Assembly (NCBI RefSeq): GCF_048403405.1
Contig: NZ_CP183129.1
Source: Escherichia coli
GTDB lineage: Bacteria; Pseudomonadota; Gammaproteobacteria; Enterobacterales; Enterobacteriaceae
Direction: 5' to 3' (one strand)
Length of the DNA stretch: 64,000 nt
The notes under the pieces are model-generated. The model made no database searches. It was not told the DNA's origin and saw only the letters and a list, made by a program, of their open reading frames with translations. Made by a program: the position numbers and the translations under genes. Within the stretch, counting starts at the first letter, position 1, and every line of letters begins with the position of its first letter. Shown here piece by piece: positions 1 through 64,000 of the stretch.

Positions 1-11389: not shown

Positions 11390-11989
11390 TCAGAAACGGT
11401 ATCCGATACCAACAATAAATGCATCCGTTCGCCAGTCGCCACTACCGGAACCTTCATAAGCAAGGTCAATGGTTACGGATTCGGTCGGGTTAAACTGCAC
11501 GCCAGCCCCCCACGCCAGAGACGTGTTGCTGTGGCGACCGTCATCACTTCCGGTCAGCACATCGTGCGTTTTCCCCTTGTTGTCAGTTACGCGGAGATAA
11601 TCCCCGGAGAAAGTCGACACACGGCTGTAAGCCACACCCACCATCGCATACGCGCTGAACCATTCATTCACGCGTACAGACGGCCCCGCCATCACGCTGA
11701 ACCAGCGGTTACGCACGGAATCTTCATGCCAGCGGGTATCGCTGTAGTGCGTTTTTTGCTCATCCTCAGCATTGGCATAACTGAAGGACGTAATCAGCCC
11801 CAGCGCGTCCGTAAACTCATAACGGTATTTCACGTTAATCCCGTTCAGATTATCGCTGCCGGGAGCGTTCGTACGGGCATGAAGATACCCCGCGCTCAGT
11901 GTGGACTGATGTTCAGACGCCCATGCAGGCGCACCGGATACGGACAGACAGATGGCTGCGGACAAAATGGCTGCACAAACTTTACGCAT
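11390..11989 (-). CDS. lom: Lom outer membrane protein (Ail/Lom family)
   Basis: 199 aa with signal peptide, GINVKYRYEF and C-terminal ...YEGSGSGDWRTDAFIVGIGYRF beta-barrel signature. Confidence 0.85.
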   Translation of the reverse strand: MRKVCAAILSAAICLSVSGAPAWASEHQSTLSAGYLHARTNAPGSDNLNGINVKYRYEFTDALGLITSFSYANAEDEQKTHYSDTRWHEDSVRNRWFSVMAGPSVRVNEWFSAYAMVGVAYSRVSTFSGDYLRVTDNKGKTHDVLTGSDDGRHSNTSLAWGAGVQFNPTESVTIDLAYEGSGSGDWRTDAFIVGIGYRF

Positions 11990-12056
11990 AATTACCTCTC
12001 GCTTTTCTGCAATAAAAAAGGCGCCATTTCTGGCGCCCGTATATGGGTTATAAAAT

Positions 12057-15000
12057 TCAGCTGATACTGATGCCTGCGGTGGCTTTCTTCATCACCACAA
12101 CCAGCAAATCGCTGATACTTGCTGTGGGATACCAGTTATTCACCAGCCATGCTGACACCGAAAACTCCAGCGTCATGTGGCCGCGACCAGCTGGCATATC
12201 AATAACACCACTGTAAATCAGCGTATTATCCAGCGCGGTACGGTTATAAATTTCAGCACCGTTTTTCCGTACTATCAGGCGGCATGACGAATAAATATCG
12301 TTATTCTCCCGCTCATGTTTAGCGCCGCTGAATGCCACCGCCGGAATAACAATTTGCCTGTCAAAAGGCTGATCGTCATAAATCCTGACGGTAATGGTCC
12401 CTGATGGCCACCGCTCCGGTGCCCGGGAGTCCCGCGGAAAAGCCTTACCCACTGTTTTGACTATATCGCCTTCAATCTGGTTGGCTGACAGTTTCCCCTT
12501 AATCTGACAGTTCTCATTAATTGTGACATTGTTGAGCGTCCCGGCGTTCGCATTCACACTGCCACTGATATCTGCATTTTTAGCGGTCAGTTTTCCGTCC
12601 GGTGTCAGGGAAAATGCCGGAGGATTACCGCCGCTGGTAATGGTGGGAGCCGTCAGGCGTTTCAGGAACACGTCGTTCATGAATATCTGATCGCCCTGAC
12701 CAACAAACATCGGCTTTGTGTTGCCATTCGCAGGATTAATCATCGCAATCCTGTCTGCCGCCAGCAGCACCTGACTCTGCATTCCTGCTGGCGTATTCTC
12801 AATACCGGCACCGATACCCGCAATATAAAGGCGTCCGTCCTGCATCTGCTGCAGCTTCACAGCCCACATGCTGTTCAGATTATTATTTGTATCAACCTGA
12901 ACCTTCTGTATCTGCTGGATTGCCGCACTCTGATTTTCCAGTTTTTTATTGACGGTCTGCGTGATTTCATTGCTGACATCCGTAATGGACGTCCTGATTT
13001 CAGCCAGGTCAGGCGCAAGCTGACCGTTATCAATCTGCGTCCACAACTCCTGAGCCAGATGGGTTTTCCCTATCTCTCCTTTGAAAAAATTCAGATAGCC
13101 GGATGCATCATCACTCGGCTGGCCAACAGCCTCCACAAATGCCGATTTGCCAACGGTGTTCACACTGCGGATGTAAAAATAATAATCATGGCCCGGTTTG
13201 ATATTGATACTGGCAGCTATCCAGTACAGCGCCGAGCCAAGATAGCGGGCTGCGGTTTCAACCTGCCTGATATCCGCAATCCGCTTTTCCGAGAACCAGA
13301 ACTCAAACTGTACCGTCGGGTCATACACCGCAAGACGCGGGACCGCCGTTATCTGAAAATAGCCCGGCGTCAGCTCAATCCGCGACGGTGCTGCCGGTGC
13401 GGCAATCCGGAATGTGGTGGTGGCAGGTTCACCCTGCTGGCCATAGCTGTTTATCGCCCGCACCGTCAGGGTGTATTCCCCCAGCGGCAGGCCGCTGAAA
13501 CGGTGCTCCGTGTCTGCGGTGATGGCGGTGGTCACCAGTCTGGCATCCGTTCCCTTACCACTGGTCAGGCGCAGACTGAAGCGCACACCCTTCACCACCC
13601 GCGGCGTGTCCCATTTCGCCTGCGCCAGATACTGTCCGTCAGCTGCGCTCACCTCCACCGTCAGGTGCTGCACTGCCGGTGGGATGACGCTGTTCAGGGA
13701 ACCTGACTGCGGCTCAAAGCGGGCACCGTTATCCACGATGGCTTCTTTTTCCGGTACGTGCTGCACCGCCGTGATGGCAAAGGTGCCGTCCGTGTTTTCC
13801 CGGACGGAGACACAGCGGAACAGGCGACGGCGCAGTGACGGCAGGGAGAGTCCCCACACCCCGTATGTCTCCACACCATCAGGCAGGGTACTGACCTGTA
13901 TCCGGTCCGGCGCGGGGTGTTCGGTGATGTCCACACTCACCGGCTTACCGCTGCCGTTAATCAGGTTCACCGTGGCGGCACCGGTCTCCGGAAGTGTCAC
14001 TTCACGGTCCAGCGTCAGGGTGCGGGTGGCAGCATCAATGGACAGGACACGTCCGCCGGTCAGGGTCCCGGCATAGTCGTTATCACAGATTTCAATGATG
14101 TCACCGGGTGTGTGCCGCAGCCCCTGAGACCCGAGCGTGAAATCCACCGTCTGCGTTTCCAGCAGTTCGGTCTTTATCACCCACAGTCCGGCACGGTGGG
14201 CCTGACCGCGGCTGGTACAGCCGAACGCGTCCATCTTCAGCAGGTTGCGTCCGTAGCGCAGTATGGCTTCCGGGTCTTCCACCAGTTCCGTGGAGGTCTG
14301 CCAGCCGTTCTGCGGGTCGGTGTAATTCACCTCCACCGCCGTGTGCCGGTCCTTCAGGGCACTGAAGCTGTAGCGGAATCCCACGCCGTTATCATCCACC
14401 ACCACATCGCTGTTGGTGTACGGCCACACCACATCCGACGGGCGGTCCTGAACGAACGTCAGCGTCTGACCGTTCCATACCGGCATACAGCGCATCGCAG
14501 AGCAGAAATCACTGAGAACGTCCCACGCCTTACGCTGTTGTGCCAGGTACGCATTAAAGGTCATCCGCGGCTCGGTCCCCCCGAAACCATCCGGGACCGT
14601 CTGGTCGCAGTACTGCCCGATGGCATACAGCGCCCACTTGTCCACATCCGCCGCCCCCAGACGTTTTCCCATGCCGTAGCGCGGGTGAGTCAGCATGTCC
14701 CACAGGCACCAGGCCGGGTTGTTGCTGTATGCCGGTTTCAGACTGCCGTCCCAGATACCACTGTACGTGCGTTTTTCCGGGTCATAGTTTGACGGCACCT
14801 GGATGATGCGACCGCGGATATGGTAGTTCACCGTCATCTGCTGGCCGCCGAACTGCTCCGCATCCACCTGCAGCCCCACAATGGCCGTGTTCGGGTAGCA
14901 CTGTTTCACATCGATGATTTCGGTGTATGACGACCACAGCGTCTTATTCTGCAGCTGGTCCGTGGTGCTGTCCGCCGTCTCCCTGACCATCCGGATGTTA

Positions 15001-15530
15001 AAGGGCCGGGGAGGCAGATTATCCAGAATCACCGAGGCCAGGAACTGCGAGGTGGTCTTGCCGTTAATGGTGACATCCTTTTCCGTCACCCAGCGGCCAT
15101 TACGCTGTAACTGAATCAGAATCCGGACAGAGGAAGGATTACGGTCGCCCTTTGACGTGGTCTGCACCAGTGACTGCACCCCGAAGGTAACCCGCAGGCG
15201 GTCAATGTTCGCGGACGTAATGGTGCGCGTCACCGGTTTTGCCTTCGTCACTTCCACGCCCAGTCCGGTTTCAGCACCGGAGGACTCAAAGCCTTCCGGT
15301 GGTGTCTGCTCCTGCTCCCCGGCGCGCCAGACCGCCGTCACACCGTGTATCACGGGATTACCGTCCGTGTCCGTCAGCGGGGTTTTGTTCACCAGGATAC
15401 TCTGCAGTCCCTTCACCGGACCTTCTATCGGTCCCTCACCAATCGCATCAATCACGCTCATCATCTGCGTGGATTTGAGATTATCCTTCGCCTCACGAGG
15501 CGTGTGTGCCTTACCGCCACCTTTTCCCAT
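12057..15530 (-). CDS. J: Tail tip / host specificity protein J
   Basis: 1157 aa, lambda gpJ-like throughout ([22 protein letters not shown]...). Confidence 0.9.
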
Positions 15531-15636
15531 ACAGCCTTCCCCTGAATAAATTAACCGCCACTTGCCATTCCGTACAGAAGTCGGATATCCTTCGCCCGAA
15601 AAGCATGAAACACATTTCTGCCATGCTAAAGAGAAA

Positions 15637-15668
15637 CCCCGGTATCAGCAGATACCGGGGTTTTCTTT
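15637..15668. terminator. Symmetric hairpin (possible bidirectional terminator) in the I-J intergenic insertion
   Basis: ccccggtatc-agca-gataccgggg followed by TTTTCTTT on + and by TTTCTCTTT on the - strand. Confidence 0.5.
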
Positions 15669-15735
15669 CATGCCCACCGATAATCCTGTTGGTTAAAACC
15701 GGTAATGGCATAAAAATTCTGAATATCTTCACATT

Positions 15736-15763
15736 TTCACAAACTGACTGTGGCGCGTATAAT
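15736..15763 (+). promoter_or_regulatory. Sigma70-like promoter in the I-J gap
   Basis: -35 TTCACA, 16 bp spacer, perfect -10 TATAAT. Confidence 0.45.
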
Positions 15764-15769
15764 TTCTCT

Positions 15770-15866
15770 GCGTTAATTTTTTTGTCGTGATATAAGAATA
15801 ATTCCTTACACTTAATCTTCGTAACTCTCCCGCAGTTCCTGTCCGCGATCACTGCGGGATTTTTTT
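15770..15866 (+). ncRNA. Candidate small RNA (~100 nt) between promoter and intrinsic terminator, antisense to the tail operon
   Basis: No ORF with start codon; ends in hairpin cccgcag...ctgcggg + T7 at 15829-15867. Confidence 0.3.
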
Positions 15867-15873
15867 ATTCTTT

Positions 15874-16554
15874 TTACCCCTGCCGCCCGATAACCACGAC
15901 CTTTCCGCCCCCGCCTTCATCACGGGTGCTGATGTCCTGGGATATACGGCGGGAGCCAACCAGCATTTCCCCGTAAGGCACCGGCATCGGGTTCCCCTGG
16001 GCAATCATGTTATCCAGTGAGGAAAAGTACGTGTTCTGTCTGCCGTTATCCGTTGCGCGGTAATCCGGTGTTTTTGCCTTCGGGGCCAGCATCTGGGCCA
16101 CACCGCCCAGAATCATGCTGGCTCCAAGTGAAAACAGCATCGTGGTGGCAGAAAAACCACCGGCTGCCAGGGCTGAACCCCATAACGCCATTGATGCCCC
16201 GGCAGTGAAGAAAGAGCCCACGATGGCTGCCGCCCCCAGCACAATCTGCAGTCCACCCTTTCCGGCCCCGGCCAGTCGCGGCACAATGTGGATGACCGTT
16301 CCCTCACCCAGCTGTTCGTGAAGACGGGCGTACACCGCCTCCGGTGCCGTGTCATAACCGGCAATACGTATCTGGTACCAGCCTTCGTTCATCTGACGGC
16401 GAAAGCCCGGCATCTGCATCGACAGGGCGCGAATGGCTTCCGCTGCCGTGTTCACATACAGGCTGAGGCGGCGGCCAAATCGTTGTAAATCCCCGTGAAG
16501 GCAGATGCGTGCCAGTGGCGGTGACGCCAGACTGAATGCGTTCGTCGTTGCCAT
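15874..16554 (-). CDS. I: Tail assembly protein I
   Basis: 226 aa MATTNAFSLASPPLARICLHGDLQRFGRR..., lambda gpI-like. Confidence 0.9.
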   Translation of the reverse strand: MATTNAFSLASPPLARICLHGDLQRFGRRLSLYVNTAAEAIRALSMQMPGFRRQMNEGWYQIRIAGYDTAPEAVYARLHEQLGEGTVIHIVPRLAGAGKGGLQIVLGAAAIVGSFFTAGASMALWGSALAAGGFSATTMLFSLGASMILGGVAQMLAPKAKTPDYRATDNGRQNTYFSSLDNMIAQGNPMPVPYGEMLVGSRRISQDISTRDEGGGGKVVVIGRQG

Positions 16555-17185
16555 TTTTCGGAATACCTCTCCCGTTTACTCAGTTGTTCAGGCAGATGGT
16601 GAAGCAGCTCACCGTTGCCGCAGTAAATGGCGGCATGGTTCGGTACCAGCAGCACAGCAGAATATCGCCCGCCTGTGCAGAGGACAGGGGCACCCGGTAA
16701 AAGCCGGTGACCGCCATATTGTCCAGGTAAAGGTTCTGACCGTTGCGCCACCAGTCATCCTCGCGATGAAAATCCGGCATCTCAGTCCCCGCCAGATGAT
16801 AAGCATCCCGGAACAGCGTGTAACAGTCCGTCACCCCGTGCTCAAAGCGCCGTCCTGTCAGATGTGGCACACAGCGGAATTTGTGAATGTCACCCCGGCA
16901 GACCAGCCACCAGGGCAGTGCGCTTTTTATCTGCAGCCGCCGGTCAGCCTCGCTCAGCCAGGGCAGCCCACCGGGATGACTGTGGACCAGTGCCACAATC
17001 TCCCCCTGCATCTCTGCCCGCAGCCAGTCTTCCGGTGCGATACGAAAATACGCCTCCGGCTCTGCAGAAATATTCACACAAGGGATATACCACTCCCCCT
17101 CCGGCGTGCTTATCACGAAGCCGCACGACTCCGCAGGCGCACACCGCCGGGCATGCGCCAGAATCGCTGATTCAGTCTGTGTCAT
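16452..17185 (-). pseudogene. K: Tail assembly protein K (MPN/JAMM + NlpC/P60), frameshifted
   Basis: N-terminal part MTQTESAILAHARRCAPAESCGF...ALVHSHPGG... in one frame (track ORF 16580..17446), C-terminal part ...VPNHAAIYCGNGELLHHLPEQLSKRERY...IYNDLAAASACM in another frame (track ORF 16452..16751); junction near 16645 in a ctgctg repeat. Confidence 0.7.
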
Positions 17186-17195
17186 AAACCGGGAT

Positions 17196-17894
17196 TTACT
17201 GCGAAAGTTTATTAATGGAAAGGAAACCGCCAAAATTGCCGACATTCCTGCGCAGTTCACACCCGCGCATGCACTTGCTGCATCTGTCCTTACGGATATC
17301 CGTGGTGGGGTTGTCGAACTCATCCGCCACCGCAGGACCGTTATACCCACATTCATCTCCCCGGTAATCCCACATACAGGTGTTCGCCAGCATGATGCGA
17401 CCGGGAAACAGCGCCCCGTCCGTCTCGGTCGGTGTAGCCAGCACAAACGAGGCCGTCATGGCTGTCAGCTGCGACATCTGCTCCACCACCCAGCGGTCAC
17501 TCAGCTCCTGCTCCGGGTCCGCCTCCGGATTGCCCGCAACGAAATTCACCGCATCCAGAAAACGGGCATACACCCGGCGGCGGACCACCGTGGCCCCCAC
17601 CAGACTCTGCAGGTCTTCCGCCATCCCGGTGACCAGACCGAACAGATTGGACACCGTCAGCGACGGTCTGGCACTGCTGCCCCGGCCGTTCATCTCAAAG
17701 CCGCTGCCGTCAATCGGGTATGCCTCATACTTACGCCCCTGCCAGGTGACCGGCTCCCCTTTTTCATTCAGCTCATTACAGAAAAAATACCGCTCACCAC
17801 CCTGTACCGTCAGGTCGATTTCCCAGAGTACCACCCGCGGTGACTGCTCTGACTTAACCGACTCGTTCAGACTTTCTTCGCGAATATCCTGCAT
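17196..17894 (-). CDS. L: Tail tip assembly protein L
   Basis: 232 aa MQDIREESLNESVKSEQSPRVVLWEIDLT..., lambda gpL-like. Confidence 0.9.
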   Translation of the reverse strand: MQDIREESLNESVKSEQSPRVVLWEIDLTVQGGERYFFCNELNEKGEPVTWQGRKYEAYPIDGSGFEMNGRGSSARPSLTVSNLFGLVTGMAEDLQSLVGATVVRRRVYARFLDAVNFVAGNPEADPEQELSDRWVVEQMSQLTAMTASFVLATPTETDGALFPGRIMLANTCMWDYRGDECGYNGPAVADEFDNPTTDIRKDRCSKCMRGCELRRNVGNFGGFLSINKLSQ

Positions 17895-18223
17895 CAGTTC
17901 ACCACCTGCTTAAACTCCGCGCTGAACTCAACGCGCAACATCCCGACCCGTGCAGACCACCCGGCACAGGTCACCTTTATCTGCCGGTATGCATAGGGTG
18001 GCTTCCACAAAAATGCCTTCCAGCCACCGTGCTCTGCCAGGAACGCTTCCAGATGCCGGGCCTCCTCCCGGGTCACGGAAAGCGTCACCCTGTATGTTTT
18101 CAGGTCAGCATTCAGCCCTGCCGCCATACGCTGTGAGTACCCGTCACCAAAACGCACTTCACGCACCGATGGCTGCGAGTTCACCTCCATATCCGGCTTC
18201 ACTTTCCAGCGAAAGGTTTTCAT
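17894..18223 (-). CDS. M: Tail protein M
   Basis: 109 aa MKTFRWKVKPDMEVNSQPSVREVRFGDGYSQR..., lambda gpM-like. Confidence 0.9.
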   Translation of the reverse strand: MKTFRWKVKPDMEVNSQPSVREVRFGDGYSQRMAAGLNADLKTYRVTLSVTREEARHLEAFLAEHGGWKAFLWKPPYAYRQIKVTCAGWSARVGMLRVEFSAEFKQVVN

Positions 18224-20793
18224 CGACCGCTCCCTGATAACAGACCGCCATCACGCAACTGCAGCCGGAGTTCATCCTGTGCCCCCTTGCGGGCCATGTC
18301 ATACACCGCCTTCATCAGCTGCGACCCCGCCTGTCCGTTGATACCGTCGTTCTGAATCACCACGTGATTGTTCTGATTAAAATTAATACCTTCGGCCCGC
18401 CGCATCTGCGCCGGACTTCCGGCACCGCCGACATAACCACCTTCCGCATACCCGCGCATCAGACGATACAGGTTGCCGACACCAATCCGGCTGGTTGCCT
18501 CCTTCGTGAAGACAAATTCACCACGGTGAACAATCCCCGCTGGCTCATATTTGCCGCCGGTTCCCGTAAATCCTCCGGTCGCAAAATGGAAGTTCGCCGC
18601 CGCAGCCTGAATGGCTGTACCGCCTGACGCGGATGCGCCACCACCAACAGCCCCGCCAATGGCGCTGCCGATACTTCCGACAATCCCCACCATTGCCTGC
18701 TTCAGAAAAATCTCTGTCAGCATGGACAGCACAGAACGGGTGAAACCACGCCAGTTCTGCTCACTGCCGGTCAGCATCGCCGCCATATTCTGTGCAATAC
18801 CGTCAAAGGTCTGCGTGGCCGCGTTTTTAACCTGCGAAAAACTGTCCGTCGCACTTTCCGCCCACTCGCCCCAGCCGGACTTCATCCCGGCCATCCAGCT
18901 TCCACGAAGCTGCTCCTCCGCAGACCAGGTGTTCTTCAGTGCCGATGTGGCCTTCGCCAGCGCAGCCGGATTATCACCGTACACCTCACGAAGGCGCTGC
19001 TCTTCCGACTCCCGCTGCGCCTGACGGTCAGTGAGGCCGCGGGCTTTTGCGCTGATTGCCGCCTGCTTCGCGCTCTGCTGCTGTTCAAACCGCGCCGCCT
19101 GCTGTGCCAGCTCATTCAGCCGCTTCTGGTGTTCTATCTTGTCGCCCAGCTCAGCCAGCTGGCGTTTGTACTCCAGCGTTTCTTTCTCATGGGCCAGCAG
19201 GGATTTTTCCTGCTCAGATAACTGCCGTTTCGTGGCGGCCTCTTTCAGGATCACATACTGATTTTCCGCTTCCCATAAATCCCGGCGCTGCTGGCTGATT
19301 TTCTCATTCACACCGCTGTGTTTTTCCAGCGTCCTGAGCTCGGTTTCAAGCGCCAGCATGGCTGCATGCGCCCGGTCTTCCTGGCGCTCACCGGCAGACA
19401 CCTTCACACCTGACGGCTTTTTCAGCGTCGATTCATAATCCTTTTTTGCCGACGCCATCAGCGTGTTGTAATCCGCCTGCAGGATTTTTCCGTCTTTCAG
19501 GGCCTTATTCAGCTCTTTCTGACGGGCGGTATATTTATCCAGCGGCGTCTGCAGGCGCTCATACGCCTTCTGCGCCTCTCCGGTATACTTCAGCTGTGAC
19601 GCCTCACGCTCAGCCCGGTCCCTTGCCGCCAGTTCACCGGCTTTTTCCATATCCGACTGCAGCGTGGCCGCTGCCAGACCCAGACGGGCATTTTCCCGGT
19701 CATCCCATGCCCCCTGAAGGTTCGCACGAAAAGAGGAGGTCTTTCCCCGGCGCTGGCTCCGGCTCTGGTACCACTGCCATTTTTTATCCGCCTCATCAAA
19801 TGCCTTCTGCGCACTGGCGAGCATATCCGCTGAGGATTCAGGACGACCGATATCCAGAATGGCATCCCACATCGATTTGAATGCCTTCCCTGTTTTATCC
19901 GCCCAGGTCTCCAGTGTTCCCATGTTTTCTTTCAGGCGACGGGTCTGCTCATCAAAGCCTTTCGTGGCGATATCGTTCGCCGCCTGCAATGCCCCGGCCT
20001 CGTCTCCGGAACGCTGCAGCTGTGCAACATACGCAATCTGCTCTGCCGTCACGTTACGGAACTGGCGCGCCATCGCCATCAGTCCCGACGTCGGGTCAGT
20101 GGTCAGCTTCCCGAAGGCTTCAGCGACTTTATCCACCTCCACACCGGATGCAGACGCAAAACGCGCGACACTCTGGTTGATGGCATCAAACTGTTCACCA
20201 CCACGCACACCGGCATTCATCAGGGCTGCCAGTGACTCTCTCGCCTGGTTAAACGTCAGCCCTGCTGCCTGCCCGGCTCTTGAGAGAGTCAGCATACGAT
20301 CGGCAGTCAGTCCGGACTGATTACCGGAAAGAACCAGGGTTTTATTAAACGCTGAAAGCGTGGAATCTCCCTGGTACCAGGCGTACACCAGCGCACCTGT
20401 CGCCACCGCCAGCGAGGTGACCCCGACCATCGGCAGGGTGATCGCACCGGCGAGCCCCCTGAACATGGGGATCATCCCGCCGAAGGAGTCCTTCACCTGA
20501 CCGCCCTGTTGCAGCAGGATCAGCCAGGGATTCTGACCACCGGCAAGCTGCGTGGCGATATCCGTAAACTGTGCGGGCAGGGTTCGCATGGCCGCTTTAT
20601 ACTGCCCGACGGAAATCCCGGCTTTTTGTGCAGCCAGCGCCTGGCGGCTCAGGCCCTGTTCAACAGCACTGGCGGTTTTTCTGGCGTCGGTATCCAGACC
20701 TGAAAAATGACGCCTTACCCGGCTCATCTGCTCATCGAAACGGACAGCATCCAGACTCAGGTCAATAACAAGATCACCAACCGGCTGGGACAT
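18220..20793 (-). CDS. H: Tail tape measure protein H
   Basis: 857 aa, coiled-coil-rich, lambda gpH-like; position between M and G-T. Confidence 0.9.
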   Translation of the reverse strand: MSQPVGDLVIDLSLDAVRFDEQMSRVRRHFSGLDTDARKTASAVEQGLSRQALAAQKAGISVGQYKAAMRTLPAQFTDIATQLAGGQNPWLILLQQGGQVKDSFGGMIPMFRGLAGAITLPMVGVTSLAVATGALVYAWYQGDSTLSAFNKTLVLSGNQSGLTADRMLTLSRAGQAAGLTFNQARESLAALMNAGVRGGEQFDAINQSVARFASASGVEVDKVAEAFGKLTTDPTSGLMAMARQFRNVTAEQIAYVAQLQRSGDEAGALQAANDIATKGFDEQTRRLKENMGTLETWADKTGKAFKSMWDAILDIGRPESSADMLASAQKAFDEADKKWQWYQSRSQRRGKTSSFRANLQGAWDDRENARLGLAAATLQSDMEKAGELAARDRAEREASQLKYTGEAQKAYERLQTPLDKYTARQKELNKALKDGKILQADYNTLMASAKKDYESTLKKPSGVKVSAGERQEDRAHAAMLALETELRTLEKHSGVNEKISQQRRDLWEAENQYVILKEAATKRQLSEQEKSLLAHEKETLEYKRQLAELGDKIEHQKRLNELAQQAARFEQQQSAKQAAISAKARGLTDRQAQRESEEQRLREVYGDNPAALAKATSALKNTWSAEEQLRGSWMAGMKSGWGEWAESATDSFSQVKNAATQTFDGIAQNMAAMLTGSEQNWRGFTRSVLSMLTEIFLKQAMVGIVGSIGSAIGGAVGGGASASGGTAIQAAAANFHFATGGFTGTGGKYEPAGIVHRGEFVFTKEATSRIGVGNLYRLMRGYAEGGYVGGAGSPAQMRRAEGINFNQNNHVVIQNDGINGQAGSQLMKAVYDMARKGAQDELRLQLRDGGLLSGSGR

Positions 20794-21238
20794 ATCTCAC
20801 ACCTCCCGGAATCCCCGCTGAAGCCATCATTAATGCGGCATCATCCACCATGACATCCGCCACATCCGCAGACGATAAAATATCGCGCCCTCCGTCCCCA
20901 CCGAACCGGACGCCTCCGGCAAGTCCTGCCGCTTTCTGCATCAGCATTTTGTCCTCATCCGGCCTCTCCACCTGCTCTTCCTCATGCCGGGGGACAAGCA
21001 GACTGAAATCAGAGGGATGCATATCCGGATCGCAAAAAAACAGGCTGAGTACAGCGTACGTCAGCCCGGAAAAATGCATATCCAGCTGGGTATCCTGAAA
21101 ATAATGCGTGCGGTAAAAACGGTGCCAGTCGGCATATTCGGTGGATGTCATCCCGGCAAGCATGGCGCGCCAGTCGGGTCTCCCCATCTCACGCGCCAGT
21201 CTGAGGGCAAAGTTCAGCTCGCCGTCAAAGACTTTCCC
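20774..21238 (-). CDS. T: Tail assembly chaperone T domain, expressed as G-T fusion by programmed -1 frameshift
   Basis: ORF in the -1 frame relative to G, continuing from the slippery site to a stop at 20774. Confidence 0.75.
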   Translation of the reverse strand, partial: GKVFDGELNFALRLAREMGRPDWRAMLAGMTSTEYADWHRFYRTHYFQDTQLDMHFSGLTYAVLSLFFCDPDMHPSDFSLLVPRHEEEQVERPDEDKMLMQKAAGLAGGVRFGGDGGRDILSSADVADVMVDDAALMMASAGIPGGVRYVPAGW

Positions 21239-21645
21239 GCAGAAAAATCATCATCAGTCAGCGTGTTATTTTTCGCCACTTCAGTAATATCAGTATCCGG
21301 ACGAACAGCTTCGATCATCCCGGACAGGCACAACACCACGTCTTCCGCCCGGGCAATGGCATCGGCAGGCCAGGTGGTGAGCACTTCCTGCTCTATCTTC
21401 ATCACGGCCTCATTCATTGACGGTGACTGCGTTTTCTGTGGATGGTTATGCCACAGGGACATCGCCACCAGAAACGCGCCGGTTCTGACGAGATCTTCCA
21501 CGCTTACCTGCAGGTTGCCGCAGGATTCTGCCTGTTCTGCACGCCGTTTCAGGAGGGCAAGATGCTCGATACGCTGCAGCGCAGACAATTCGGAAAGCGT
21601 GACAGACACACCGTTATATTCAAATTGTTCTGTTTTCAGAAACAT
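21214..21645 (-). CDS. G: Tail assembly chaperone G
   Basis: 143 aa MFLKTEQFEYNGVSVTLSELSALQRIEHLALLKRRAEQ..., lambda gpG-like. Confidence 0.9.
   Translation of the reverse strand: MFLKTEQFEYNGVSVTLSELSALQRIEHLALLKRRAEQAESCGNLQVSVEDLVRTGAFLVAMSLWHNHPQKTQSPSMNEAVMKIEQEVLTTWPADAIARAEDVVLCLSGMIEAVRPDTDITEVAKNNTLTDDDFSAGKSLTAS
21232..21238 (-). promoter_or_regulatory. Programmed -1 ribosomal frameshift slippery heptamer GGGAAAG (G/G-T)
   Basis: gcg-gga-aag near the 3' end of G, same heptamer as lambda. Confidence 0.8.
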
Positions 21646-21658
21646 GTATTACCTCCGT

Positions 21659-22411
21659 TTACCCTGCAGCGCCCGCTTCAGTAACGGTGACTTCAGCCAC
21701 TGCGGCGAACTGACCATTTCCGCTCACCACAGGGATCTGCACCTTACCTGTCGCCACGCCGTTTACCGTAATTGTCATATCTTTCACACTAATGGTGGCT
21801 TTCGACGGATCGGCGGAAACCGCTCTGAACGTCTTGTCGGTTGCACTTTCCGGCTCAAAAGAAACCGTCAGGGTGGTTGTTTTCCCTTTTGCCACCGTAC
21901 CGGATGTCGGCGTCACCTTAATCGCACTGACCGGCGTAATTTTGCTGCGTTCTTCCGCTACAGAAGGTTTACCCACGTTAGTGACTTTCACCGTGCGGGT
22001 GATCACTTCTTTCGCCGTCACGGCCTTACCGATACTGCTGACCCAGCCACGAAACACATCCACCGTGCCATTCGGAAAACGGATTTTATAGGCCCGGACA
22101 TCGCCGCTTTCAAACCAGCCTATAAGCCCTTTCTGGCCTTCCTCTCCCGGTTTCCAGGCCAGCGTAAAACTGGTATCACCTGCAGATTTCTGCCCCTGCC
22201 CGGTCGCGGTCCAGTCCGCGTCTTCATCATCCAGGTAGTTATCATCGTAGGATTCTGCCGTCATCTCGCCCGGCGTCAGATCCTTCACCTTAGCCAGTCG
22301 CTGCCAGTCATCGTCTGACAACGGGTTTGCATAAGCATCACCCTTGCCGTTGTAAACCCACAGAGTGGTACCGGCACCTTTTACCGGCTCAAGGGGATTT
22401 GGTGTTGCCAT
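21659..22411 (-). CDS. V: Major tail protein V
   Basis: 250 aa [31 protein letters not shown]..., lambda gpV-like with C-terminal Ig-like region. Confidence 0.9.
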
Positions 22412-22418
22412 ATCGTCC

Positions 22419-22814
22419 TCACATCTCGTATGTAATGGAATAAGTCAGATCTGCAGAACTCCATAACGCCATATCGTCATCACGACGATACTCATAGCCC
22501 TGCGTAACCATCGTGGTAATCAGTCCTGCCAGTGCCGGGATCGCGGTCATCGCCGGGTAAATCCGGCTTTCCATCCACTGATCAAGCTCTGAATCCGGTA
22601 CCTGTGCCGGTAAAAACACCTCAATATGCAGCGTGGCCCGCCAGGTATCTGCATCCAGCTCTTCACCGGTATACTCTGCATCCGTCAGATAAACCGCGAT
22701 CGCAGGAAAATCCTCTTCGTCAAAAACAACGGGGCGACCATCAAACAGCGTCGCCCCGTGTTCATGCTGCTCGAGTGCATCCAGCACTGCGGCACGAATG
22801 TCAGTGTGTTTCAT
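22419..22814 (-). CDS. U: Tail terminator protein U
   Basis: 131 aa [28 protein letters not shown]... Confidence 0.9.
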
Positions 22815-23386
22815 CGTTTTATCGCAATCCTCAGTTGTTGTTTCAGCGCGTATGCCAGTTCTTTAGGCAGGCGTTCACGCCGGATACGGTCAACATTCTC
22901 ATCAAATGCCTGTTTCAGTGGGGCCGCCATCGGGATTTTCACCACCTGAATGGGAAGGCGATTACGCTTTTTCCTTCCCTTGTCGTCATTGCCCTCCTCA
23001 TATCTGGCCTGAGGAAGACGTTGCATAACATGCCAGCGCCCATTATTTAATCGCTGGATAAATGCCCGCTGATAACGATGCTGACCGGCTTTGAGTATGC
23101 TGTCCGGACGACGCCCCAGCATTCTGATCCCCAGCTTAATCACAGGGAGATCACCGCGGTTAACGATAATTCTGGCATTCGGATTTCTGACCGTCGCCCG
23201 TTTCAGTCTGGACCGTTCCTTAACCAGTTTCCGGCGAACCTTTGTCTCCCGGGCAACCTGTGATGAAGACTGATTAATCGCCGTTGTGGCCACGCGGTTA
23301 ATGGCCATTGCTGAAGCCGCCGGAATGGCGTTTTTACGAACCCGGCTCAGATTGTCAATCGCCTGATCAAGCCCTTTTATCGCCAT
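22811..23386 (-). CDS. Z: Tail completion protein Z
   Basis: 191 aa MAIKGLDQAIDNLSRVRKNAIPAASAMAINR... Confidence 0.85.
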   Translation of the reverse strand: MAIKGLDQAIDNLSRVRKNAIPAASAMAINRVATTAINQSSSQVARETKVRRKLVKERSRLKRATVRNPNARIIVNRGDLPVIKLGIRMLGRRPDSILKAGQHRYQRAFIQRLNNGRWHVMQRLPQARYEEGNDDKGRKKRNRLPIQVVKIPMAAPLKQAFDENVDRIRRERLPKELAYALKQQLRIAIKR

Positions 23387-23401
23387 AATTTCACCCTGCG
23401 T

Positions 23402-23755
23402 TTATCGTCGCCGGTTAACTGCGGGTGGTTGACCACGGTTGAGCCAGAGATAACAGCTGCCCCCGTCATCCGGAGAAACACGATCCACCCAGAATATCTC
23501 ACCATTAATGGTCAGCGTGTCACCACGCCGCACGGCACGCACCGTATCCGTCCGCACAAATAATGACGGGCTGCTTCCTTCAATACGGACCCCGCCACCG
23601 GCAAACCCCAGCGACTCCGGATCGTCAAAAACCCCCTGAACTTCGCTGCCACACTGTGCCCCCGAGGTGAACTGCGCACAGAGCCCCATCACTTCAACGA
23701 TCGTACTGTCTACCCCGGCGAGGGCAGCATCAAAGGCATTCTGAAAATCACGCAT
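23402..23755 (-). CDS. FII: Head-tail connector protein FII
   Basis: 117 aa MRDFQNAFDAALAGVDSTIVEVMGLCAQF... Confidence 0.85.
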   Translation of the reverse strand: MRDFQNAFDAALAGVDSTIVEVMGLCAQFTSGAQCGSEVQGVFDDPESLGFAGGGVRIEGSSPSLFVRTDTVRAVRRGDTLTINGEIFWVDRVSPDDGGSCYLWLNRGQPPAVNRRR

Positions 23756-24131
23756 ATTCAGCCGTTCCGTGCTGTATCATGGCCGTTGCCAGTGATGATG
23801 GCACCAGAACACGCATACCCCGTAACGCCAGCTCAACGGGACGACCTGTCTCCGGGCAATACCCCATTACTTGCAGGCACTTCCGTACCCGGACGGCTTT
23901 AACATCATCCGGAGCATCCGTGTTGTTCAACTGCTCACCATCGTCTGTGTGATTTTGATCAGCCCCGCTCTCATCAGAGTGCATAATGCCCTCCGGGGAA
24001 ACAGCAAGCTCCTCTTCCCACTCAGACACACGTTGAGCAATATCCGCAGCACTCCCCGACATATCCGCCTCGCGCCCCAGCAGGCCAGCCAGTTGACGAA
24101 GACGATTCAGATTTTCTTCTTTTGTTGCCAT
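23748..24131 (-). CDS. FI: DNA packaging protein FI (start chosen at internal M; track ORF extends to 24179)
   Basis: MATKEENLNRLRQLAGLLGREADMSG...; position between E and FII. Confidence 0.7.
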   Translation of the reverse strand: MATKEENLNRLRQLAGLLGREADMSGSAADIAQRVSEWEEELAVSPEGIMHSDESGADQNHTDDGEQLNNTDAPDDVKAVRVRKCLQVMGYCPETGRPVELALRGMRVLVPSSLATAMIQHGTAEYA

Positions 24132-24182
24132 CTCAGCCTCCTGTGAAAAAAGACACGGGGGCATTTCGCCCCCGCTCACGGA

Positions 24183-25211
24183 TTATTTCACCTGTACCAC
24201 CACAAACTCATCCGGATCCGGCAGCACCATCAGCGGAGCGGACTGCGTCATGGTGAATTCACAGGACGGATCGCCCACGGTCAGCCAGTGTTTCGGGTAA
24301 CGGGAAGAAGCCACCACTCCTTCAGACAACGCCTGTGCATCCTTAATGGCACCATAGCAACGAATCCCCTCTGCCGCCGTATTCCCCAGCACCAGCATGC
24401 CCTCCGGCAGATAACGTTTTTCGGTACCGTCCTCTGCCACATAAGACGTTTTCGCCACCACAATGGCCAGATCGCCGTAATACCCCTTGAAGGACACCAC
24501 CGCCCCCAGGTCTTTCACTGCCGTTTCGAGTTGTGAATTTGAGCCGCGACGGGTATCCAGTTTTTCGCGGAACAGCTTAAAGCCATTCAGCAGACGCCAG
24601 ACCGTACCGTCCATAATGGCGATATTCACAAGGCCGCTGGCCTGATCGCAGTAGAGGTCAATATCATGCGTCGGATCAAACGTATCACGGTCCTGCTCAG
24701 ACCATTTTTTACCGTCAGCCTGCTCAATGTTATTTCCTTCAGAGCGCCCAAAATCCACCTCGACAGTATCAAACTGATCCCCTTCCATGGTGTATTTGCC
24801 ATACAGCACGGCATTCACCGCCTGCATTTCTTCCACCTGGACAATGGCGTGCTCTTCCTGTTTGAGGTTATCGGTAATGATACGCAGACGACGGTAGGCC
24901 GGGTCGTTCAGCTGAGCCGGATCTTCACCAGGAAGGCGCTCAACCGCCTGCTGGTAATTAAATTCGTGTTTGGGCTTGACGTAGCCCGGACGTAACACGC
25001 GGGTTTCACCACCGCGATGGCGAAGCACTTTTCCTTCAACGATCGGGGAGACATAGGCCGCCACCGGCGTTTTTCCGGTAATTTTGTCCAGCATCACCTC
25101 TTCGGTGTGGAAATTCACCGTACGGCGGAAAAACAGCTCCAGAAACAGCGCACGGAATTTAACTTTTTGTTCGGTATAACCGAGTAACTGGCGGGTCGTA
25201 AACAATCCCAT
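24183..25211 (-). CDS. E: Major capsid protein E
   Basis: 342 aa; blocks VSPIV.G.V.R.RGG, PGYVKPKHE, QVEEMQAV, KLDTRRGSNS.LETAVKDLG, MTQSAPLMVLPDPDEFV match lambda gpE. Confidence 0.9.
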   Translation of the reverse strand: MGLFTTRQLLGYTEQKVKFRALFLELFFRRTVNFHTEEVMLDKITGKTPVAAYVSPIVEGKVLRHRGGETRVLRPGYVKPKHEFNYQQAVERLPGEDPAQLNDPAYRRLRIITDNLKQEEHAIVQVEEMQAVNAVLYGKYTMEGDQFDTVEVDFGRSEGNNIEQADGKKWSEQDRDTFDPTHDIDLYCDQASGLVNIAIMDGTVWRLLNGFKLFREKLDTRRGSNSQLETAVKDLGAVVSFKGYYGDLAIVVAKTSYVAEDGTEKRYLPEGMLVLGNTAAEGIRCYGAIKDAQALSEGVVASSRYPKHWLTVGDPSCEFTMTQSAPLMVLPDPDEFVVVQVK

Positions 25212-25268
25212 AAATCAGTTCCTTTCATTAAGAAATCAGTCAGGCCAACGCGGTGGCCTGATAACGTG

Positions 25269-25616
25269 TTACGGCAGCGCCGCGTGACTCAGGGCACTGC
25301 CGGTAAAGGCGTTGGCCTTTTTGTGTTCATCCACACTTTCAGGCCAGCGGATTGCCTCCGTCGCAAAGGTCCCCGACTTGTAATAGGTCAGCACCTCCTC
25401 TGTGCCTTCAAGCGGCAGTACCAGTATGCCAACCGCACTACCGGCTTTCTGTCCGTCCCAGACCACCAGTTTCCCGGTGGCCCCATCCAGCATCAGGGGT
25501 GTCAGTGCCGGTGTTGCCGAGGAAATCCCGCTGCTGCCTGTGGCGGTGTGAGCCGGATCATTACCGGCAAAAATACGTACTTCCGCACGCTGTTCAGTGA
25601 TGGTTTTCGTCACCAT
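25269..25616 (-). CDS. D: Head decoration protein D
   Basis: 115 aa MVTKTITEQRAEVRIFAGNDPAHTATGSSGISS... Confidence 0.85.
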   Translation of the reverse strand: MVTKTITEQRAEVRIFAGNDPAHTATGSSGISSATPALTPLMLDGATGKLVVWDGQKAGSAVGILVLPLEGTEEVLTYYKSGTFATEAIRWPESVDEHKKANAFTGSALSHAALP

Positions 25617-25652
25617 ATTGTTAAAACCTCGTATTGATGTTCAGCACTGACT

Positions 25653-27157
25653 TCATGGCATGGCCATGAGCATTTTCACGCCCGCATCACCGTCTTCTGA
25701 CGCCTGTGACACGCCCCCCTGGACCGCAGCCGGTGAATGGTTCGCCATGAAATGTTCAAACAGGGCGGTTGTGGATGCAGAGACCGGTTCTGCCTTACCT
25801 GATCCCGCAGCCAGCACAGCCCGGGCGCTCTCCACAGTCATTCCCGGGCAGGCAGCCAGCTGTTCAGCCTGCGCCTCAGCCCCTTTTGCCTCATCCAGTG
25901 CCATGATCTGATCACGGAGTGATGGTCCGGCATTCGCCTGCGGTGAAGCAGCCAGGATCGGGCGGGCTTTTTCCACCGTCATCTCCGGCATCGCCGCCAG
26001 CGTTGCCGCCAGTTGTTCACGACCGTTCGCTTCTTCACACGCCATAATGCGATCGGCTTCACTCTGTGCGGATGCCACCGGCTGCTGCGGTGCCGCCGCG
26101 GCCAGAATCGCCCGGGCCTGTTCAACGCTCATGCCCTGTTGCCCTGCCAGCATCGTGGCAAGCTGTTCACGTCCTTTCGCTTCCTGGCATGTCAGGATCC
26201 CCATCACTCGCTGGTTCTCCTGCACGGCGGCTTCCGTTGCAGTTAATTGCGGCATAGTGCCTCCTCTGACATTACTGTTCAGCGCCGTGGCCATCACACT
26301 GATGGCATCCGACGCATTGATTAATTCATCCGCCAGCCCGGCCTCAATGCCGGACTGACCTTCAAAAACGGCAGCCTCTGTTCCCGTGACCGCATCAACA
26401 GACAGACCGGTATACATCGCCACTTTTTCGGCAAACATCCGGCGCGCCACATCAATCCGCTGCTGCATGTCCTGGCGAACCTCTGCCGGCAACGCTTCAA
26501 ACTGATTGCCATCCACCTTGTGCGCTCCTGAGTAAATCAGCGTGATATCCACACCGGCCTGCGCCAGATGACCGGCATAGCTGACATGGCTCATCATCAC
26601 GCCAATGGAGCCGATACGGGATGTCTGGGTAACCAGCCGTCGGGAGCAGGCCGACGCCAGCAGCATGGCTGCAGAACAGGCCGTGTCATTACACAGTGCC
26701 CAGACCGGCTTCTGCTGCCGGAGGCGGTAAATCATGTCAGCGCAGTCAAACGCGCCGGCGGCCTGCCCGCCCGGACTGTCAATGTCCAGCAGTATGCCCC
26801 GCACCTGGCTATCTGCCATTGCCTGCTGAAGACAGGCGACAATGCCGTCATAGCCAGTCATTCCGGAAAATGGCCGCATCCCCCCAGCCGGTGCACCAGC
26901 GTGCCGGTCACCGGCAGTACCGCAATACCGTTCACCACCCGGTAAACACGGGCCGGTCGTTTACCTCCGGCCATGTACTCGTCCGTTTCAGCCAGCATCC
27001 CGGGAGCATCAAGCTGTACCTGCTGTTGCGGTACCGAAAGACTTGCTGCCCCCATCTCGCGCCCGAGCGCGCAAAAGAAAACCCGCGCATAGGCGGGCTC
27101 CAGAAGCAGCGGTTCATTGAATGCTGCGGCAATAATGTGTGAAAGATTACGTCTCAC
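25653..27157 (-). pseudogene. C: Prohead protease/scaffold C (with nested Nu3), frameshifted
   Basis: N-terminal 99 aa ORF (26858..27157) ...NEPLLLEPAYARVFFCAL...VNGIAVLPVTGTLVHRLGG then premature stop; rest in another frame (25653..26879) MRPFSGMTGYDGIVACLQQAMADSQVRGILLDIDSPGG...; the shift is at a C6 run at 26881-26886 (seven C would restore the frame). Confidence 0.75.
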
Positions 27158-28739
27158 GTGGTGTTGTCTCCTCTTCCGGCCTGCGACTCTCCGCTATCTG
27201 CTGCTGATACGCCTGCGCTATCCACACCGGACGTGAGAGTCCGGCTTTTTCCCGCTCTGCAGATTCCCTGACCTGCTGGCGGAAAATGTCCTGATAATCC
27301 TCGCCCATCAGCGCCAGCTCTTTCTCATACGTGCTCAGTCCGGCCTCAATGCGCATCACTGATTCCTGAACCTCCTTGAGCCCGTCAATGGCCATTCTTC
27401 CGGCTCCAATCCACTCAGCCCGTGACCAGGCTGATCGCGCCTGATAAAAATCAAAACGCGCCCGTGGCGGACGAATAATCCCCCGAAGAAGTGCCTCTTC
27501 CAGCCAGCAGGAAAACATCTGCGTGGCCAGCCGGGACGCAATAAATTTTCGCCGCCCCATAAAATAGCGCCACGACTCATTGGCGGATGCGCGGGCACTT
27601 GAATAACTGACCTTCGAGTAATCACGGGACAACTGTTCGTAGGAAACGCCAAGACCGGCGGCGATATACCGCAGCAGCGCCTGTTCAAGCGCCGAAAATC
27701 CATTGTCTGAATCCTGCGCGGTCTGAAGTTTCAGATCATCACCGGGGAAAAGGTGCGGAATTTTGACACCGCCCAGCGTCACGCTATTCGTGTCATACCA
27801 GGTGGAGAACTTCTCCAGAATATTAATAAGCGGATTATCCTTCTGCCCCTGCGGCGCACCGGCGATATATTCAAAGGCCTTTTCGGTATCAAGTTCACTT
27901 TCAATCGTCGCTGCATACATCGCCTTCACTATGGCCGACTGAAGCTGTGTTGCCTGCAGGGAATCGAGCATCTTCAGCCGTTCCATTACGCTGTAAAACT
28001 GATTGGCCCCACGGGTCTGCCCGTCCTCCACCGGCTCGAAAATATGCAGCATGGCCGGACGCCCGGTGGGAAGTTCACGCGGGATCCGTTCCCATCGTCC
28101 ACTCCCGGAGCGAGGAAAATCATCCTCACAGATATGGTACGCAACGGCACGACCATATCGATCGACCTCCACACCGGCCCGCAGAAAACGGTTCCCCATA
28201 CCGTGTCCTGGCGTGTCCACCCGTTTCGGACTCACGGCTTTAAAACGCGTACGAAACAGTTGCGTGCTCTCCGTATCCCAGACCGGCTGCACAAAGATTT
28301 CGCCGTTAAACGCATGAACGCCCACACCTTCACGGATAAATTCCGTGAACGTGCGTTTCCCTTCCATGTCGATCTCGCCAAACATCCCTTCGGCGTATTC
28401 CGACCAGGCCGCCTCCACCTCATCGACAAAACTTTTTGCCGCAGTCTCCCGCATCCCCAGCCAGCGCCAGTTCGGACGGTAGCTGATCAGAAACATATGC
28501 CCGACAATATGATCCTTATGCAGGGCCACCGCATTAGCCGCTATCCCGTTATTGCGCACCAGATCATCTGCCCGGGCATTCCCCAGACGCAACGCAGGCA
28601 GCAGGGCTGCATCGGCACTCTGCGCCGGTGGCAACCACTCCGCCATTTGCCCGCCAAATCCTGCGCCGCCCCCGTTGTAGCTGAGACTCTCACGAAGCGG
28701 AACGCCGTTCACATCAATCAGGACAGGCGTTCGTTTCAT
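27147..28739 (-). CDS. B: Portal protein B
   Basis: 530 aa MKRTPVLIDVNGVPLRESLSYNGGGAGFGGQMAEWLPP..., lambda gpB-like. Confidence 0.9.
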   Translation of the reverse strand: MKRTPVLIDVNGVPLRESLSYNGGGAGFGGQMAEWLPPAQSADAALLPALRLGNARADDLVRNNGIAANAVALHKDHIVGHMFLISYRPNWRWLGMRETAAKSFVDEVEAAWSEYAEGMFGEIDMEGKRTFTEFIREGVGVHAFNGEIFVQPVWDTESTQLFRTRFKAVSPKRVDTPGHGMGNRFLRAGVEVDRYGRAVAYHICEDDFPRSGSGRWERIPRELPTGRPAMLHIFEPVEDGQTRGANQFYSVMERLKMLDSLQATQLQSAIVKAMYAATIESELDTEKAFEYIAGAPQGQKDNPLINILEKFSTWYDTNSVTLGGVKIPHLFPGDDLKLQTAQDSDNGFSALEQALLRYIAAGLGVSYEQLSRDYSKVSYSSARASANESWRYFMGRRKFIASRLATQMFSCWLEEALLRGIIRPPRARFDFYQARSAWSRAEWIGAGRMAIDGLKEVQESVMRIEAGLSTYEKELALMGEDYQDIFRQQVRESAEREKAGLSRPVWIAQAYQQQIAESRRPEEETTPRET

Positions 28740-28942
28740 AACCTCACTCCCAGCGGACGACGGCGACGTCGGGTTGTCCCCAGTACCGACTCCGCATCAT
28801 TGATCGCCCGGTTAAGCTCATCCAGAGAAGCCGCCGTATATTCAATTCTGCGACCATCTTTCTGGACAGACACCACCCGTTTACCGGTTAATAAATCAAG
28901 GCGCGCCTGACGCAGCGCCTGCAGTTCAGCGACTGTAACCAT
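28736..28942 (-). CDS. W: Head-tail joining protein W
   Basis: 68 aa [51 protein letters not shown]... Confidence 0.85.
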   Translation of the reverse strand: MVTVAELQALRQARLDLLTGKRVVSVQKDGRRIEYTAASLDELNRAINDAESVLGTTRRRRRPLGVRL

Positions 28943-30854
28943 TCACTCCTCCGGACAGCTTCGCTGCCAGTTCTTTAAGGGTTGGCCGGGTCGTCTCTTC
29001 TTCCCGGGATTTTGCCAGTACAGCCAGATCAAGCTGCCAGCGTTGCACGGACACACGTAATGCCGCATAGGCATACACCAGGCAGTCCAGCGCTTCGTTA
29101 CGCCGCTTTTTGTTATCCCACAGCAGACGCATCTTTCCTTTTTCCCACTTCTCCACAAGCTCTTCCGCGACCAGTTGCTGCGCCTCTGTCTGCGAAAAAA
29201 TCTCCGGATCATCAGGAAAACGGATGGCATACGACGTGGCTTCATCCGCAGGAGTGGGATCGGCTTTCATACGGGCATAGAGAATTTCTTTTGCGGTGTC
29301 CGTCCCCACTTCACACAGATACACGCCCCGCTGATTGCGGGTTTTCGGCATGGTGATCACCGGCTTGCCATAGACAGATGCGCCTTTTACCGGCAGCACC
29401 CGGAAAACACCGTGTTTTTTTGACCTCTGATAGACAATTTCACCATCGATCCCCCCGGTGTCCCAGCAGACACGGGAAATGGTCATTTCGGTGCCATCTG
29501 CATGGCAGTATTTTTTGTTGATCGCCGCATCCACACGTAACAGCGTCTCTTCCTCATCGGGACGGCCCATAATGATGATTTTATCCACCAGAAAAGCTTC
29601 CTCTCCCGGTGCCCATCCCCAGACATACATCTCAAAACGGTTTCGCTGCGAGTCAATGCCCGCCGTCAGATAAACCACCCGGGCTGGCACCGCCGCCGTG
29701 TAATGCACGACCTTATCCATCAGTACCTGGTGATCGAGTTTTTCGCCCACGGCCTCTTCCCAGGTCTCGCCCAGCGTGGTGTTCACAAAGGTTTTCAGGC
29801 CGTTGGGATCTTTCAGTGCATCCAGCCAGTCATAGACTATCTGTACCCAGGTGGTGAACGGACTGTACGCCGTCCAGATATGGAACGTGATGGAGCGCGG
29901 CGGCGGAATTTCATTATCCGCGGCGCTGAAAAACGTCAGACCGTCACGGGTCCACATCCCCGTGTTTTCACAGATCCACCGCCCGTTGCTCTGGTCAAGC
30001 TCAGACTGATGGATCACGCAGCCATGATGTTCACAGAGGTAGAAAACGCTTTCGGGGCTGTCCTTCTCCCATTTAAGGCCAAAAGGCGTGGATTCATCGC
30101 CAAATTTCAGATACTGCTCCTCCCCACAGTGTGGGCAGGGCACATAAAAACGCATGAAATGCGCCGACTCGTTGGCCGCTTTTTCGATCTGGCAGGTGCC
30201 TTTGATTTTAGGCGTCGAGCCGCGAATGGATTTGGGCCATACAGAGCCCTCAATACGTTTATCCCCAAGCAGGGTTGGCGACCCCTCTTTTTCGACATCC
30301 GGTTCGAACGAGGAAAGTTCGTCATAGCAGACCACGTCCACGGATTTTTCACGGTAGTTTTTAGCGGCAGCCCCGCCCAGGCACCAGAAGCCCACGCCCG
30401 ATGAAAAACGTTTCAGCGTGAGGGTATTATCACGATGTTTACGCCCAAACCACGGTGCAAGATCGAGTAAAACCGGCACATCCCTGATCGTGGGTTCCAC
30501 ATGAGATTTCATAAAATCTTCAGCAGCAGAATCCGTGGGCTGGAAAAGAAGGCTGTTGCGTGATTTATGCTCAATAAAATAAGCCTCCACTCCCAGCAAC
30601 ATCTTTGTATAACCAACACGGGCAGATTTAATCAGATTAACAGTGCGGATCCGGTCATTCCCCATGCTGTTCATGATGGCAACCTGAAACGGCAGTGTTT
30701 CCCACCGCCCCGGGGTGTAAGATGACTCTTTCGGAAGGTAATAATGTCGATCTGCCCACTGAACTGTCGTCAGAGGGACAGGAATTTTTAGCGCAAGGAG
30801 GCCGGTTGCTATCGCTCCTGCAGAATTAGCCGCCCTCAGTTCGTCTGAAATCAT
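28926..30854 (-). CDS. A: Terminase large subunit A (start set at internal M near the Nu1 stop; track ORF extends to 30896)
   Basis: ...[58 protein letters not shown]... lambda gpA-like over the whole length. Confidence 0.9.
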
Positions 30855-31374
30855 CAATCCACCTGCGCACATTCTCACCGGCTTCAGAAGCCACATCGGA
30901 TGCTTTCGCGATTTCAGTTTTCACAGCATCAAGATGTACGGGTGATATATCAGGGTATTTACGCTGCAGTGTCTGAGGGACACGGACAAGGATCCCTGAT
31001 ATATTCTGTGCCACTCGCTGAAAGATGTAGGTAAATAACTCCGTCTCGAGGACAAGGCCTTCCTCACGAGCATTTTTCAGCTCCTGTGCATCGGCCTGTG
31101 CCTTCGTCAGTCGGTAACGTTCGTAATCAATGGTGCAGGGCTGAAGGTCTGATTCGCTGGCAGCCCTCAAATCCTCGATCTCTTTACGGAGTTTTTCGTT
31201 TTCAATATCAGCTTCCCTCTGCGCATACCACTGAATGGCAGCAGTTGTATCAAAAACTGATTCAGTCCCTTTCCCTCCACCAGAAACTAGTGGTAACCCC
31301 TGACTCTGCCAGGCGGTGATGGTCCTGACATCAACGCCAAAAATATCGGCCAGTTTTTTCTTATTGACGTTCAT
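30826..31374 (-). CDS. nu1: Terminase small subunit Nu1
   Basis: 182 aa [36 protein letters not shown]..., lambda Nu1-like winged HTH. Confidence 0.9.
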
Positions 31375-31543
31375 ACACTCCCCCGGGAACCAGAAAGGAT
31401 CTGAAAATGGCGTTTTCTAACAAAAACAGCCTTTGTCAGATCCTTTTATATTTTTAAAATTCTATTGATAATCAATCAGTTAAAAAGAAGAAGAACGGAT
31501 CTGATTTTTCCCTAAAAATTTTCATAAATAGCGAAAACCCGCG

Positions 31544-31555
31544 AGGTCGCCGCCC
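31544..31555 (-). promoter_or_regulatory. cosN cohesive-end site (GGGCGGCGACCT on the late strand)
   Basis: + strand aggtcgccgccc = reverse complement of the lambda 12-nt cohesive end, about 190 bp upstream of Nu1. Confidence 0.85.
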
Positions 31556-31761
31556 CGTAACCGGTCGGATCGCCGGAAAGGACCCACGAAATGATAATTA
31601 TTATCATCTATATAAGGTTTATCACAACATGTGTGTACGCCATCAAACCACGAGAAATAATCAATTATGACGCAGGTATCGTATTAATTGATCTGCGTCA
31701 AATTAACGTAAAAGCAACTTCAGATAATACAAATCAGCAACACTGAATATGGGGAAACATT

Positions 31762-31947
31762 ATGTCATCAAAGAACAGAACCCGCAGAACAACAACCCGC
31801 AACATCCGATTTCCAAACCAGATGATTGAACAAATTAACATCGCTCTTGATCTGAAAGGTTCAGGAAACTTTTCAGCGTGGGTTATTGAAGCCTGCAGAA
31901 GAAGGCTGTCAACAGAGAGTTCGGGTATGAATTACATAATTAAGTAA
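31762..31947 (+). CDS. Small DNA-binding-like protein (YlcI/YnfO, DUF3950-like)
   Basis: 61 aa MSSKNRTRRTTTRNIRFPNQMIEQINIALDLKGSGNFSAWVIEACRRRL...; family call from memory of prophage homologs. Confidence 0.5.
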   Translation: MSSKNRTRRTTTRNIRFPNQMIEQINIALDLKGSGNFSAWVIEACRRRLSTESSGMNYIIK

Positions 31948-32570
31948 CATGGTGTTCACAGAACACGCAGTTACCGGACACATCAGTTTTCCATTCGCTC
32001 CCTGGCAGTACAGGCTTCCCCTCTGACGGGATAGCCTGAAAAAATAACACAGAAAATTATTTGTTATAATTAATATAACTTACTCAAAAAAAAGCGACGA
32101 GAAAATCAGCATCAACGAACAATAAGCGCCAATACGTGATAACAAATGGCAGCCATATTTATCTGCAGTATAAGCAATGGACAGGATAACCACTCCAGAA
32201 ACCGTCAGCATAAAATCCATTTGAACTTCCCCGGACAAAATCGACTCATCTAAAGATTTACAGCTCTTTTTATTATCAATATGTTAAAAGTAAAATAAAC
32301 AGATGTTCAATAACACGAATACAAAAACGTGCTGAAATTCAATGAATCCATTTCTGTGTCATCAATTAATAGTGATAAACATCCGGCTTCTTCCACCATC
32401 GCACCGGACAGGCGACTATGAGGGGACAACGCCGCGCTCCGTTAACGCGGTAAACCCCGGTGTGTGTCGTTTTTGATTATCCCCGCACACTCGCGCAGAG
32501 GAGTCTCCCTGTCGGGCTGCGGTCTCTGTTAATGCGGGGATACGGCGACAATACCGCGCATCAGCAAAAC

Positions 32571-33044
32571 CTATTTCAGGCACTGAGTGCGGATATAGTC
32601 CTGCGCCCCTTCCAGCTGCTTCTGCATCAGCATCAACCGTTCTCTGAGAGTGAAATAATCCCGTTCAGCGGTGTCTGCCAGTTGGGGGCCGGTTGTATTA
32701 TCCACGCGGGCGGTGCCGGTGGCTTCACGCACGGGACCTGGACAGGTGGCGTTGATACGCAGGCGCTTACGACCAGCGGCAACGTCAGCGCGAAGAGTTT
32801 CATTTTCAGCTCTCGCATCGGCTAATTCCCTCGAGTATTTTGCATCGAGCGCAGCAACATCGCGCTGGCGCACCTGCATATCAGTAATGGTTGCGTTCGC
32901 CAGCTTCAGTTCACTGGCTTTGTTATCGCGCTGCGCTTTGTAGGTAATCGCGTTATCACGGTAATGGTCTGTTGCCATCCACAGCGCTCCACAGGCCACC
33001 AGCAGAATAACGATAAACGCGGAAAGCATTCGGTTTATGTTCAC
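32571..33044 (-). CDS. Rz: Spanin inner-membrane subunit Rz
   Basis: 157 aa; ...[45 protein letters not shown]...[15 protein letters not shown]... lambda Rz-like. Confidence 0.9.
32633..32818 (-). CDS. Rz1: Spanin outer-membrane lipoprotein Rz1 (nested in Rz, +1 frame)
   Basis: 61 aa [61 protein letters not shown]; lipobox LVVSAC, Pro-rich. Confidence 0.85.
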
Positions 33045-33172
33045 CCCAGCAGCCCCGACGAAGACAACATCATCCAGGCCATGGAAAGAAAAAGAGCAAC
33101 CAGCATTAGTGAAAATGAAATGCCGACAATTACACAGAGGATCTTCGCCAGCGTTATGAGTTTGTCTGACAT
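33041..33172 (-). CDS. Small membrane protein (43 aa) coupled to the Rz start
   Basis: [52 protein letters not shown]; single TM helix. Confidence 0.5.
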
Positions 33173-33186
33173 GCTTAATCCTCCCT

Positions 33187-33369
33187 TCACGATTTCAACG
33201 CAATGACCAGTTTTGCCAGCCCATACAGCATCGGGGACACAGCAACACCGACCGCCACCCACTTAATGGCAAAAGCCAGTGCTCTGCTGATGTCATCAGT
33301 TACAGGCGCTTTCAGTTCAAGGCCGTTTTTCATAGTCAACCTCAACAGAATTCGTTTATACTTTTCCAT
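33187..33369 (-). CDS. Small membrane protein (~60 aa)
   Basis: [70 protein letters not shown]-terminal TM helix. Confidence 0.5.
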
Positions 33370-33402
33370 GTTCTCCCTTGCCTTATCCAAGGTCAGAAAC
33401 AC

Positions 33403-33437
33403 AAAACCCCGCTTGCAGCCAACAAACGGGGTTTTTA
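33403..33437. terminator. Bidirectional-looking intrinsic terminator between endolysin and downstream small genes
   Basis: aaaaccccg...cggggttttt with flanking A and T runs. Confidence 0.55.
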
Positions 33438-33525
33438 CTTTTATTCACTTAGGTTTTGCCAGTTCTCAGGATTTCGTGTTATCCGTCCGCATTAGCCAAC
33501 GTCATTTTTCAACAAAATATTCTGC

Positions 33526-34059
33526 TTATTTGTCAATTCCCCAGCACGCCAGCGCGCTCTCCTGGTCACGCCGTGAGACCTGTCCATAGCAGTTATTTGA
33601 ACGAATACGGCAGTCTCTGCCACCGTCCTTAATCCACCAGCGAATCGCCTCACATGCTCCCCTGCGATCGCCAGCATTAATTCGTCTGTAAAACGTCGAC
33701 GGGAAACACTTACCGGGACCAATGTTGTACGGACAGAATGACGCGATCCCCGCTTTCTGGGGTTCGGTCAATGGCACTTTGATGTTTTTCTCCACCCATG
33801 CCAGCGCCTTATCACGCTCAATGGCGTTAACCCGGTCGCATTTTTCCTTCGACAACTTCATGCCCGGAACGACAGGTTTGCCATCCACCAGGATGGCACC
33901 GCGGCAGATGGTCCAGATACCCGCGCCATCACGGTATGCCGTGGTGTGGTTACCTTCCTTTTCATCCAGAAACTGGTCGAGAATGTCAGGCGCAGGCGCA
34001 CCAGCGGCAATCAGCGCCAGAACGGCAGCCGACAGGCCGTATCTGATTTTTGCGTTCAT
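33526..34059 (-). CDS. R: SAR endolysin (GH24 lysozyme, R)
   Basis: 177 aa; N-terminal signal-anchor YGLSAAVLALIAAGA, catalytic E-x8-D-x5-T (EGNHTTAYRDGAGIWT). Confidence 0.85.
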   Translation of the reverse strand: MNAKIRYGLSAAVLALIAAGAPAPDILDQFLDEKEGNHTTAYRDGAGIWTICRGAILVDGKPVVPGMKLSKEKCDRVNAIERDKALAWVEKNIKVPLTEPQKAGIASFCPYNIGPGKCFPSTFYRRINAGDRRGACEAIRWWIKDGGRDCRIRSNNCYGQVSRRDQESALACWGIDK

Positions 34060-34164
34060 GGATATTTATCAGGATTTATCGGTTTCTGAGCCCTGGATAT
34101 GTTTATCAGTTCCAGCCTGTTGCCTCAGGCTGCTAACAGGTCAATACAATCATGAGGATTATTT

Positions 34165-34437
34165 ATGGACAATAACACCATTTCTCTACAGGAGTTGCTC
34201 GACAGCATTTCCAGGCTTCGGGAAGACGTGAATACCCTTACCGTCGCCTTCTCATATCTGGCATTCTCAATTCCAAGGGAACAGATGCAATCAACGCTGG
34301 CATCAATCCAGTTTGAATCATGCAATCCCAAATGGTCTCAGGAACAACAAGACTCTTTCAGGCGGCTTGCTGTATTACTGGATGAAAAATATGCTGGTAA
34401 AATTACCATTTCGGCGGACTCTTCAGAGAACCCGTAA
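34165..34437 (+). CDS. Hypothetical protein, opposite strand inside the lysis cassette
   Basis: 90 aa ORF with GAGGA RBS 7 nt upstream of ATG; 3' end overlaps the convergent gene 34403..34747. Confidence 0.35.
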   Translation: MDNNTISLQELLDSISRLREDVNTLTVAFSYLAFSIPREQMQSTLASIQFESCNPKWSQEQQDSFRRLAVLLDEKYAGKITISADSSENP

Positions 34438-34747
34438 TTATTCCCGGTAGTTTTCCTCTGTAGGTTATCAACACATCCTGCGCCTCTAAAATTACGGGGC
34501 GCTTTTCCGGCGACTGCTCATCCCCTTCACATAACCCGGCAGCAACATCCAGGAAGACCTGTCTGATGCTCCTTCTGGCTGCTGCCTCATAAAACTCCAG
34601 CGCGGCACCTTCAACACGGTCCAGCGAGATGTCCAGGTCAAAAATTTCACCGTCAAAGCGTTTTTTGTCCCGTAACGCTAAAGTTACCGTAACTTTATTC
34701 TCAAAATTGCGGATCCCTTTCACAATCAGTTTATAGTTTTGAGTCAT
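34403..34747 (-). CDS. Uncharacterized lysis-cassette protein (YdfR-like position between holin and endolysin)
   Basis: 114 aa ORF; start 4 nt after the S stop with RBS inside the S 3' end. Confidence 0.6.
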   Translation of the reverse strand: MTQNYKLIVKGIRNFENKVTVTLALRDKKRFDGEIFDLDISLDRVEGAALEFYEAAARRSIRQVFLDVAAGLCEGDEQSPEKRPVILEAQDVLITYRGKLPGIITGSLKSPPKW

Positions 34748-34751
34748 TGAA

Positions 34752-34967
34752 TTACTCTCCCCGTGCAGCCTTACGACGGTCCTCTCTGATTTTGAAATAC
34801 AGGTTAGTCAGATATGTCAGCAGCCCAAACAGCAGACTCCCCAGCACGCCTATTGCCGCCCACTGAGACGGGGAAACCCTGTCCAGCAACTGCAGGAACC
34901 AGTAGCCCGTTCCCACCGCTGACGTGGTGTATGACACACCTGTTGTGATTTTTTCCATCTGGTACAT
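34752..34967 (-). CDS. S: Pinholin S (phage 21 S21-type, dual start)
   Basis: [71 protein letters not shown]; two TM helices, M1/M4 dual-start motif. Confidence 0.85.
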
Positions 34968-35117
34968 ACCCCGTCTCCCGTTATCCGGAAGCTGACAACA
35001 ATAAAAAAAGCCACCAGTTAAGTACTGATGGCTCTGATAACTCATGCAGGCATCTCAGACGACCCACTGACACTACCGGTGAGTTTAACGATACCTTCCA
35101 TTTGGCTGGCTCACTTT

Positions 35118-36971
35118 TTATGATGATGCCGGTGCATTTATCTCCAGCACCAGACTTTCTATCTCAACGCCATACGCTGCATTTTTGGTAATATCCGTCA
35201 GCGTCAGCGCATTCAGCCCCAGTGTCAGACTGTCTTTTATGACCTGGAATGCCGGGCCAGCCACTCCATTCAGTTTCGGAGTAACCGTGGCACTGCCGGC
35301 GGTGAACACCAGCTCCAGCGTCTGCCAGTCGTTACTGTAATTCCCGAACTCGCCCAACTTTGTGTTTCCTGCTTTCTTGTGATGCATCAGATTCAGTTTG
35401 CCGTCTGTGGTCTGGGTGAAGAACGACATCAGGAACGGGTTACCAGTCCCGGTCATCGCCACGACGTCAGGTAACGCTACATCGGTATACAGATAAATTC
35501 CCAGACCGAACTGATTGTTGGTCAGTGCGCCTGACAGTCGAAACTTACAGCTCAGTCTGCCACCCCGTGTCAGCAGGGAGACTGCGTCATCCACCGGGCG
35601 CGTCAGGGACCAGGCTTTATTGCTCTGCTTGGTGATCTTAAATACACCATCTGACAACTGAATTCCGCCATTCTTAATGCTCCAGCCCTGCGCAGCAGCG
35701 TCTCCGGCTGTCGGCAACAGGGAGATTGTGCGTATGGATGCATCTTCAGACGGCCCCGATGGCGTGTCGCCGCCGGGCGAGAGTTTGATTTCCGGTGCCT
35801 TACCACTAATGAAGGCTAAGGTGCGACCGGCTACGTTCAGAATAGCAGTTGCCATACGATCGGGAATAATGCCACGACGCGCCCATGAGCTGAAATGCGT
35901 CGGGCGATTTGATGATACCCAGTTTTTGTTCGTTCGGGATGCCGAACCGTAATAACCAGACCCGACAATATCAGGATCTTCTGACGGGTTGTTTGTCGGT
36001 GTATTAACTCCGCTACCATCGGTCATAAAGGGAACAAAATAAATCTGCTGGGATTCTTTACCTTTATATGCACCATATACCACTTCATATTGCGTACCGT
36101 GTTCTTGTTTCCACGCGTATGTCGTGTCGCCACAAATCCAGGGGACTGATGCCGGACTTCCACCGTGACACTGCGCTGCCAGCCCGGCAAGGTCAGCACG
36201 GAACTGCTGTACCATTGCAAGAAATGCTGCTGGCTGCTGGGCGTAACTGGCATTCGTCATATCGAATTCCCCCTGCATCCAGCATATCGCCAGCAAAACG
36301 TTTTTCGGGTTTTTCTGCAATGCTGCCTTCGTGCGGAAAAGCAGATCCTGATATAACGGCTTACCCACTCCCCAGCGAGCCGAATCCTGACTGGCTCCCG
36401 TGGACTCGCTGAATGTCCCCTCCGTGCCCTGGGTGAATGCCGAACCACCACGACAGCATGGTACCAGCAGGATCCCCGCATTATTAGGGATATACGGAAG
36501 CAGTTTTTTGGCAATATGTAAGCCCTGTCCGACACAGCCGTACTGCCCTTTGCTCAGGTCAGCCCGGGGATGGTTAATCGTACTCATATCCTGAACATCA
36601 TGCAGACAATGGTCAGCAGGAATGATGTCGTTAAATACGCATACTTCACCACCGGGAGTCACTGTGTTACGACGGGCCAGTTGCTTAATGCGCGGATGGG
36701 GCGCATCGTATGAATCCGGAAGCGGAAGCCCTTCACCGTAAGCCATGGCATTGGATTGCCCGGCCAGTACGATGACGTAGTACCACTCCGGCTCAGTTGC
36801 ACCACTGACGACCACATCACCTTCTGCTGCAATCGCCTGCATCAGGGTATAAGGGGTTATGGCCACCGGACTACCAAACGGCTGCCAGCCCTCCTTCAGT
36901 TTTTGTGTCAGTCGTTTCGCAAGGTCTGACGGCGATGCCGCCCTGACCACGTCATAGTGTTTAAATGCCAT
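35118..36971 (-). CDS. nanS: Prophage sialate O-acetylesterase NanS-p-like (SGNH hydrolase)
   Basis: 617 aa; SGNH block I VLAGQSNAMAYG; sits upstream of the lysis genes as in Stx-type phages. Confidence 0.75.
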   Translation of the reverse strand: MAFKHYDVVRAASPSDLAKRLTQKLKEGWQPFGSPVAITPYTLMQAIAAEGDVVVSGATEPEWYYVIVLAGQSNAMAYGEGLPLPDSYDAPHPRIKQLARRNTVTPGGEVCVFNDIIPADHCLHDVQDMSTINHPRADLSKGQYGCVGQGLHIAKKLLPYIPNNAGILLVPCCRGGSAFTQGTEGTFSESTGASQDSARWGVGKPLYQDLLFRTKAALQKNPKNVLLAICWMQGEFDMTNASYAQQPAAFLAMVQQFRADLAGLAAQCHGGSPASVPWICGDTTYAWKQEHGTQYEVVYGAYKGKESQQIYFVPFMTDGSGVNTPTNNPSEDPDIVGSGYYGSASRTNKNWVSSNRPTHFSSWARRGIIPDRMATAILNVAGRTLAFISGKAPEIKLSPGGDTPSGPSEDASIRTISLLPTAGDAAAQGWSIKNGGIQLSDGVFKITKQSNKAWSLTRPVDDAVSLLTRGGRLSCKFRLSGALTNNQFGLGIYLYTDVALPDVVAMTGTGNPFLMSFFTQTTDGKLNLMHHKKAGNTKLGEFGNYSNDWQTLELVFTAGSATVTPKLNGVAGPAFQVIKDSLTLGLNALTLTDITKNAAYGVEIESLVLEINAPASS

Positions 36972-37199
36972 GAATCCTCCCGGGCGGGATAATGTTGTGA
37001 GTCAGATAAGGAGCAGGCTGAAGTCCGGAAGTTACAGGACAATGGCAGAAGGGAGACTACAGCCCGCAATTCGAAAAAGACCGCGCAGTTGCGCAGAGTG
37101 ATTACTATGGGGTATTATTCGCCAGCTGAAATATTACTTCACGTTTTATTGTTTATTCCTTGCCGCCCGCGTCTCCCAGCGCGGGCTTTTTTTGTCCAT

Positions 37200-37440
37200 A
37201 AGAAAGCCCCTCCGGAGAGGGGCTAAAGCCGCGTATCTGTATCATCATGCACATGGTGCCGGGTGCCTCCCGGTGAGTTCAGCCCGGTGCCACTAAACCC
37301 GCGTCATTCTCGTTTTGATAATCAGAGATTATACCGTCACCAGTCGCCCCTCCGCTCAGGGGGATTCACCATGCGAAATTTTTTTAACAAATGCCCAGTC
37401 TGACAGGCAACTGTCAACTTACTGAATTGTGAGCAACATA
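37200..37440. repeat. Structured repeat copy 1 (~240 bp) in the tRNA-to-nanS spacer
   Basis: Shares blocks aaagcccctccggagaggggct, catggtgccgggtgcctcccggtga, gcccctccgc.cagggggattcaccatgc, ctgaattgtgag with copy 2. Confidence 0.75.
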
Positions 37441-37685
37441 GCATTTAACGGGGAACCTGTTTTCTGCAGTAAAAAGGCCCACCGGAGCGGATGGGCCTGG
37501 AAGGATAGCGGTCATGTGATGCCGGTTTCCCGGTAACTCAGCACCGGTATCTGAGTCAACGTTTTCTCTACTGGGTCATTTCCGATACGCCCTGCCTGCT
37601 GACAGGCTTTCATCACATCTGAAAATATAGCACCCTGACTGATACTGTAGTACCTAAGGTTCCAGAAACTGTGATGTATCCGGCA

Positions 37686-37905
37686 CAGAAAAGCCCCTCC
37701 GGAGAGGGGCTGGAGAGTGGCGCTATGTGCCATTGCATGGTGCCGGGTGCCTCCCGGTGAATTCAGTACCAGCACCTGAATCCGCGATTATCCCATATAC
37801 CTACTCGCTGATTGCCCCTCCGCACAGGGGGATTCACCATGCCAGTTTCTTTTAACAAACTCCCCGCAAACCAGACAACAGTCAACCGCCTGAATTGTGA
37901 GACAT
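37686..37905. repeat. Structured repeat copy 2 (~220 bp)
   Basis: Paralogous to 37200-37440 with the same conserved hairpins. Confidence 0.75.
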
Positions 37906-37946
37906 TTAAAAAAAAGCCCGCAAAAGCGAGCCAGGGAAAATAAGTG

Positions 37947-38023
37947 TGGCGCGTTGTACTGGATTCGAACCAGTGACCGATTGCTTAGAAGGCAATTGCT
38001 CTGTCCGGCTGAGCTAACAACGC
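37947..38023 (-). tRNA. argO: tRNA-Arg (anticodon TCT)
   Basis: Clean cloverleaf read by hand: acceptor gcgttgt/acaacgc, D-stem gctc/gagc, anticodon loop cttctaa, T-loop ttcgaat, 3' CCA encoded. Confidence 0.85.
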
Positions 38024-38036
38024 AGGATACAGATAA

Positions 38037-38113
38037 TGGACCGCCTTCGGGGACCCGAACTCCGCGCAACCAGCTTCGAAGGCTGGCGCTCTTTCCTGAT
38101 GAGCTAATGGCGG
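38037..38113 (-). tRNA. tRNA-like gene, possibly tRNA-Arg (anticodon TCG), imperfect stems
   Basis: Cloverleaf can be drawn (anticodon loop cttcgaa) but acceptor and T stems each have a mismatch and the T-loop lacks the usual A58. Confidence 0.5.
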
Positions 38114-38120
38114 TATGTGA

Positions 38121-38196
38121 TGGTGGCCCTTGCTGGATTTGAACCAGCGACCTGGCGATTATGAGTCGCTCGCTCTCACCACTGAGCTAAAGGGCC
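38121..38196 (-). tRNA. ileZ: tRNA-Ile2-type (anticodon CAT)
   Basis: ggccctttagctcagtggtgagagc...ctcataa...ggttcaaatccagcaagggccacca; closely resembles ileX-type tRNA. Confidence 0.85.
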
Positions 38197-38245
38197 GGAA
38201 GCAGAATAATAATGGTGCGTAATTAATTCTGCAATCTCATCCGTT

Positions 38246-38572
38246 TCAAACGATTAAATCCTGAACTTCCCTGACTGTCTGCTCAAAACGTCCGGTCTCC
38301 AGTTCAACGCCAATCGCACGACGCCCGAGCGCCAGTGCCGCTTTTACCGTTGAACCTGAGCCCATAAAAAAATCTGCAACCAGGTCTCCCGGACGACTGC
38401 TTGCGCTGATTATCTGCTGCAGCATTTCTGCCGGTTTTTCGCACGGATGTTTCCCGGGATAGAACTGCACCGGTTTATGCGTCCAGACATCGGTATACGG
38501 CACCTGCGCTGTCACGCCAAAATACCGCCGCAGTCGGCATTCACAACCACAAGCGTGTTTAACGTACTGCAC
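38246..38572 (-). pseudogene. 3' remnant of a beta-class N6/N4 DNA methyltransferase gene
   Basis: 108 aa ORF holds only the C-terminal SAM-binding motif (DLVADFFMGSGSTVKAA...IGVE); no DPPY-containing N-terminal part and no room for it upstream. Confidence 0.65.
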
Positions 38573-38682
38573 AGCTTTTCAGACATAAAAAGGCCGCCTG
38601 ATAGCAGCCTTTTCACATTAAAATTAAGTTTTTCTTTACTCTGTAGTATGGGAAATTAGCATTCCCTACTGGGTTTATACAA

Positions 38683-39426
38683 CTAATCTGACGTCACACG
38701 CACCATTATACTTACTAAAGAAAAGTCATCATCAGGTCCGGCTCTCTCTATACGACGCAAAATACCATTAGAAAACTTCTGACTATTACTCATAGTATTT
38801 GATGTAAATCTGGGGCGTTTTTCCCAAACGTTATGAACTCCATCAGACATGATACACAGATGATACAACCCGTTAATACCAGGCAAATCTTTCCACGGGA
38901 TAAAATCACAGTCGTATTCCATATCAACATTTGAGGCTATGGCAGTCGTTAAGATATTTTTTCCCGGTTTATTCTTCAAATCTCTGGGTTTAAAAATATT
39001 CTGATCAATTAACATCTGATGTCTGGTATCGTCCTTCGTCAATTGATATGCTTTCTTTTCTCCAATGCAATACAAGCGACAATCACCAATATGACCAATA
39101 ATAATTCCGCTATCACAAACATAACAAAAGGTAAGTGTAGTAGCAGCTTTATCGAACTCATCATTAACTTCAGCTAACGACATAACTTTTCGCTTAACTT
39201 CAGCAAATACATTCGGAACTGCATCAAAAGATAAACTTGTCAATGCTGAAAGTTCAGCGATTGCCATGGATGAAGCATAACTGGCACCAGAGTATGAACC
39301 TACACCATCAGCTACGGCAAATAAGATGCCGTCTCCTACAATTTTTGGAGGAAGCAATGAATCTTCGTTGACCCTACCTGGTTCTTTTGGATACGAGAAT
39401 GATGAAGTCGCTATCAGCTGAATCAT
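38683..39426 (-). CDS. PP2C-family (PPM) Ser/Thr protein phosphatase
   Basis: 247 aa; PPM motifs NEDS, AVADGVGS, GDCRLY, IMSDGVHNV, DDDFSLV; AAGGAG RBS; AT-rich. Confidence 0.8.
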   Translation of the reverse strand: MIQLIATSSFSYPKEPGRVNEDSLLPPKIVGDGILFAVADGVGSYSGASYASSMAIAELSALTSLSFDAVPNVFAEVKRKVMSLAEVNDEFDKAATTLTFCYVCDSGIIIGHIGDCRLYCIGEKKAYQLTKDDTRHQMLIDQNIFKPRDLKNKPGKNILTTAIASNVDMEYDCDFIPWKDLPGINGLYHLCIMSDGVHNVWEKRPRFTSNTMSNSQKFSNGILRRIERAGPDDDFSLVSIMVRVTSD

Positions 39427-39529
39427 GACTCACTCCTTAAAAAAGAATGCGCAAAATCAAACGCCACATCATCTATTGTCTGATATCTATCATCTTTATC
39501 CATCCTTGTGCACTTAGCTATGATAGGCT

Positions 39530-40186
39530 TTATTTTTTATCATCTAAATTTAAGTCTTCAATTAACCGTCCCACAGCATAAACATCAGTCTTAACTGAAT
39601 ACTCTGCATTATATAAAATCTCGGGAGCCATATATCTTGTACTTCCCATACGGGTACCGATCTCGGTCAATTTAGTGGTATCCCCTTCGGGATTCGTATC
39701 TTTTACCAGACCAAAATCAGACACCTTGTATGTTCCGTCGCTAAATCGCAAAACATTAAAGGGTTTTATATCTCTGTGTAAATAGCCTTTGGCATGGATG
39801 TAAGCTACACCATCTAATACCATTTTCACTATTGAAATTTTTTGATCTGTTGTAAGAAGGTTGTTCGTTATTTCGTGCTCAAGATCACATTCTGCTTTAT
39901 CCATAATGAACCATGGATTCTCAACAAACAAATCGCACAAATAAATAGGAACAATATTGCTATGTACGCAATGTGATTGATACACAACCTCCCTTTTAAA
40001 ACGCCTTCTAAACTGCTCTATTTGCGCCAAAAGCTCTGGTTTTTCGGGTGCTAAAACCTTTCTAGCATAATCCCCGCATTCACCTTTATTGAGGTTGTAA
40101 ACCTTAACGTGTTCAACAAAGCCAAATGCCCCTCTTCCAATCAACTGAATTCGTTTTATAAAGTAATTACCGTGCTGTTCTTCCAT
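39530..40186 (-). CDS. Hanks-type Ser/Thr protein kinase (compact, ~219 aa)
   Basis: G-loop GRGAFGFV, Lys in YARKVL, catalytic loop HRDIKPFN, SDFG, MAPE, TDVYAVG; start set at MEEQ with GGTGAG RBS (track ORF extends to 40261); AT-rich. Confidence 0.8.
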   Translation of the reverse strand: MEEQHGNYFIKRIQLIGRGAFGFVEHVKVYNLNKGECGDYARKVLAPEKPELLAQIEQFRRRFKREVVYQSHCVHSNIVPIYLCDLFVENPWFIMDKAECDLEHEITNNLLTTDQKISIVKMVLDGVAYIHAKGYLHRDIKPFNVLRFSDGTYKVSDFGLVKDTNPEGDTTKLTEIGTRMGSTRYMAPEILYNAEYSVKTDVYAVGRLIEDLNLDDKK

Positions 40187-40260
40187 TAAGCTCACCGACC
40201 TAAATTGTAACAATATCCATATATTACAACTACAGATAAAAAGGTCCACAGAGTTAAGCA

Positions 40261-40290
40261 AAAAACCCGCACATTTGAGCGGGTTTATAC
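40261..40290 (-). terminator. tR'-like intrinsic terminator downstream of the late promoter
   Basis: On the late strand cccgctcaaatgtgcggg followed by TTTTTT. Confidence 0.65.
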
Positions 40291-40321
40291 ACTTTACAGC
40301 AATATATCACATTTACATAAA

Positions 40322-40350
40322 ATATATGCTATCTAATTGACTTTTGCAAT
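40322..40350 (-). promoter_or_regulatory. Late promoter pR'-like
   Basis: Late strand -35 TTGCAA, 17 bp spacer, -10 TATATT, about 50 nt upstream of the terminator, overlapping the Q-like gene 3' end. Confidence 0.55.
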
Positions 40351-41028
40351 ATCTCGCTGCAAAAATGCCGCTTTTTGTTGAGATCTCCTTTTCACAGTGC
40401 AAATCAGAGATTCGGTATCGAGGTTCATAAAAATGTCGAGTATTTCACGCCAGTAGCTCACATAATTGTGGCTCCAGTTGTCAGGCTTAATCCCACACAG
40501 ACGGGCAAGCTCCTGTTGCTGGTAGATATCATGTCCTATAACCCATCTCCTGACATCCTGTGCAGCCAGCCAGATTAATTTTTTCAGGCGTTCCTGTGTC
40601 TTCCCTGCAATTTTCCTGGTACCAGAGTGAGTCTTAAATTCTGTCCATGCCCACTGCGTTATCGCGATCTGATACTCCCAGCAAGTATTTCCGCTGTAAC
40701 ACCACAACAACCAGGCTTTATGATGTTCTTCAAGAGACAAAACAGCCCGCCGCCATGATGATGTAGAAAAAGCAACCTGACTGACCAGAGGAATTGACGT
40801 CCCCTTCGCCAGCGATTGTTTTCCCGGGATTGGTGGATTATCCCGCGTTATCATTTTTCCGGTCACTTCATCGCGGTACCGGATTTTTTTACGCCTGTAA
40901 CGCCCTGTATCGAACATGGCATTCTCCTGCCAGGCTTCAAGCTGACCTTTTGTTGCCCCACTCAAATCAGCGGTGGCGATAATGAGCTGCTCACGCACAA
41001 ACTGTAAATACTGGTTATTCATGCGCAC
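40333..41028 (-). CDS. Putative late-gene antiterminator (Q-like by position)
   Basis: 231 aa ORF directly upstream of the pR'/tR' unit and downstream of rusA. Confidence 0.45.
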   Translation of the reverse strand: MRMNNQYLQFVREQLIIATADLSGATKGQLEAWQENAMFDTGRYRRKKIRYRDEVTGKMITRDNPPIPGKQSLAKGTSIPLVSQVAFSTSSWRRAVLSLEEHHKAWLLWCYSGNTCWEYQIAITQWAWTEFKTHSGTRKIAGKTQERLKKLIWLAAQDVRRWVIGHDIYQQQELARLCGIKPDNWSHNYVSYWREILDIFMNLDTESLICTVKRRSQQKAAFLQRDIAKVN

Positions 41029-41378
41029 TCCAGTTCTGTGATTTTTATCCCCAGCCGCCCACCAGGAACGAGCTGACCGCGCACAATATTGATTTCATCA
41101 AACTGCTCGTCGTCTATAAGTAGTCCGGCATGCGTCAGCGCATCCAGTGGTGCCTTCAGGATATTGTCCAGGTCGCGGCGGCGCTTATCCGGTGGCTCTG
41201 CAATCACCTTTATCGCCAGCCTTCCGGACAGGCTTAATTTCAGCCGCTGCTGGCGAACAATAAGCGCCACAGCCCGGCGATAACGCTTTCCCTCCTCCGA
41301 GATAAAATATGTGCTGCCACGGCGTCGCCAGTAAGTGTTCACCGTCGGCGGGTAAGGTAAAACCAAATCTATGAGCAT
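41019..41378 (-). CDS. rusA: Holliday junction resolvase RusA
   Basis: 119 aa; ...PPDKRRRDLDNILKAPLDALTHAGLLIDDEQ... RusA signature. Confidence 0.85.
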   Translation of the reverse strand: MLIDLVLPYPPTVNTYWRRRGSTYFISEEGKRYRRAVALIVRQQRLKLSLSGRLAIKVIAEPPDKRRRDLDNILKAPLDALTHAGLLIDDEQFDEINIVRGQLVPGGRLGIKITELECA

Positions 41379-41390
41379 CAGTCACCTCTT

Positions 41391-42437
41391 TTACCCAAGC
41401 ACGCCAGTTGCAAAGGCGTGATCAAGAAAACGAAAAATTAAATCAACCTGAGAACCATGCTTTTCTTCGAACGCCAGAGGATCCGCATGAAGCTCGTTGT
41501 GATGCTCCCGACACAGCGGTAGCGTGAAAATATCGTGAGATTTTGTCCCCATTCCGCCCTGACCATGACCAATCAGGTGATGGGGATCGTCGGCTGGCTT
41601 ACCACAACACGCACACGGCTGTGTCTTCACCCAGCGTGTGTATTTCTCGTTAACCCAGCGGCGACGTTTAGGTCGTTTCATGAAAGATTCCGGAGACTCA
41701 GGATCAACGGCAATGCTGACCACCGTCTCTTCCTGTGGCGGGTTTTGCTGGTGGGCGTGAGGCAGCGGCGCAAGATTTTTTGTGCGCTGCTTCAGTATGC
41801 TGGTGGCGGTCTGCTCTCCCGGTACGATGTCGCTTTCACGGTACATTGAGCGGATTTTTTCCGCACGCAACCCCAGCGAACGACGTAATACCGCTTCCGG
41901 TAGCGCGTCCGCCACCTGATTGCGGACCGCCCACCAGGATAATTCAGCCAGCGATAATTCCCGTTCCTGCGAGCCATTCATTGCATGGCGTATGACGTCA
42001 ATCATCCATGCAGACAGGTTTTGGTGAGCAAGTTGCCCGAGTGATTCGGAGGTCTGGTCGCGCAGCTGGTTGTCGCAGTGCCAGCACAACACCATTGCGC
42101 CGGTACCATAACGGTGAATGACGGTTTCACTGTGGTGATAATCGCCGTGTGGCCACTGGCAGGATTTAACATGGCGCAGTAACCAATCAGACAATGCGCC
42201 AGCGCCACCAGCAGCACGAATCACTCGTTCGTCGCTGAAAAATGGCAGTAATGATTTATCCTCCGCCAGCGGCTGGCGAACGGCAGGAACGACCCCGGAC
42301 GGCAGATTACGCATGCTTTTCGGTTCCGGCTCCACCAGTACCCGGGTATTGTGGAATACCGGCATGGATTCACGGCCCGGCTTAACGATCACCAGCCCGA
42401 GTTCCGGTACCAGAACAGGTCGAAGTAATACCCGCAC
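41391..42437 (-). CDS. DUF968/YdfU-like protein with C-terminal HNH-like zinc motif
   Basis: 348 aa; C-terminal CACCGKPADDPHHLIGHGQGGMGTKSHDIFTLPLCREHHNELH. Confidence 0.6.
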   Translation of the reverse strand: MRVLLRPVLVPELGLVIVKPGRESMPVFHNTRVLVEPEPKSMRNLPSGVVPAVRQPLAEDKSLLPFFSDERVIRAAGGAGALSDWLLRHVKSCQWPHGDYHHSETVIHRYGTGAMVLCWHCDNQLRDQTSESLGQLAHQNLSAWMIDVIRHAMNGSQERELSLAELSWWAVRNQVADALPEAVLRRSLGLRAEKIRSMYRESDIVPGEQTATSILKQRTKNLAPLPHAHQQNPPQEETVVSIAVDPESPESFMKRPKRRRWVNEKYTRWVKTQPCACCGKPADDPHHLIGHGQGGMGTKSHDIFTLPLCREHHNELHADPLAFEEKHGSQVDLIFRFLDHAFATGVLG

Positions 42438-42438
42438 G

Positions 42439-42723
42439 TTACCTCCAGATGCGTTGCTGGAATGTGCGGGACGGACGCGGTGGGCGTTCGGAATAAGGGA
42501 GTCTGACGTAGATTATCCAGTGACGATAATCGAGGGTGAGGGCTTTCCTAAACTCATATCCACGTCTGCGGTAGTTATGAATCAGCCATTCGGCCTGTTC
42601 TTCAGTACAGGGATCGTGCTGATACCAGTCATATTTGAATGCGTGAGAACGCCACCCGTGCCTGCTGGCAAAGGCAGAATCAGAATTGCGAAATTTGAAA
42701 TTATGCGCCATTGTCATCTCCAA
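42439..42723 (-). CDS. Hypothetical phage protein
   Basis: 94 aa ORF abutting the DUF968 gene. Confidence 0.4.
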   Translation of the reverse strand: MEMTMAHNFKFRNSDSAFASRHGWRSHAFKYDWYQHDPCTEEQAEWLIHNYRRRGYEFRKALTLDYRHWIIYVRLPYSERPPRPSRTFQQRIWR

Positions 42724-42770
42724 TGGCGCTGCAGGTTGCCAGTTGTTCAGGCTGGCTCACGTATTATAAC

Positions 42771-42992
42771 TTATTCCCGAACTACCTTGAAACCGAGTCT
42801 TTCCAAGTATTCAATGAATGCCTCAACAGATAACACTACATGATCATCAGGAATTAACGCTGTGTAGGTAATACCCCCATTCTCAACGCGCACAGCATAG
42901 AGGCCATCTTCACTAAAAATTTCACGTAATTCTTCGATTTTCATCAACAGAATCCTTCCAGATAAATAGCACTCCCCCTGTTCGGGGTCCAT
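42771..42992 (-). CDS. Hypothetical phage protein
   Basis: 73 aa ORF. Confidence 0.4.
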   Translation of the reverse strand: MDPEQGECYLSGRILLMKIEELREIFSEDGLYAVRVENGGITYTALIPDDHVVLSVEAFIEYLERLGFKVVRE

Positions 42993-43074
42993 CCCTCTTC
43001 TCCCTGCGCGCTACTTAAGTATTTTTGATTCTATTCTGGCACCGTCCAAAACTTCAAACACGTTGAAAATAAAA

Positions 43075-43096
43075 ACAAAAAACCCGCCGAAGCGGG
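43075..43096 (-). terminator. Intrinsic terminator after the XRE-peptidase gene
   Basis: Late strand cccgcttcggcggg followed by TTTTTTGTTTTT; same hairpin as at 44912-44936. Confidence 0.7.
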
Positions 43097-43101
43097 TATA
43101 C

Positions 43102-44208
43102 TCAAACAATCTGGAAAATATTTCTTGGATTTGTAATAGGTCTGTTGATGGAGAACAACTCACGAATTAAATCTTGGCTCAAGCCAGTTTTCATAAGAAT
43201 TCTTAGCCAGGTTGCATCATCCAGCATTTCAATCGCCTCGGCCAGCATGCCGGGTTCTTCAGGGCGCAAAAGTTCATCACCAGGTTCAACTCTCGTATAC
43301 CCTCTGGAATTAAGATGCATATAGCCAGTTCTTGCCTGTTCCTGGGTCAATAAGCCTAATGCGCTGGCTCGATAAATACACATTTTAAGGCTGATTTTCC
43401 ATCTAAGTTTAAATTCAACCAGAGCATTCCAGTCGAATTGCTTACCTCGTATTCGTGGAAATTCTTTAATGAAAGATAACCTGGGAACTAATAAGGCGCT
43501 CGAAAAGTGATCGGCTTGTGATTCCGTAAGTTTATCACCTGTCGTTATGCCCTCATGCATTACTAAATGCCCTAATTCATGACCTAAATCAGAGCGAAAT
43601 CTACATATGCTTTTTTTAACATTGTTCCTGATGATAACAGGCCTGTTATTGTGAACAGTAAAAGCATCAACACGATCATCGACTCCCGTAACATGCGCAA
43701 CGATTACCCCTAAACTCTCCGCCAATTTAACCATTGATGATATAGGGCCAAGACCTAAATTCCAGGCACGGCGACAATCTTCTGCCACTCGCTCAATATC
43801 ATTCGGAGTAAGTAATTCAGCCCCTGGGTGCTCCGGTATGTTAACGTCAGGAAATTCGATTTCACCTTCAACAGCAGAAATTATAATATTAAGAATCTCA
43901 GCCCTGGCCAATACACTATTAGTCAGCGTTTGAGTCCTGGACTTCTTACTCCGAAAATGGCAGACATCACTTTCCAGAGCGTATTTTCGTTCAGTAAAAA
44001 GAAAACTGGACTTAATCATAAGCGCTGAAGATATTAACTCAAGACATTGCTCCGATGGCCTGCACCCCTTCTCCAGTTTGCTAACGAATTGCTTTGTCTT
44101 GCCAATTTTTTCGGCTAACTCTTCACAAGAAAGCCCAACAGCCATTCTCGCTAGTTTGAGCTTATCACCCCGATACTCAGTGAAGTTATTCACCTGATGT
44201 TCCATCAC
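43102..44208 (-). CDS. XRE-family HTH regulator fused to ImmA/IrrE-type (COG2856) zinc metallopeptidase
   Basis: 368 aa; N-terminal HTH (LKLARMAVGLSCEELAEKIGKTKQFVSKLEKG), C-terminal HEXXH (HELGHLVMH); AT-rich. Confidence 0.75.
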   Translation of the reverse strand: MMEHQVNNFTEYRGDKLKLARMAVGLSCEELAEKIGKTKQFVSKLEKGCRPSEQCLELISSALMIKSSFLFTERKYALESDVCHFRSKKSRTQTLTNSVLARAEILNIIISAVEGEIEFPDVNIPEHPGAELLTPNDIERVAEDCRRAWNLGLGPISSMVKLAESLGVIVAHVTGVDDRVDAFTVHNNRPVIIRNNVKKSICRFRSDLGHELGHLVMHEGITTGDKLTESQADHFSSALLVPRLSFIKEFPRIRGKQFDWNALVEFKLRWKISLKMCIYRASALGLLTQEQARTGYMHLNSRGYTRVEPGDELLRPEEPGMLAEAIEMLDDATWLRILMKTGLSQDLIRELFSINRPITNPRNIFQIV

Positions 44209-44836
44209 TGCTCACATCCAAATCTTTATCCTTCGTACGCCGACGAAGAGGCACCTTATTAATCTCCGCTTCGTCAGGGAGTGTGTTATAATCAAGAGGC
44301 ATAAGCGGCATCGATGCTGTAGATTGATGAGAAACTATACTAATCTGAGCACCATAAGTATTAAATCCAACAAGAGCTACCTCCCAACGAGGCAGTGTGG
44401 ACTCTAATTCACCATCGCCCTCTTCGGATAAAAAAGGCTCAGCTATGACTCGCCATGTAATATCTTGCTCAGCCTCAACATCACCAAACAATGAGAGCTG
44501 CTCATACTCTACTTTATTTCGACGCAGACGATGTTTCTTTTTGGGGTTATTAATGCAATCTTTGGTAAATTGTAGCGGAACTTTATTTAAAGCAACTACA
44601 TAGTCCAACCCCTTGGAAATCATCTCAAGGCCAGGAATTGCATCTTCATTTTGAATAAGATGATTTCTGACCCAATCATAAGCCCTTACACCTTCAGACC
44701 AGTTGCTGTCTAATGCGTGCTTATGATAGTACAGCTGCTCAAGTACGTTAGCGATCTCCGCCAACAAGTGGCGAACATAGTTTTCAGCAAGATAAGGTTG
44801 AAATTCCCAACAAGGAGCTAACTGATTTTCATTCAT
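44186..44836 (-). CDS. Uncharacterized protein (216 aa), upstream partner of the XRE-peptidase gene
   Basis: ORF overlaps the downstream gene by 23 nt; TTGACA -35 element upstream; no recognisable motif. Confidence 0.55.
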   Translation of the reverse strand: MNENQLAPCWEFQPYLAENYVRHLLAEIANVLEQLYYHKHALDSNWSEGVRAYDWVRNHLIQNEDAIPGLEMISKGLDYVVALNKVPLQFTKDCINNPKKKHRLRRNKVEYEQLSLFGDVEAEQDITWRVIAEPFLSEEGDGELESTLPRWEVALVGFNTYGAQISIVSHQSTASMPLMPLDYNTLPDEAEINKVPLRRRTKDKDLDVSSDGTSGE

Positions 44837-44911
44837 TTCAAGTTTCGCTTTTTTTAGAATTCGTAAACCACATATTTTCGCATTTTTCTATTTTTGTCAA
44901 CCAGACTAATG

Positions 44912-44936
44912 CAAAAACCCGCCGAAGCGGGTTAAG
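44912..44936 (-). terminator. Intrinsic terminator after hok
   Basis: cccgcttcggcggg hairpin followed by T-run on the late strand. Confidence 0.7.
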
Positions 44937-45001
44937 TGCGGGTGCGTTGAGGATGCCTGGCACATCAGAGGTGGCGGGAGATTACTCCCCCGCCGGGTCT
45001 C

Positions 45002-45157
45002 TTACTCCTCAGGTTCGTAAGCTGTGAAGACAGCGACCTCCGTCTGGCCGGTTCGGATTCGTACCTCGCAGAGGTCTTTCCTCGTTACCAGTGCCGTCAC
45101 AATGACGGTTAAACAGATGACGATCAGGGCGATTAACATCGCCTTTTGCTGCTTCAT
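45002..45157 (-). CDS. hokD: Hok/Gef-family type I toxin (HokD/RelF-like, 51 aa)
   Basis: MKQQKAMLIALIVICLTVIVTALVTRKDLCEVRIRTGQTEVAVFTAYEPEE matches HokD; track ORF has an in-frame upstream extension. Confidence 0.85.
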   Translation of the reverse strand: MKQQKAMLIALIVICLTVIVTALVTRKDLCEVRIRTGQTEVAVFTAYEPEE

Positions 45158-45394
45158 AGCCTGCTTCCCCTTGCCTTTCGGCACGTAAGAGGCTAACCTA
45201 CATTTGTGAGACATAGATTGGGCCTCAGATTAATGTTAAGCGTCTTGCAGGACGCGAAATGTTAACTGGGGCTTTTCTCTATCTGCCTTTCAGTGTTCAT
45301 GCCTGAGACAGATAGCCTCAAGCACCCGCAGCCATTCTACTTAACTCACGTCACCTCGCCAATATGAAATCAATCAGAAAGGTGATCCATAAAA

Positions 45395-46081
45395 TCACTC
45401 CTTCTCTTCTTTTCCGTAGTGGAGTTGGCCAATTTTGATAAGAGGGCGTCCCTGAGATTTGCGGTGTAGATTGGTATCGCGCAGAGAATACACACAGCCA
45501 CAATATTCCTGCTGATAGAATTTTTCGCGCTTGCTGATTTCAATCATACGGGACGAGCCGCCCTGCTTGCGCCAGTTATAATCCCAGTACACCATACCCG
45601 GATAATGCGCAACAGCTCGCCGCCCACACTCGTTAACCTGCTGCATATTTTTCCAGCGTGAAATGCCCAGTGAACTGCTGATCACACTGAAACCATTTTC
45701 AGCAGCGTACAACGCTGTCCGCTCAAAACGCATGTCAAAACACATGGTACAACGGATCCCCCTCTCAGGCTCCCATTCCATTCCTTTGGCACGTTCAAAC
45801 CAGTTGTCGGTGTCGTAATCAGCATCGATAAACGGCACGCCGTGTTGTTCAGCAAAGCGAATATTTTCATCCTTACGAATTAAATACTCTTTCTGAGGAT
45901 GAATGTTCGGGTTGTAGAAAAAGATGGTGTAGTCGATTCCCGAGGCCTGAAGCGCCTCCATCACTTCACCGGAACATGGAGCACAGCAAGAGTGCAGTAG
46001 TAGTTTGTTTGCCCCGTTTGGGAGCTCCAATTTAGGCCGTTTGAAATCAGCAATAGTCATAAATATTTTTATTGGGGTCAT
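45395..46081 (-). CDS. QueH-like (DUF208) putative epoxyqueuosine reductase
   Basis: Conserved Cys motifs [12 protein letters not shown] and YCGCVYS; start ambiguous (M at 46081 or 46060); family call from memory. Confidence 0.55.
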
Positions 46082-46135
46082 GAAAATAGCACAGAGTGTA
46101 GCATCAGAGTGTACTGACCCCAAAAAGTTGGACAG

Positions 46136-46987
46136 TTAAACACGAGGCATATAGGTCTGATTCCGATATTCAATTGGAGTCAGACCTTTTAATTTCAGGC
46201 TAATTCTTCTGCTGTTGTAGTATTCAATATATTCCGTAACAGCATCCTTCAGTTCGCTTATATTACTGAACTCATCAAGATAAAAACACTCCGACTTTAA
46301 GGTTCCAAAGAAACACTCCACCACAGCATTATCCAGACAATTGCCTTTTCTGGACATGCTTTGTTTAATACCATGTTCTTTAAGGATATTTTGATATCTT
46401 CTCATACGATACTGCCATCCCTGGTCAGAGTGCAGAACAGGATGCTCGTGAGGATTAAGCTTTTTGAATGCCTGATCGAGCATATTCTCAACCATGTTCA
46501 TCACTGGTCTTTCCGAAAGGCTGTAAGAAATAACTTCGTTGTTGAAGAGATCTATTACTGGAGACAAATACAGCTTGCGCCCATTGACTGCAAATTCAGT
46601 AACATCGGTAACCCACTTCTCGTTTGGCCGCGTAGCCTTGAAATCTCTTTGGAGAACATTAGGGGCGGTTTGCCCTACCTCTCCTCTGTAAGAGCGGTAT
46701 CGCTTGACCTTAATCGCTGCTTTAAGTGAGAGGGTTCCCATCAGGCGCTGAACAGCTTTATGGTTAATCTGTTTCCCTTCTCGATGAAGAGACAGCGTTA
46801 CCCTACGGTATCCGTATCGGCCTCTATTCTCGTGATAAATCTCACTAATACGCTTTTTAACGTCCGCATACTTGTCAGGCTTGCTGAGAGCCTTTAGATG
46901 ATAATAAAACGTACTGCGCGGTATCTCCGCAGCCCTGAGAAGCTCATCAAGAGGATAAAACTGCCTTAGCTCGTTGAGTACTTTCAC
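46136..46987 (-). CDS. insK: IS150 transposase OrfB (DDE domain)
   Basis: 283 aa; ...[48 protein letters not shown]... Confidence 0.9.
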
Positions 46988-47505
46988 TTTTTCGTGGGAT
47001 GAGCTAAGGCTTTCAGCTTTTTTAGATACATAAGCCGCGTTTCAAGAAATCGAACTTGCCTTTCAAGATCCTCAATGCGTCGGTCTTTTGACAGCTCCAA
47101 TGCTGATGCCGCTTTTTCTGGATCAACTGATATTGCAATGTTTCTTTTGGTGCCAATCTTGAGCGCGCGTAAACCAGCTTCTCCGCGCTCTTCATAGACC
47201 TTCAGCCACCTGGCTACAGAACCACTACCAGCAAGCATAAAGTGAGCAGCAGCCTGATTAAGGGACATGTGCTGCTCGATCACAGCTTTCACGACCTTAA
47301 TACGCAACTCTGGATCAGCACTAACGCCTTTAGGTTTGGGAATTAAACCTTTTTCTCCATGTTTTTCATAGAGGGCAACCCATGTCCTGACCTGGGTTCG
47401 GGGGACACCAAAACGTGCCGAGATGATCCTGTAACCATCATCAGTTGTGAAGTAGTGATTCACGACTTCAAGGCGCTTTTCAAAAGGGTATTTTGGCTTT
47501 GACAT
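46984..47505 (-). CDS. insJ: IS150 transposase OrfA (HTH)
   Basis: 173 aa MSKPKYPFEKRLEVVNHYFTTDDGYRIISARFGVPRTQVRTWVALYEKHG...; 4 nt overlap with orfB. Confidence 0.9.
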   Translation of the reverse strand: MSKPKYPFEKRLEVVNHYFTTDDGYRIISARFGVPRTQVRTWVALYEKHGEKGLIPKPKGVSADPELRIKVVKAVIEQHMSLNQAAAHFMLAGSGSVARWLKVYEERGEAGLRALKIGTKRNIAISVDPEKAASALELSKDRRIEDLERQVRFLETRLMYLKKLKALAHPTKK

Positions 47506-47680
47506 ATTAGGGGCTATTCCATTTCATCGTCCAACAAAATGGGTGCAGTACAGAGCAGGGCTATCGGGAATATATGTCTAAATCTGGTAATATCTGGTTT
47601 TGACGCAAAGCGGACAACCACGCTGGCTCTACCCTGCGCCATGAAAATGTCAATTCACATCTGAACTAATGCTCTTTAAT

Positions 47681-48121
47681 CTAGTAACGTCTAAAATACC
47701 TAACATTTCCTTGATAAAATGCCAGTACACGCTGCATAGCTTCGCTCTTCCGGCACTCGCGACAGATTATATTCAGGCGCCTGTCGTAGCGGCGTATTTC
47801 GCCGTCTGGTAACGACCAGATAAGGTCCGGATCAACCACTGCAGGTTTCTTCACCTTTGCCCTTGAGAGTTTTTTGCGAGCATTTTGCCAGTCCTTACGC
47901 GCCTGTTCAGACGGGAATAACCCGTAACCAGAGTTGTATACATCGCCACTGGCAACCAGCTCTCTGGCGAGAACACTCATCAGATATCTTGTCGCACCTG
48001 TCTTGGCTTCCAGTTGCCGCAACGTCTCGCGACCGCTCAGACGTACAAGTTCAACAACCTGCCCTTTAATTTTTTCCCGCTCTTCTTGTGTAAATACTTT
48101 TGCCATAAGCGCCTCCGGCAA
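47681..48121 (-). CDS. Hypothetical phage protein
   Basis: 146 aa ORF; C-terminal Cys pair (CRECRK). Confidence 0.4.
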   Translation of the reverse strand: MPEALMAKVFTQEEREKIKGQVVELVRLSGRETLRQLEAKTGATRYLMSVLARELVASGDVYNSGYGLFPSEQARKDWQNARKKLSRAKVKKPAVVDPDLIWSLPDGEIRRYDRRLNIICRECRKSEAMQRVLAFYQGNVRYFRRY

Positions 48122-48910
48122 TCACTTTTCCGATACAACACGGCGGGAAGAATCAGTAATCTGTCGAACAATATCCCGGTGCTTGTTCAGCTCCCGCAGC
48201 GCGGCGCAGACTCGCTCCCACTTCTGAACATCACTTTTCGCCCTGCGCAGCGCCAGGTTTGCCCTGCGAAGGGACGGAAAAATCAGCTCATCTGCTTGCG
48301 TTTCGGTAAACGATGGCAACGGCTGCACAATGTCCGCCACAGTTTCTGTTTTAATTTCTTCCTGTGTTGCGGCTTCCCGGACTGGTAACGCAGCACCTGC
48401 TGGCTGAGGAAAGGCCTTACCATCACTTTCCGTTACCAGCGCGGCTTTCGGCTCTGCTGGTAAATTATCGCCCGGCATGCAGTAACGAAATTTACCGTTC
48501 TGATTAACGCGTGCCAGCCGCCCCGTTGCGGTTACCACCGCCAGCGTGGAAGCAACCTTGCGAGTACTGACACCGAACTTACCCGCCAGTTCCTCACACG
48601 TTTTAGCCCCATCCTGACCGATAAACTCAATCATCATGTCTGCGGTAACTTTTTGTTCGACCTCCCCGGTCAGCATATCCTGTGCTTCAGATTTTACTGG
48701 CCGCTCTTCGGTTACCCGGGATTCACCTTCGCCAGCCAGAAACCAGGTGTGACCAGTTTTATCAACGACGCCTTTTCTTTTGAGTTCCCACAGCTCGTTG
48801 AGAACCTCTTCACGACTGATATCAAGTCGCGCGGCCAGTTCTACCGATGTGGCTTTTCCCATTGCTTTCAGTGCGTCAAATACGGTTTCCATTAAAATTT
48901 CCTCCGACAA
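48122..48910 (-). CDS. Hypothetical phage protein with tandem winged-helix-like segments
   Basis: 262 aa ORF upstream of the replication genes. Confidence 0.45.
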
Positions 48911-48925
48911 AATCGTTTCTCAGAT

Positions 48926-49591
48926 TCAAATAAAACCAGCTGCCTTCCGGCGTTCGTATTCCTGTTTCAGCCGTTCAATTGGCGTTGGCCCTTGCGGGTG
49001 TTTCGCCCCTTCCAGTTGTCGTCGCACTGGCGGAACACTCATCCCGTTACCAACATGCTTTGCCCATTTCGTCAGTTGCCGTTCCGCAAGTCGTTTTAAC
49101 TCACCCTGCGTCATCTGGCGCTCAATCCCTCTGGTACGCATTTCGAGGCAGATGTGGTACAGCACAGGCTGAGGCCACGGATATTTGTCGCTTCCGTCAT
49201 ATCGCCAGGACTCATCACGCCAGCGGCGGTACTCCTCCATCACAGCATCCACCGTCAGGCCAAATGGATTGGCCCCGCTTTCTGAAATCAGCGCCACAAA
49301 CTCAGCCAGGTCCGGAGGCCATGTTTCACCCGCCCGGCAGCGGTCCATGCACTGGCGGCAGACCTGTCGGATTTGCTGCTCAGTCATCGCGCCAATCTGT
49401 GCAATCCAGAGCTTCGAAGGTGCGGCCCCGTTCTTCTGGGTCCAGCGGTTCGAATAAACCTCCCCCATGAGTTCCCACAGCTTCCAGACCGTTTCCGTCG
49501 CTGATAAATCCGTTTTCACGTTCCCACTGCTCACGTGCTGCCCGAATTTCCTGAACTGCCCGTGATGCGGTGCCACCTGGTGCTGCTGCAT
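48926..49591 (-). CDS. Replication protein P-like (helicase loader); start uncertain
   Basis: Blocks resembling lambda P (PPDLAEFVALI, YPWPQPVLYHICLEM, TQGELKRLAERQL); longest ORF overlaps the O-like gene by ~210 nt. Confidence 0.55.
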   Translation of the reverse strand: MQQHQVAPHHGQFRKFGQHVSSGNVKTDLSATETVWKLWELMGEVYSNRWTQKNGAAPSKLWIAQIGAMTEQQIRQVCRQCMDRCRAGETWPPDLAEFVALISESGANPFGLTVDAVMEEYRRWRDESWRYDGSDKYPWPQPVLYHICLEMRTRGIERQMTQGELKRLAERQLTKWAKHVGNGMSVPPVRRQLEGAKHPQGPTPIERLKQEYERRKAAGFI

Positions 49592-50426
49592 GGTTTACCC
49601 CCTTGCTGACTGGCTTAACCTGCGCCCTGACGTGATTTACGTGACGGGCGAATTTCTGCTCCCACTGAACCTGCGTGAAAACTTTCCCCTCCGCTGCCCA
49701 GTAGTCCCGGAAAGCGGCAAGTTCAGCAGGTGTAAATTCCGGCTCCGGCAAAGCCATCCCCCACAACGCAGCCCGTCGTCGAAAATCCGGCGACGGATGC
49801 CAGTCATCGACCATCGGAAATTTCCCGATGGGTTCGCTCAGTCCATCCAGGGATGCAGGTTCTGCTGCCTGCAACGGCGTACCACTCGACTCACTGGTCG
49901 GAGCACTCTCGCGCACGTGCGCGTTATGTGTGGGGTTTAATTCTTTATCTGTATCTTTATCTGTCGTGACTCGTCGTGACATGTCGTGACATATGCGTGA
50001 CTCGTCGTGACACCCCTCATTCTGTTTTCGTAATTTTTCCCTCTCGCGCTGCGCTCTCTTGCGCTCTGCCGGGGATTTCGCGGTTTGTGAAACGTTGCCA
50101 TTGTCCTCTTTCAGTACCTGGCGTTTTTCCCATCCGGTGATTAAATCTCCATCAAGTACCCGCCCCTGCATTGCCTGTAAAATTGAATCAATTACTTCTT
50201 CCGTCACATCAAGCGCACTTGCTAAATCTTCCGTCGTGACATCAATGTGACCACGTAGTGACACGCCGTGACATGTCGTGACATTTCGTGACGCGCTCAC
50301 CAGAAGGTGGATATACACTGCCATCACTGTTGCAATTGGCTGCCCTGACACCCTGGCAATTGTTCGCCACTTAGGGTCATTTGGCATGTCATGCCATAAT
50401 CTGAGCCAGGCGTTAGCCATACTCAC
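49380..50426 (-). CDS. Putative replication initiator (O-position) with internal origin iterons
   Basis: 348 aa ORF between ydaT-like and P-like genes; contains two GTCGTGAC-type repeat clusters. Confidence 0.5.
   Translation of the reverse strand: MSMANAWLRLWHDMPNDPKWRTIARVSGQPIATVMAVYIHLLVSASRNVTTCHGVSLRGHIDVTTEDLASALDVTEEVIDSILQAMQGRVLDGDLITGWEKRQVLKEDNGNVSQTAKSPAERKRAQREREKLRKQNEGCHDESRICHDMSRRVTTDKDTDKELNPTHNAHVRESAPTSESSGTPLQAAEPASLDGLSEPIGKFPMVDDWHPSPDFRRRAALWGMALPEPEFTPAELAAFRDYWAAEGKVFTQVQWEQKFARHVNHVRAQVKPVSKGVNHAAAPGGTASRAVQEIRAAREQWERENGFISDGNGLEAVGTHGGGLFEPLDPEERGRTFEALDCTDWRDD
49961..50011. repeat. Iteron cluster 1 (about five copies of tcgtcgtgac / tgtcgtgac)
   Basis: Direct repeats within the O-like gene, preceded by an AT-rich stretch. 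Confidence 0.7.
50233..50291. repeat. Iteron cluster 2 (cgtcgtgac / tgtcgtgac / tttcgtgac variants)
   Basis: Second cluster of the same repeat within the O-like gene. Confidence 0.65.
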
Positions 50427-50491
50427 CTCTTCTGATACCGAATCTTTTTACTCACAAATTGCCGGAAGTGATCCGGTATGAATATTGCGAG

Positions 50492-50917
50492 TCAATGCAC
50501 AGCCACAATATTTCCTGCAGGGCCACCACGATTCATCTGGTTGAAACCAGCGATCGCCACTGCGACAAAATCATCAGCGTCTCTCACCAGTCGTTCCCGC
50601 GTCTCCACCAGCTCCCGAAAATAAGCTGAACTGTGGCTGCGCATTCGGGCCACCAGCAGAGGCGGCATTGCTTTTTCGATCGCTGGTAACAACGCCTGAA
50701 TTTTTTTAACCGCATCAGGAGTGTCTTTCTCCACCCAGCGGAAAATTTTCTGGGTATTGCGAGCCAGGGCTTCCGGATGGCTGTCGTCATATAATTCCGG
50801 GAACGTCATACCAAGCTCAAAATAAGCCCGGGTTATTTCAGCTGCCGGAACTTTTTCACCGTCCGGATGCGCCCAGGCATTCATCGCCATGCGGATGTGC
50901 TCATGCCTGATTTTCAT
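50492..50917 (-). CDS. YdaT-like (CII-position) regulatory protein
   Basis: 141 aa ORF directly downstream of the cro-like gene. Confidence 0.5.
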   Translation of the reverse strand: MKIRHEHIRMAMNAWAHPDGEKVPAAEITRAYFELGMTFPELYDDSHPEALARNTQKIFRWVEKDTPDAVKKIQALLPAIEKAMPPLLVARMRSHSSAYFRELVETRERLVRDADDFVAVAIAGFNQMNRGGPAGNIVAVH

Positions 50918-51182
50918 GAATCAACTCCGATGCATTTGGTGTGTTAGCCTTGAATCCAACAGGTAAGCCGTCGGTTGGATTCGGGTAAATATCAGGCCGG
51001 AGTTCATGAGGTGTAACCTCGAAATTCGTTACTTCAGCAACACGTAATGCTTTTTCAGGGCTGAATCTTTCATAGCCCCCCAGCACTCGACTTACATGCA
51101 CCTGAGATAAACCCGTTAGCTTCCCAAACTGTAGCTGGGTGATATGTTTCTCTTTTAAATAGTCTCTTAAGTTCATAGCCAA
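50901..51182 (-). CDS. Cro-like HTH protein (YdaS/DicC position)
   Basis: 93 aa, divergent from the repressor gene; HTH QLQFGKLTGLSQVHVSRVLGG. Confidence 0.6.
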   Translation of the reverse strand: MAMNLRDYLKEKHITQLQFGKLTGLSQVHVSRVLGGYERFSPEKALRVAEVTNFEVTPHELRPDIYPNPTDGLPVGFKANTPNASELIHENQA

Positions 51183-51283
51183 CCTTCTACGTTATGCCTC
51201 GAGCAAATATTAGCCCCGCTAATTTTAAAGATCAATAGCCAGACTATCTTTGATAATATTGGTAAAACAAATAAACTCTATGT

Positions 51284-51745
51284 ATGAAAAAAACACGCGA
51301 AGTGATTGCAACTCCAGAAGCGAGCAAGAATTTAAAAGCCGCATGGAATGCAAGAAAAAAAGAGCTGAAGCTGACTCAAGAGCTGGCGGCTGAGTTGTTG
51401 GGATTCGAATCTCAAGGCACCGTTAGCCAGTATCTGAACGGCAAGATACCGGTAAATACCGACGCTGCGCTAAAATTTGCGGCTCTGTTAAAGGTAAAAC
51501 CAGAGGACATTCGAGAAGACCTTAAAGACTTAATGAATTATGTAAGATCATCAGATACTTATGATGATAACTTTTCAGGCAAAGGATGGAGGCTGGTCAA
51601 TGAAGAACAGGCAGAGTTACTTAACCTCTTCGAGATTCTACCTGCGTCAGAAAAAGCCAAACTCCTTAACCAGCTACGTGGACTAAACAAGCTCTACGAG
51701 GAAGCCTTCGAGAACATGCTGGCACTAAAGAAACGTAACCAGTAG
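51284..51745 (+). CDS. Prophage repressor (DicA/RacR-like XRE-family)
   Basis: 153 aa, divergent from cro-like; HTH LTQELAAELLGFESQGTVSQYLNG; C-terminal ELLNLFEILPASEKAKLLNQL resembles DicA. Confidence 0.7.
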   Translation: MKKTREVIATPEASKNLKAAWNARKKELKLTQELAAELLGFESQGTVSQYLNGKIPVNTDAALKFAALLKVKPEDIREDLKDLMNYVRSSDTYDDNFSGKGWRLVNEEQAELLNLFEILPASEKAKLLNQLRGLNKLYEEAFENMLALKKRNQ

Positions 51746-51772
51746 CCACCGCTCACTACCCCATCCACAACA

Positions 51773-51805
51773 AAAAAACCGACGTCTTAGTCGGTTTTTT
51801 TGTGC
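51773..51805. terminator. Intrinsic terminator after the repressor gene
   Basis: aaaaaaaccgacgtcttagtcggttttttt. Confidence 0.7.
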
Positions 51806-51898
51806 CATAACTTCTGCAAATCAGCTGTATAACTAATATTTTTCCCTTGAAAAAACATTTACATAGTTACCAAATCAAAAATATCATACGCCATACTG

Positions 51899-51927
51899 TT
51901 GACTTAAAATATCCGCGTTACTAATAT
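51899..51927 (+). promoter_or_regulatory. Early-left promoter (pL-position)
   Basis: -35 TTGACT, 17 bp spacer, -10 TAATAT upstream of ydfA. Confidence 0.5.
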
Positions 51928-51998
51928 TTCTATCAAGAACAGCACGGCGCTGTAGGTTTTAGTTCCGCCACCCGGCGTTAAGGGGAAATGAGGTCAGC

Positions 51999-52154
51999 AT
52001 GGATACTATCGAGCTTGGCAACAACGAATCTCTGGTGTACGGCGTGTTTCCCAACCAGGACGGCACATTCACCGCGATGACGTATACCAAAAGCAAAACG
52101 TTTAAAACCGAAAATGGTGCCCGTCGCTGGCTGGAAAGAAACTCAGGTGAGTGA
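51999..52154 (+). CDS. ydfA: YdfA-like small protein (51 aa)
   Basis: MDTIELGNNESLVYGVFPNQDGTFTAMTYTKSKTFKTENGARRWLERNSGE; GAGG RBS. Confidence 0.65.
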   Translation: MDTIELGNNESLVYGVFPNQDGTFTAMTYTKSKTFKTENGARRWLERNSGE

Positions 52155-52155
52155 T

Positions 52156-52284
52156 ATGGATTTCGACACAATCATGGAAAAGGCTTACGAAGAATACTTC
52201 GATGGTCTTGCCGAAGGCGAAGAAGCTCTCAGCTTCAGTGAATTTAAACAGGCGCTTTCCAGTTCGGGAAAATCTAACGGCTGA
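52156..52284 (+). CDS. ydfB: YdfB-like small protein (42 aa)
   Basis: MDFDTIMEKAYEEYFDGLAEGEEALSFSEFKQALSSSGKSNG; the 69 aa track ORF 52151..52360 in another frame is judged spurious. Confidence 0.55.
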   Translation: MDFDTIMEKAYEEYFDGLAEGEEALSFSEFKQALSSSGKSNG

Positions 52285-52313
52285 TAAGCGAAACAGCACC
52301 GCGAGGAATCAGT

Positions 52314-52532
52314 ATGCAGAAACGAGAACCCGTCATCATCGCGCCAGACTATACCGATGATGAACTTTATGAGTGGATGCGCCAGAAAATTAATGCAGTG
52401 CAGGATCTGAAATGGGCCAATGAAGCCAGGACTAAGCAGGCTGAAAATCTGTCCGCTCTGGAGCAGGATATCACCAGGCTGGAAAAAGCAGCGGCATTAA
52501 GCATTGCCAGAATGGTTACATACCCACGTTAA
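52314..52532 (+). CDS. ydfC: YdfC-like protein (72 aa)
   Basis: MQKREPVIIAPDYTDDELYEWMRQKINAVQDLKWANEARTKQAENLSALEQDITRLEKAAALSIARMVTYPR. Confidence 0.6.
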   Translation: MQKREPVIIAPDYTDDELYEWMRQKINAVQDLKWANEARTKQAENLSALEQDITRLEKAAALSIARMVTYPR

Positions 52533-52554
52533 TAGCTAACCAACGAGGCTAATA

Positions 52555-52956
52555 ATGGAATTTAAAGATTTACCAATGCCATTCCAGGAAATGGCAGCGA
52601 ATGTGGTTCGCTCTCAACTGGCGACTCTTGACCTGAGTACTGTAGAAAAGGAAACCATCGATACTATATCCGGTAACGTGCGTCGTGCCTTTATAGGTCT
52701 GTATGAAGAGAAGCGCCTATTCGGCGGACAGAATTCGCCTGAAAACAAGAATCAAGCAAATGATGAGAAGCTGAAACACATTATCGCCTTACTTTTGGAA
52801 GACGCAAAACGTCTACAGCAACTGGAACCAAATGCAGGCACAGAGGCCCGCATTTGGATTGCCATGAAATCACTCAAATGTGAAAGCAGTGATTATTTCA
52901 AAACAACAATTAAAACTACTCAACTTTCGGGAGAGCTACTGAAGAAATTGCCATAA
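52555..52956 (+). CDS. Hypothetical protein (133 aa) in the early-left operon
   Basis: ORF track; between ydfC-like and dicF. Confidence 0.45.
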   Translation: MEFKDLPMPFQEMAANVVRSQLATLDLSTVEKETIDTISGNVRRAFIGLYEEKRLFGGQNSPENKNQANDEKLKHIIALLLEDAKRLQQLEPNAGTEARIWIAMKSLKCESSDYFKTTIKTTQLSGELLKKLP

Positions 52957-53194
52957 GAGCATGGTCTTTCTCTTGTTCTGCAAGATGAGCATTAATACCT
53001 GGTATGGTTTTTTCAAATTTATCTATCTGTTGAATAACAACTTCGCGGTATACGTTTGTTTTTGTACCACCAAGCGCAGCCGTTAATGCAGAAAGCATAT
53101 TTAGTATCATATCAGTGCGATATGAAAGAATCCTGATAGCTTCATCTTGTTCTTCAATAATAGATTGCAGGGCCTCAATTTGCTTTTTATCCAT
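52916..53194 (-). CDS. Counter-oriented hypothetical coiled-coil protein (92 aa)
   Basis: MDKKQIEALQSIIEEQDEAIRILSYRTDMILNM... with perfect AGGAGG RBS; convergent with 52555..52956. Confidence 0.5.
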   Translation of the reverse strand: MDKKQIEALQSIIEEQDEAIRILSYRTDMILNMLSALTAALGGTKTNVYREVVIQQIDKFEKTIPGINAHLAEQEKDHALMAISSVALPKVE

Positions 53195-53529
53195 TTCACC
53201 CTCCTGAGGGTTGGTAATTAAGGAGTTCTCCACTGGTCAGGTGGAGTGCGTGCGCCGGACACGGGTGAGCATCCGGCACTGACAGTTTACTGAAAGGATA
53301 TGTCCCTGAAAAGTCAGGGCATAACGCGAAAGCGCACGGCGAAATTGGTCTCTCTGTACGGTGTCGTTAAATTTAGTTCGACCGTGCGCTTCCGGTTGTG
53401 GCACTCCGCGAAATGGCGCGGCGGTAAGTATGGCTGGGGTTTCCTCCATTGCTCCAGAAAATGCACCGGGTTGTCAGGTTGACCATACGCTTAAGTGACA
53501 ACCCCGCTACAACGCCCTCTGTTATCAAT

Positions 53530-53587
53530 TTTCTGGTGACATTTGGCGGTATCAGTTTTACTCCGTGACTGCTCTGCCGCCCTTTTT
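53530..53587 (+). ncRNA. dicF: DicF small RNA (cell-division inhibitor sRNA)
   Basis: tttctggtgacatttggcggtatcagttttactccgtgactgctctgccgccc + T-run matches the remembered DicF sequence; lies upstream of dicB. Confidence 0.7.
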
Positions 53588-53765
53588 AAAGTGAATTTTG
53601 TGATGCGGTGAATGCGGCTATGCGCACGCGGAACAGTTAAAGCAGTAAGGCGGTATTTTACGGGCGTAACGAGCATCAACTAACCCGGCGTTAATTGTTA
53701 ACTGGTTAACGTCACCTGGAGGCACCAGGCACTGCATCACAAAATTCATTGTTGAGGACGCGATA

Positions 53766-53954
53766 ATGGAAACGTTATTACCAAACGTTAATACGTCTGA
53801 AGGTTGTTTTGAAATTGGTGTCACTATCAGTAACCCTGTATTTACTGAAGATGCCATTAACAAGAGAAAACACGAACGGGAGTTATTAAATAAAATATGC
53901 ATTCTTTCAATGCTGGCCCGTTTACGTCCGATACAAAAAGGATGTGCACAATGA
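53766..53954 (+). CDS. dicB: Cell division inhibitor DicB
   Basis: 62 aa METLLPNVNTSEGCFEIGVTISNPVFTEDAINKRKHERELLNKICILSMLARLRPIQKGCAQ. Confidence 0.85.
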   Translation: METLLPNVNTSEGCFEIGVTISNPVFTEDAINKRKHERELLNKICILSMLARLRPIQKGCAQ

Positions 53955-54142
53955 ATACAGCATTTGCACTTGTTCTGACAGTTTTTCTTGTTTCCGGAGA
54001 GCCAGTTGATATTGCAGTCAGTGTTCACAGGACAATGCAGGAGTGTGTGACTGCAGCAACCGAACAGAAAATTCCCGGTAACTGTTACCCGGTCGATAAA
54101 GTTATTCACCAGGATAATAACGAAATCCCGGCAGGTCTTTAA
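53950..54142 (+). CDS. ydfD: YdfD-like small protein with signal-peptide-like N-terminus
   Basis: MNTAFALVLTVFLVSGEPVDIAVSVHRTMQECVTAATEQKIPGNCYPVDKVIHQDNNEIPAGL; ATGA overlap with dicB. Confidence 0.65.
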
Positions 54143-54234
54143 AACAGTTCCGTAATAAATATCCGGTTTCATTCTTATATGCCAGCAATGGCAGGGATTT
54201 GTTCACCCTTAAATCTGTAATGAGGTAAAACAAA

Positions 54235-56706
54235 ATGAGTAAAGTCTTTATTTGCGCCGCCATTCCGGACGAACAGGCAATAAAGGAAGAAGGTGCAGTC
54301 GCTGTAGCCACTGCCATTGAAGCCGGTGATGAACGTCGCGCCCGCGCAAAATTTCACTGGCAATTCCTGGAACATTATCCGGCTGCTCAGGACTGCGCTT
54401 ATAAATTTCTTGTCTGCGAGGATAAACCCGGTATACCCCGCCCTGCCCTAGATTCCTGGGATGCTGAATATATGCAGGAAAACCGCTGGGATGAGGCGTC
54501 TGCTTCCTTTGTCCCGGTTGAGACTGAATCAGATCCGATGAACGTCACTTTTGACAAGCTGGCCCCTGAAGTACAGAACGCTGTCATGGTTAAGTTCGAC
54601 ACATGTGAAAACATCACCGTTGATATGGTGATTAGCGCGCAGGAACTGTTGCAGGAAGACATGGCAACATTCGACGGACATATCGTTGAAGCGTTGATGA
54701 AAATGCCAGAAGTTAACGCCATGTATCCGGAGCTTAAGCTGCATGCCATCGGGTGGGTTAAGCATAAATGTAAGCCTGGTGCCAAATGGCCCGAAATTCA
54801 GGCAGAGATGCGCATCTGGAAAAAACGTCGCGAAGGTGAACGCAAGGAAGCCGGAAAATACACGTCTGTTGTTGATCTCGCCCGCGCCAGAGCCAATCAA
54901 CAGCACACTGAAAATTCAACAGGAAAAATCAACCCGGTCATTGCTGCCATTCATCGCGAATACAAGCAGACATGGAAAACACTGGATGACGAACTGGCCT
55001 ACGCTCTCTGGCCTGGTGATGTGGATGCCGGAAACATTGACGGCAGCATCCATCGCTGGGCAAAAAATGAAGTTATCGACAACGACCGCGAAGACTGGAA
55101 GCGTATCTCGGCATCAATGCGCAAACAGCCTGATGCCCTTCGCTACGACCGCCAGACTATTTTTGGCCTTGTCCGTGAACGTCCGATCGACATTCACAAA
55201 GACCCTGTGGCACTGAACAAATACATTACTGAATACCTGACTACAAAGGGCGTGTTTGAAGATGAAGGAACAAATCAGAGCGCAACTGATACTCTCTCGT
55301 CGCCAGTACCAGAAACTGATGCAGTGGAAACGGCAATTCCGGACAACGAAAAAACCGAATGCAAAGTGGAAGTCGAACCATCTGTAGAACGTGAGGGGCC
55401 GTTCTACTTCCTCTTCACCGACAAGGATGGCGAAAAATACGGTCGCGCAAACAAACTTTCTGGTCTGGATAAGGCGCTGTCTGCTGGGGCTACTGAAATC
55501 ACGAAAGAAGAATATTTCGCCCGCAAAAACGGTACATACTCAGGTTCACAACAAAATACTGGTGCATCTGACACGACCGCACAACCAGGGTCAGTAAAAG
55601 TTACCGCTGACGAAGTAAACAAAATTATGCAGGCAGCCAATATCAGCCAGCCTGACGCCGATGAACTGCTTGCAGTATCACGTGGTGAATTTGTTGAAGG
55701 GATTAGCGACCCGAATGATCCGAAATGGGTTAAGGGGAACCAGACCCGCGATTCTGTGAACCAGAACCAGCAAGAAACGGAACAGAACGACCAGAAAGCG
55801 GAACAAAACAGCCCAAATGCGTTACAAAACGAGCCAGAAACGAAACAGCCTGAATCAGTGGCGCAACAGGAAGTGGAAAAAGTCTGCACCGCCTGCGGTC
55901 AGACCGGCGGCGGCAACTGCCCTGATTGTGGCGCGGTAATGGGCGACGCAACATACCAGGAAACATTCGATGAAGAGTATCAGCCTGAAGTTCAGGAAGA
56001 TGATCCGGAGGAAATGGAAGGCGCTGAACATCCACACAAGGAGAACACTGGCGGCAATCAGCATCACGATAGCGATAATGAAACTGGCGAGACGGCAGAT
56101 CACTCAATTAAGGTGAACGGTCATCAAGAAATCACATCCACCAGCAGGACGTGTGACCATCTAATGATCGACCTTGAAACCATGGGAAAAAATCCTGATG
56201 CCCCGATCATCTCAATAGGTGCAATATTTTTCGATCCGCAAACCGGAGATATGGGACCGGAATTTAGTAAGACTATCGATCTGGAAACTGCTGGCGGAGT
56301 CATTGATCGGGACACCATTAAATGGTGGCTTAAGCAATCACGCGAAGCGCAATCTGCCATTATGACCGATGAAATCCCGTTAGATGATGCACTGTTACAA
56401 TTGCGGGAATTTATCGACGAAAACTCCGGTGAATTTTTTGTTCAGGTTTGGGGAAATGGAGCCAACTTCGACAACACGATTTTGCGCCGTTCATACGAAC
56501 GGCAGGGGATCCCCTGCCCGTGGCGTTACTACAACGATCGCGATGTACGCACAATCGTTGAGCTGGGGAAAGCCATAGACTTCGATGCCAGAACGGCTAT
56601 TCCATTCGAAGGTGAGCGCCATAATGCACTTGATGACGCCCGTTACCAGGCAAAATACGTTTCAGCTATCTGGCAAAACCTGATCCCAAATCAGGCTGAT
56701 TTTTAA
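54235..56706 (+). CDS. Large early-region exonuclease-like protein (central zinc ribbon, C-terminal DnaQ-like 3'-5' exonuclease domain)
   Basis: 823 aa; CxxC...CxxC (CTACGQTGGGNCPDCG); C-terminal DEDDh motifs MIDLETMG, NGANFD, HNALDDARYQA. Confidence 0.65.
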   Translation: MSKVFICAAIPDEQAIKEEGAVAVATAIEAGDERRARAKFHWQFLEHYPAAQDCAYKFLVCEDKPGIPRPALDSWDAEYMQENRWDEASASFVPVETESDPMNVTFDKLAPEVQNAVMVKFDTCENITVDMVISAQELLQEDMATFDGHIVEALMKMPEVNAMYPELKLHAIGWVKHKCKPGAKWPEIQAEMRIWKKRREGERKEAGKYTSVVDLARARANQQHTENSTGKINPVIAAIHREYKQTWKTLDDELAYALWPGDVDAGNIDGSIHRWAKNEVIDNDREDWKRISASMRKQPDALRYDRQTIFGLVRERPIDIHKDPVALNKYITEYLTTKGVFEDEGTNQSATDTLSSPVPETDAVETAIPDNEKTECKVEVEPSVEREGPFYFLFTDKDGEKYGRANKLSGLDKALSAGATEITKEEYFARKNGTYSGSQQNTGASDTTAQPGSVKVTADEVNKIMQAANISQPDADELLAVSRGEFVEGISDPNDPKWVKGNQTRDSVNQNQQETEQNDQKAEQNSPNALQNEPETKQPESVAQQEVEKVCTACGQTGGGNCPDCGAVMGDATYQETFDEEYQPEVQEDDPEEMEGAEHPHKENTGGNQHHDSDNETGETADHSIKVNGHQEITSTSRTCDHLMIDLETMGKNPDAPIISIGAIFFDPQTGDMGPEFSKTIDLETAGGVIDRDTIKWWLKQSREAQSAIMTDEIPLDDALLQLREFIDENSGEFFVQVWGNGANFDNTILRRSYERQGIPCPWRYYNDRDVRTIVELGKAIDFDARTAIPFEGERHNALDDARYQAKYVSAIWQNLIPNQADF

Positions 56707-56770
56707 TGTTCAACCCCGGTCGTTGCCCACCAGCTATAGTGGCGGCGACCATGATTAGCGAACGACGCTC

Positions 56771-57019
56771 ATGGCAAGACTTATTCTGCTCACTGAGTGG
56801 GCAAAAGAGGAATTCAGTGAACCGGTCCCTACTCCGAGTACGTTAAGTAAATACGCTAAAGCCGGAATGATATTTCCTCTCCCCAAAAAAGTTGGAAGAC
56901 GCTGGCGAGTGGATCCGCAAGCTCGCTTTGTCGGAATGGTAAACAAGCCGGAGGTGATCGCCACAGATCACCCTGCTTTGAAGAGGATACTGGAAGATGG
57001 CGCGCCCGCGAAAATATAA
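56771..57019 (+). CDS. xis: Excisionase (Xis-like)
   Basis: 82 aa, overlaps the int start; ...GMIFPLPKKVGRRWRVD... lambda Xis-like. Confidence 0.7.
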   Translation: MARLILLTEWAKEEFSEPVPTPSTLSKYAKAGMIFPLPKKVGRRWRVDPQARFVGMVNKPEVIATDHPALKRILEDGAPAKI

Positions 57020-58127
57020 AACCGATGTTCCGGGATTATCTCCGTATTTTGACAAAAGAAATAACAAAGTTTACTGGCGTTACAGGCATCCCATAACAGG
57101 CAAAAATCACGGTCTCGGCAGTATTGACCAGAAACTGGCAGAAACTATTGCAGCAGAAGCGAACAGCCGTCTTGCCCGGCAGCAAATGGAACAAATGCTC
57201 AGTCTGCAGGAGAAAATTATTAGTGATACCGGCGGTTCATCAACCGTTACCATTTTTCTGAATAATTACAGAAAAATTCAACAGGAAAGATATGAAAACG
57301 GCGAGATCAAACTCAACACGCTGAAACAGAAAGCGGCCCCTCTCAGGGTATTTGATGAACGTTTTGGCACCAGACCGTTAGATGCCATAACCGTAAAAGA
57401 TGTGGTATCAGTACTGGAAGAGTACAAGGCCAGAGGACATAACAGAATGGGACAAATTTTCAGGAAAGTACTGATCGATGTTTTCCGGGAAGCTCAGCAA
57501 ACGGGCGATGTCCCGCCAGGCTTTAACCCTGCAGAATCGGCAAAAAAACCGCAGGTGCGGATATCAAGACAGCGACTGACTTTTGATGAGTGGATGATGA
57601 TTTATAACGCAGCGGAAAAGAATGGTTACTTTTTACAGCGCGGTATGCTGCTGGCACTGATGACAGGCCAGCGCCTTTCAGATATTTGCAAAATGCAATT
57701 TTCGGATATCCGGGATGGTTATCTTCATGTCGAACAGCAAAAAACAGGAACCCGGATTGCCATCCCTCTGGCTCTGCGTTGCGATAAATTAAATCTCACC
57801 CTGGATGATGTAGTGTCATCCTGCCGCGATTGCGTTCTTAGTCCGTGGCTATTGCACCACCATCACGCGAAAGGGACAGCTAAGCGCGGCGGGATGGTTA
57901 AGCCAGCAACATTAACCGTTGCATTTAAAAAAGCCCGGGATTCTGTGGATTACAACTGGCGTGCTAATGGCACCCCACCCTCTTTCCATGAGCAGAGATC
58001 TTTATCAGAGCGATTGTTCAGAGAGCAGGGGGTTGATACCAAAATTTTGCTAGGCCATTCGAATCAAAAAATGACCGATATTTACAACGATGTACGCGGT
58101 AAGGAGTGGAAAAAACTGGTCATTTGA
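56997..58127 (+). CDS. int: Tyrosine site-specific integrase
   Basis: 376 aa; C-terminal catalytic region with R...HxxR...Y (FHEQRSLSERL, LLGHSNQKMTDIY); next to att. Confidence 0.9.
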   Translation: MARPRKYKTDVPGLSPYFDKRNNKVYWRYRHPITGKNHGLGSIDQKLAETIAAEANSRLARQQMEQMLSLQEKIISDTGGSSTVTIFLNNYRKIQQERYENGEIKLNTLKQKAAPLRVFDERFGTRPLDAITVKDVVSVLEEYKARGHNRMGQIFRKVLIDVFREAQQTGDVPPGFNPAESAKKPQVRISRQRLTFDEWMMIYNAAEKNGYFLQRGMLLALMTGQRLSDICKMQFSDIRDGYLHVEQQKTGTRIAIPLALRCDKLNLTLDDVVSSCRDCVLSPWLLHHHHAKGTAKRGGMVKPATLTVAFKKARDSVDYNWRANGTPPSFHEQRSLSERLFREQGVDTKILLGHSNQKMTDIYNDVRGKEWKKLVI

Positions 58128-58172
58128 TGACCAGTTTTGCAGAAGAGTTTTGCAGAGGTTTTGCAGAGAAAA

Positions 58173-58826
58173 TTAAAAACGATATCCTGCCGAGAACATA
58201 AACACCCACGGGTCAAGGCGTACATTGTCGCTATAACTGCCTTTAGCCAGTTTACGACCATCAGATTTATACTTCGCGGTGGTATCGATATCCATGTACC
58301 AGACTGACATGTTAACCAACCAGTCACGGTTAATCAGATAATCAACCCCCACCTGCCCGGCAGCTCCCCAGGAATCTTTCAGACTGAGATCGGAAAGCCC
58401 CGCCTCTTTGCCATGATCGTTAAATCCATTATCAAAGAAGGTGGTGTAGTTAATACCTGCCCCAACGTAAGGACGGAATTTGCTGCTGGCATCACCAAAA
58501 TACCACTGCGCCATCAGTGTTGGCGGCAGATGATGAACGGTTGCAATATCGCCGGTCGCCCGGGTGCCGATTTTATGGCGGAACGGCGTCGCTGCCAGCA
58601 ATTCCACACCAATGTTATCGGTCGCCATATAAGTAAACGTCAGGCCCAGTTGCGTGTTATTGGTCACGCTGAATCCACCCAGACTTCCTAACGTACCACC
58701 AGCACCTTCTGTTGGACGTACGGTTGCAGACCCTGCACGCATAAAAAATTCGCCTGCTTCATGCGCATAGGCACTGCCAGAGAGAAGAGTTGTTACTGCC
58801 AAAGCCGCCACTGTTAACTTTTTCAT
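58173..58826 (-). CDS. ompW: Outer membrane protein OmpW with phage-supplied variant C-terminal segment
   Basis: 217 aa; N-terminal 183 aa canonical OmpW; C-terminal ...TTAKYKSDGRKLAKGSYSDNVRLDPWVFMFSAGYRF differs from the chromosomal remnant at the left junction (...TTANYKLGGAQQHDSVRLDPW...). Confidence 0.9.
   Translation of the reverse strand: MKKLTVAALAVTTLLSGSAYAHEAGEFFMRAGSATVRPTEGAGGTLGSLGGFSVTNNTQLGLTFTYMATDNIGVELLAATPFRHKIGTRATGDIATVHHLPPTLMAQWYFGDASSKFRPYVGAGINYTTFFDNGFNDHGKEAGLSDLSLKDSWGAAGQVGVDYLINRDWLVNMSVWYMDIDTTAKYKSDGRKLAKGSYSDNVRLDPWVFMFSAGYRF
58277..58301. repeat. attR core region (shared with 5954-5978)
   Basis: cggtggtatcgatatccatgtacca repeated at both prophage ends. Confidence 0.6.
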
Positions 58827-59182
58827 ATCCGCTCCGTCGTTATGGTTATAAAAACGTGACGAATATACCTACATTGGAGTAACAAATGATCCTACATAGG
58901 TCACATTACATATGATAATTCACCATTTATTGATCTGGATTAATTTAGAAGTTGCATTGAGAATCCTGGTTAATGTGATTTAAATCAATTTTTAAATATT
59001 TTCGCTACGCAAATATTAACTCGACCGCCACTTGCCGCGATTTGCCCACGTCTGAAGGCCAGCAATTACCTCCGCTTTACAAAGATATGCTTTTCCATAC
59101 AAGACCTGATGCTGCCACCCGAGGCTTAACCAGGGTACAATTGCCCGCTAATTAACACCTGCATAAAACTCAAGGAGAGTGC

Positions 59183-59926
59183 ATGTCTATCACGGCGCAG
59201 TCCGTATACCGTGACACCGGAAATTTCTTCCGTAATCAATTTATGACCATTCTGTTGGTATCGTTGCTATGTGCGTTTATCACAGTGGTGTTAGGGCATG
59301 TTTTCTCACCCAGTGATGCACAGCTTGCGCAGCTCAATGACGGCGTGCCCGTTAGCGGCAGTAGTGGGTTGTTCGACCTGGTTCAGAATATGTCACCGGA
59401 ACAGCAACAAATTTTGCTGCAGGCTTCAGCGGCGTCCACTTTTTCAGGATTAATCGGTAACGCCATTCTCGCCGGAGGCGTAATATTAATTATCCAGCTG
59501 GTGTCTGCGGGTCAGAGAGTCAGTGCGCTGCGAGCTATTGGTGCCAGTGCGCCGATATTGCCAAAGTTATTTATTCTGATTTTTCTGACTACCCTTTTAG
59601 TACAGATTGGCATCATGCTGGTGGTCGTTCCGGGAATTATCATGGCCATTTTACTGGCCCTGGCACCGGTGATGTTGGTACAGGACAAAATGGGCGTTTT
59701 TGCCTCGATGCGTAGCAGTATGCGGCTGACTTGGGCGAATATGCGTCTGGTGGCACCCGCAGTACTGAGCTGGTTGCTGGCAAAAACACTGTTGCTGCTT
59801 TTTGCCTCTTCTTTTGCCGCATTAACCCCGGAAATTGGTGCCGTACTGGCGAACACCTTGAGCAACCTGATTTCAGCCGTACTGCTCATCTATCTGTTCC
59901 GCCTGTATATGTTGATTCGCCAATAA
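59183..59926 (+). CDS. yciC: Inner membrane protein YciC (UPF0259)
   Basis: 247 aa multi-TM ORF, conserved position after ompW. Confidence 0.85.
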
Positions 59927-59955
59927 CCTTAAGCATTTGATTACGGAATCGTAAA

Positions 59956-60495
59956 ATGAAGCAGTTTCTTGATTTTTTACCGCTGGTTGTCTTTTTCGCG
60001 TTTTACAAGATTTATGACATCTATGCGGCTACTGCGGCGCTGATCGTCGCCACGGCGATTGTGCTTATATATAGCTGGGTTCGCTTTCGTAAGGTTGAGA
60101 AGATGGCCCTGATCACTTTTGTTCTGGTGGTCGTCTTCGGTGGCTTGACCCTGTTCTTCCACAATGATGAGTTTATTAAATGGAAGGTTACTGTCATTTA
60201 TGCCCTGTTTGCGGGTGCCCTGTTAGTCAGCCAATGGGTGATGAAAAAGCCGCTAATTCAGCGGATGCTGGGTAAAGAACTCACGCTGCCGCAACCGGTA
60301 TGGTCGAAGCTGAATCTGGCCTGGGCTGTTTTCTTTATCCTTTGCGGTCTTGCAAACATCTACATCGCATTCTGGCTGCCGCAAAATATTTGGGTCAACT
60401 TTAAAGTCTTTGGCCTGACCGCCCTTACCTTAATCTTCACATTGTTAAGCGGTATCTATATCTACCGCCACATGCCGCAGGAAGATAAATCCTAA
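59956..60495 (+). CDS. yciB: Intracellular septation protein A (YciB)
   Basis: 179 aa multi-[36 protein letters not shown]... Confidence 0.85.
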
Positions 60496-60599
60496 CCAGA
60501 CTGCCAGTCCTTCGGGGCTGGCGCTGTATCTCCTCTGTTCTCCTCAGGAAAATCATAGTAGCATCGCGCCTGTGATTTTCCTTTTAAGTCGGTTTTACC

Positions 60600-60998
60600 A
60601 TGTCTACAACACATAACGTCCCTCAGGGCGATCTTGTTTTACGTACTTTAGCCATGCCCGCCGATACCAATGCCAATGGTGACATCTTTGGTGGTTGGTT
60701 AATGTCACAAATGGATATTGGCGGCGCTATTCTGGCGAAAGAAATTGCCCACGGTCGCGTAGTGACTGTGCGGGTTGAAGGAATGACTTTCTTACGGCCG
60801 GTTGCGGTCGGCGATGTGGTGTGCTGCTATGCACGCTGTGTCCAGAAAGGGACGACATCGGTCAGCATTAATATTGAAGTGTGGGTGAAAAAAGTAGCGT
60901 CTGAACCCATCGGGCAACGCTATAAAGCGACAGAAGCATTATTTAAGTATGTCGCGGTTGATCCTGAAGGAAAACCTCGCGCCTTACCTGTTGAGTAA
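60600..60998 (+). CDS. yciA: Acyl-CoA thioester hydrolase YciA (hotdog fold)
   Basis: 132 aa MSTTHNVPQGDLVLRTLAMPADTNANGDIFGGWLMSQMD... Confidence 0.85.
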   Translation: MSTTHNVPQGDLVLRTLAMPADTNANGDIFGGWLMSQMDIGGAILAKEIAHGRVVTVRVEGMTFLRPVAVGDVVCCYARCVQKGTTSVSINIEVWVKKVASEPIGQRYKATEALFKYVAVDPEGKPRALPVE

Positions 60999-61037
60999 TA
61001 ATCAAAAGCCTCCGGTCGGAGGCTTTTGACTTTCTGC

Positions 61038-61757
61038 TTACTGAATTTCGGTGGTGCCGTTAATTTTAAACAGGATATTCACCACAATCCCACTGCCTGG
61101 CTTACCCGGCTCATAACGCCATCTGCGCATCGCATTTTTCACCTCACGCTCAAACATATTCGCAGGCTTGGCTGAGAGGATTTGTACGTTATCCACGCGA
61201 CCATCCGGCGTGACGTCAAATTTAACTTTAACCTGCCCTTCAATGCGCAATGCCTGTGCTCGTGCCGGATACTGCGGCTGATTACGGCTTAATGCGCGTG
61301 GTCCTGAAGCCACACTGGTAACCGGCTTGCTGGTTGCAGCCGTCGCCGTACTTGATGTCGGGCGTGCCGGTGCCGTATTTTCAAACGGTGATGCCGGACG
61401 CGACTCTACGGGTTTGACATCGCGTTTTGGCTGTTCCTGTACCTTTTTCACCGGCTTCGGTTTTGGCTTAGGTTTCGGCTTCGGCTTTTCAATGACCACC
61501 GGTGCTTCTTTTGGCGGTTCGGGGATCGGCTCAGGTTCCGGTTCTGGCTCTACCACCGGCTCCGGTGGCGGCTGAACGGCTTGTGGCGGTTCGAGATCCG
61601 CAGGCGCAACCATCGTGACAGAAATTGGCTGCGCAGGCGCAGGTAGTTCAATAACCTGATGTACCGAGGTATAGAGCAGACCCGCCACAACAGCACCATG
61701 AATGCAGACCGAAAGTAACGTCGGCCAGGGGAAGCGGCGAGGTAAATCAAGGGTCAT
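61038..61757 (-). CDS. tonB: TonB energy transducer
   Basis: [29 protein letters not shown]..., Pro-rich (EP)n/(KP)n spacer, C-terminal domain; start set at MTLDL (track ORF extends to 61808). Confidence 0.9.
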
Positions 61758-61980
61758 TGAAGTCATAATCATTTCAGTAGAAAAACCAGGCCTCGATTTT
61801 AAATGCAAATAGCAATCATATTCAATAAGGCAAGACGATCAGGATCAGTGAAAATGTCATTTTTGGCGTAATTGACCTTACTTTATGCATGGTCTTAACA
61901 AAGACATCATCTTTCCGTTGCAGATCTTCGCCCTTTCAAATAACGTACTTTACAACTTTCCCGAACAAGGAGTTGTGCCC

Positions 61981-62277
61981 GTGTTGTATGTTATTTACGC
62001 TCAAGACAAAGCTGATAGCCTCGAAAAACGCCTTTCCGTTCGTCCGGCACATTTAGCACGTTTACAGTTACTGCATGATGAAGGTCGTTTGTTGACAGCT
62101 GGTCCAATGCCAGCGGTAGACAGTAACGATCCAGGGGCTGCGGGATTTACTGGCTCAACCGTTATTGCTGAATTTGAATCGCTGGAAGCAGCTCAGGCCT
62201 GGGCCGATGCTGACCCGTACGTAGCGGCAGGAGTCTATGAACACGTTTCAGTGAAACCATTTAAGAAAGTGTTCTGA
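61981..62277 (+). CDS. yciI: YciI-like protein (98 aa, likely GTG start)
   Basis: (V)[41 protein letters not shown]...; track ORF extends upstream to 61885. Confidence 0.7.
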
Positions 62278-62577
62278 ATAGAGATTCAATATTTAAGGGC
62301 ACGGTTTTTGCAACCGTGTTCTTGTTTGGCCTTTCCTTATAGGTCGGTCAGTGCATTCCCCCCCACAAGCAGATAATAACTTTATCTGTATTTCTTTATA
62401 TGATGTGAGCATATTCAGGAAAAATGCCCTTTCCTGACGCAGAGTTGCTCACTCAAAACCTTTGATTACTGCGGATAAAGTCATCTACTATTGTTTAACA
62501 CATTCACGCGCTGCATGTATGTTCAGAAAATGTGCACGCTAAGATAATTAAACAAAATTGTGGTTACAGAGGTATCA

Positions 62578-63831
62578 GTGAGTCACTGGGCTACATTCAA
62601 ACAAACAGCAACTAATTTATGGGTGACCCTACGGCACGACATTCTCGCGCTGGCCGTCTTTTTAAATGGATTGCTTATTTTTAAAACAATCTATGGTATG
62701 TCGGTCAATTTGCTAGATATTTTCCATATCAAAGCATTTTCAGAGTTGGATCTCTCATTGCTGGCAAACGCCCCACTCTTTATGCTCGGCGTCTTTCTTG
62801 TCCTGAACTCCATTGGCTTACTGTTCCGGGCAAAGCTCGCATGGGCAATCAGTATCATTTTGTTGTTGATAGCGCTAATTTACACCCTGCATTTTTATCC
62901 CTGGCTGAAATTTAGTATTGGATTTTGCATTTTTACGCTGGTGTTTTTGCTGATACTGCGCAAAGACTTCTCCCACAGTAGCGCCGCAGCCGGGACAATT
63001 TTCGCATTTATTAGTTTCACGACGTTACTGTTTTACTCCACCTACGGTGCGCTTTATTTAAGCGAAGGTTTTAATCCGCGAATAGAAAGTTTGATGACCG
63101 CGTTCTATTTTTCGATAGAAACCATGTCAACCGTCGGCTATGGCGATATTGTCCCTGTTTCTGAATCAGCACGATTGTTCACTATTTCGGTCATTATTTC
63201 CGGCATTACCGTTTTTGCCACCTCCATGACTTCAATTTTTGGTCCGCTTATCCGCGGGGGATTCAACAAACTTGTAAAAGGAAACAATCATACAATGCAT
63301 CGTAAAGATCATTTTATTGTTTGCGGACATTCGATTCTCGCCATCAATACGATTCTGCAACTGAATCAACGCGGACAAAACGTAACGGTTATCAGCAATT
63401 TGCCTGAAGATGATATCAAGCAACTTGAGCAACGCTTAGGTGATAACGCTGATGTTATCCCCGGTGACAGTAATGACAGTTCAGTATTAAAGAAAGCAGG
63501 AATCGATCGATGCCGGGCCATTCTGGCGCTGAGTGATAACGATGCAGATAACGCGTTTGTTGTACTCTCGGCAAAAGATATGAGCAGTGATGTCAAAACA
63601 GTTCTCGCCGTCAGTGATAGCAAAAACCTGAATAAGATTAAGATGGTACATCCGGATATCATTCTCTCACCGCAACTGTTTGGCAGCGAAATTCTGGCGC
63701 GAGTTTTAAATGGTGAAGAGATTAATAATGATATGCTCGTTTCAATGTTGTTGAACTCCGGTCATGGTATTTTCAGCGATAACGATGAACAAAAAACGAA
63801 AGCTGACAATAAAGAATTGGCGCAAAAATAG
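62578..63831 (+). CDS. kch: Voltage-gated potassium channel Kch (likely GTG start)
   Basis: Selectivity filter TVGYGD, six TM helices, C-terminal RCK/TrkA-like domain; track ORF starts at 62560. Confidence 0.85.
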   Translation: MSHWATFKQTATNLWVTLRHDILALAVFLNGLLIFKTIYGMSVNLLDIFHIKAFSELDLSLLANAPLFMLGVFLVLNSIGLLFRAKLAWAISIILLLIALIYTLHFYPWLKFSIGFCIFTLVFLLILRKDFSHSSAAAGTIFAFISFTTLLFYSTYGALYLSEGFNPRIESLMTAFYFSIETMSTVGYGDIVPVSESARLFTISVIISGITVFATSMTSIFGPLIRGGFNKLVKGNNHTMHRKDHFIVCGHSILAINTILQLNQRGQNVTVISNLPEDDIKQLEQRLGDNADVIPGDSNDSSVLKKAGIDRCRAILALSDNDADNAFVVLSAKDMSSDVKTVLAVSDSKNLNKIKMVHPDIILSPQLFGSEILARVLNGEEINNDMLVSMLLNSGHGIFSDNDEQKTKADNKELAQK

Positions 63832-64000
63832 ACTTTAAAGACGGAAGAGTAAACTTATTGGGCACCGCAATGGTGCCCAGTACATTTAGATATTGTAGAT
63901 CGCAAACAATAACGAGTTACGCTGTTTGTTTAGAATGCACTTCCTGATGCTGTGGATACGCATATTTCGGCGCGACTGCCCCTCAAGCCAACGCGATTTA

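Follow-up and report, generated by a model that had tools for sequence, protein, structure and literature searches.

The segment at 53530-54142 of the window (by which we mean the whole 64,000-nucleotide stretch of Escherichia coli DNA analyzed here) runs exactly from the 5' end of a DicF small RNA to the stop codon of ydfD, and it raises the questions of whether this is the DicF/DicB division-inhibition locus known from the Qin prophage of K-12, what element carries it, and whether it would operate here as it does in K-12. Our evidence is the sequence identity, family membership, RNA structure and conservation, and prophage context observed in this DNA. We propose, with a probability of about 0.93, that a ~52-kb lambdoid prophage occupies the 3' end of ompW, that the locus forms its early-left operon, and that this operon follows a K-12-like DicF/DicB scheme.

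Genes and small RNA of the operon

K-12 MG1655 served as the comparison genome for Qin, and the features of the operon that have K-12 counterparts are as follows.

51999..52154, + strand: ydfA, 50/51 aa identical to K-12, DUF1391 match
52156..52284, + strand: ydfB, 40/42 aa identical to K-12
52314..52532, + strand: ydfC, 68/72 aa identical to K-12
53530..53582, + strand: DicF sRNA, RF00039 match, with an unpaired 5' seed ahead of a terminator hairpin and U-run
53766..53954, + strand: dicB, 62 aa, division inhibitor by profile matches and K-12 identity
53951..54142, + strand: ydfD, 63 aa, DUF1482 (PF07358, 88 bits), 59/63 aa identical to K-12
54235..56706, + strand: exonuclease gene (full-length ydfE), 823 aa, PF16473 at residues 642-813, PHROG 2082 over the full length

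The initial annotation had recognized DicF, dicB and ydfD with ydfABC upstream, and all of these are present, the module proteins being 90-98% identical to those of K-12 Qin. The Rfam model for DicF, RF00039, matches 53531-53582 (+) over its full length (1-52/52) at 77.0 bits (gathering score 48; E 2.9e-15), and this is the only DicF match in the whole window. Alignment to K-12 Qin dicF/dicB identifies the sRNA region as DicF with a match far beyond chance: 52 of 53 nt are the same, the sole change is G12A, and nt 13-53 are unchanged. DicB is matched over all of its residues (1-62/62) by PF05358 (129.2 bits, cut-off 27) and by NF049927 (130.6 bits, cut-off 100), and it shares 56 of 62 residues with the K-12 protein, three of the six substitutions falling within the last nine residues. 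The DicB, DUF1482 and DUF1391 profile matches all lie above their curated cut-offs, and the K-12 homologue of ydfD is annotated as a lysis protein. At the DNA level the similarity to K-12 Qin comes in two blocks, 51961-52552 at 96.3% and 53209-55001 at 92.7%. The second block ends at the start of IS2E, where the K-12 ydfE, which is the same exonuclease gene, is cut by IS2; the window therefore retains the full 823-aa exonuclease, with its C-terminal 3'-5' exoribonuclease domain (PF16473), followed by xis and int.

The one substitution in DicF lies in the part of the molecule that, in K-12, pairs with xylR and pykA mRNAs, the 3' region being the one that pairs with ftsZ (PMC5069750). The 3' part that pairs with ftsZ and manX falls within nt 13-53 and is identical to that of K-12, and RNAduplex gives -33.9 kcal/mol with manX for both alleles, while the full-length ftsZ duplex is slightly weaker for the window DicF (-38.7 against -40.8 kcal/mol for K-12). 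The effect of G12A on xylR is larger in the same calculation, since it places a C·A mismatch in a 13-bp duplex and changes the energy from -20.3 (K-12) to -14.5 kcal/mol; the target set of this DicF may therefore differ from that of K-12. The xylR/pykA seed is thus not K-12-identical, and seed identity is not what defines the family. The hairpin at 53545-53581 is followed by UUUUU and folds at -15.9 kcal/mol (z -2.67), as expected of a terminator or Hfq-type 3' end. Among 3959 matching records, 122 have the exact 61-nt DicF allele, and about the same number (121-123) carry the rest of the operon region. A lineage with this seed variant, with its predicted weaker xylR pairing, may be of interest to those who work on DicF and DicB.

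The combination of genes had been put forward as a useful mosaic for studying DicB and DicF. The combination is real and at the same time commonplace. A 3-kb operon query matches 4759 of 5426 complete E. coli genomes at a median of two places per genome, and the DicF stretch alone matches 3949 of the 5426, with up to five copies each, which puts the module in 73-88% of complete genomes. It is also found in phages: 63 phage records match the operon, including cultured phages with an annotated DicF, and the same module is carried by cultured temperate phages such as Tritos, mEp460_ev081, HannyBb and PhiR42_1. As of 2016, neither DicF nor DicB had been found in a phage genome (PMC5069750). With the module this widespread in genomes and cultured phages, the highlighted combination is ordinary. 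In the near-identical prophages of ~120 strains, NCBI PGAP annotates dicB, ydfC and ydfB and leaves dicF unannotated. The dicBF locus itself is already known, common and textbook material, and its presence here matters little; the practical value of the analysis lies in correcting the identity of the prophage.

Repressor and promoter region

The description of the locus as Qin-type stands for the ydfABC-dicF-dicB-ydfD-ydfE module. It does not extend to the region that would control the module, which contains the following features.

50492..50917: YdaT-like gene after the YdaS-like gene, ~32% identical to Rac YdaT
50901..51182, - strand: Cro-like YdaS-family HTH protein, divergent from the repressor, Pfam YdaS_toxin/HTH_3, ~32% identical to Rac YdaS
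51284..51745, + strand: prophage repressor, 153 aa, Pfam HTH_3 only, no peptidase S24 domain
51770..51803: perfect 14-bp inverted repeat with A/T runs at its flanks, found by repeat search and sequence inspection
51858..51927, + strand: candidate early-left promoter(s), the dicBp/pL equivalent, with sigma-70-like sites

The repressor shares 37 of 157 positions (24%) with K-12 DicA and scores 35 bits against the NCBIfam DicA subfamily, for which the cut-off is 101; we therefore reject its identification as DicA. No match to RacR was obtained by BLASTP with the repressor and no match to DicC was found in the window. A Rac-type immunity, which the 95% identity of phage Rac-SA53 at the repressor region might suggest, was rejected as well, given the lack of a RacR match and the ~32% identity of the YdaS- and YdaT-like proteins. 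From its domain content we regard the repressor as DicA-like in architecture and of a different predicted specificity. The inverted repeat is likely a bidirectional terminator after the repressor gene. Beyond it, TTTACA-18-TATCAT (10/12) and TTGACT-17-TAATAT are candidate promoter sites, and we infer from them that 51858-51927 holds the early-left promoter(s). Homology to K-12 starts at 51961, only 38 nt ahead of ydfA, and the promoter stretch is not homologous to dicBp; the promoter and operators are therefore of a different immunity type, and it is by extrapolation that we assign their control to the local repressor.

That the prophage is Qin is rejected on the repressor (37/157 against DicA), the missing DicC match, the integration in ompW, and the alignment of only 6.5 of the 20.5 kb of the Qin backbone, in 10 patches.

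An insertion between ydfC and dicF

The two blocks of K-12 similarity are separated by DNA with two further genes on opposite strands.

52553..53208: insertion relative to K-12, 656 bp, defined by the break in the K-12 alignment
52555..52956, + strand (operon strand): orf133, 133 aa, PHROG 1363 (E 3e-45), a function-unknown family
52916..53194, - strand: orf92, convergent, 92 aa, strong Shine-Dalgarno, PHROG 18692 (E 1e-62), a function-unknown family

Neither orf133 nor orf92 has a Pfam, NCBIfam, PADLOC or PDB-sequence match, and the idea that they form a defence or toxin-antitoxin system is accordingly unsupported. Of 5426 complete E. coli genomes, 123 have the full 656-bp insertion and ~895 have its first ~160 bp, which marks the site as a variable slot. 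The convergent orf92 and the 656 extra bp inside the operon could interfere with transcription reaching dicF, and two uncharacterized genes in the operon, one of them antisense, may interest DicF/DicB workers for that reason.

The insertion also brings up the reading that the operon is a silent relic, in which DicF/DicB output is stopped by the convergent gene, by the foreign promoter region or by tight repression, and no phenotype results. The antisense gene with its strong Shine-Dalgarno fits such a relic, as does the strong repression of the K-12 operon in laboratory conditions (PMC10448788). K-12 DicA has no domain for RecA-dependent cleavage, its repression being lifted by the antirepressor Rem (PMC10448788), and the Rem-like antirepressor gene of the window is down to its first 26 codons. 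Against this, every ORF in the operon is intact, conservation of the RNA processing determinants stands at 92-96%, the insertion-bearing operon is almost unchanged in ~120 genomes, and K-12 cells build up DicF in stationary phase even though the operon is repressed (PMC10448788). We consider a silent relic unlikely and continue with an operon that would be expressed in a K-12-like manner.

The prophage and its state

The element, ~52 kb in length, is a lambdoid prophage that has its own immunity and resides in ompW. The prophage of strain MSB1_7C, which is 99.7-100% identical and well annotated, was used as the reference relative, and the features that define the ends and one of the lesions are as follows.

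5863..5983: attL, displaced chromosomal ompW 3' copy, from direct repeats
~46110-47550: IS3-family element, 1.44 kb, TGTACTG ends, GAG target duplication, absent from the MSB1_7C relative
56771..57019, + strand: xis (excisionase), annotated in the 99.8% identical relative and in the ORF list
56997..58127, + strand: int (integrase), annotated in the 99.8% identical relative and in the ORF list
58171..58306: attR side, phage-borne 3' end of ompW, from direct repeats and a partial ompW annotation in the relative

The att direct repeats pair 5863-5915 with 58171-58223 at 96% and 5944-5983 with 58267-58306 at 92.5%. The structural genes follow the order nu1-A-W-B-C-D-E-FI-FII-Z-U-V-G-T-H-M-L-K-I-J-lom-stf-tfa, which is that of lambda. 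Searches by tblastn with lambda proteins other than T gave colinear matches across 31374-7631, FI being the one with no match; FI and T are both annotated in the near-identical relative MSB1_7C. The statement that the morphogenetic genes are nearly lambda-identical has to be withdrawn, since the similarity is one of gene order alone: protein identity to lambda is 51-68% for the head genes, 68-83% for the tail genes and 94% for Tfa, and mean DNA identity is 75% over the 18.7 kb structural module. The closest phages for the structural genes are ECOR-derived lambdoids at 93-95%. The lom gene, a pseudogene in the relative MSB1_7C, is intact in the window.

The late region had been called Stx-phage-like, and its layout bears this out. 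It comprises, in order, Q, a Ser/Thr kinase, a PP2C phosphatase, a methylase remnant, three tRNAs, two STnc100 RNAs, a SASA/NanS-p-type esterase, holin, lysozyme and Rz, and its best phage matches, at 85-90%, are Stx1a/Stx2a-converting phages together with PPompW/PPyecE prophages. The stx slot at 36972-37950, which follows the tRNA cluster and precedes the NanS-p esterase gene, is occupied by the two STnc100 RNAs (Rfam matches) and holds no ORF of at least 90 aa and no stx gene.

Whether such an element is near-intact, as had been suggested, bears on what the operon is for. If this were an intact, inducible temperate phage, dicBF would act mainly in the lytic cycle as a transient division block, like lambda Kil, and would not be a domesticated host function. 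Much of the element has the appearance of such a phage: the full ~52 kb is present with both att sites, int, xis, replication genes, Q, lysis genes and a complete structural module in lambda order, and the same dicBF module occurs in the cultured phages named above. From 5980 to 40649 the window differs from MSB1_7C by one substitution and two indels, whereas 96 sites differ in the left host flank (1-5979), and this contrast suggests that the prophage was recently mobile. The lesions point the other way. In tail gene K, at 16647, a 10-bp deletion relative to MSB1_7C destroys the frame after residue 179 of 247, and its size makes a sequencing artefact unlikely. In the head protease gene C, at 26879, a 1-bp frameshift (C7 to C6 in a homopolymer, relative to MSB1_7C) ends the frame after residue 93 of 501; if real, it truncates the protease, although it could be a homopolymer sequencing error, as similar 1-bp indels occur in the host gene yciF. 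The IS3-family element, in turn, lies in the early-right operon, with the replication genes on one side and Q on the other. We regard an intact phage as improbable, somewhat more so than a silent relic, and favor a K-12-like operon in a prophage that, judged by these lesions, is full-length yet probably defective and unlikely to produce particles. The corrected identity is thus an ompW-integrated lambdoid with its own immunity rather than Qin, lambda-like in gene order only and probably particle-deficient.

Leader and spacer RNA

Two non-coding stretches flank DicF in the operon transcript.

53209..53529, + strand: DicF precursor leader, 320 nt, non-coding, within the 92.7% K-12 alignment, fold z -3.35
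53583..53765, + strand: dicF-dicB spacer RNA, 183 nt, multi-stem, STnc100/PasD family, closing helix ~28 bp

In K-12, RNase E produces the 53-nt DicF and RNase III a 190-nt species; the two share a 3' end, and RNase III cuts 137 nt upstream of where the 53-nt form begins (PMC10448788). The equivalent of that site in the window is contained in a leader helix of ~53326-53345 with 53383-53398. The sequence determinants for making the 53-nt DicF by termination and RNase E / RNase III processing are conserved. A 72-nt DicF also exists, its 3' end being made by RNase III on read-through RNA, as a review relates from Faubladier et al. (PMC9438474). Nucleotide 72 corresponds to window position 53601 and lies inside the predicted helix 53583-53610, and in the folded model a paired RNase III cut would fall near 53739, ~27 nt before the dicB AUG. 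Two papers that map RNase III cleavage mention dicBF in their main text only in passing.

The spacer has a minimum free energy of -64.7 kcal/mol (z -3.9; the K-12 spacer has z -4.75), and the 5' strand of its closing helix begins in the terminator U-run. Against STnc100 (RF02076) it scores 31.1 bits, which is under the gathering score of 47, with an E-value of 3.4e-5 in a 351-nt search; the same element scores 39.4 bits in the tRNA array of a 97-kb plasmid and 35.5 bits beside a DicF copy in Aeromonas phage AP1. RNAalifold on 59 sequences gave 19 pairs, 8 with double changes, and recovered the closing helix, hairpin 1 and the terminal hairpin, all three of which the window spacer retains. A scan of viral contigs for the terminal hairpin motif CCNGG/CCNGG returned 135 matches with only G..C (123) or T..A (12), and the pairs beside GGUG/CACC are kept in 87-89 of 94 unique copies, compared with at most 8 when shifted by one position. 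On sequence and modelled structure, we assign the dicF-dicB spacer to the STnc100/PasD RNA family. Two other identities were rejected: a P1 C4-like antisense RNA, with no Rfam match even at E 10, and a put-like antiterminator, which would sit downstream of the terminator that it needs to suppress. A main role of the long helix in masking the dicB Shine-Dalgarno was downgraded in favor of an RNase III substrate because the pairing between the U-run and UUGAGGA is weak (3 G·U) and the corresponding Shine-Dalgarno in Rac is unpaired. An STnc100/PasD spacer common to dicF-dicB and Rac kilS-kilR offers a structural explanation, open to testing, for the RNase III processing that was described in 1990.

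Copies of the spacer type have exchangeable flanks, with DicF, a DicF-like variant or a tRNA upstream, and dicB, kilR or another gene downstream. We entertain, at somewhat less than even odds, the broader view that DicF is not a stand-alone gene but opens a mobile RNA cassette made of two parts, an sRNA with its terminator followed by an STnc100/PasD leader. In such a cassette the extended closing helix would serve as the entry site for RNase III, would split the sRNA from the toxic gene and would set the 5' end of the mRNA; the same unit would precede dicB (Qin type), kilR (Rac) and other genes, and the leader alone would occur in phage tRNA arrays. If this is true, KilS is a paralogue of DicF, and prophage division inhibitors have a common, exchangeable RNA control module. 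Within the literature that could be searched, DicF goes unmentioned in the paper on KilS, as do both DicF and dicB in the preprint on PasD/STnc100. This relationship might be the sole new part of the analysis, and it concerns the RNA family rather than this window.

A proposed mechanism for the operon

Combining these data, we put forward a scheme that, for expression, processing and phenotypes in this strain, draws on the K-12 literature or extrapolates from it. The repressor, of DicA architecture and with no self-cleavage domain, would silence the promoter just 3' of its own gene. Derepression would give one transcript covering ydfA-ydfB-ydfC, the two accessory ORFs, the DicF precursor, dicB, ydfD, the 3'-5' exonuclease gene, xis and int. 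The majority of transcripts would end at the DicF hairpin and U-run, and RNase E would trim the 5' end to yield the 53-nt DicF, whose K-12-identical 3' half is predicted to pair with ftsZ and manX mRNAs and block their translation. In read-through RNA, the 183-nt spacer would fold into its multi-stem structure closed by the ~28-bp helix, and RNase III, which in K-12 frees the 72-nt DicF, would cut in this helix and leave dicB on an mRNA whose leader is short and free. DicB would then act as in K-12, recruiting MinC so that FtsZ rings are blocked and interfering with ManYZ so that some phages are excluded, and YdfD would act as a lysis protein. The MinC-dependent division block and the ManYZ inhibition, through which DicB protects against phage, are known for K-12 DicB only (10.1101/708461).

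Comparison with known systems

The lambda pL operon (N ... kil-gam-bet-exo-xis-int) resembles the present operon in its early-left position downstream of the repressor gene, in carrying a small division inhibitor and in ending with xis-int, and the structural genes from nu1 to tfa are in the same order. Unlike lambda, the window has no homologue of N, kil, gam, bet or exo, its repressor has no S24 cleavage domain, and its structural proteins are only 51-83% identical. The PPompW-type lambdoid prophages of STEC and other E. coli share the integration in ompW, the presence of ydfC and dicB, and ~90% DNA identity over portions of the early and Q regions; they differ in that coverage of the queried stretches is only 22-35%, and in that the match to the accessory gene after ydfC is confined to its first ~150 bp, at 82%.

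The kilS-kilR locus of Rac in K-12 is alike in its RNA organization. KilS is an annotated sRNA that matches RF00039 at 39 bits and has the same terminator base, it is followed by an STnc100-like spacer with a long closing helix (28 bits, z -4.36) that aligns with the dicF-dicB spacer, and the gene for an FtsZ-directed division inhibitor comes after the spacer. It is unlike the present locus in its sRNA seed and loop, in a cargo, KilR, that is unrelated to DicB, and in a Shine-Dalgarno that lies outside the helix.

The closest known system is the K-12 Qin dicBF operon, with which the window shares the gene order ydfABC-dicF-dicB-ydfD-ydfE, a DicF identical at 52 of 53 nt and proteins identical at 90-98%. 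Conservation extends to the precursor leader, the terminator and the spacer RNA, and the same RNase E and RNase III sites are therefore expected as in K-12. The window differs from K-12 Qin in a repressor that is 24% identical to DicA, in another promoter, with no homology upstream of 51961, and in the two extra genes (656 bp) between ydfC and dicF. Its DicF carries G12A in the xylR/pykA seed, its exonuclease is full-length where K-12 ydfE is cut by IS2, its int and xis are intact, and its prophage resides in ompW rather than at the Qin site.

The dicF-dicB spacer RNA and its relatives

The stretch between dicF and dicB belongs, with the support of sequence covariation, to the STnc100/PasD family of structured RNAs. 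Copies of the spacer type give Rfam scores of 28-39 bits, which are sub-threshold, and it is the covariation that supports their membership in the family. The spacer is closed by a helix of ~28 bp, and the site at which RNase III is known to generate the 72-nt DicF lies within this helix. The same leader as that between dicF and dicB is carried by the kilS-kilR interval of K-12 Rac and by phage tRNA arrays, and the spacer-type copies are as follows:

window 53583-53765, the dicF-dicB spacer RNA of this prophage
L009 (K-12 Rac locus) 8223-8409, minus strand, spacer-type copy
L010 (a further locus bearing the element) 1448-1568, spacer-type copy
L011 (Aeromonas phage AP1 locus) 2561-2765, spacer-type copy

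The Aeromonas phage copy belongs to a longer segment:

L011 2512-2765 (MT713136.1, ~249.9-250.2 kb), a DicF copy together with the spacer and the opening codons of dicB

This segment is almost identical to K-12 Qin, and we consider it to be either a recent transfer or an artefact of assembly or contamination. The AP1 record is T4-like, and the segment is located in its tRNA region.

Variation within the operon

The DicF of this prophage carries a G12A substitution (nt 12 of DicF, window 53541) in its 5' seed, which places a mismatch mid-way in the 13-bp duplex with xylR and changes the predicted energy from -20.3 to -14.5 kcal/mol. Only 122 of the 3959 matching E. coli records have exactly this allele. 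The operon also contains an insertion that K-12 is without:

window 52553-53208, insertion of 656 bp

It encodes an ORF of 133 aa and, convergent to it, one of 92 aa with a strong Shine-Dalgarno sequence, and neither has an assigned function. Its first ~160 bp are common to about 895 genomes with differing 3' parts, which suggests that the site is a variable slot for accessory genes.

State and possible spread of the prophage

Relative to the 99.7% identical prophage of strain MSB1_7C, tail gene K has a 10-bp deletion (window 16647) and head protease gene C a C7 to C6 frameshift (window 26879), and particle formation by this prophage is probably no longer possible. The change in gene C may, nevertheless, be a sequencing error. 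The host gene yciF differs from that of MSB1_7C by two 1-bp deletions (window 4781 and 5109) that leave no intact ORF. Either yciF is a host pseudogene or the deletions point to indel errors in the assembly. Two further features of the prophage are:

window ~46110-47550, 1.44-kb IS3-family insertion sequence whose terminal repeats are TGTACTG and whose 3-bp target duplication is GAG
window 42870-42947, minus strand, remnant of a Rem-like antirepressor gene, first 26 codons only

The DUF977 and queH-like genes of the early-right operon flank the IS3-family element, which is absent from the closest relative. The Rem-like remnant is 73% identical to K-12 Rem and is annotated as a partial pseudogene in the relative. 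Compared with MSB1_7C, the left host flank (window 1-5979) has 96 differing sites in 5.9 kb, while prophage positions 5980-40649 show one substitution and two indels and window 39000-46109 is identical. A near-identical prophage beside a divergent host flank is consistent with recent horizontal spread between lineages.

Comparison with known systems

An annotated sRNA of K-12 Rac resembles DicF:

L009 8411-8466, minus strand, kilS

KilS matches the DicF model RF00039 at 39 bits and looks like a DicF paralogue from its sequence, the two having the terminator base and the downstream leader in common, whereas the seed and loop differ. DicF is absent from the text of the paper naming KilS. Full STnc100 copies are present in the late region:

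window 37194-37403, minus strand, STnc100 sRNA, 165 bits
window 37681-37871, minus strand, STnc100 sRNA, 136 bits

Three phage tRNAs lie on one side of this pair and the SASA/NanS-p esterase gene on the other, and the pair fills the slot that in Stx phages is occupied by stxAB.

What the first reader, a model, noticed from the sequence alone, without database searches (positions are those of the whole stretch)
58173..58301. Prophage integration rewrites the last loop of OmpW
The att region lies inside the ompW 3' end. The displaced chromosomal 3' end survives at the left junction (5863-5978) and encodes the canonical ...TTANYKLGGAQQHDSVRLDPWVFMFSAGYRF. The reconstituted gene uses the phage-supplied segment ...TTAKYKSDGRKLAKGSYSDNVRLDPWVFMFSAGYRF, which is 5 residues longer and more basic. 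That segment is predicted to be the loop preceding the final beta-strand, probably surface-exposed, so lysogeny may alter an outer-membrane protein used as a receptor by some phages and colicins.
Basis: partly seen in the sequence, partly recalled or inferred. Interest (0 to 1): 0.5.

Follow-up and report, generated by a model that had tools for sequence, protein, structure and literature searches.

The report
Prophage swaps OmpW's last surface loop
A lambda-like prophage inserted in the E. coli ompW gene rebuilds the gene with its own copy of the last 34 codons, which gives the outer-membrane protein a longer, more basic final surface loop; the swap is real and common in E. coli, but whether it changes sensitivity to phages or colicins has not been tested.

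Summary
ompW (58826..58173, minus strand) is a chimera. Codons 1-175 are chromosomal and a 26-bp att core follows. The last 34 codons, the stop and a terminator-like hairpin come from a 52-kb lambda-like prophage of the published PPompW family. The host's own 3' end survives at the other junction (5865-5952).

The replaced residues 185-201 form the outer end of the beta7-beta8 hairpin, which is extracellular loop L4 (AlphaFold model, TM 0.93 to PDB 2F1T). The final strand is unchanged in protein.

About 1,720 of 5,426 complete E. coli genomes carry a phage-type ompW end. At least six loop versions sit next to the same integrase family. Nearly identical phages differ almost only in this ~100-bp patch, like a swapped cassette.

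The long loop is not a phage invention. It is a native allele class in about 680 E. coli genomes, E. albertii and some Citrobacter.

The functional claim remains untested. dN/dS shows relaxed constraint, not positive selection. A promising lead, phage RB68 using OmpW in K-12 but OmpF in O157:H7, fails its control: BL21 has the K-12 OmpW and also shows the OmpF phenotype.

Verdict: a real, under-described variant of attP-borne gene completion, of moderate interest.

The parts
58173..58826 (-). Reconstituted chimeric ompW ORF (217 codons plus stop)
   Evidence: ORF list. phmmer to PDB OmpW 2F1T, E=7.7e-122. AlphaFold model has TM 0.93 and rmsd 1.8 A to 2F1T.
58302..58826 (-). Chromosomal part of ompW (codons 1-175)
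   Evidence: 517-518 of 525 nt identical to E. coli genomes that carry other loop alleles. Flanked by yciC at 59183-59926.
58276..58301 (.). attR copy of the 26-bp att core (ompW codons W176-A184)
   Evidence: Identical to 5953-5978.
58224..58274 (-). Phage-supplied variable segment, codons K185-N201 (KYKSDGRKLAKGSYSDN): outer part of the beta7-beta8 hairpin, extracellular loop L4
   Evidence: Only 23/38 nt identical plus a 15-nt indel against the O157-type arm, while int is 1125/1131 identical. 34 of the differences from phage 204576 attP fall in about 100 bp here. The model has beta7 to residue 188, tip 189-195 and beta8 from 196, with pLDDT about 88-90.
58173..58223 (-). Phage-supplied V202-F217 (final strand beta8) plus stop codon
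   Evidence: Protein identical to native. Zero non-synonymous against 4-8 synonymous differences in all pairs except one distant comparison (Pluralibacter, 1).
58128..58172 (.). Phage int-ompW' spacer with three tandem TTTTGCAGA repeats (58135, 58148, 58159), probably arm-type Int binding sites
   Evidence: 4 matches in 64 kb against 0.99 expected, all on the att arms. Int has the lambda Arm DNA-binding domain PF09003. Binding itself is inferred.
58112..58138 (-). 12-bp-stem hairpin followed by a U-run, 37 nt after the ompW' stop: phage-supplied terminator-like element that overlaps the int stop
   Evidence: RNA fold -17 kcal/mol, z=-5.05. The simple consensus scan did not call it.
56997..58127 (+). 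Integrase (376 aa, lambda-Int type tyrosine recombinase)
   Evidence: Pfam PF09003, PF22022 and PF00589. 99% nt identity to intE of the PPompW records.
56771..57019 (+). Excisionase (82 aa)
   Evidence: ORF. Annotated as excisionase/xisE in identical loci.
5979..58275 (.). Prophage body (~52.3 kb, lambda-like siphovirus: J, Lom, side tail fibre, terminase, portal, Q, lysis genes, three tRNAs)
   Evidence: 99.9-100% identical to the E. coli 118UI prophage, whose annotation is listed. Left arm 98.5% identical to phage 204576.
5953..5978 (.). attL copy of the 26-bp att core
   Evidence: Identical to 58276-58301.
5865..5952 (-). Displaced native ompW 3' end (NYKLGGAQQHDSVRLDPWVFMFSAGYRF plus stop), K-12 type
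   Evidence: Same protein sequence and same downstream DNA as K-12 MG1655.
5829..5851 (+). Native hairpin between yciE and the original ompW end, now separated from the expressed gene
   Evidence: Terminator-like site. Fold -16 kcal/mol, z=-3.9.
6104..6112 (+). Fourth TTTTGCAGA repeat, 126 bp from the core on the other phage arm

Best explanation
This is integration-coupled allele replacement by an attP-borne 'gene-completion' cassette.

A lambda-like PPompW-family phage uses a lambda-type tyrosine integrase to recombine at a 26-bp core inside ompW (codons 176-184). Between that core and its arm-type Int sites, the phage attP carries a surrogate ompW 3' end: 34 codons, a stop and a terminator-like hairpin. 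Integration moves the host's own end to attL. It fuses the phage copy to the gene, so the lysogen keeps a full-length OmpW.

The final membrane strand is protein-identical. The extracellular L4 hairpin tip is exchanged for whichever allele the phage carries. Here that is a long-class, more basic version on a host whose native allele is the short K-12 type. Precise excision should restore the native loop.

Most likely the cassette is kept because it preserves OmpW. The loop difference is then a passenger, reflecting relaxed constraint on a surface loop plus occasional recombinational swapping of a ~100-bp patch between phage arms and ompW alleles. It does change the cell surface, but no selected 'conversion' function has been shown.

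Shown: the anatomy, the topology, the polymorphism and the distribution. Inferred: the recombination route, that the chimera is expressed, and that the change is neutral.
For: Anatomy.

Topology: confident model; TM 0.93 to 2F1T; family description: long extracellular loops, helix in L3.

The cassette is kept as working coding sequence.
- The final strand has zero non-synonymous changes against 4-8 synonymous ones in all pairs but one distant comparison.
- The chimeric gene was annotated as intact ompW in all eight sampled lysogens with a complete gene.
- About 1,716-1,728 of 5,426 complete genomes have the phage-type downstream sequence.

Passenger reading.
- Loop dN/dS is about 0.3-0.9, not above 1.
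- L4 is the most variable stretch of OmpW across 51 enterobacterial sequences.
- Phage-borne loops fall into natural allele classes. The long class is native in E. coli SK1144, in 682 E. coli genomes overall, in E. albertii and in C. sedlakii/amalonaticus. SYKLAGAQQHDS on a phage-type arm in Citrobacter MGH106 equals the native C. youngae allele.
- Five E. coli lysogens carry a phage arm that encodes the exact K-12 protein, so rewriting is not obligatory.

Reversibility: no genome combines native downstream DNA with the common phage loop. Excision and circularisation of PPompW were shown by PCR in PMC8112680.
Against: The divergence is strikingly cassette-like. There are 0-1 differences per 50 bp over 2.6 kb of attP but 34 within about 100 bp at the loop. 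The same long loop also occurs on integrase backgrounds that are 5% apart. This fits repeated, possibly selected, allele swapping.

Only 5 of about 1,700 phage-type junctions carry the K-12 loop, although that is the commonest host allele. This could mean selection for 'non-host' loops, but clonal sampling and a low exchange rate explain it equally well.

The tip of this window's loop (DGRKLAKGS) matches no native allele recovered.

Expression and folding of the chimera were not measured.
Confidence: 0.6

Rival explanations
1. Adaptive lysogenic conversion. The loop patch is a selected, swappable module. By changing OmpW L4, the prophage protects its host from OmpW-targeting phages or colicin S4, or from host antibody, and diversifying selection keeps many alleles.
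For: The cassette-like patch sits in otherwise near-identical attP regions. At least six loop versions lie beside one integrase family, and more appear among fragment ORFs. Loop type and integrase lineage are uncoupled. The host-type loop is rare on phage arms, 5 of about 1,700.

OmpW is described in the papers read as a receptor for colicin S4, coliphage RB68, Serratia phage LC53, an Enterobacter phage and Vibrio phage VP5. RB68 uses OmpW in K-12 but OmpF in all four O157:H7 backgrounds, and O157:H7 has a phage-supplied loop.
Against: No dN/dS above 1. The phage loops belong to natural allele classes. The RB68 result is not discriminating, because the authors report the same OmpF phenotype in BL21, whose OmpW is the K-12 protein with no prophage. 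It is not known whether L4 is part of any receptor interface. The genome counts are inflated by clonal STEC lineages.
Confidence: 0.27
2. Self-exclusion. The PPompW phage itself adsorbs to OmpW, and rewriting L4 blocks superinfection by relatives.
For: None directly. The receptor-binding end of J (last 250 aa) is only 58.5% identical to lambda J, so its receptor is unknown.
Against: In the 255-phage receptor screen OmpW was assigned only to RB68, a T-even phage, and not to any of the 101 siphoviruses. Phages with 94-96% identical J ends (phage 204576, PPompW_EH2201) belong to the group that carries a different loop. Some lysogens keep the native loop.
Confidence: 0.03
3. The chimera is effectively a null. 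The foreign loop or the new 3' context prevents folding or expression, so integration acts as a hidden knock-out of ompW.
For: The native terminator is displaced. No expression data are available.
Against: The final strand and the C-terminal Phe are preserved with zero non-synonymous change in all but one distant comparison. The model is confident through the loop. Native 217-aa alleles with the same loop length exist. A replacement hairpin and U-run follow the stop.
Confidence: 0.05
4. Assembly or annotation artefact.
For: None.
Against: The same junction is found in over 100 independent complete genomes at >=99% identity, and the arrangement in about 1,700. An intact attP with an ompW-like end exists in a free-phage record.
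Confidence: 0.01

Closest known systems
PPompW prophages of STEC O145:H28 and CP-933O/OI-57 of O157:H7 EDL933 (Nakamura et al. 2021, PMC8112680; PMC9144400)
   Same: Same integrase (99% nt identity), same site in ompW, same imperfect duplication of the ompW 3' end (published as a 121-bp attL/R), and lambda-like morphogenesis genes.
   Different: This window's arm carries a long (+5) loop allele instead of SGVTTVKDS. The 21-bp attB-in-PP_1 site described in O145 PPompW is absent. In the passages read, the papers treat the duplication as an att sequence and do not discuss the change in the OmpW protein.
e14 and phage 21 integration into icd (attP-borne alternative 3' end). Recalled from the literature; cited as Wang et al. 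1997 in PMC3603311
   Same: The core lies inside the 3' end of a protein-coding gene. The phage carries a diverged duplicate that restores a full-length ORF, and the native end is left at the other junction.
   Different: icd encodes a cytoplasmic enzyme. Here the replaced part includes a surface-exposed loop with a 5-codon indel and many alleles, so integration changes what the cell displays.
Classical lysogenic conversion of phage receptors (O-antigen modification genes; Cor/Llp-type FhuA blockers). Recalled, not tested here
   Same: The presence of a prophage alters a surface structure that other phages or colicins can use.
   Different: No dedicated conversion gene is involved. The change is written into a host gene by the recombination event itself and is undone by excision. 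A protective phenotype has not been shown.
Native long-loop OmpW allele of E. coli (e.g. SK1144, ST131-type), E. albertii and Citrobacter sedlakii/amalonaticus
   Same: Same length (217 aa) and same frame motif KYKS[ND]G..L....YSD[NS]V.
   Different: It is chromosomal, with no integrase and its own downstream sequence. In E. coli it sits next to trpA with yciEFG absent. The tip is NGAVLPAGR/H rather than DGRKLAKGS, and it differs from the window's patch at 24 of 60 nt.

Membership tests
OmpW family outer-membrane beta-barrel (Pfam PF03922) | Sequence homology to OmpW across the mature protein | tested here: met
   phmmer E=7.7e-122 to 2F1T, residues 22-217. PF03922 is precomputed on the C-terminal fragments.
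OmpW family outer-membrane beta-barrel (Pfam PF03922) | Eight-stranded barrel fold with a helix in extracellular loop L3 | tested here: met
   The AlphaFold model has eight strands and a helix at 137-141. Foldseek TM 0.93, rmsd 1.8 A to 2F1T. Family description in PMC2993939.
OmpW family outer-membrane beta-barrel (Pfam PF03922) | Insertion in the outer membrane and receptor or channel activity of this chimera | not testable with these tools
   Needs proteomics or phenotyping.
PPompW prophage family (criteria of PMC8112680) | Integrase >90% identical over >90% of its length to the O145:H28 PPompW integrase | tested here: met
   99.0% nt identity over query positions 1-1227, which include all 1,131 bp of int, to eleven PPompW/Stx2-in-PPompW records.
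PPompW prophage family (criteria of PMC8112680) | ompW locus split by the insertion, with duplication of the 3' end | tested here: met
   The duplicated stretch is 129 nt at attR and 114 nt at attL.
PPompW prophage family (criteria of PMC8112680) | Carries the 21-bp attB-in-PP_1 site (a characteristic of many members, not a requirement) | tested here: not met
   No match with up to 2 mismatches in the window. The paper itself notes members that lack it.
Lambda-type tyrosine integrase with arm binding | Arm DNA-binding, central and catalytic domains | tested here: met
   PF09003 (1.6e-21), PF22022 (1.1e-4) and PF00589 (1.9e-16). By eye, the motifs TGQR..., HEQR, LLGH and ...DIY line up with the lambda Int R/H-x-x-R/H/Y signature (sequence; lambda motifs recalled from memory).
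Lambda-type tyrosine integrase with arm binding | Arm-type binding sites on both phage arms | tested here: inconclusive
   TTTTGCAGA occurs three times in tandem on one arm and once on the other, against about 1 expected in 64 kb. Binding was not tested.
attP-borne gene completion (icd/e14 type) | Core inside the ORF, phage-borne homologous 3' end that restores a full-length ORF, native end left at the other junction | tested here: met
   Intact attP in the free-phage record.
attP-borne gene completion (icd/e14 type) | Excision restores the native gene | tested here: inconclusive
   No chromosome carries a phage loop with native downstream DNA. Excision and circularisation were reported for PPompW. 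Neither was tested for this prophage.
Lysogenic conversion / receptor-based exclusion | The lysogen differs from the non-lysogen in sensitivity to a phage or bacteriocin because of the change | not testable with these tools
   The only indirect data (RB68 in K-12, O157:H7 and BL21) are non-discriminating.

The most novel reading that the evidence does not exclude
PPompW-family phages carry a swappable ~100-bp 'loop cassette' in attP. It works as a gene-free lysogenic-conversion module. By recombination alone the phage rewrites extracellular loop L4 of a host receptor protein, reversibly, and diversifying selection from OmpW-targeting phages, colicin S4 or host immunity maintains many cassette alleles. 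About a third of sequenced E. coli, including O157:H7, would then display a phage-chosen OmpW surface.
Probability: 0.22. Interest if true: 0.72.

Novelty: new variant of a known kind. Interest (0 to 1): 0.45.

Why it matters
Integration into a gene with an attP-borne replacement end is usually treated as a way to leave the host gene unchanged. Here the replacement covers a surface loop of a known colicin and phage receptor, differs in length and charge, and comes in several versions that swap between nearly identical phages.

If the loop matters for recognition, this would be lysogenic conversion without a conversion gene. It would affect roughly a third of complete E. coli genomes, including the main STEC lineages.

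There are practical consequences even if it is neutral:
- OmpW-based receptor assignments made in K-12 may not transfer to lysogens.
- Probes or vaccines aimed at OmpW or based on colicin S4 should take the loop alleles into account.
- 'ompW' in pangenome analyses is a host-phage chimera in many strains.

Tried and rejected
1. RB68 lead. RB68 is the only phage of 38 whose OMP receptor changes between K-12 (OmpW) and O157:H7 (OmpF), and O157:H7 has a phage-supplied loop. I checked the authors' other OmpF-phenotype strain, BL21(DE3). Its OmpW is WP_000737226.1, identical to K-12's, with no prophage. The lead does not discriminate and I rejected it as evidence.

2. Positive selection. Nei-Gojobori counts on loop and final strand gave loop omega of about 0.3-0.9 with saturated synonymous sites. 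There is no support for omega above 1, and the sequences are too short for a site model.

3. The phage's own receptor. The J C-terminus is 58.5% identical to lambda's and matches no characterised receptor-binding domain in the records listed. Nothing could be concluded.

4. IMG/VR integrase loci. 70 of 80 were cut within 3 bp of the int stop by prophage-boundary calling, so only 10 gave loop sequences.

5. A 50-aa C-terminal query to the 5.8-billion-protein set returned only fragment ORFs. These were useful as an allele list but give no frequencies.

6. Donor lineage. RM9245 has the same loop but is uniformly about 5% diverged across int, so no clear recombination tract or donor could be identified.

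7. 'Scar' alleles (native downstream DNA plus the O157-type phage loop): none found.

8. The consensus terminator scan missed the phage hairpin, so I folded the sequence instead.

9. Hong 2006 (OmpW structure), Pilsl 1999 (colicin S4) and Xu 2014 (VP5) are not held in the library. Topology rests on the model plus the OprG paper, and receptor facts come from papers that cite them.

10. attB-in-PP_1 is absent from this prophage.

Full report
**1. What is in the sequence**

On the minus strand, 58826..58173 is a 217-codon ompW. On one side lie yciC (59183-59926) and the rest of the chromosome. On the other side, 45 bp beyond the stop codon, lie a 376-aa integrase (56997-58127) and an 82-aa excisionase (56771-57019).

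About 52 kb to the left, next to yciE (5299-5805), a 38-codon ORF (5865..5981, minus strand) holds the canonical E. coli OmpW end ...TTANYKLGGAQQHDSVRLDPWVFMFSAGYRF. The two copies share an identical 26-bp core (58276-58301 = 5953-5978). Between the core and the stop codon, the right-hand copy reads KYKSDGRKLAKGSYSDN where the left-hand copy reads NYKLGGAQQHDS. The last 16 residues are identical.

Against solved E. coli OmpW (2F1T, 2MHL) the protein is identical except for this stretch, which has a 5-residue insertion. The segment's net charge is +3 against 0 for the K-12 type.

**2. What the insert is**

The 52.3 kb between the cores is a lambda-like siphovirus prophage. It is 99.9-100% identical to one in E. 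coli 118UI, where PGAP annotates terminase, portal, capsid, tape measure, J, Lom, side tail fibre, Q, lysis genes and three tRNAs.

The integrase region is 99% identical to 'PPompW' prophage records from STEC O145:H28. Nakamura et al. 2021 described these as lambda-like prophages in ompW with a 121-bp attL/R, and showed they excise and circularise (PMC8112680). CP-933O/OI-57 of O157:H7 EDL933 uses the same site. Bobay et al. list ompW among the most occupied integration hotspots.

The integrase has the lambda Arm-DNA-binding, central and catalytic domains. The motif TTTTGCAGA occurs four times in the 64-kb window against about one expected. Three copies are in tandem between the int stop and the ompW' stop, and one is 126 bp from the core on the other arm. 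These are probably arm-type Int sites.

A 12-bp-stem hairpin with a U-run follows the rebuilt gene's stop, so the phage supplies a terminator-like element as well. The free-phage record CP025907 shows the intact attP: phage left arm, core, ompW-like 3' end, int. The surrogate end is therefore phage-borne.

**3. Where the changed residues sit**

An AlphaFold2 model built on 51 enterobacterial OmpW sequences has mean pLDDT 81 and about 88-90 across residues 181-200. It superposes on 2F1T with TM 0.93 and rmsd 1.8 A.

Strand 7 runs 169-188, the hairpin tip is 189-195 (DGRKLAK), and strand 8 runs 196-216. A short helix at 137-141 lies between strands 5 and 6. [quoted passage not shown] By strand parity, the strand 7-8 connection is then extracellular loop L4.

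The att core encodes the outer-leaflet end of strand 7. The phage supplies the whole protruding hairpin end plus the membrane-spanning last strand.

**4. The loop is polymorphic on the phage**

Related phages do not carry the same variant.

| Source | Loop after the core |
|---|---|
| PPompW_132418, phage 204576, O157:H7 ATCC 35150 | TTAKYKSGVTTVKDS |
| AST198 | ..SGVNTVKDS |
| 401651 | TTASYKSNGTPVKDA |
| Viral contig L081 | SYKFNGTPVKDA |
| Viral contig L086 | TKASYKLNGAPVKDS |
| 118UI, RM9245, this window | long SDGRKLAKGSYSDN |

Fragment ORFs add further versions.

The divergence is tightly localised. Against the O157-type arm, int is 1125/1131 identical and the core 24/25, but the loop patch is 23/38 identical plus a 15-nt indel. 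The attP rebuilt from this window's two arms differs from phage 204576 attP at 0-1 positions per 50 bp over about 2.6 kb, except for 34 differences in about 100 bp at the loop. RM9245 has the same long loop beside an integrase that is 5% diverged, so loop type and integrase lineage are uncoupled. This is the signature of recombinational patch replacement, not gradual drift.

**5. How common it is**

I used a junction query whose first 43 nt are phage-derived spacer.
- 1,716 of 5,426 complete E. coli genomes align over at least 80% of it, so they have a phage-type ompW end. 108 records are at least 99% identical and 49 are 95-99% identical, which is this window's long type.
- With the O157-type junction as query the figure is 1,728 genomes, of which 882 records are at least 99% and 581 are 95-99% identical.
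- All nine full-coverage hits I opened have the integrase adjacent.

The collection is enriched for clonal pathogens, so these are counts of genomes, not of integration events.

**6. Where the long loop comes from**

The long class is not a phage invention.
- E. coli SK1144 has an unoccupied, intact 217-aa ompW with TEVKYKSNGAVLPAGRYSDN. It lies between yciC and trpA, and yciEFG is absent.
- 682 E. coli genomes have this 3' end. In some, such as KE54, it has been displaced to an attL by a prophage.
- E. albertii, Escherichia sp. E1V33, C. sedlakii/amalonaticus and a Pluralibacter MAG have long loops. The loci examined in detail have their own downstream sequence, and none has an integrase within 3 kb.
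- Two Citrobacter genomes instead have phage-type downstream sequence and integrase remnants. One (On2M) has a long loop. The other (MGH106) has a loop identical to the native C. youngae allele.

The window's patch is closest to the On2M phage-type arm (14/60 nt different). It differs at 24/60 nt from the native E. coli long allele, and its tip DGRKLAKGS matches no native allele recovered. In AVS0528, whose ompW 5' region and yciA/yciB proteins match SK1144's, the O157-type phage supplies the short loop. If its native allele is the long one, as in SK1144, rewriting runs in both directions.

**7. Exchange between host and phage**

If the duplicated ends recombine, hybrids should exist. Five genomes carry phage-type downstream DNA with the K-12 loop. 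In 2013C-3181 the integrase protein is the same accession as in O157:H7, and the adjacent ompW encodes exactly the K-12 protein.

The reciprocal product, native downstream DNA with the common phage loop, was not found; the best full-length match was 90.2%. So exchange happens but is rare. Loss of the prophage appears to restore the native loop, as Int/Xis excision predicts.

**8. Is the change selected?**

The last strand shows zero non-synonymous against 4-8 synonymous differences in every pair but one. The exception is the comparison with the distant Pluralibacter sequence, which has a single non-synonymous difference. The phage-borne copy therefore evolves as working coding sequence, and keeping OmpW intact evidently matters.

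In the loop, dN/dS is about 0.3-0.9 with saturated synonymous sites. That indicates relaxed constraint with no evidence for positive selection. L4 is also the most variable stretch of OmpW between species.

According to the papers read, OmpW is a receptor for colicin S4 and for Serratia, Enterobacter and Vibrio phages. A 2026 preprint names RB68 as the first coliphage known to target it. A second preprint reports that RB68 is the only one of 38 phages whose OMP receptor differs between K-12 (OmpW) and four O157:H7 strains (OmpF), and mentions the same OmpF phenotype in BL21. O157:H7 has a phage-supplied loop, which looked like support. However, BL21(DE3) has no prophage at ompW and its OmpW is the K-12 protein. 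The switch therefore does not need a changed loop and cannot be used as evidence.

Nothing indicates that the prophage itself uses OmpW. Its J receptor-binding end is 58.5% identical to lambda's and its receptor is unknown.

**9. Verdict**

The observation and the structural reading are right. The prophage family, the site and the imperfect duplication are published. In the papers I could search, I found no mention that the duplication rewrites an extracellular loop, that the loop comes in swappable versions, or how widespread the chimera is. Literature outside that library cannot be excluded.

The best-supported mechanism is attP-borne gene completion, of the kind known from icd, with allelic replacement of L4 as a passenger effect. 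I put that at about 0.6, and a selected conversion function at about 0.25-0.3. The experiments that would decide between them are simple.

Noticed in passing
window 58135-58167 and 6104-6112: TTTTGCAGA repeats (three in tandem, plus one on the other arm) are the only four copies in 64 kb. They are probably arm-type Int sites. The ompW' fragment lies between them and the core, so the 15-bp loop indel changes core-to-arm spacing from 95 bp (O157 type) to 110 bp (this window), about 1.5 helical turns. Both versions are evidently integration-proficient.
   Followed up: partly
L179 (E. coli SK1144) 1978-2631; L174; L180: E. coli has two native ompW neighbourhoods. One is the short-loop allele followed by yciE-yciF-yciG. 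The other is a long-loop 217-aa allele lying about 50 bp from trpA, with yciEFG absent. The second type was found in 682 of 5,426 complete genomes, including ST131-type strains. The loop dimorphism therefore co-occurs with presence or absence of a three-gene stress-protein cluster.
   Followed up: partly
literature: bioRxiv 10.64898/2026.07.23.740414 and 10.64898/2026.04.02.716166: Phage RB68 uses OmpW in BW25113 but OmpF in O157:H7 and BL21. In the passages I read, the authors do not mention that O157:H7 OmpW differs from K-12's in loop L4 because of the resident prophage. BL21 OmpW is identical to K-12's, so the cause of the switch is still open.
   Followed up: yes
window 46110-47550: A 1.4-kb IS3-family insertion sequence (orfA 46984-47505, orfB 46136-46987; it looks like IS150 from memory) sits next to the queH-like gene. 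It is absent from the otherwise 99.9-100% identical prophage of strain 118UI. That prophage instead has two IS3 copies at positions corresponding to window ~17180 and ~37780.
   Followed up: partly
window ~38680-40190 and 37947-38196: Prophage cargo, by homology to the 118UI annotation: a serine/threonine kinase and a PP2C phosphatase next to the Q antiterminator, followed by three tRNAs. ARAGORN calls them Arg-tct, Arg-tcg and Met-cat. PGAP calls the last one tRNA-Ile, which would imply a lysidine-modified CAT anticodon.
   Followed up: no
L009 (E. coli SMN197SH3) 2546-2671; L031, L039, L041, L042, L046, L081: Several chromosomes and viral contigs contain an attP-like arrangement: phage left-arm sequence, core, phage-type ompW end, int. 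It is embedded among other prophage or IS DNA rather than at ompW. This fits the tandem or nested prophages and the ompW-like 'attB-in-PP_3' described by Nakamura et al.
   Followed up: no
window 6905-7573: A class I SAM-dependent methyltransferase gene lies on the strand opposite the tail-fibre genes, about 0.9 kb from the attL core. It is shared with phage 204576 and other lambdoid phages. It is a moron-like cargo gene at the prophage end.
   Followed up: no
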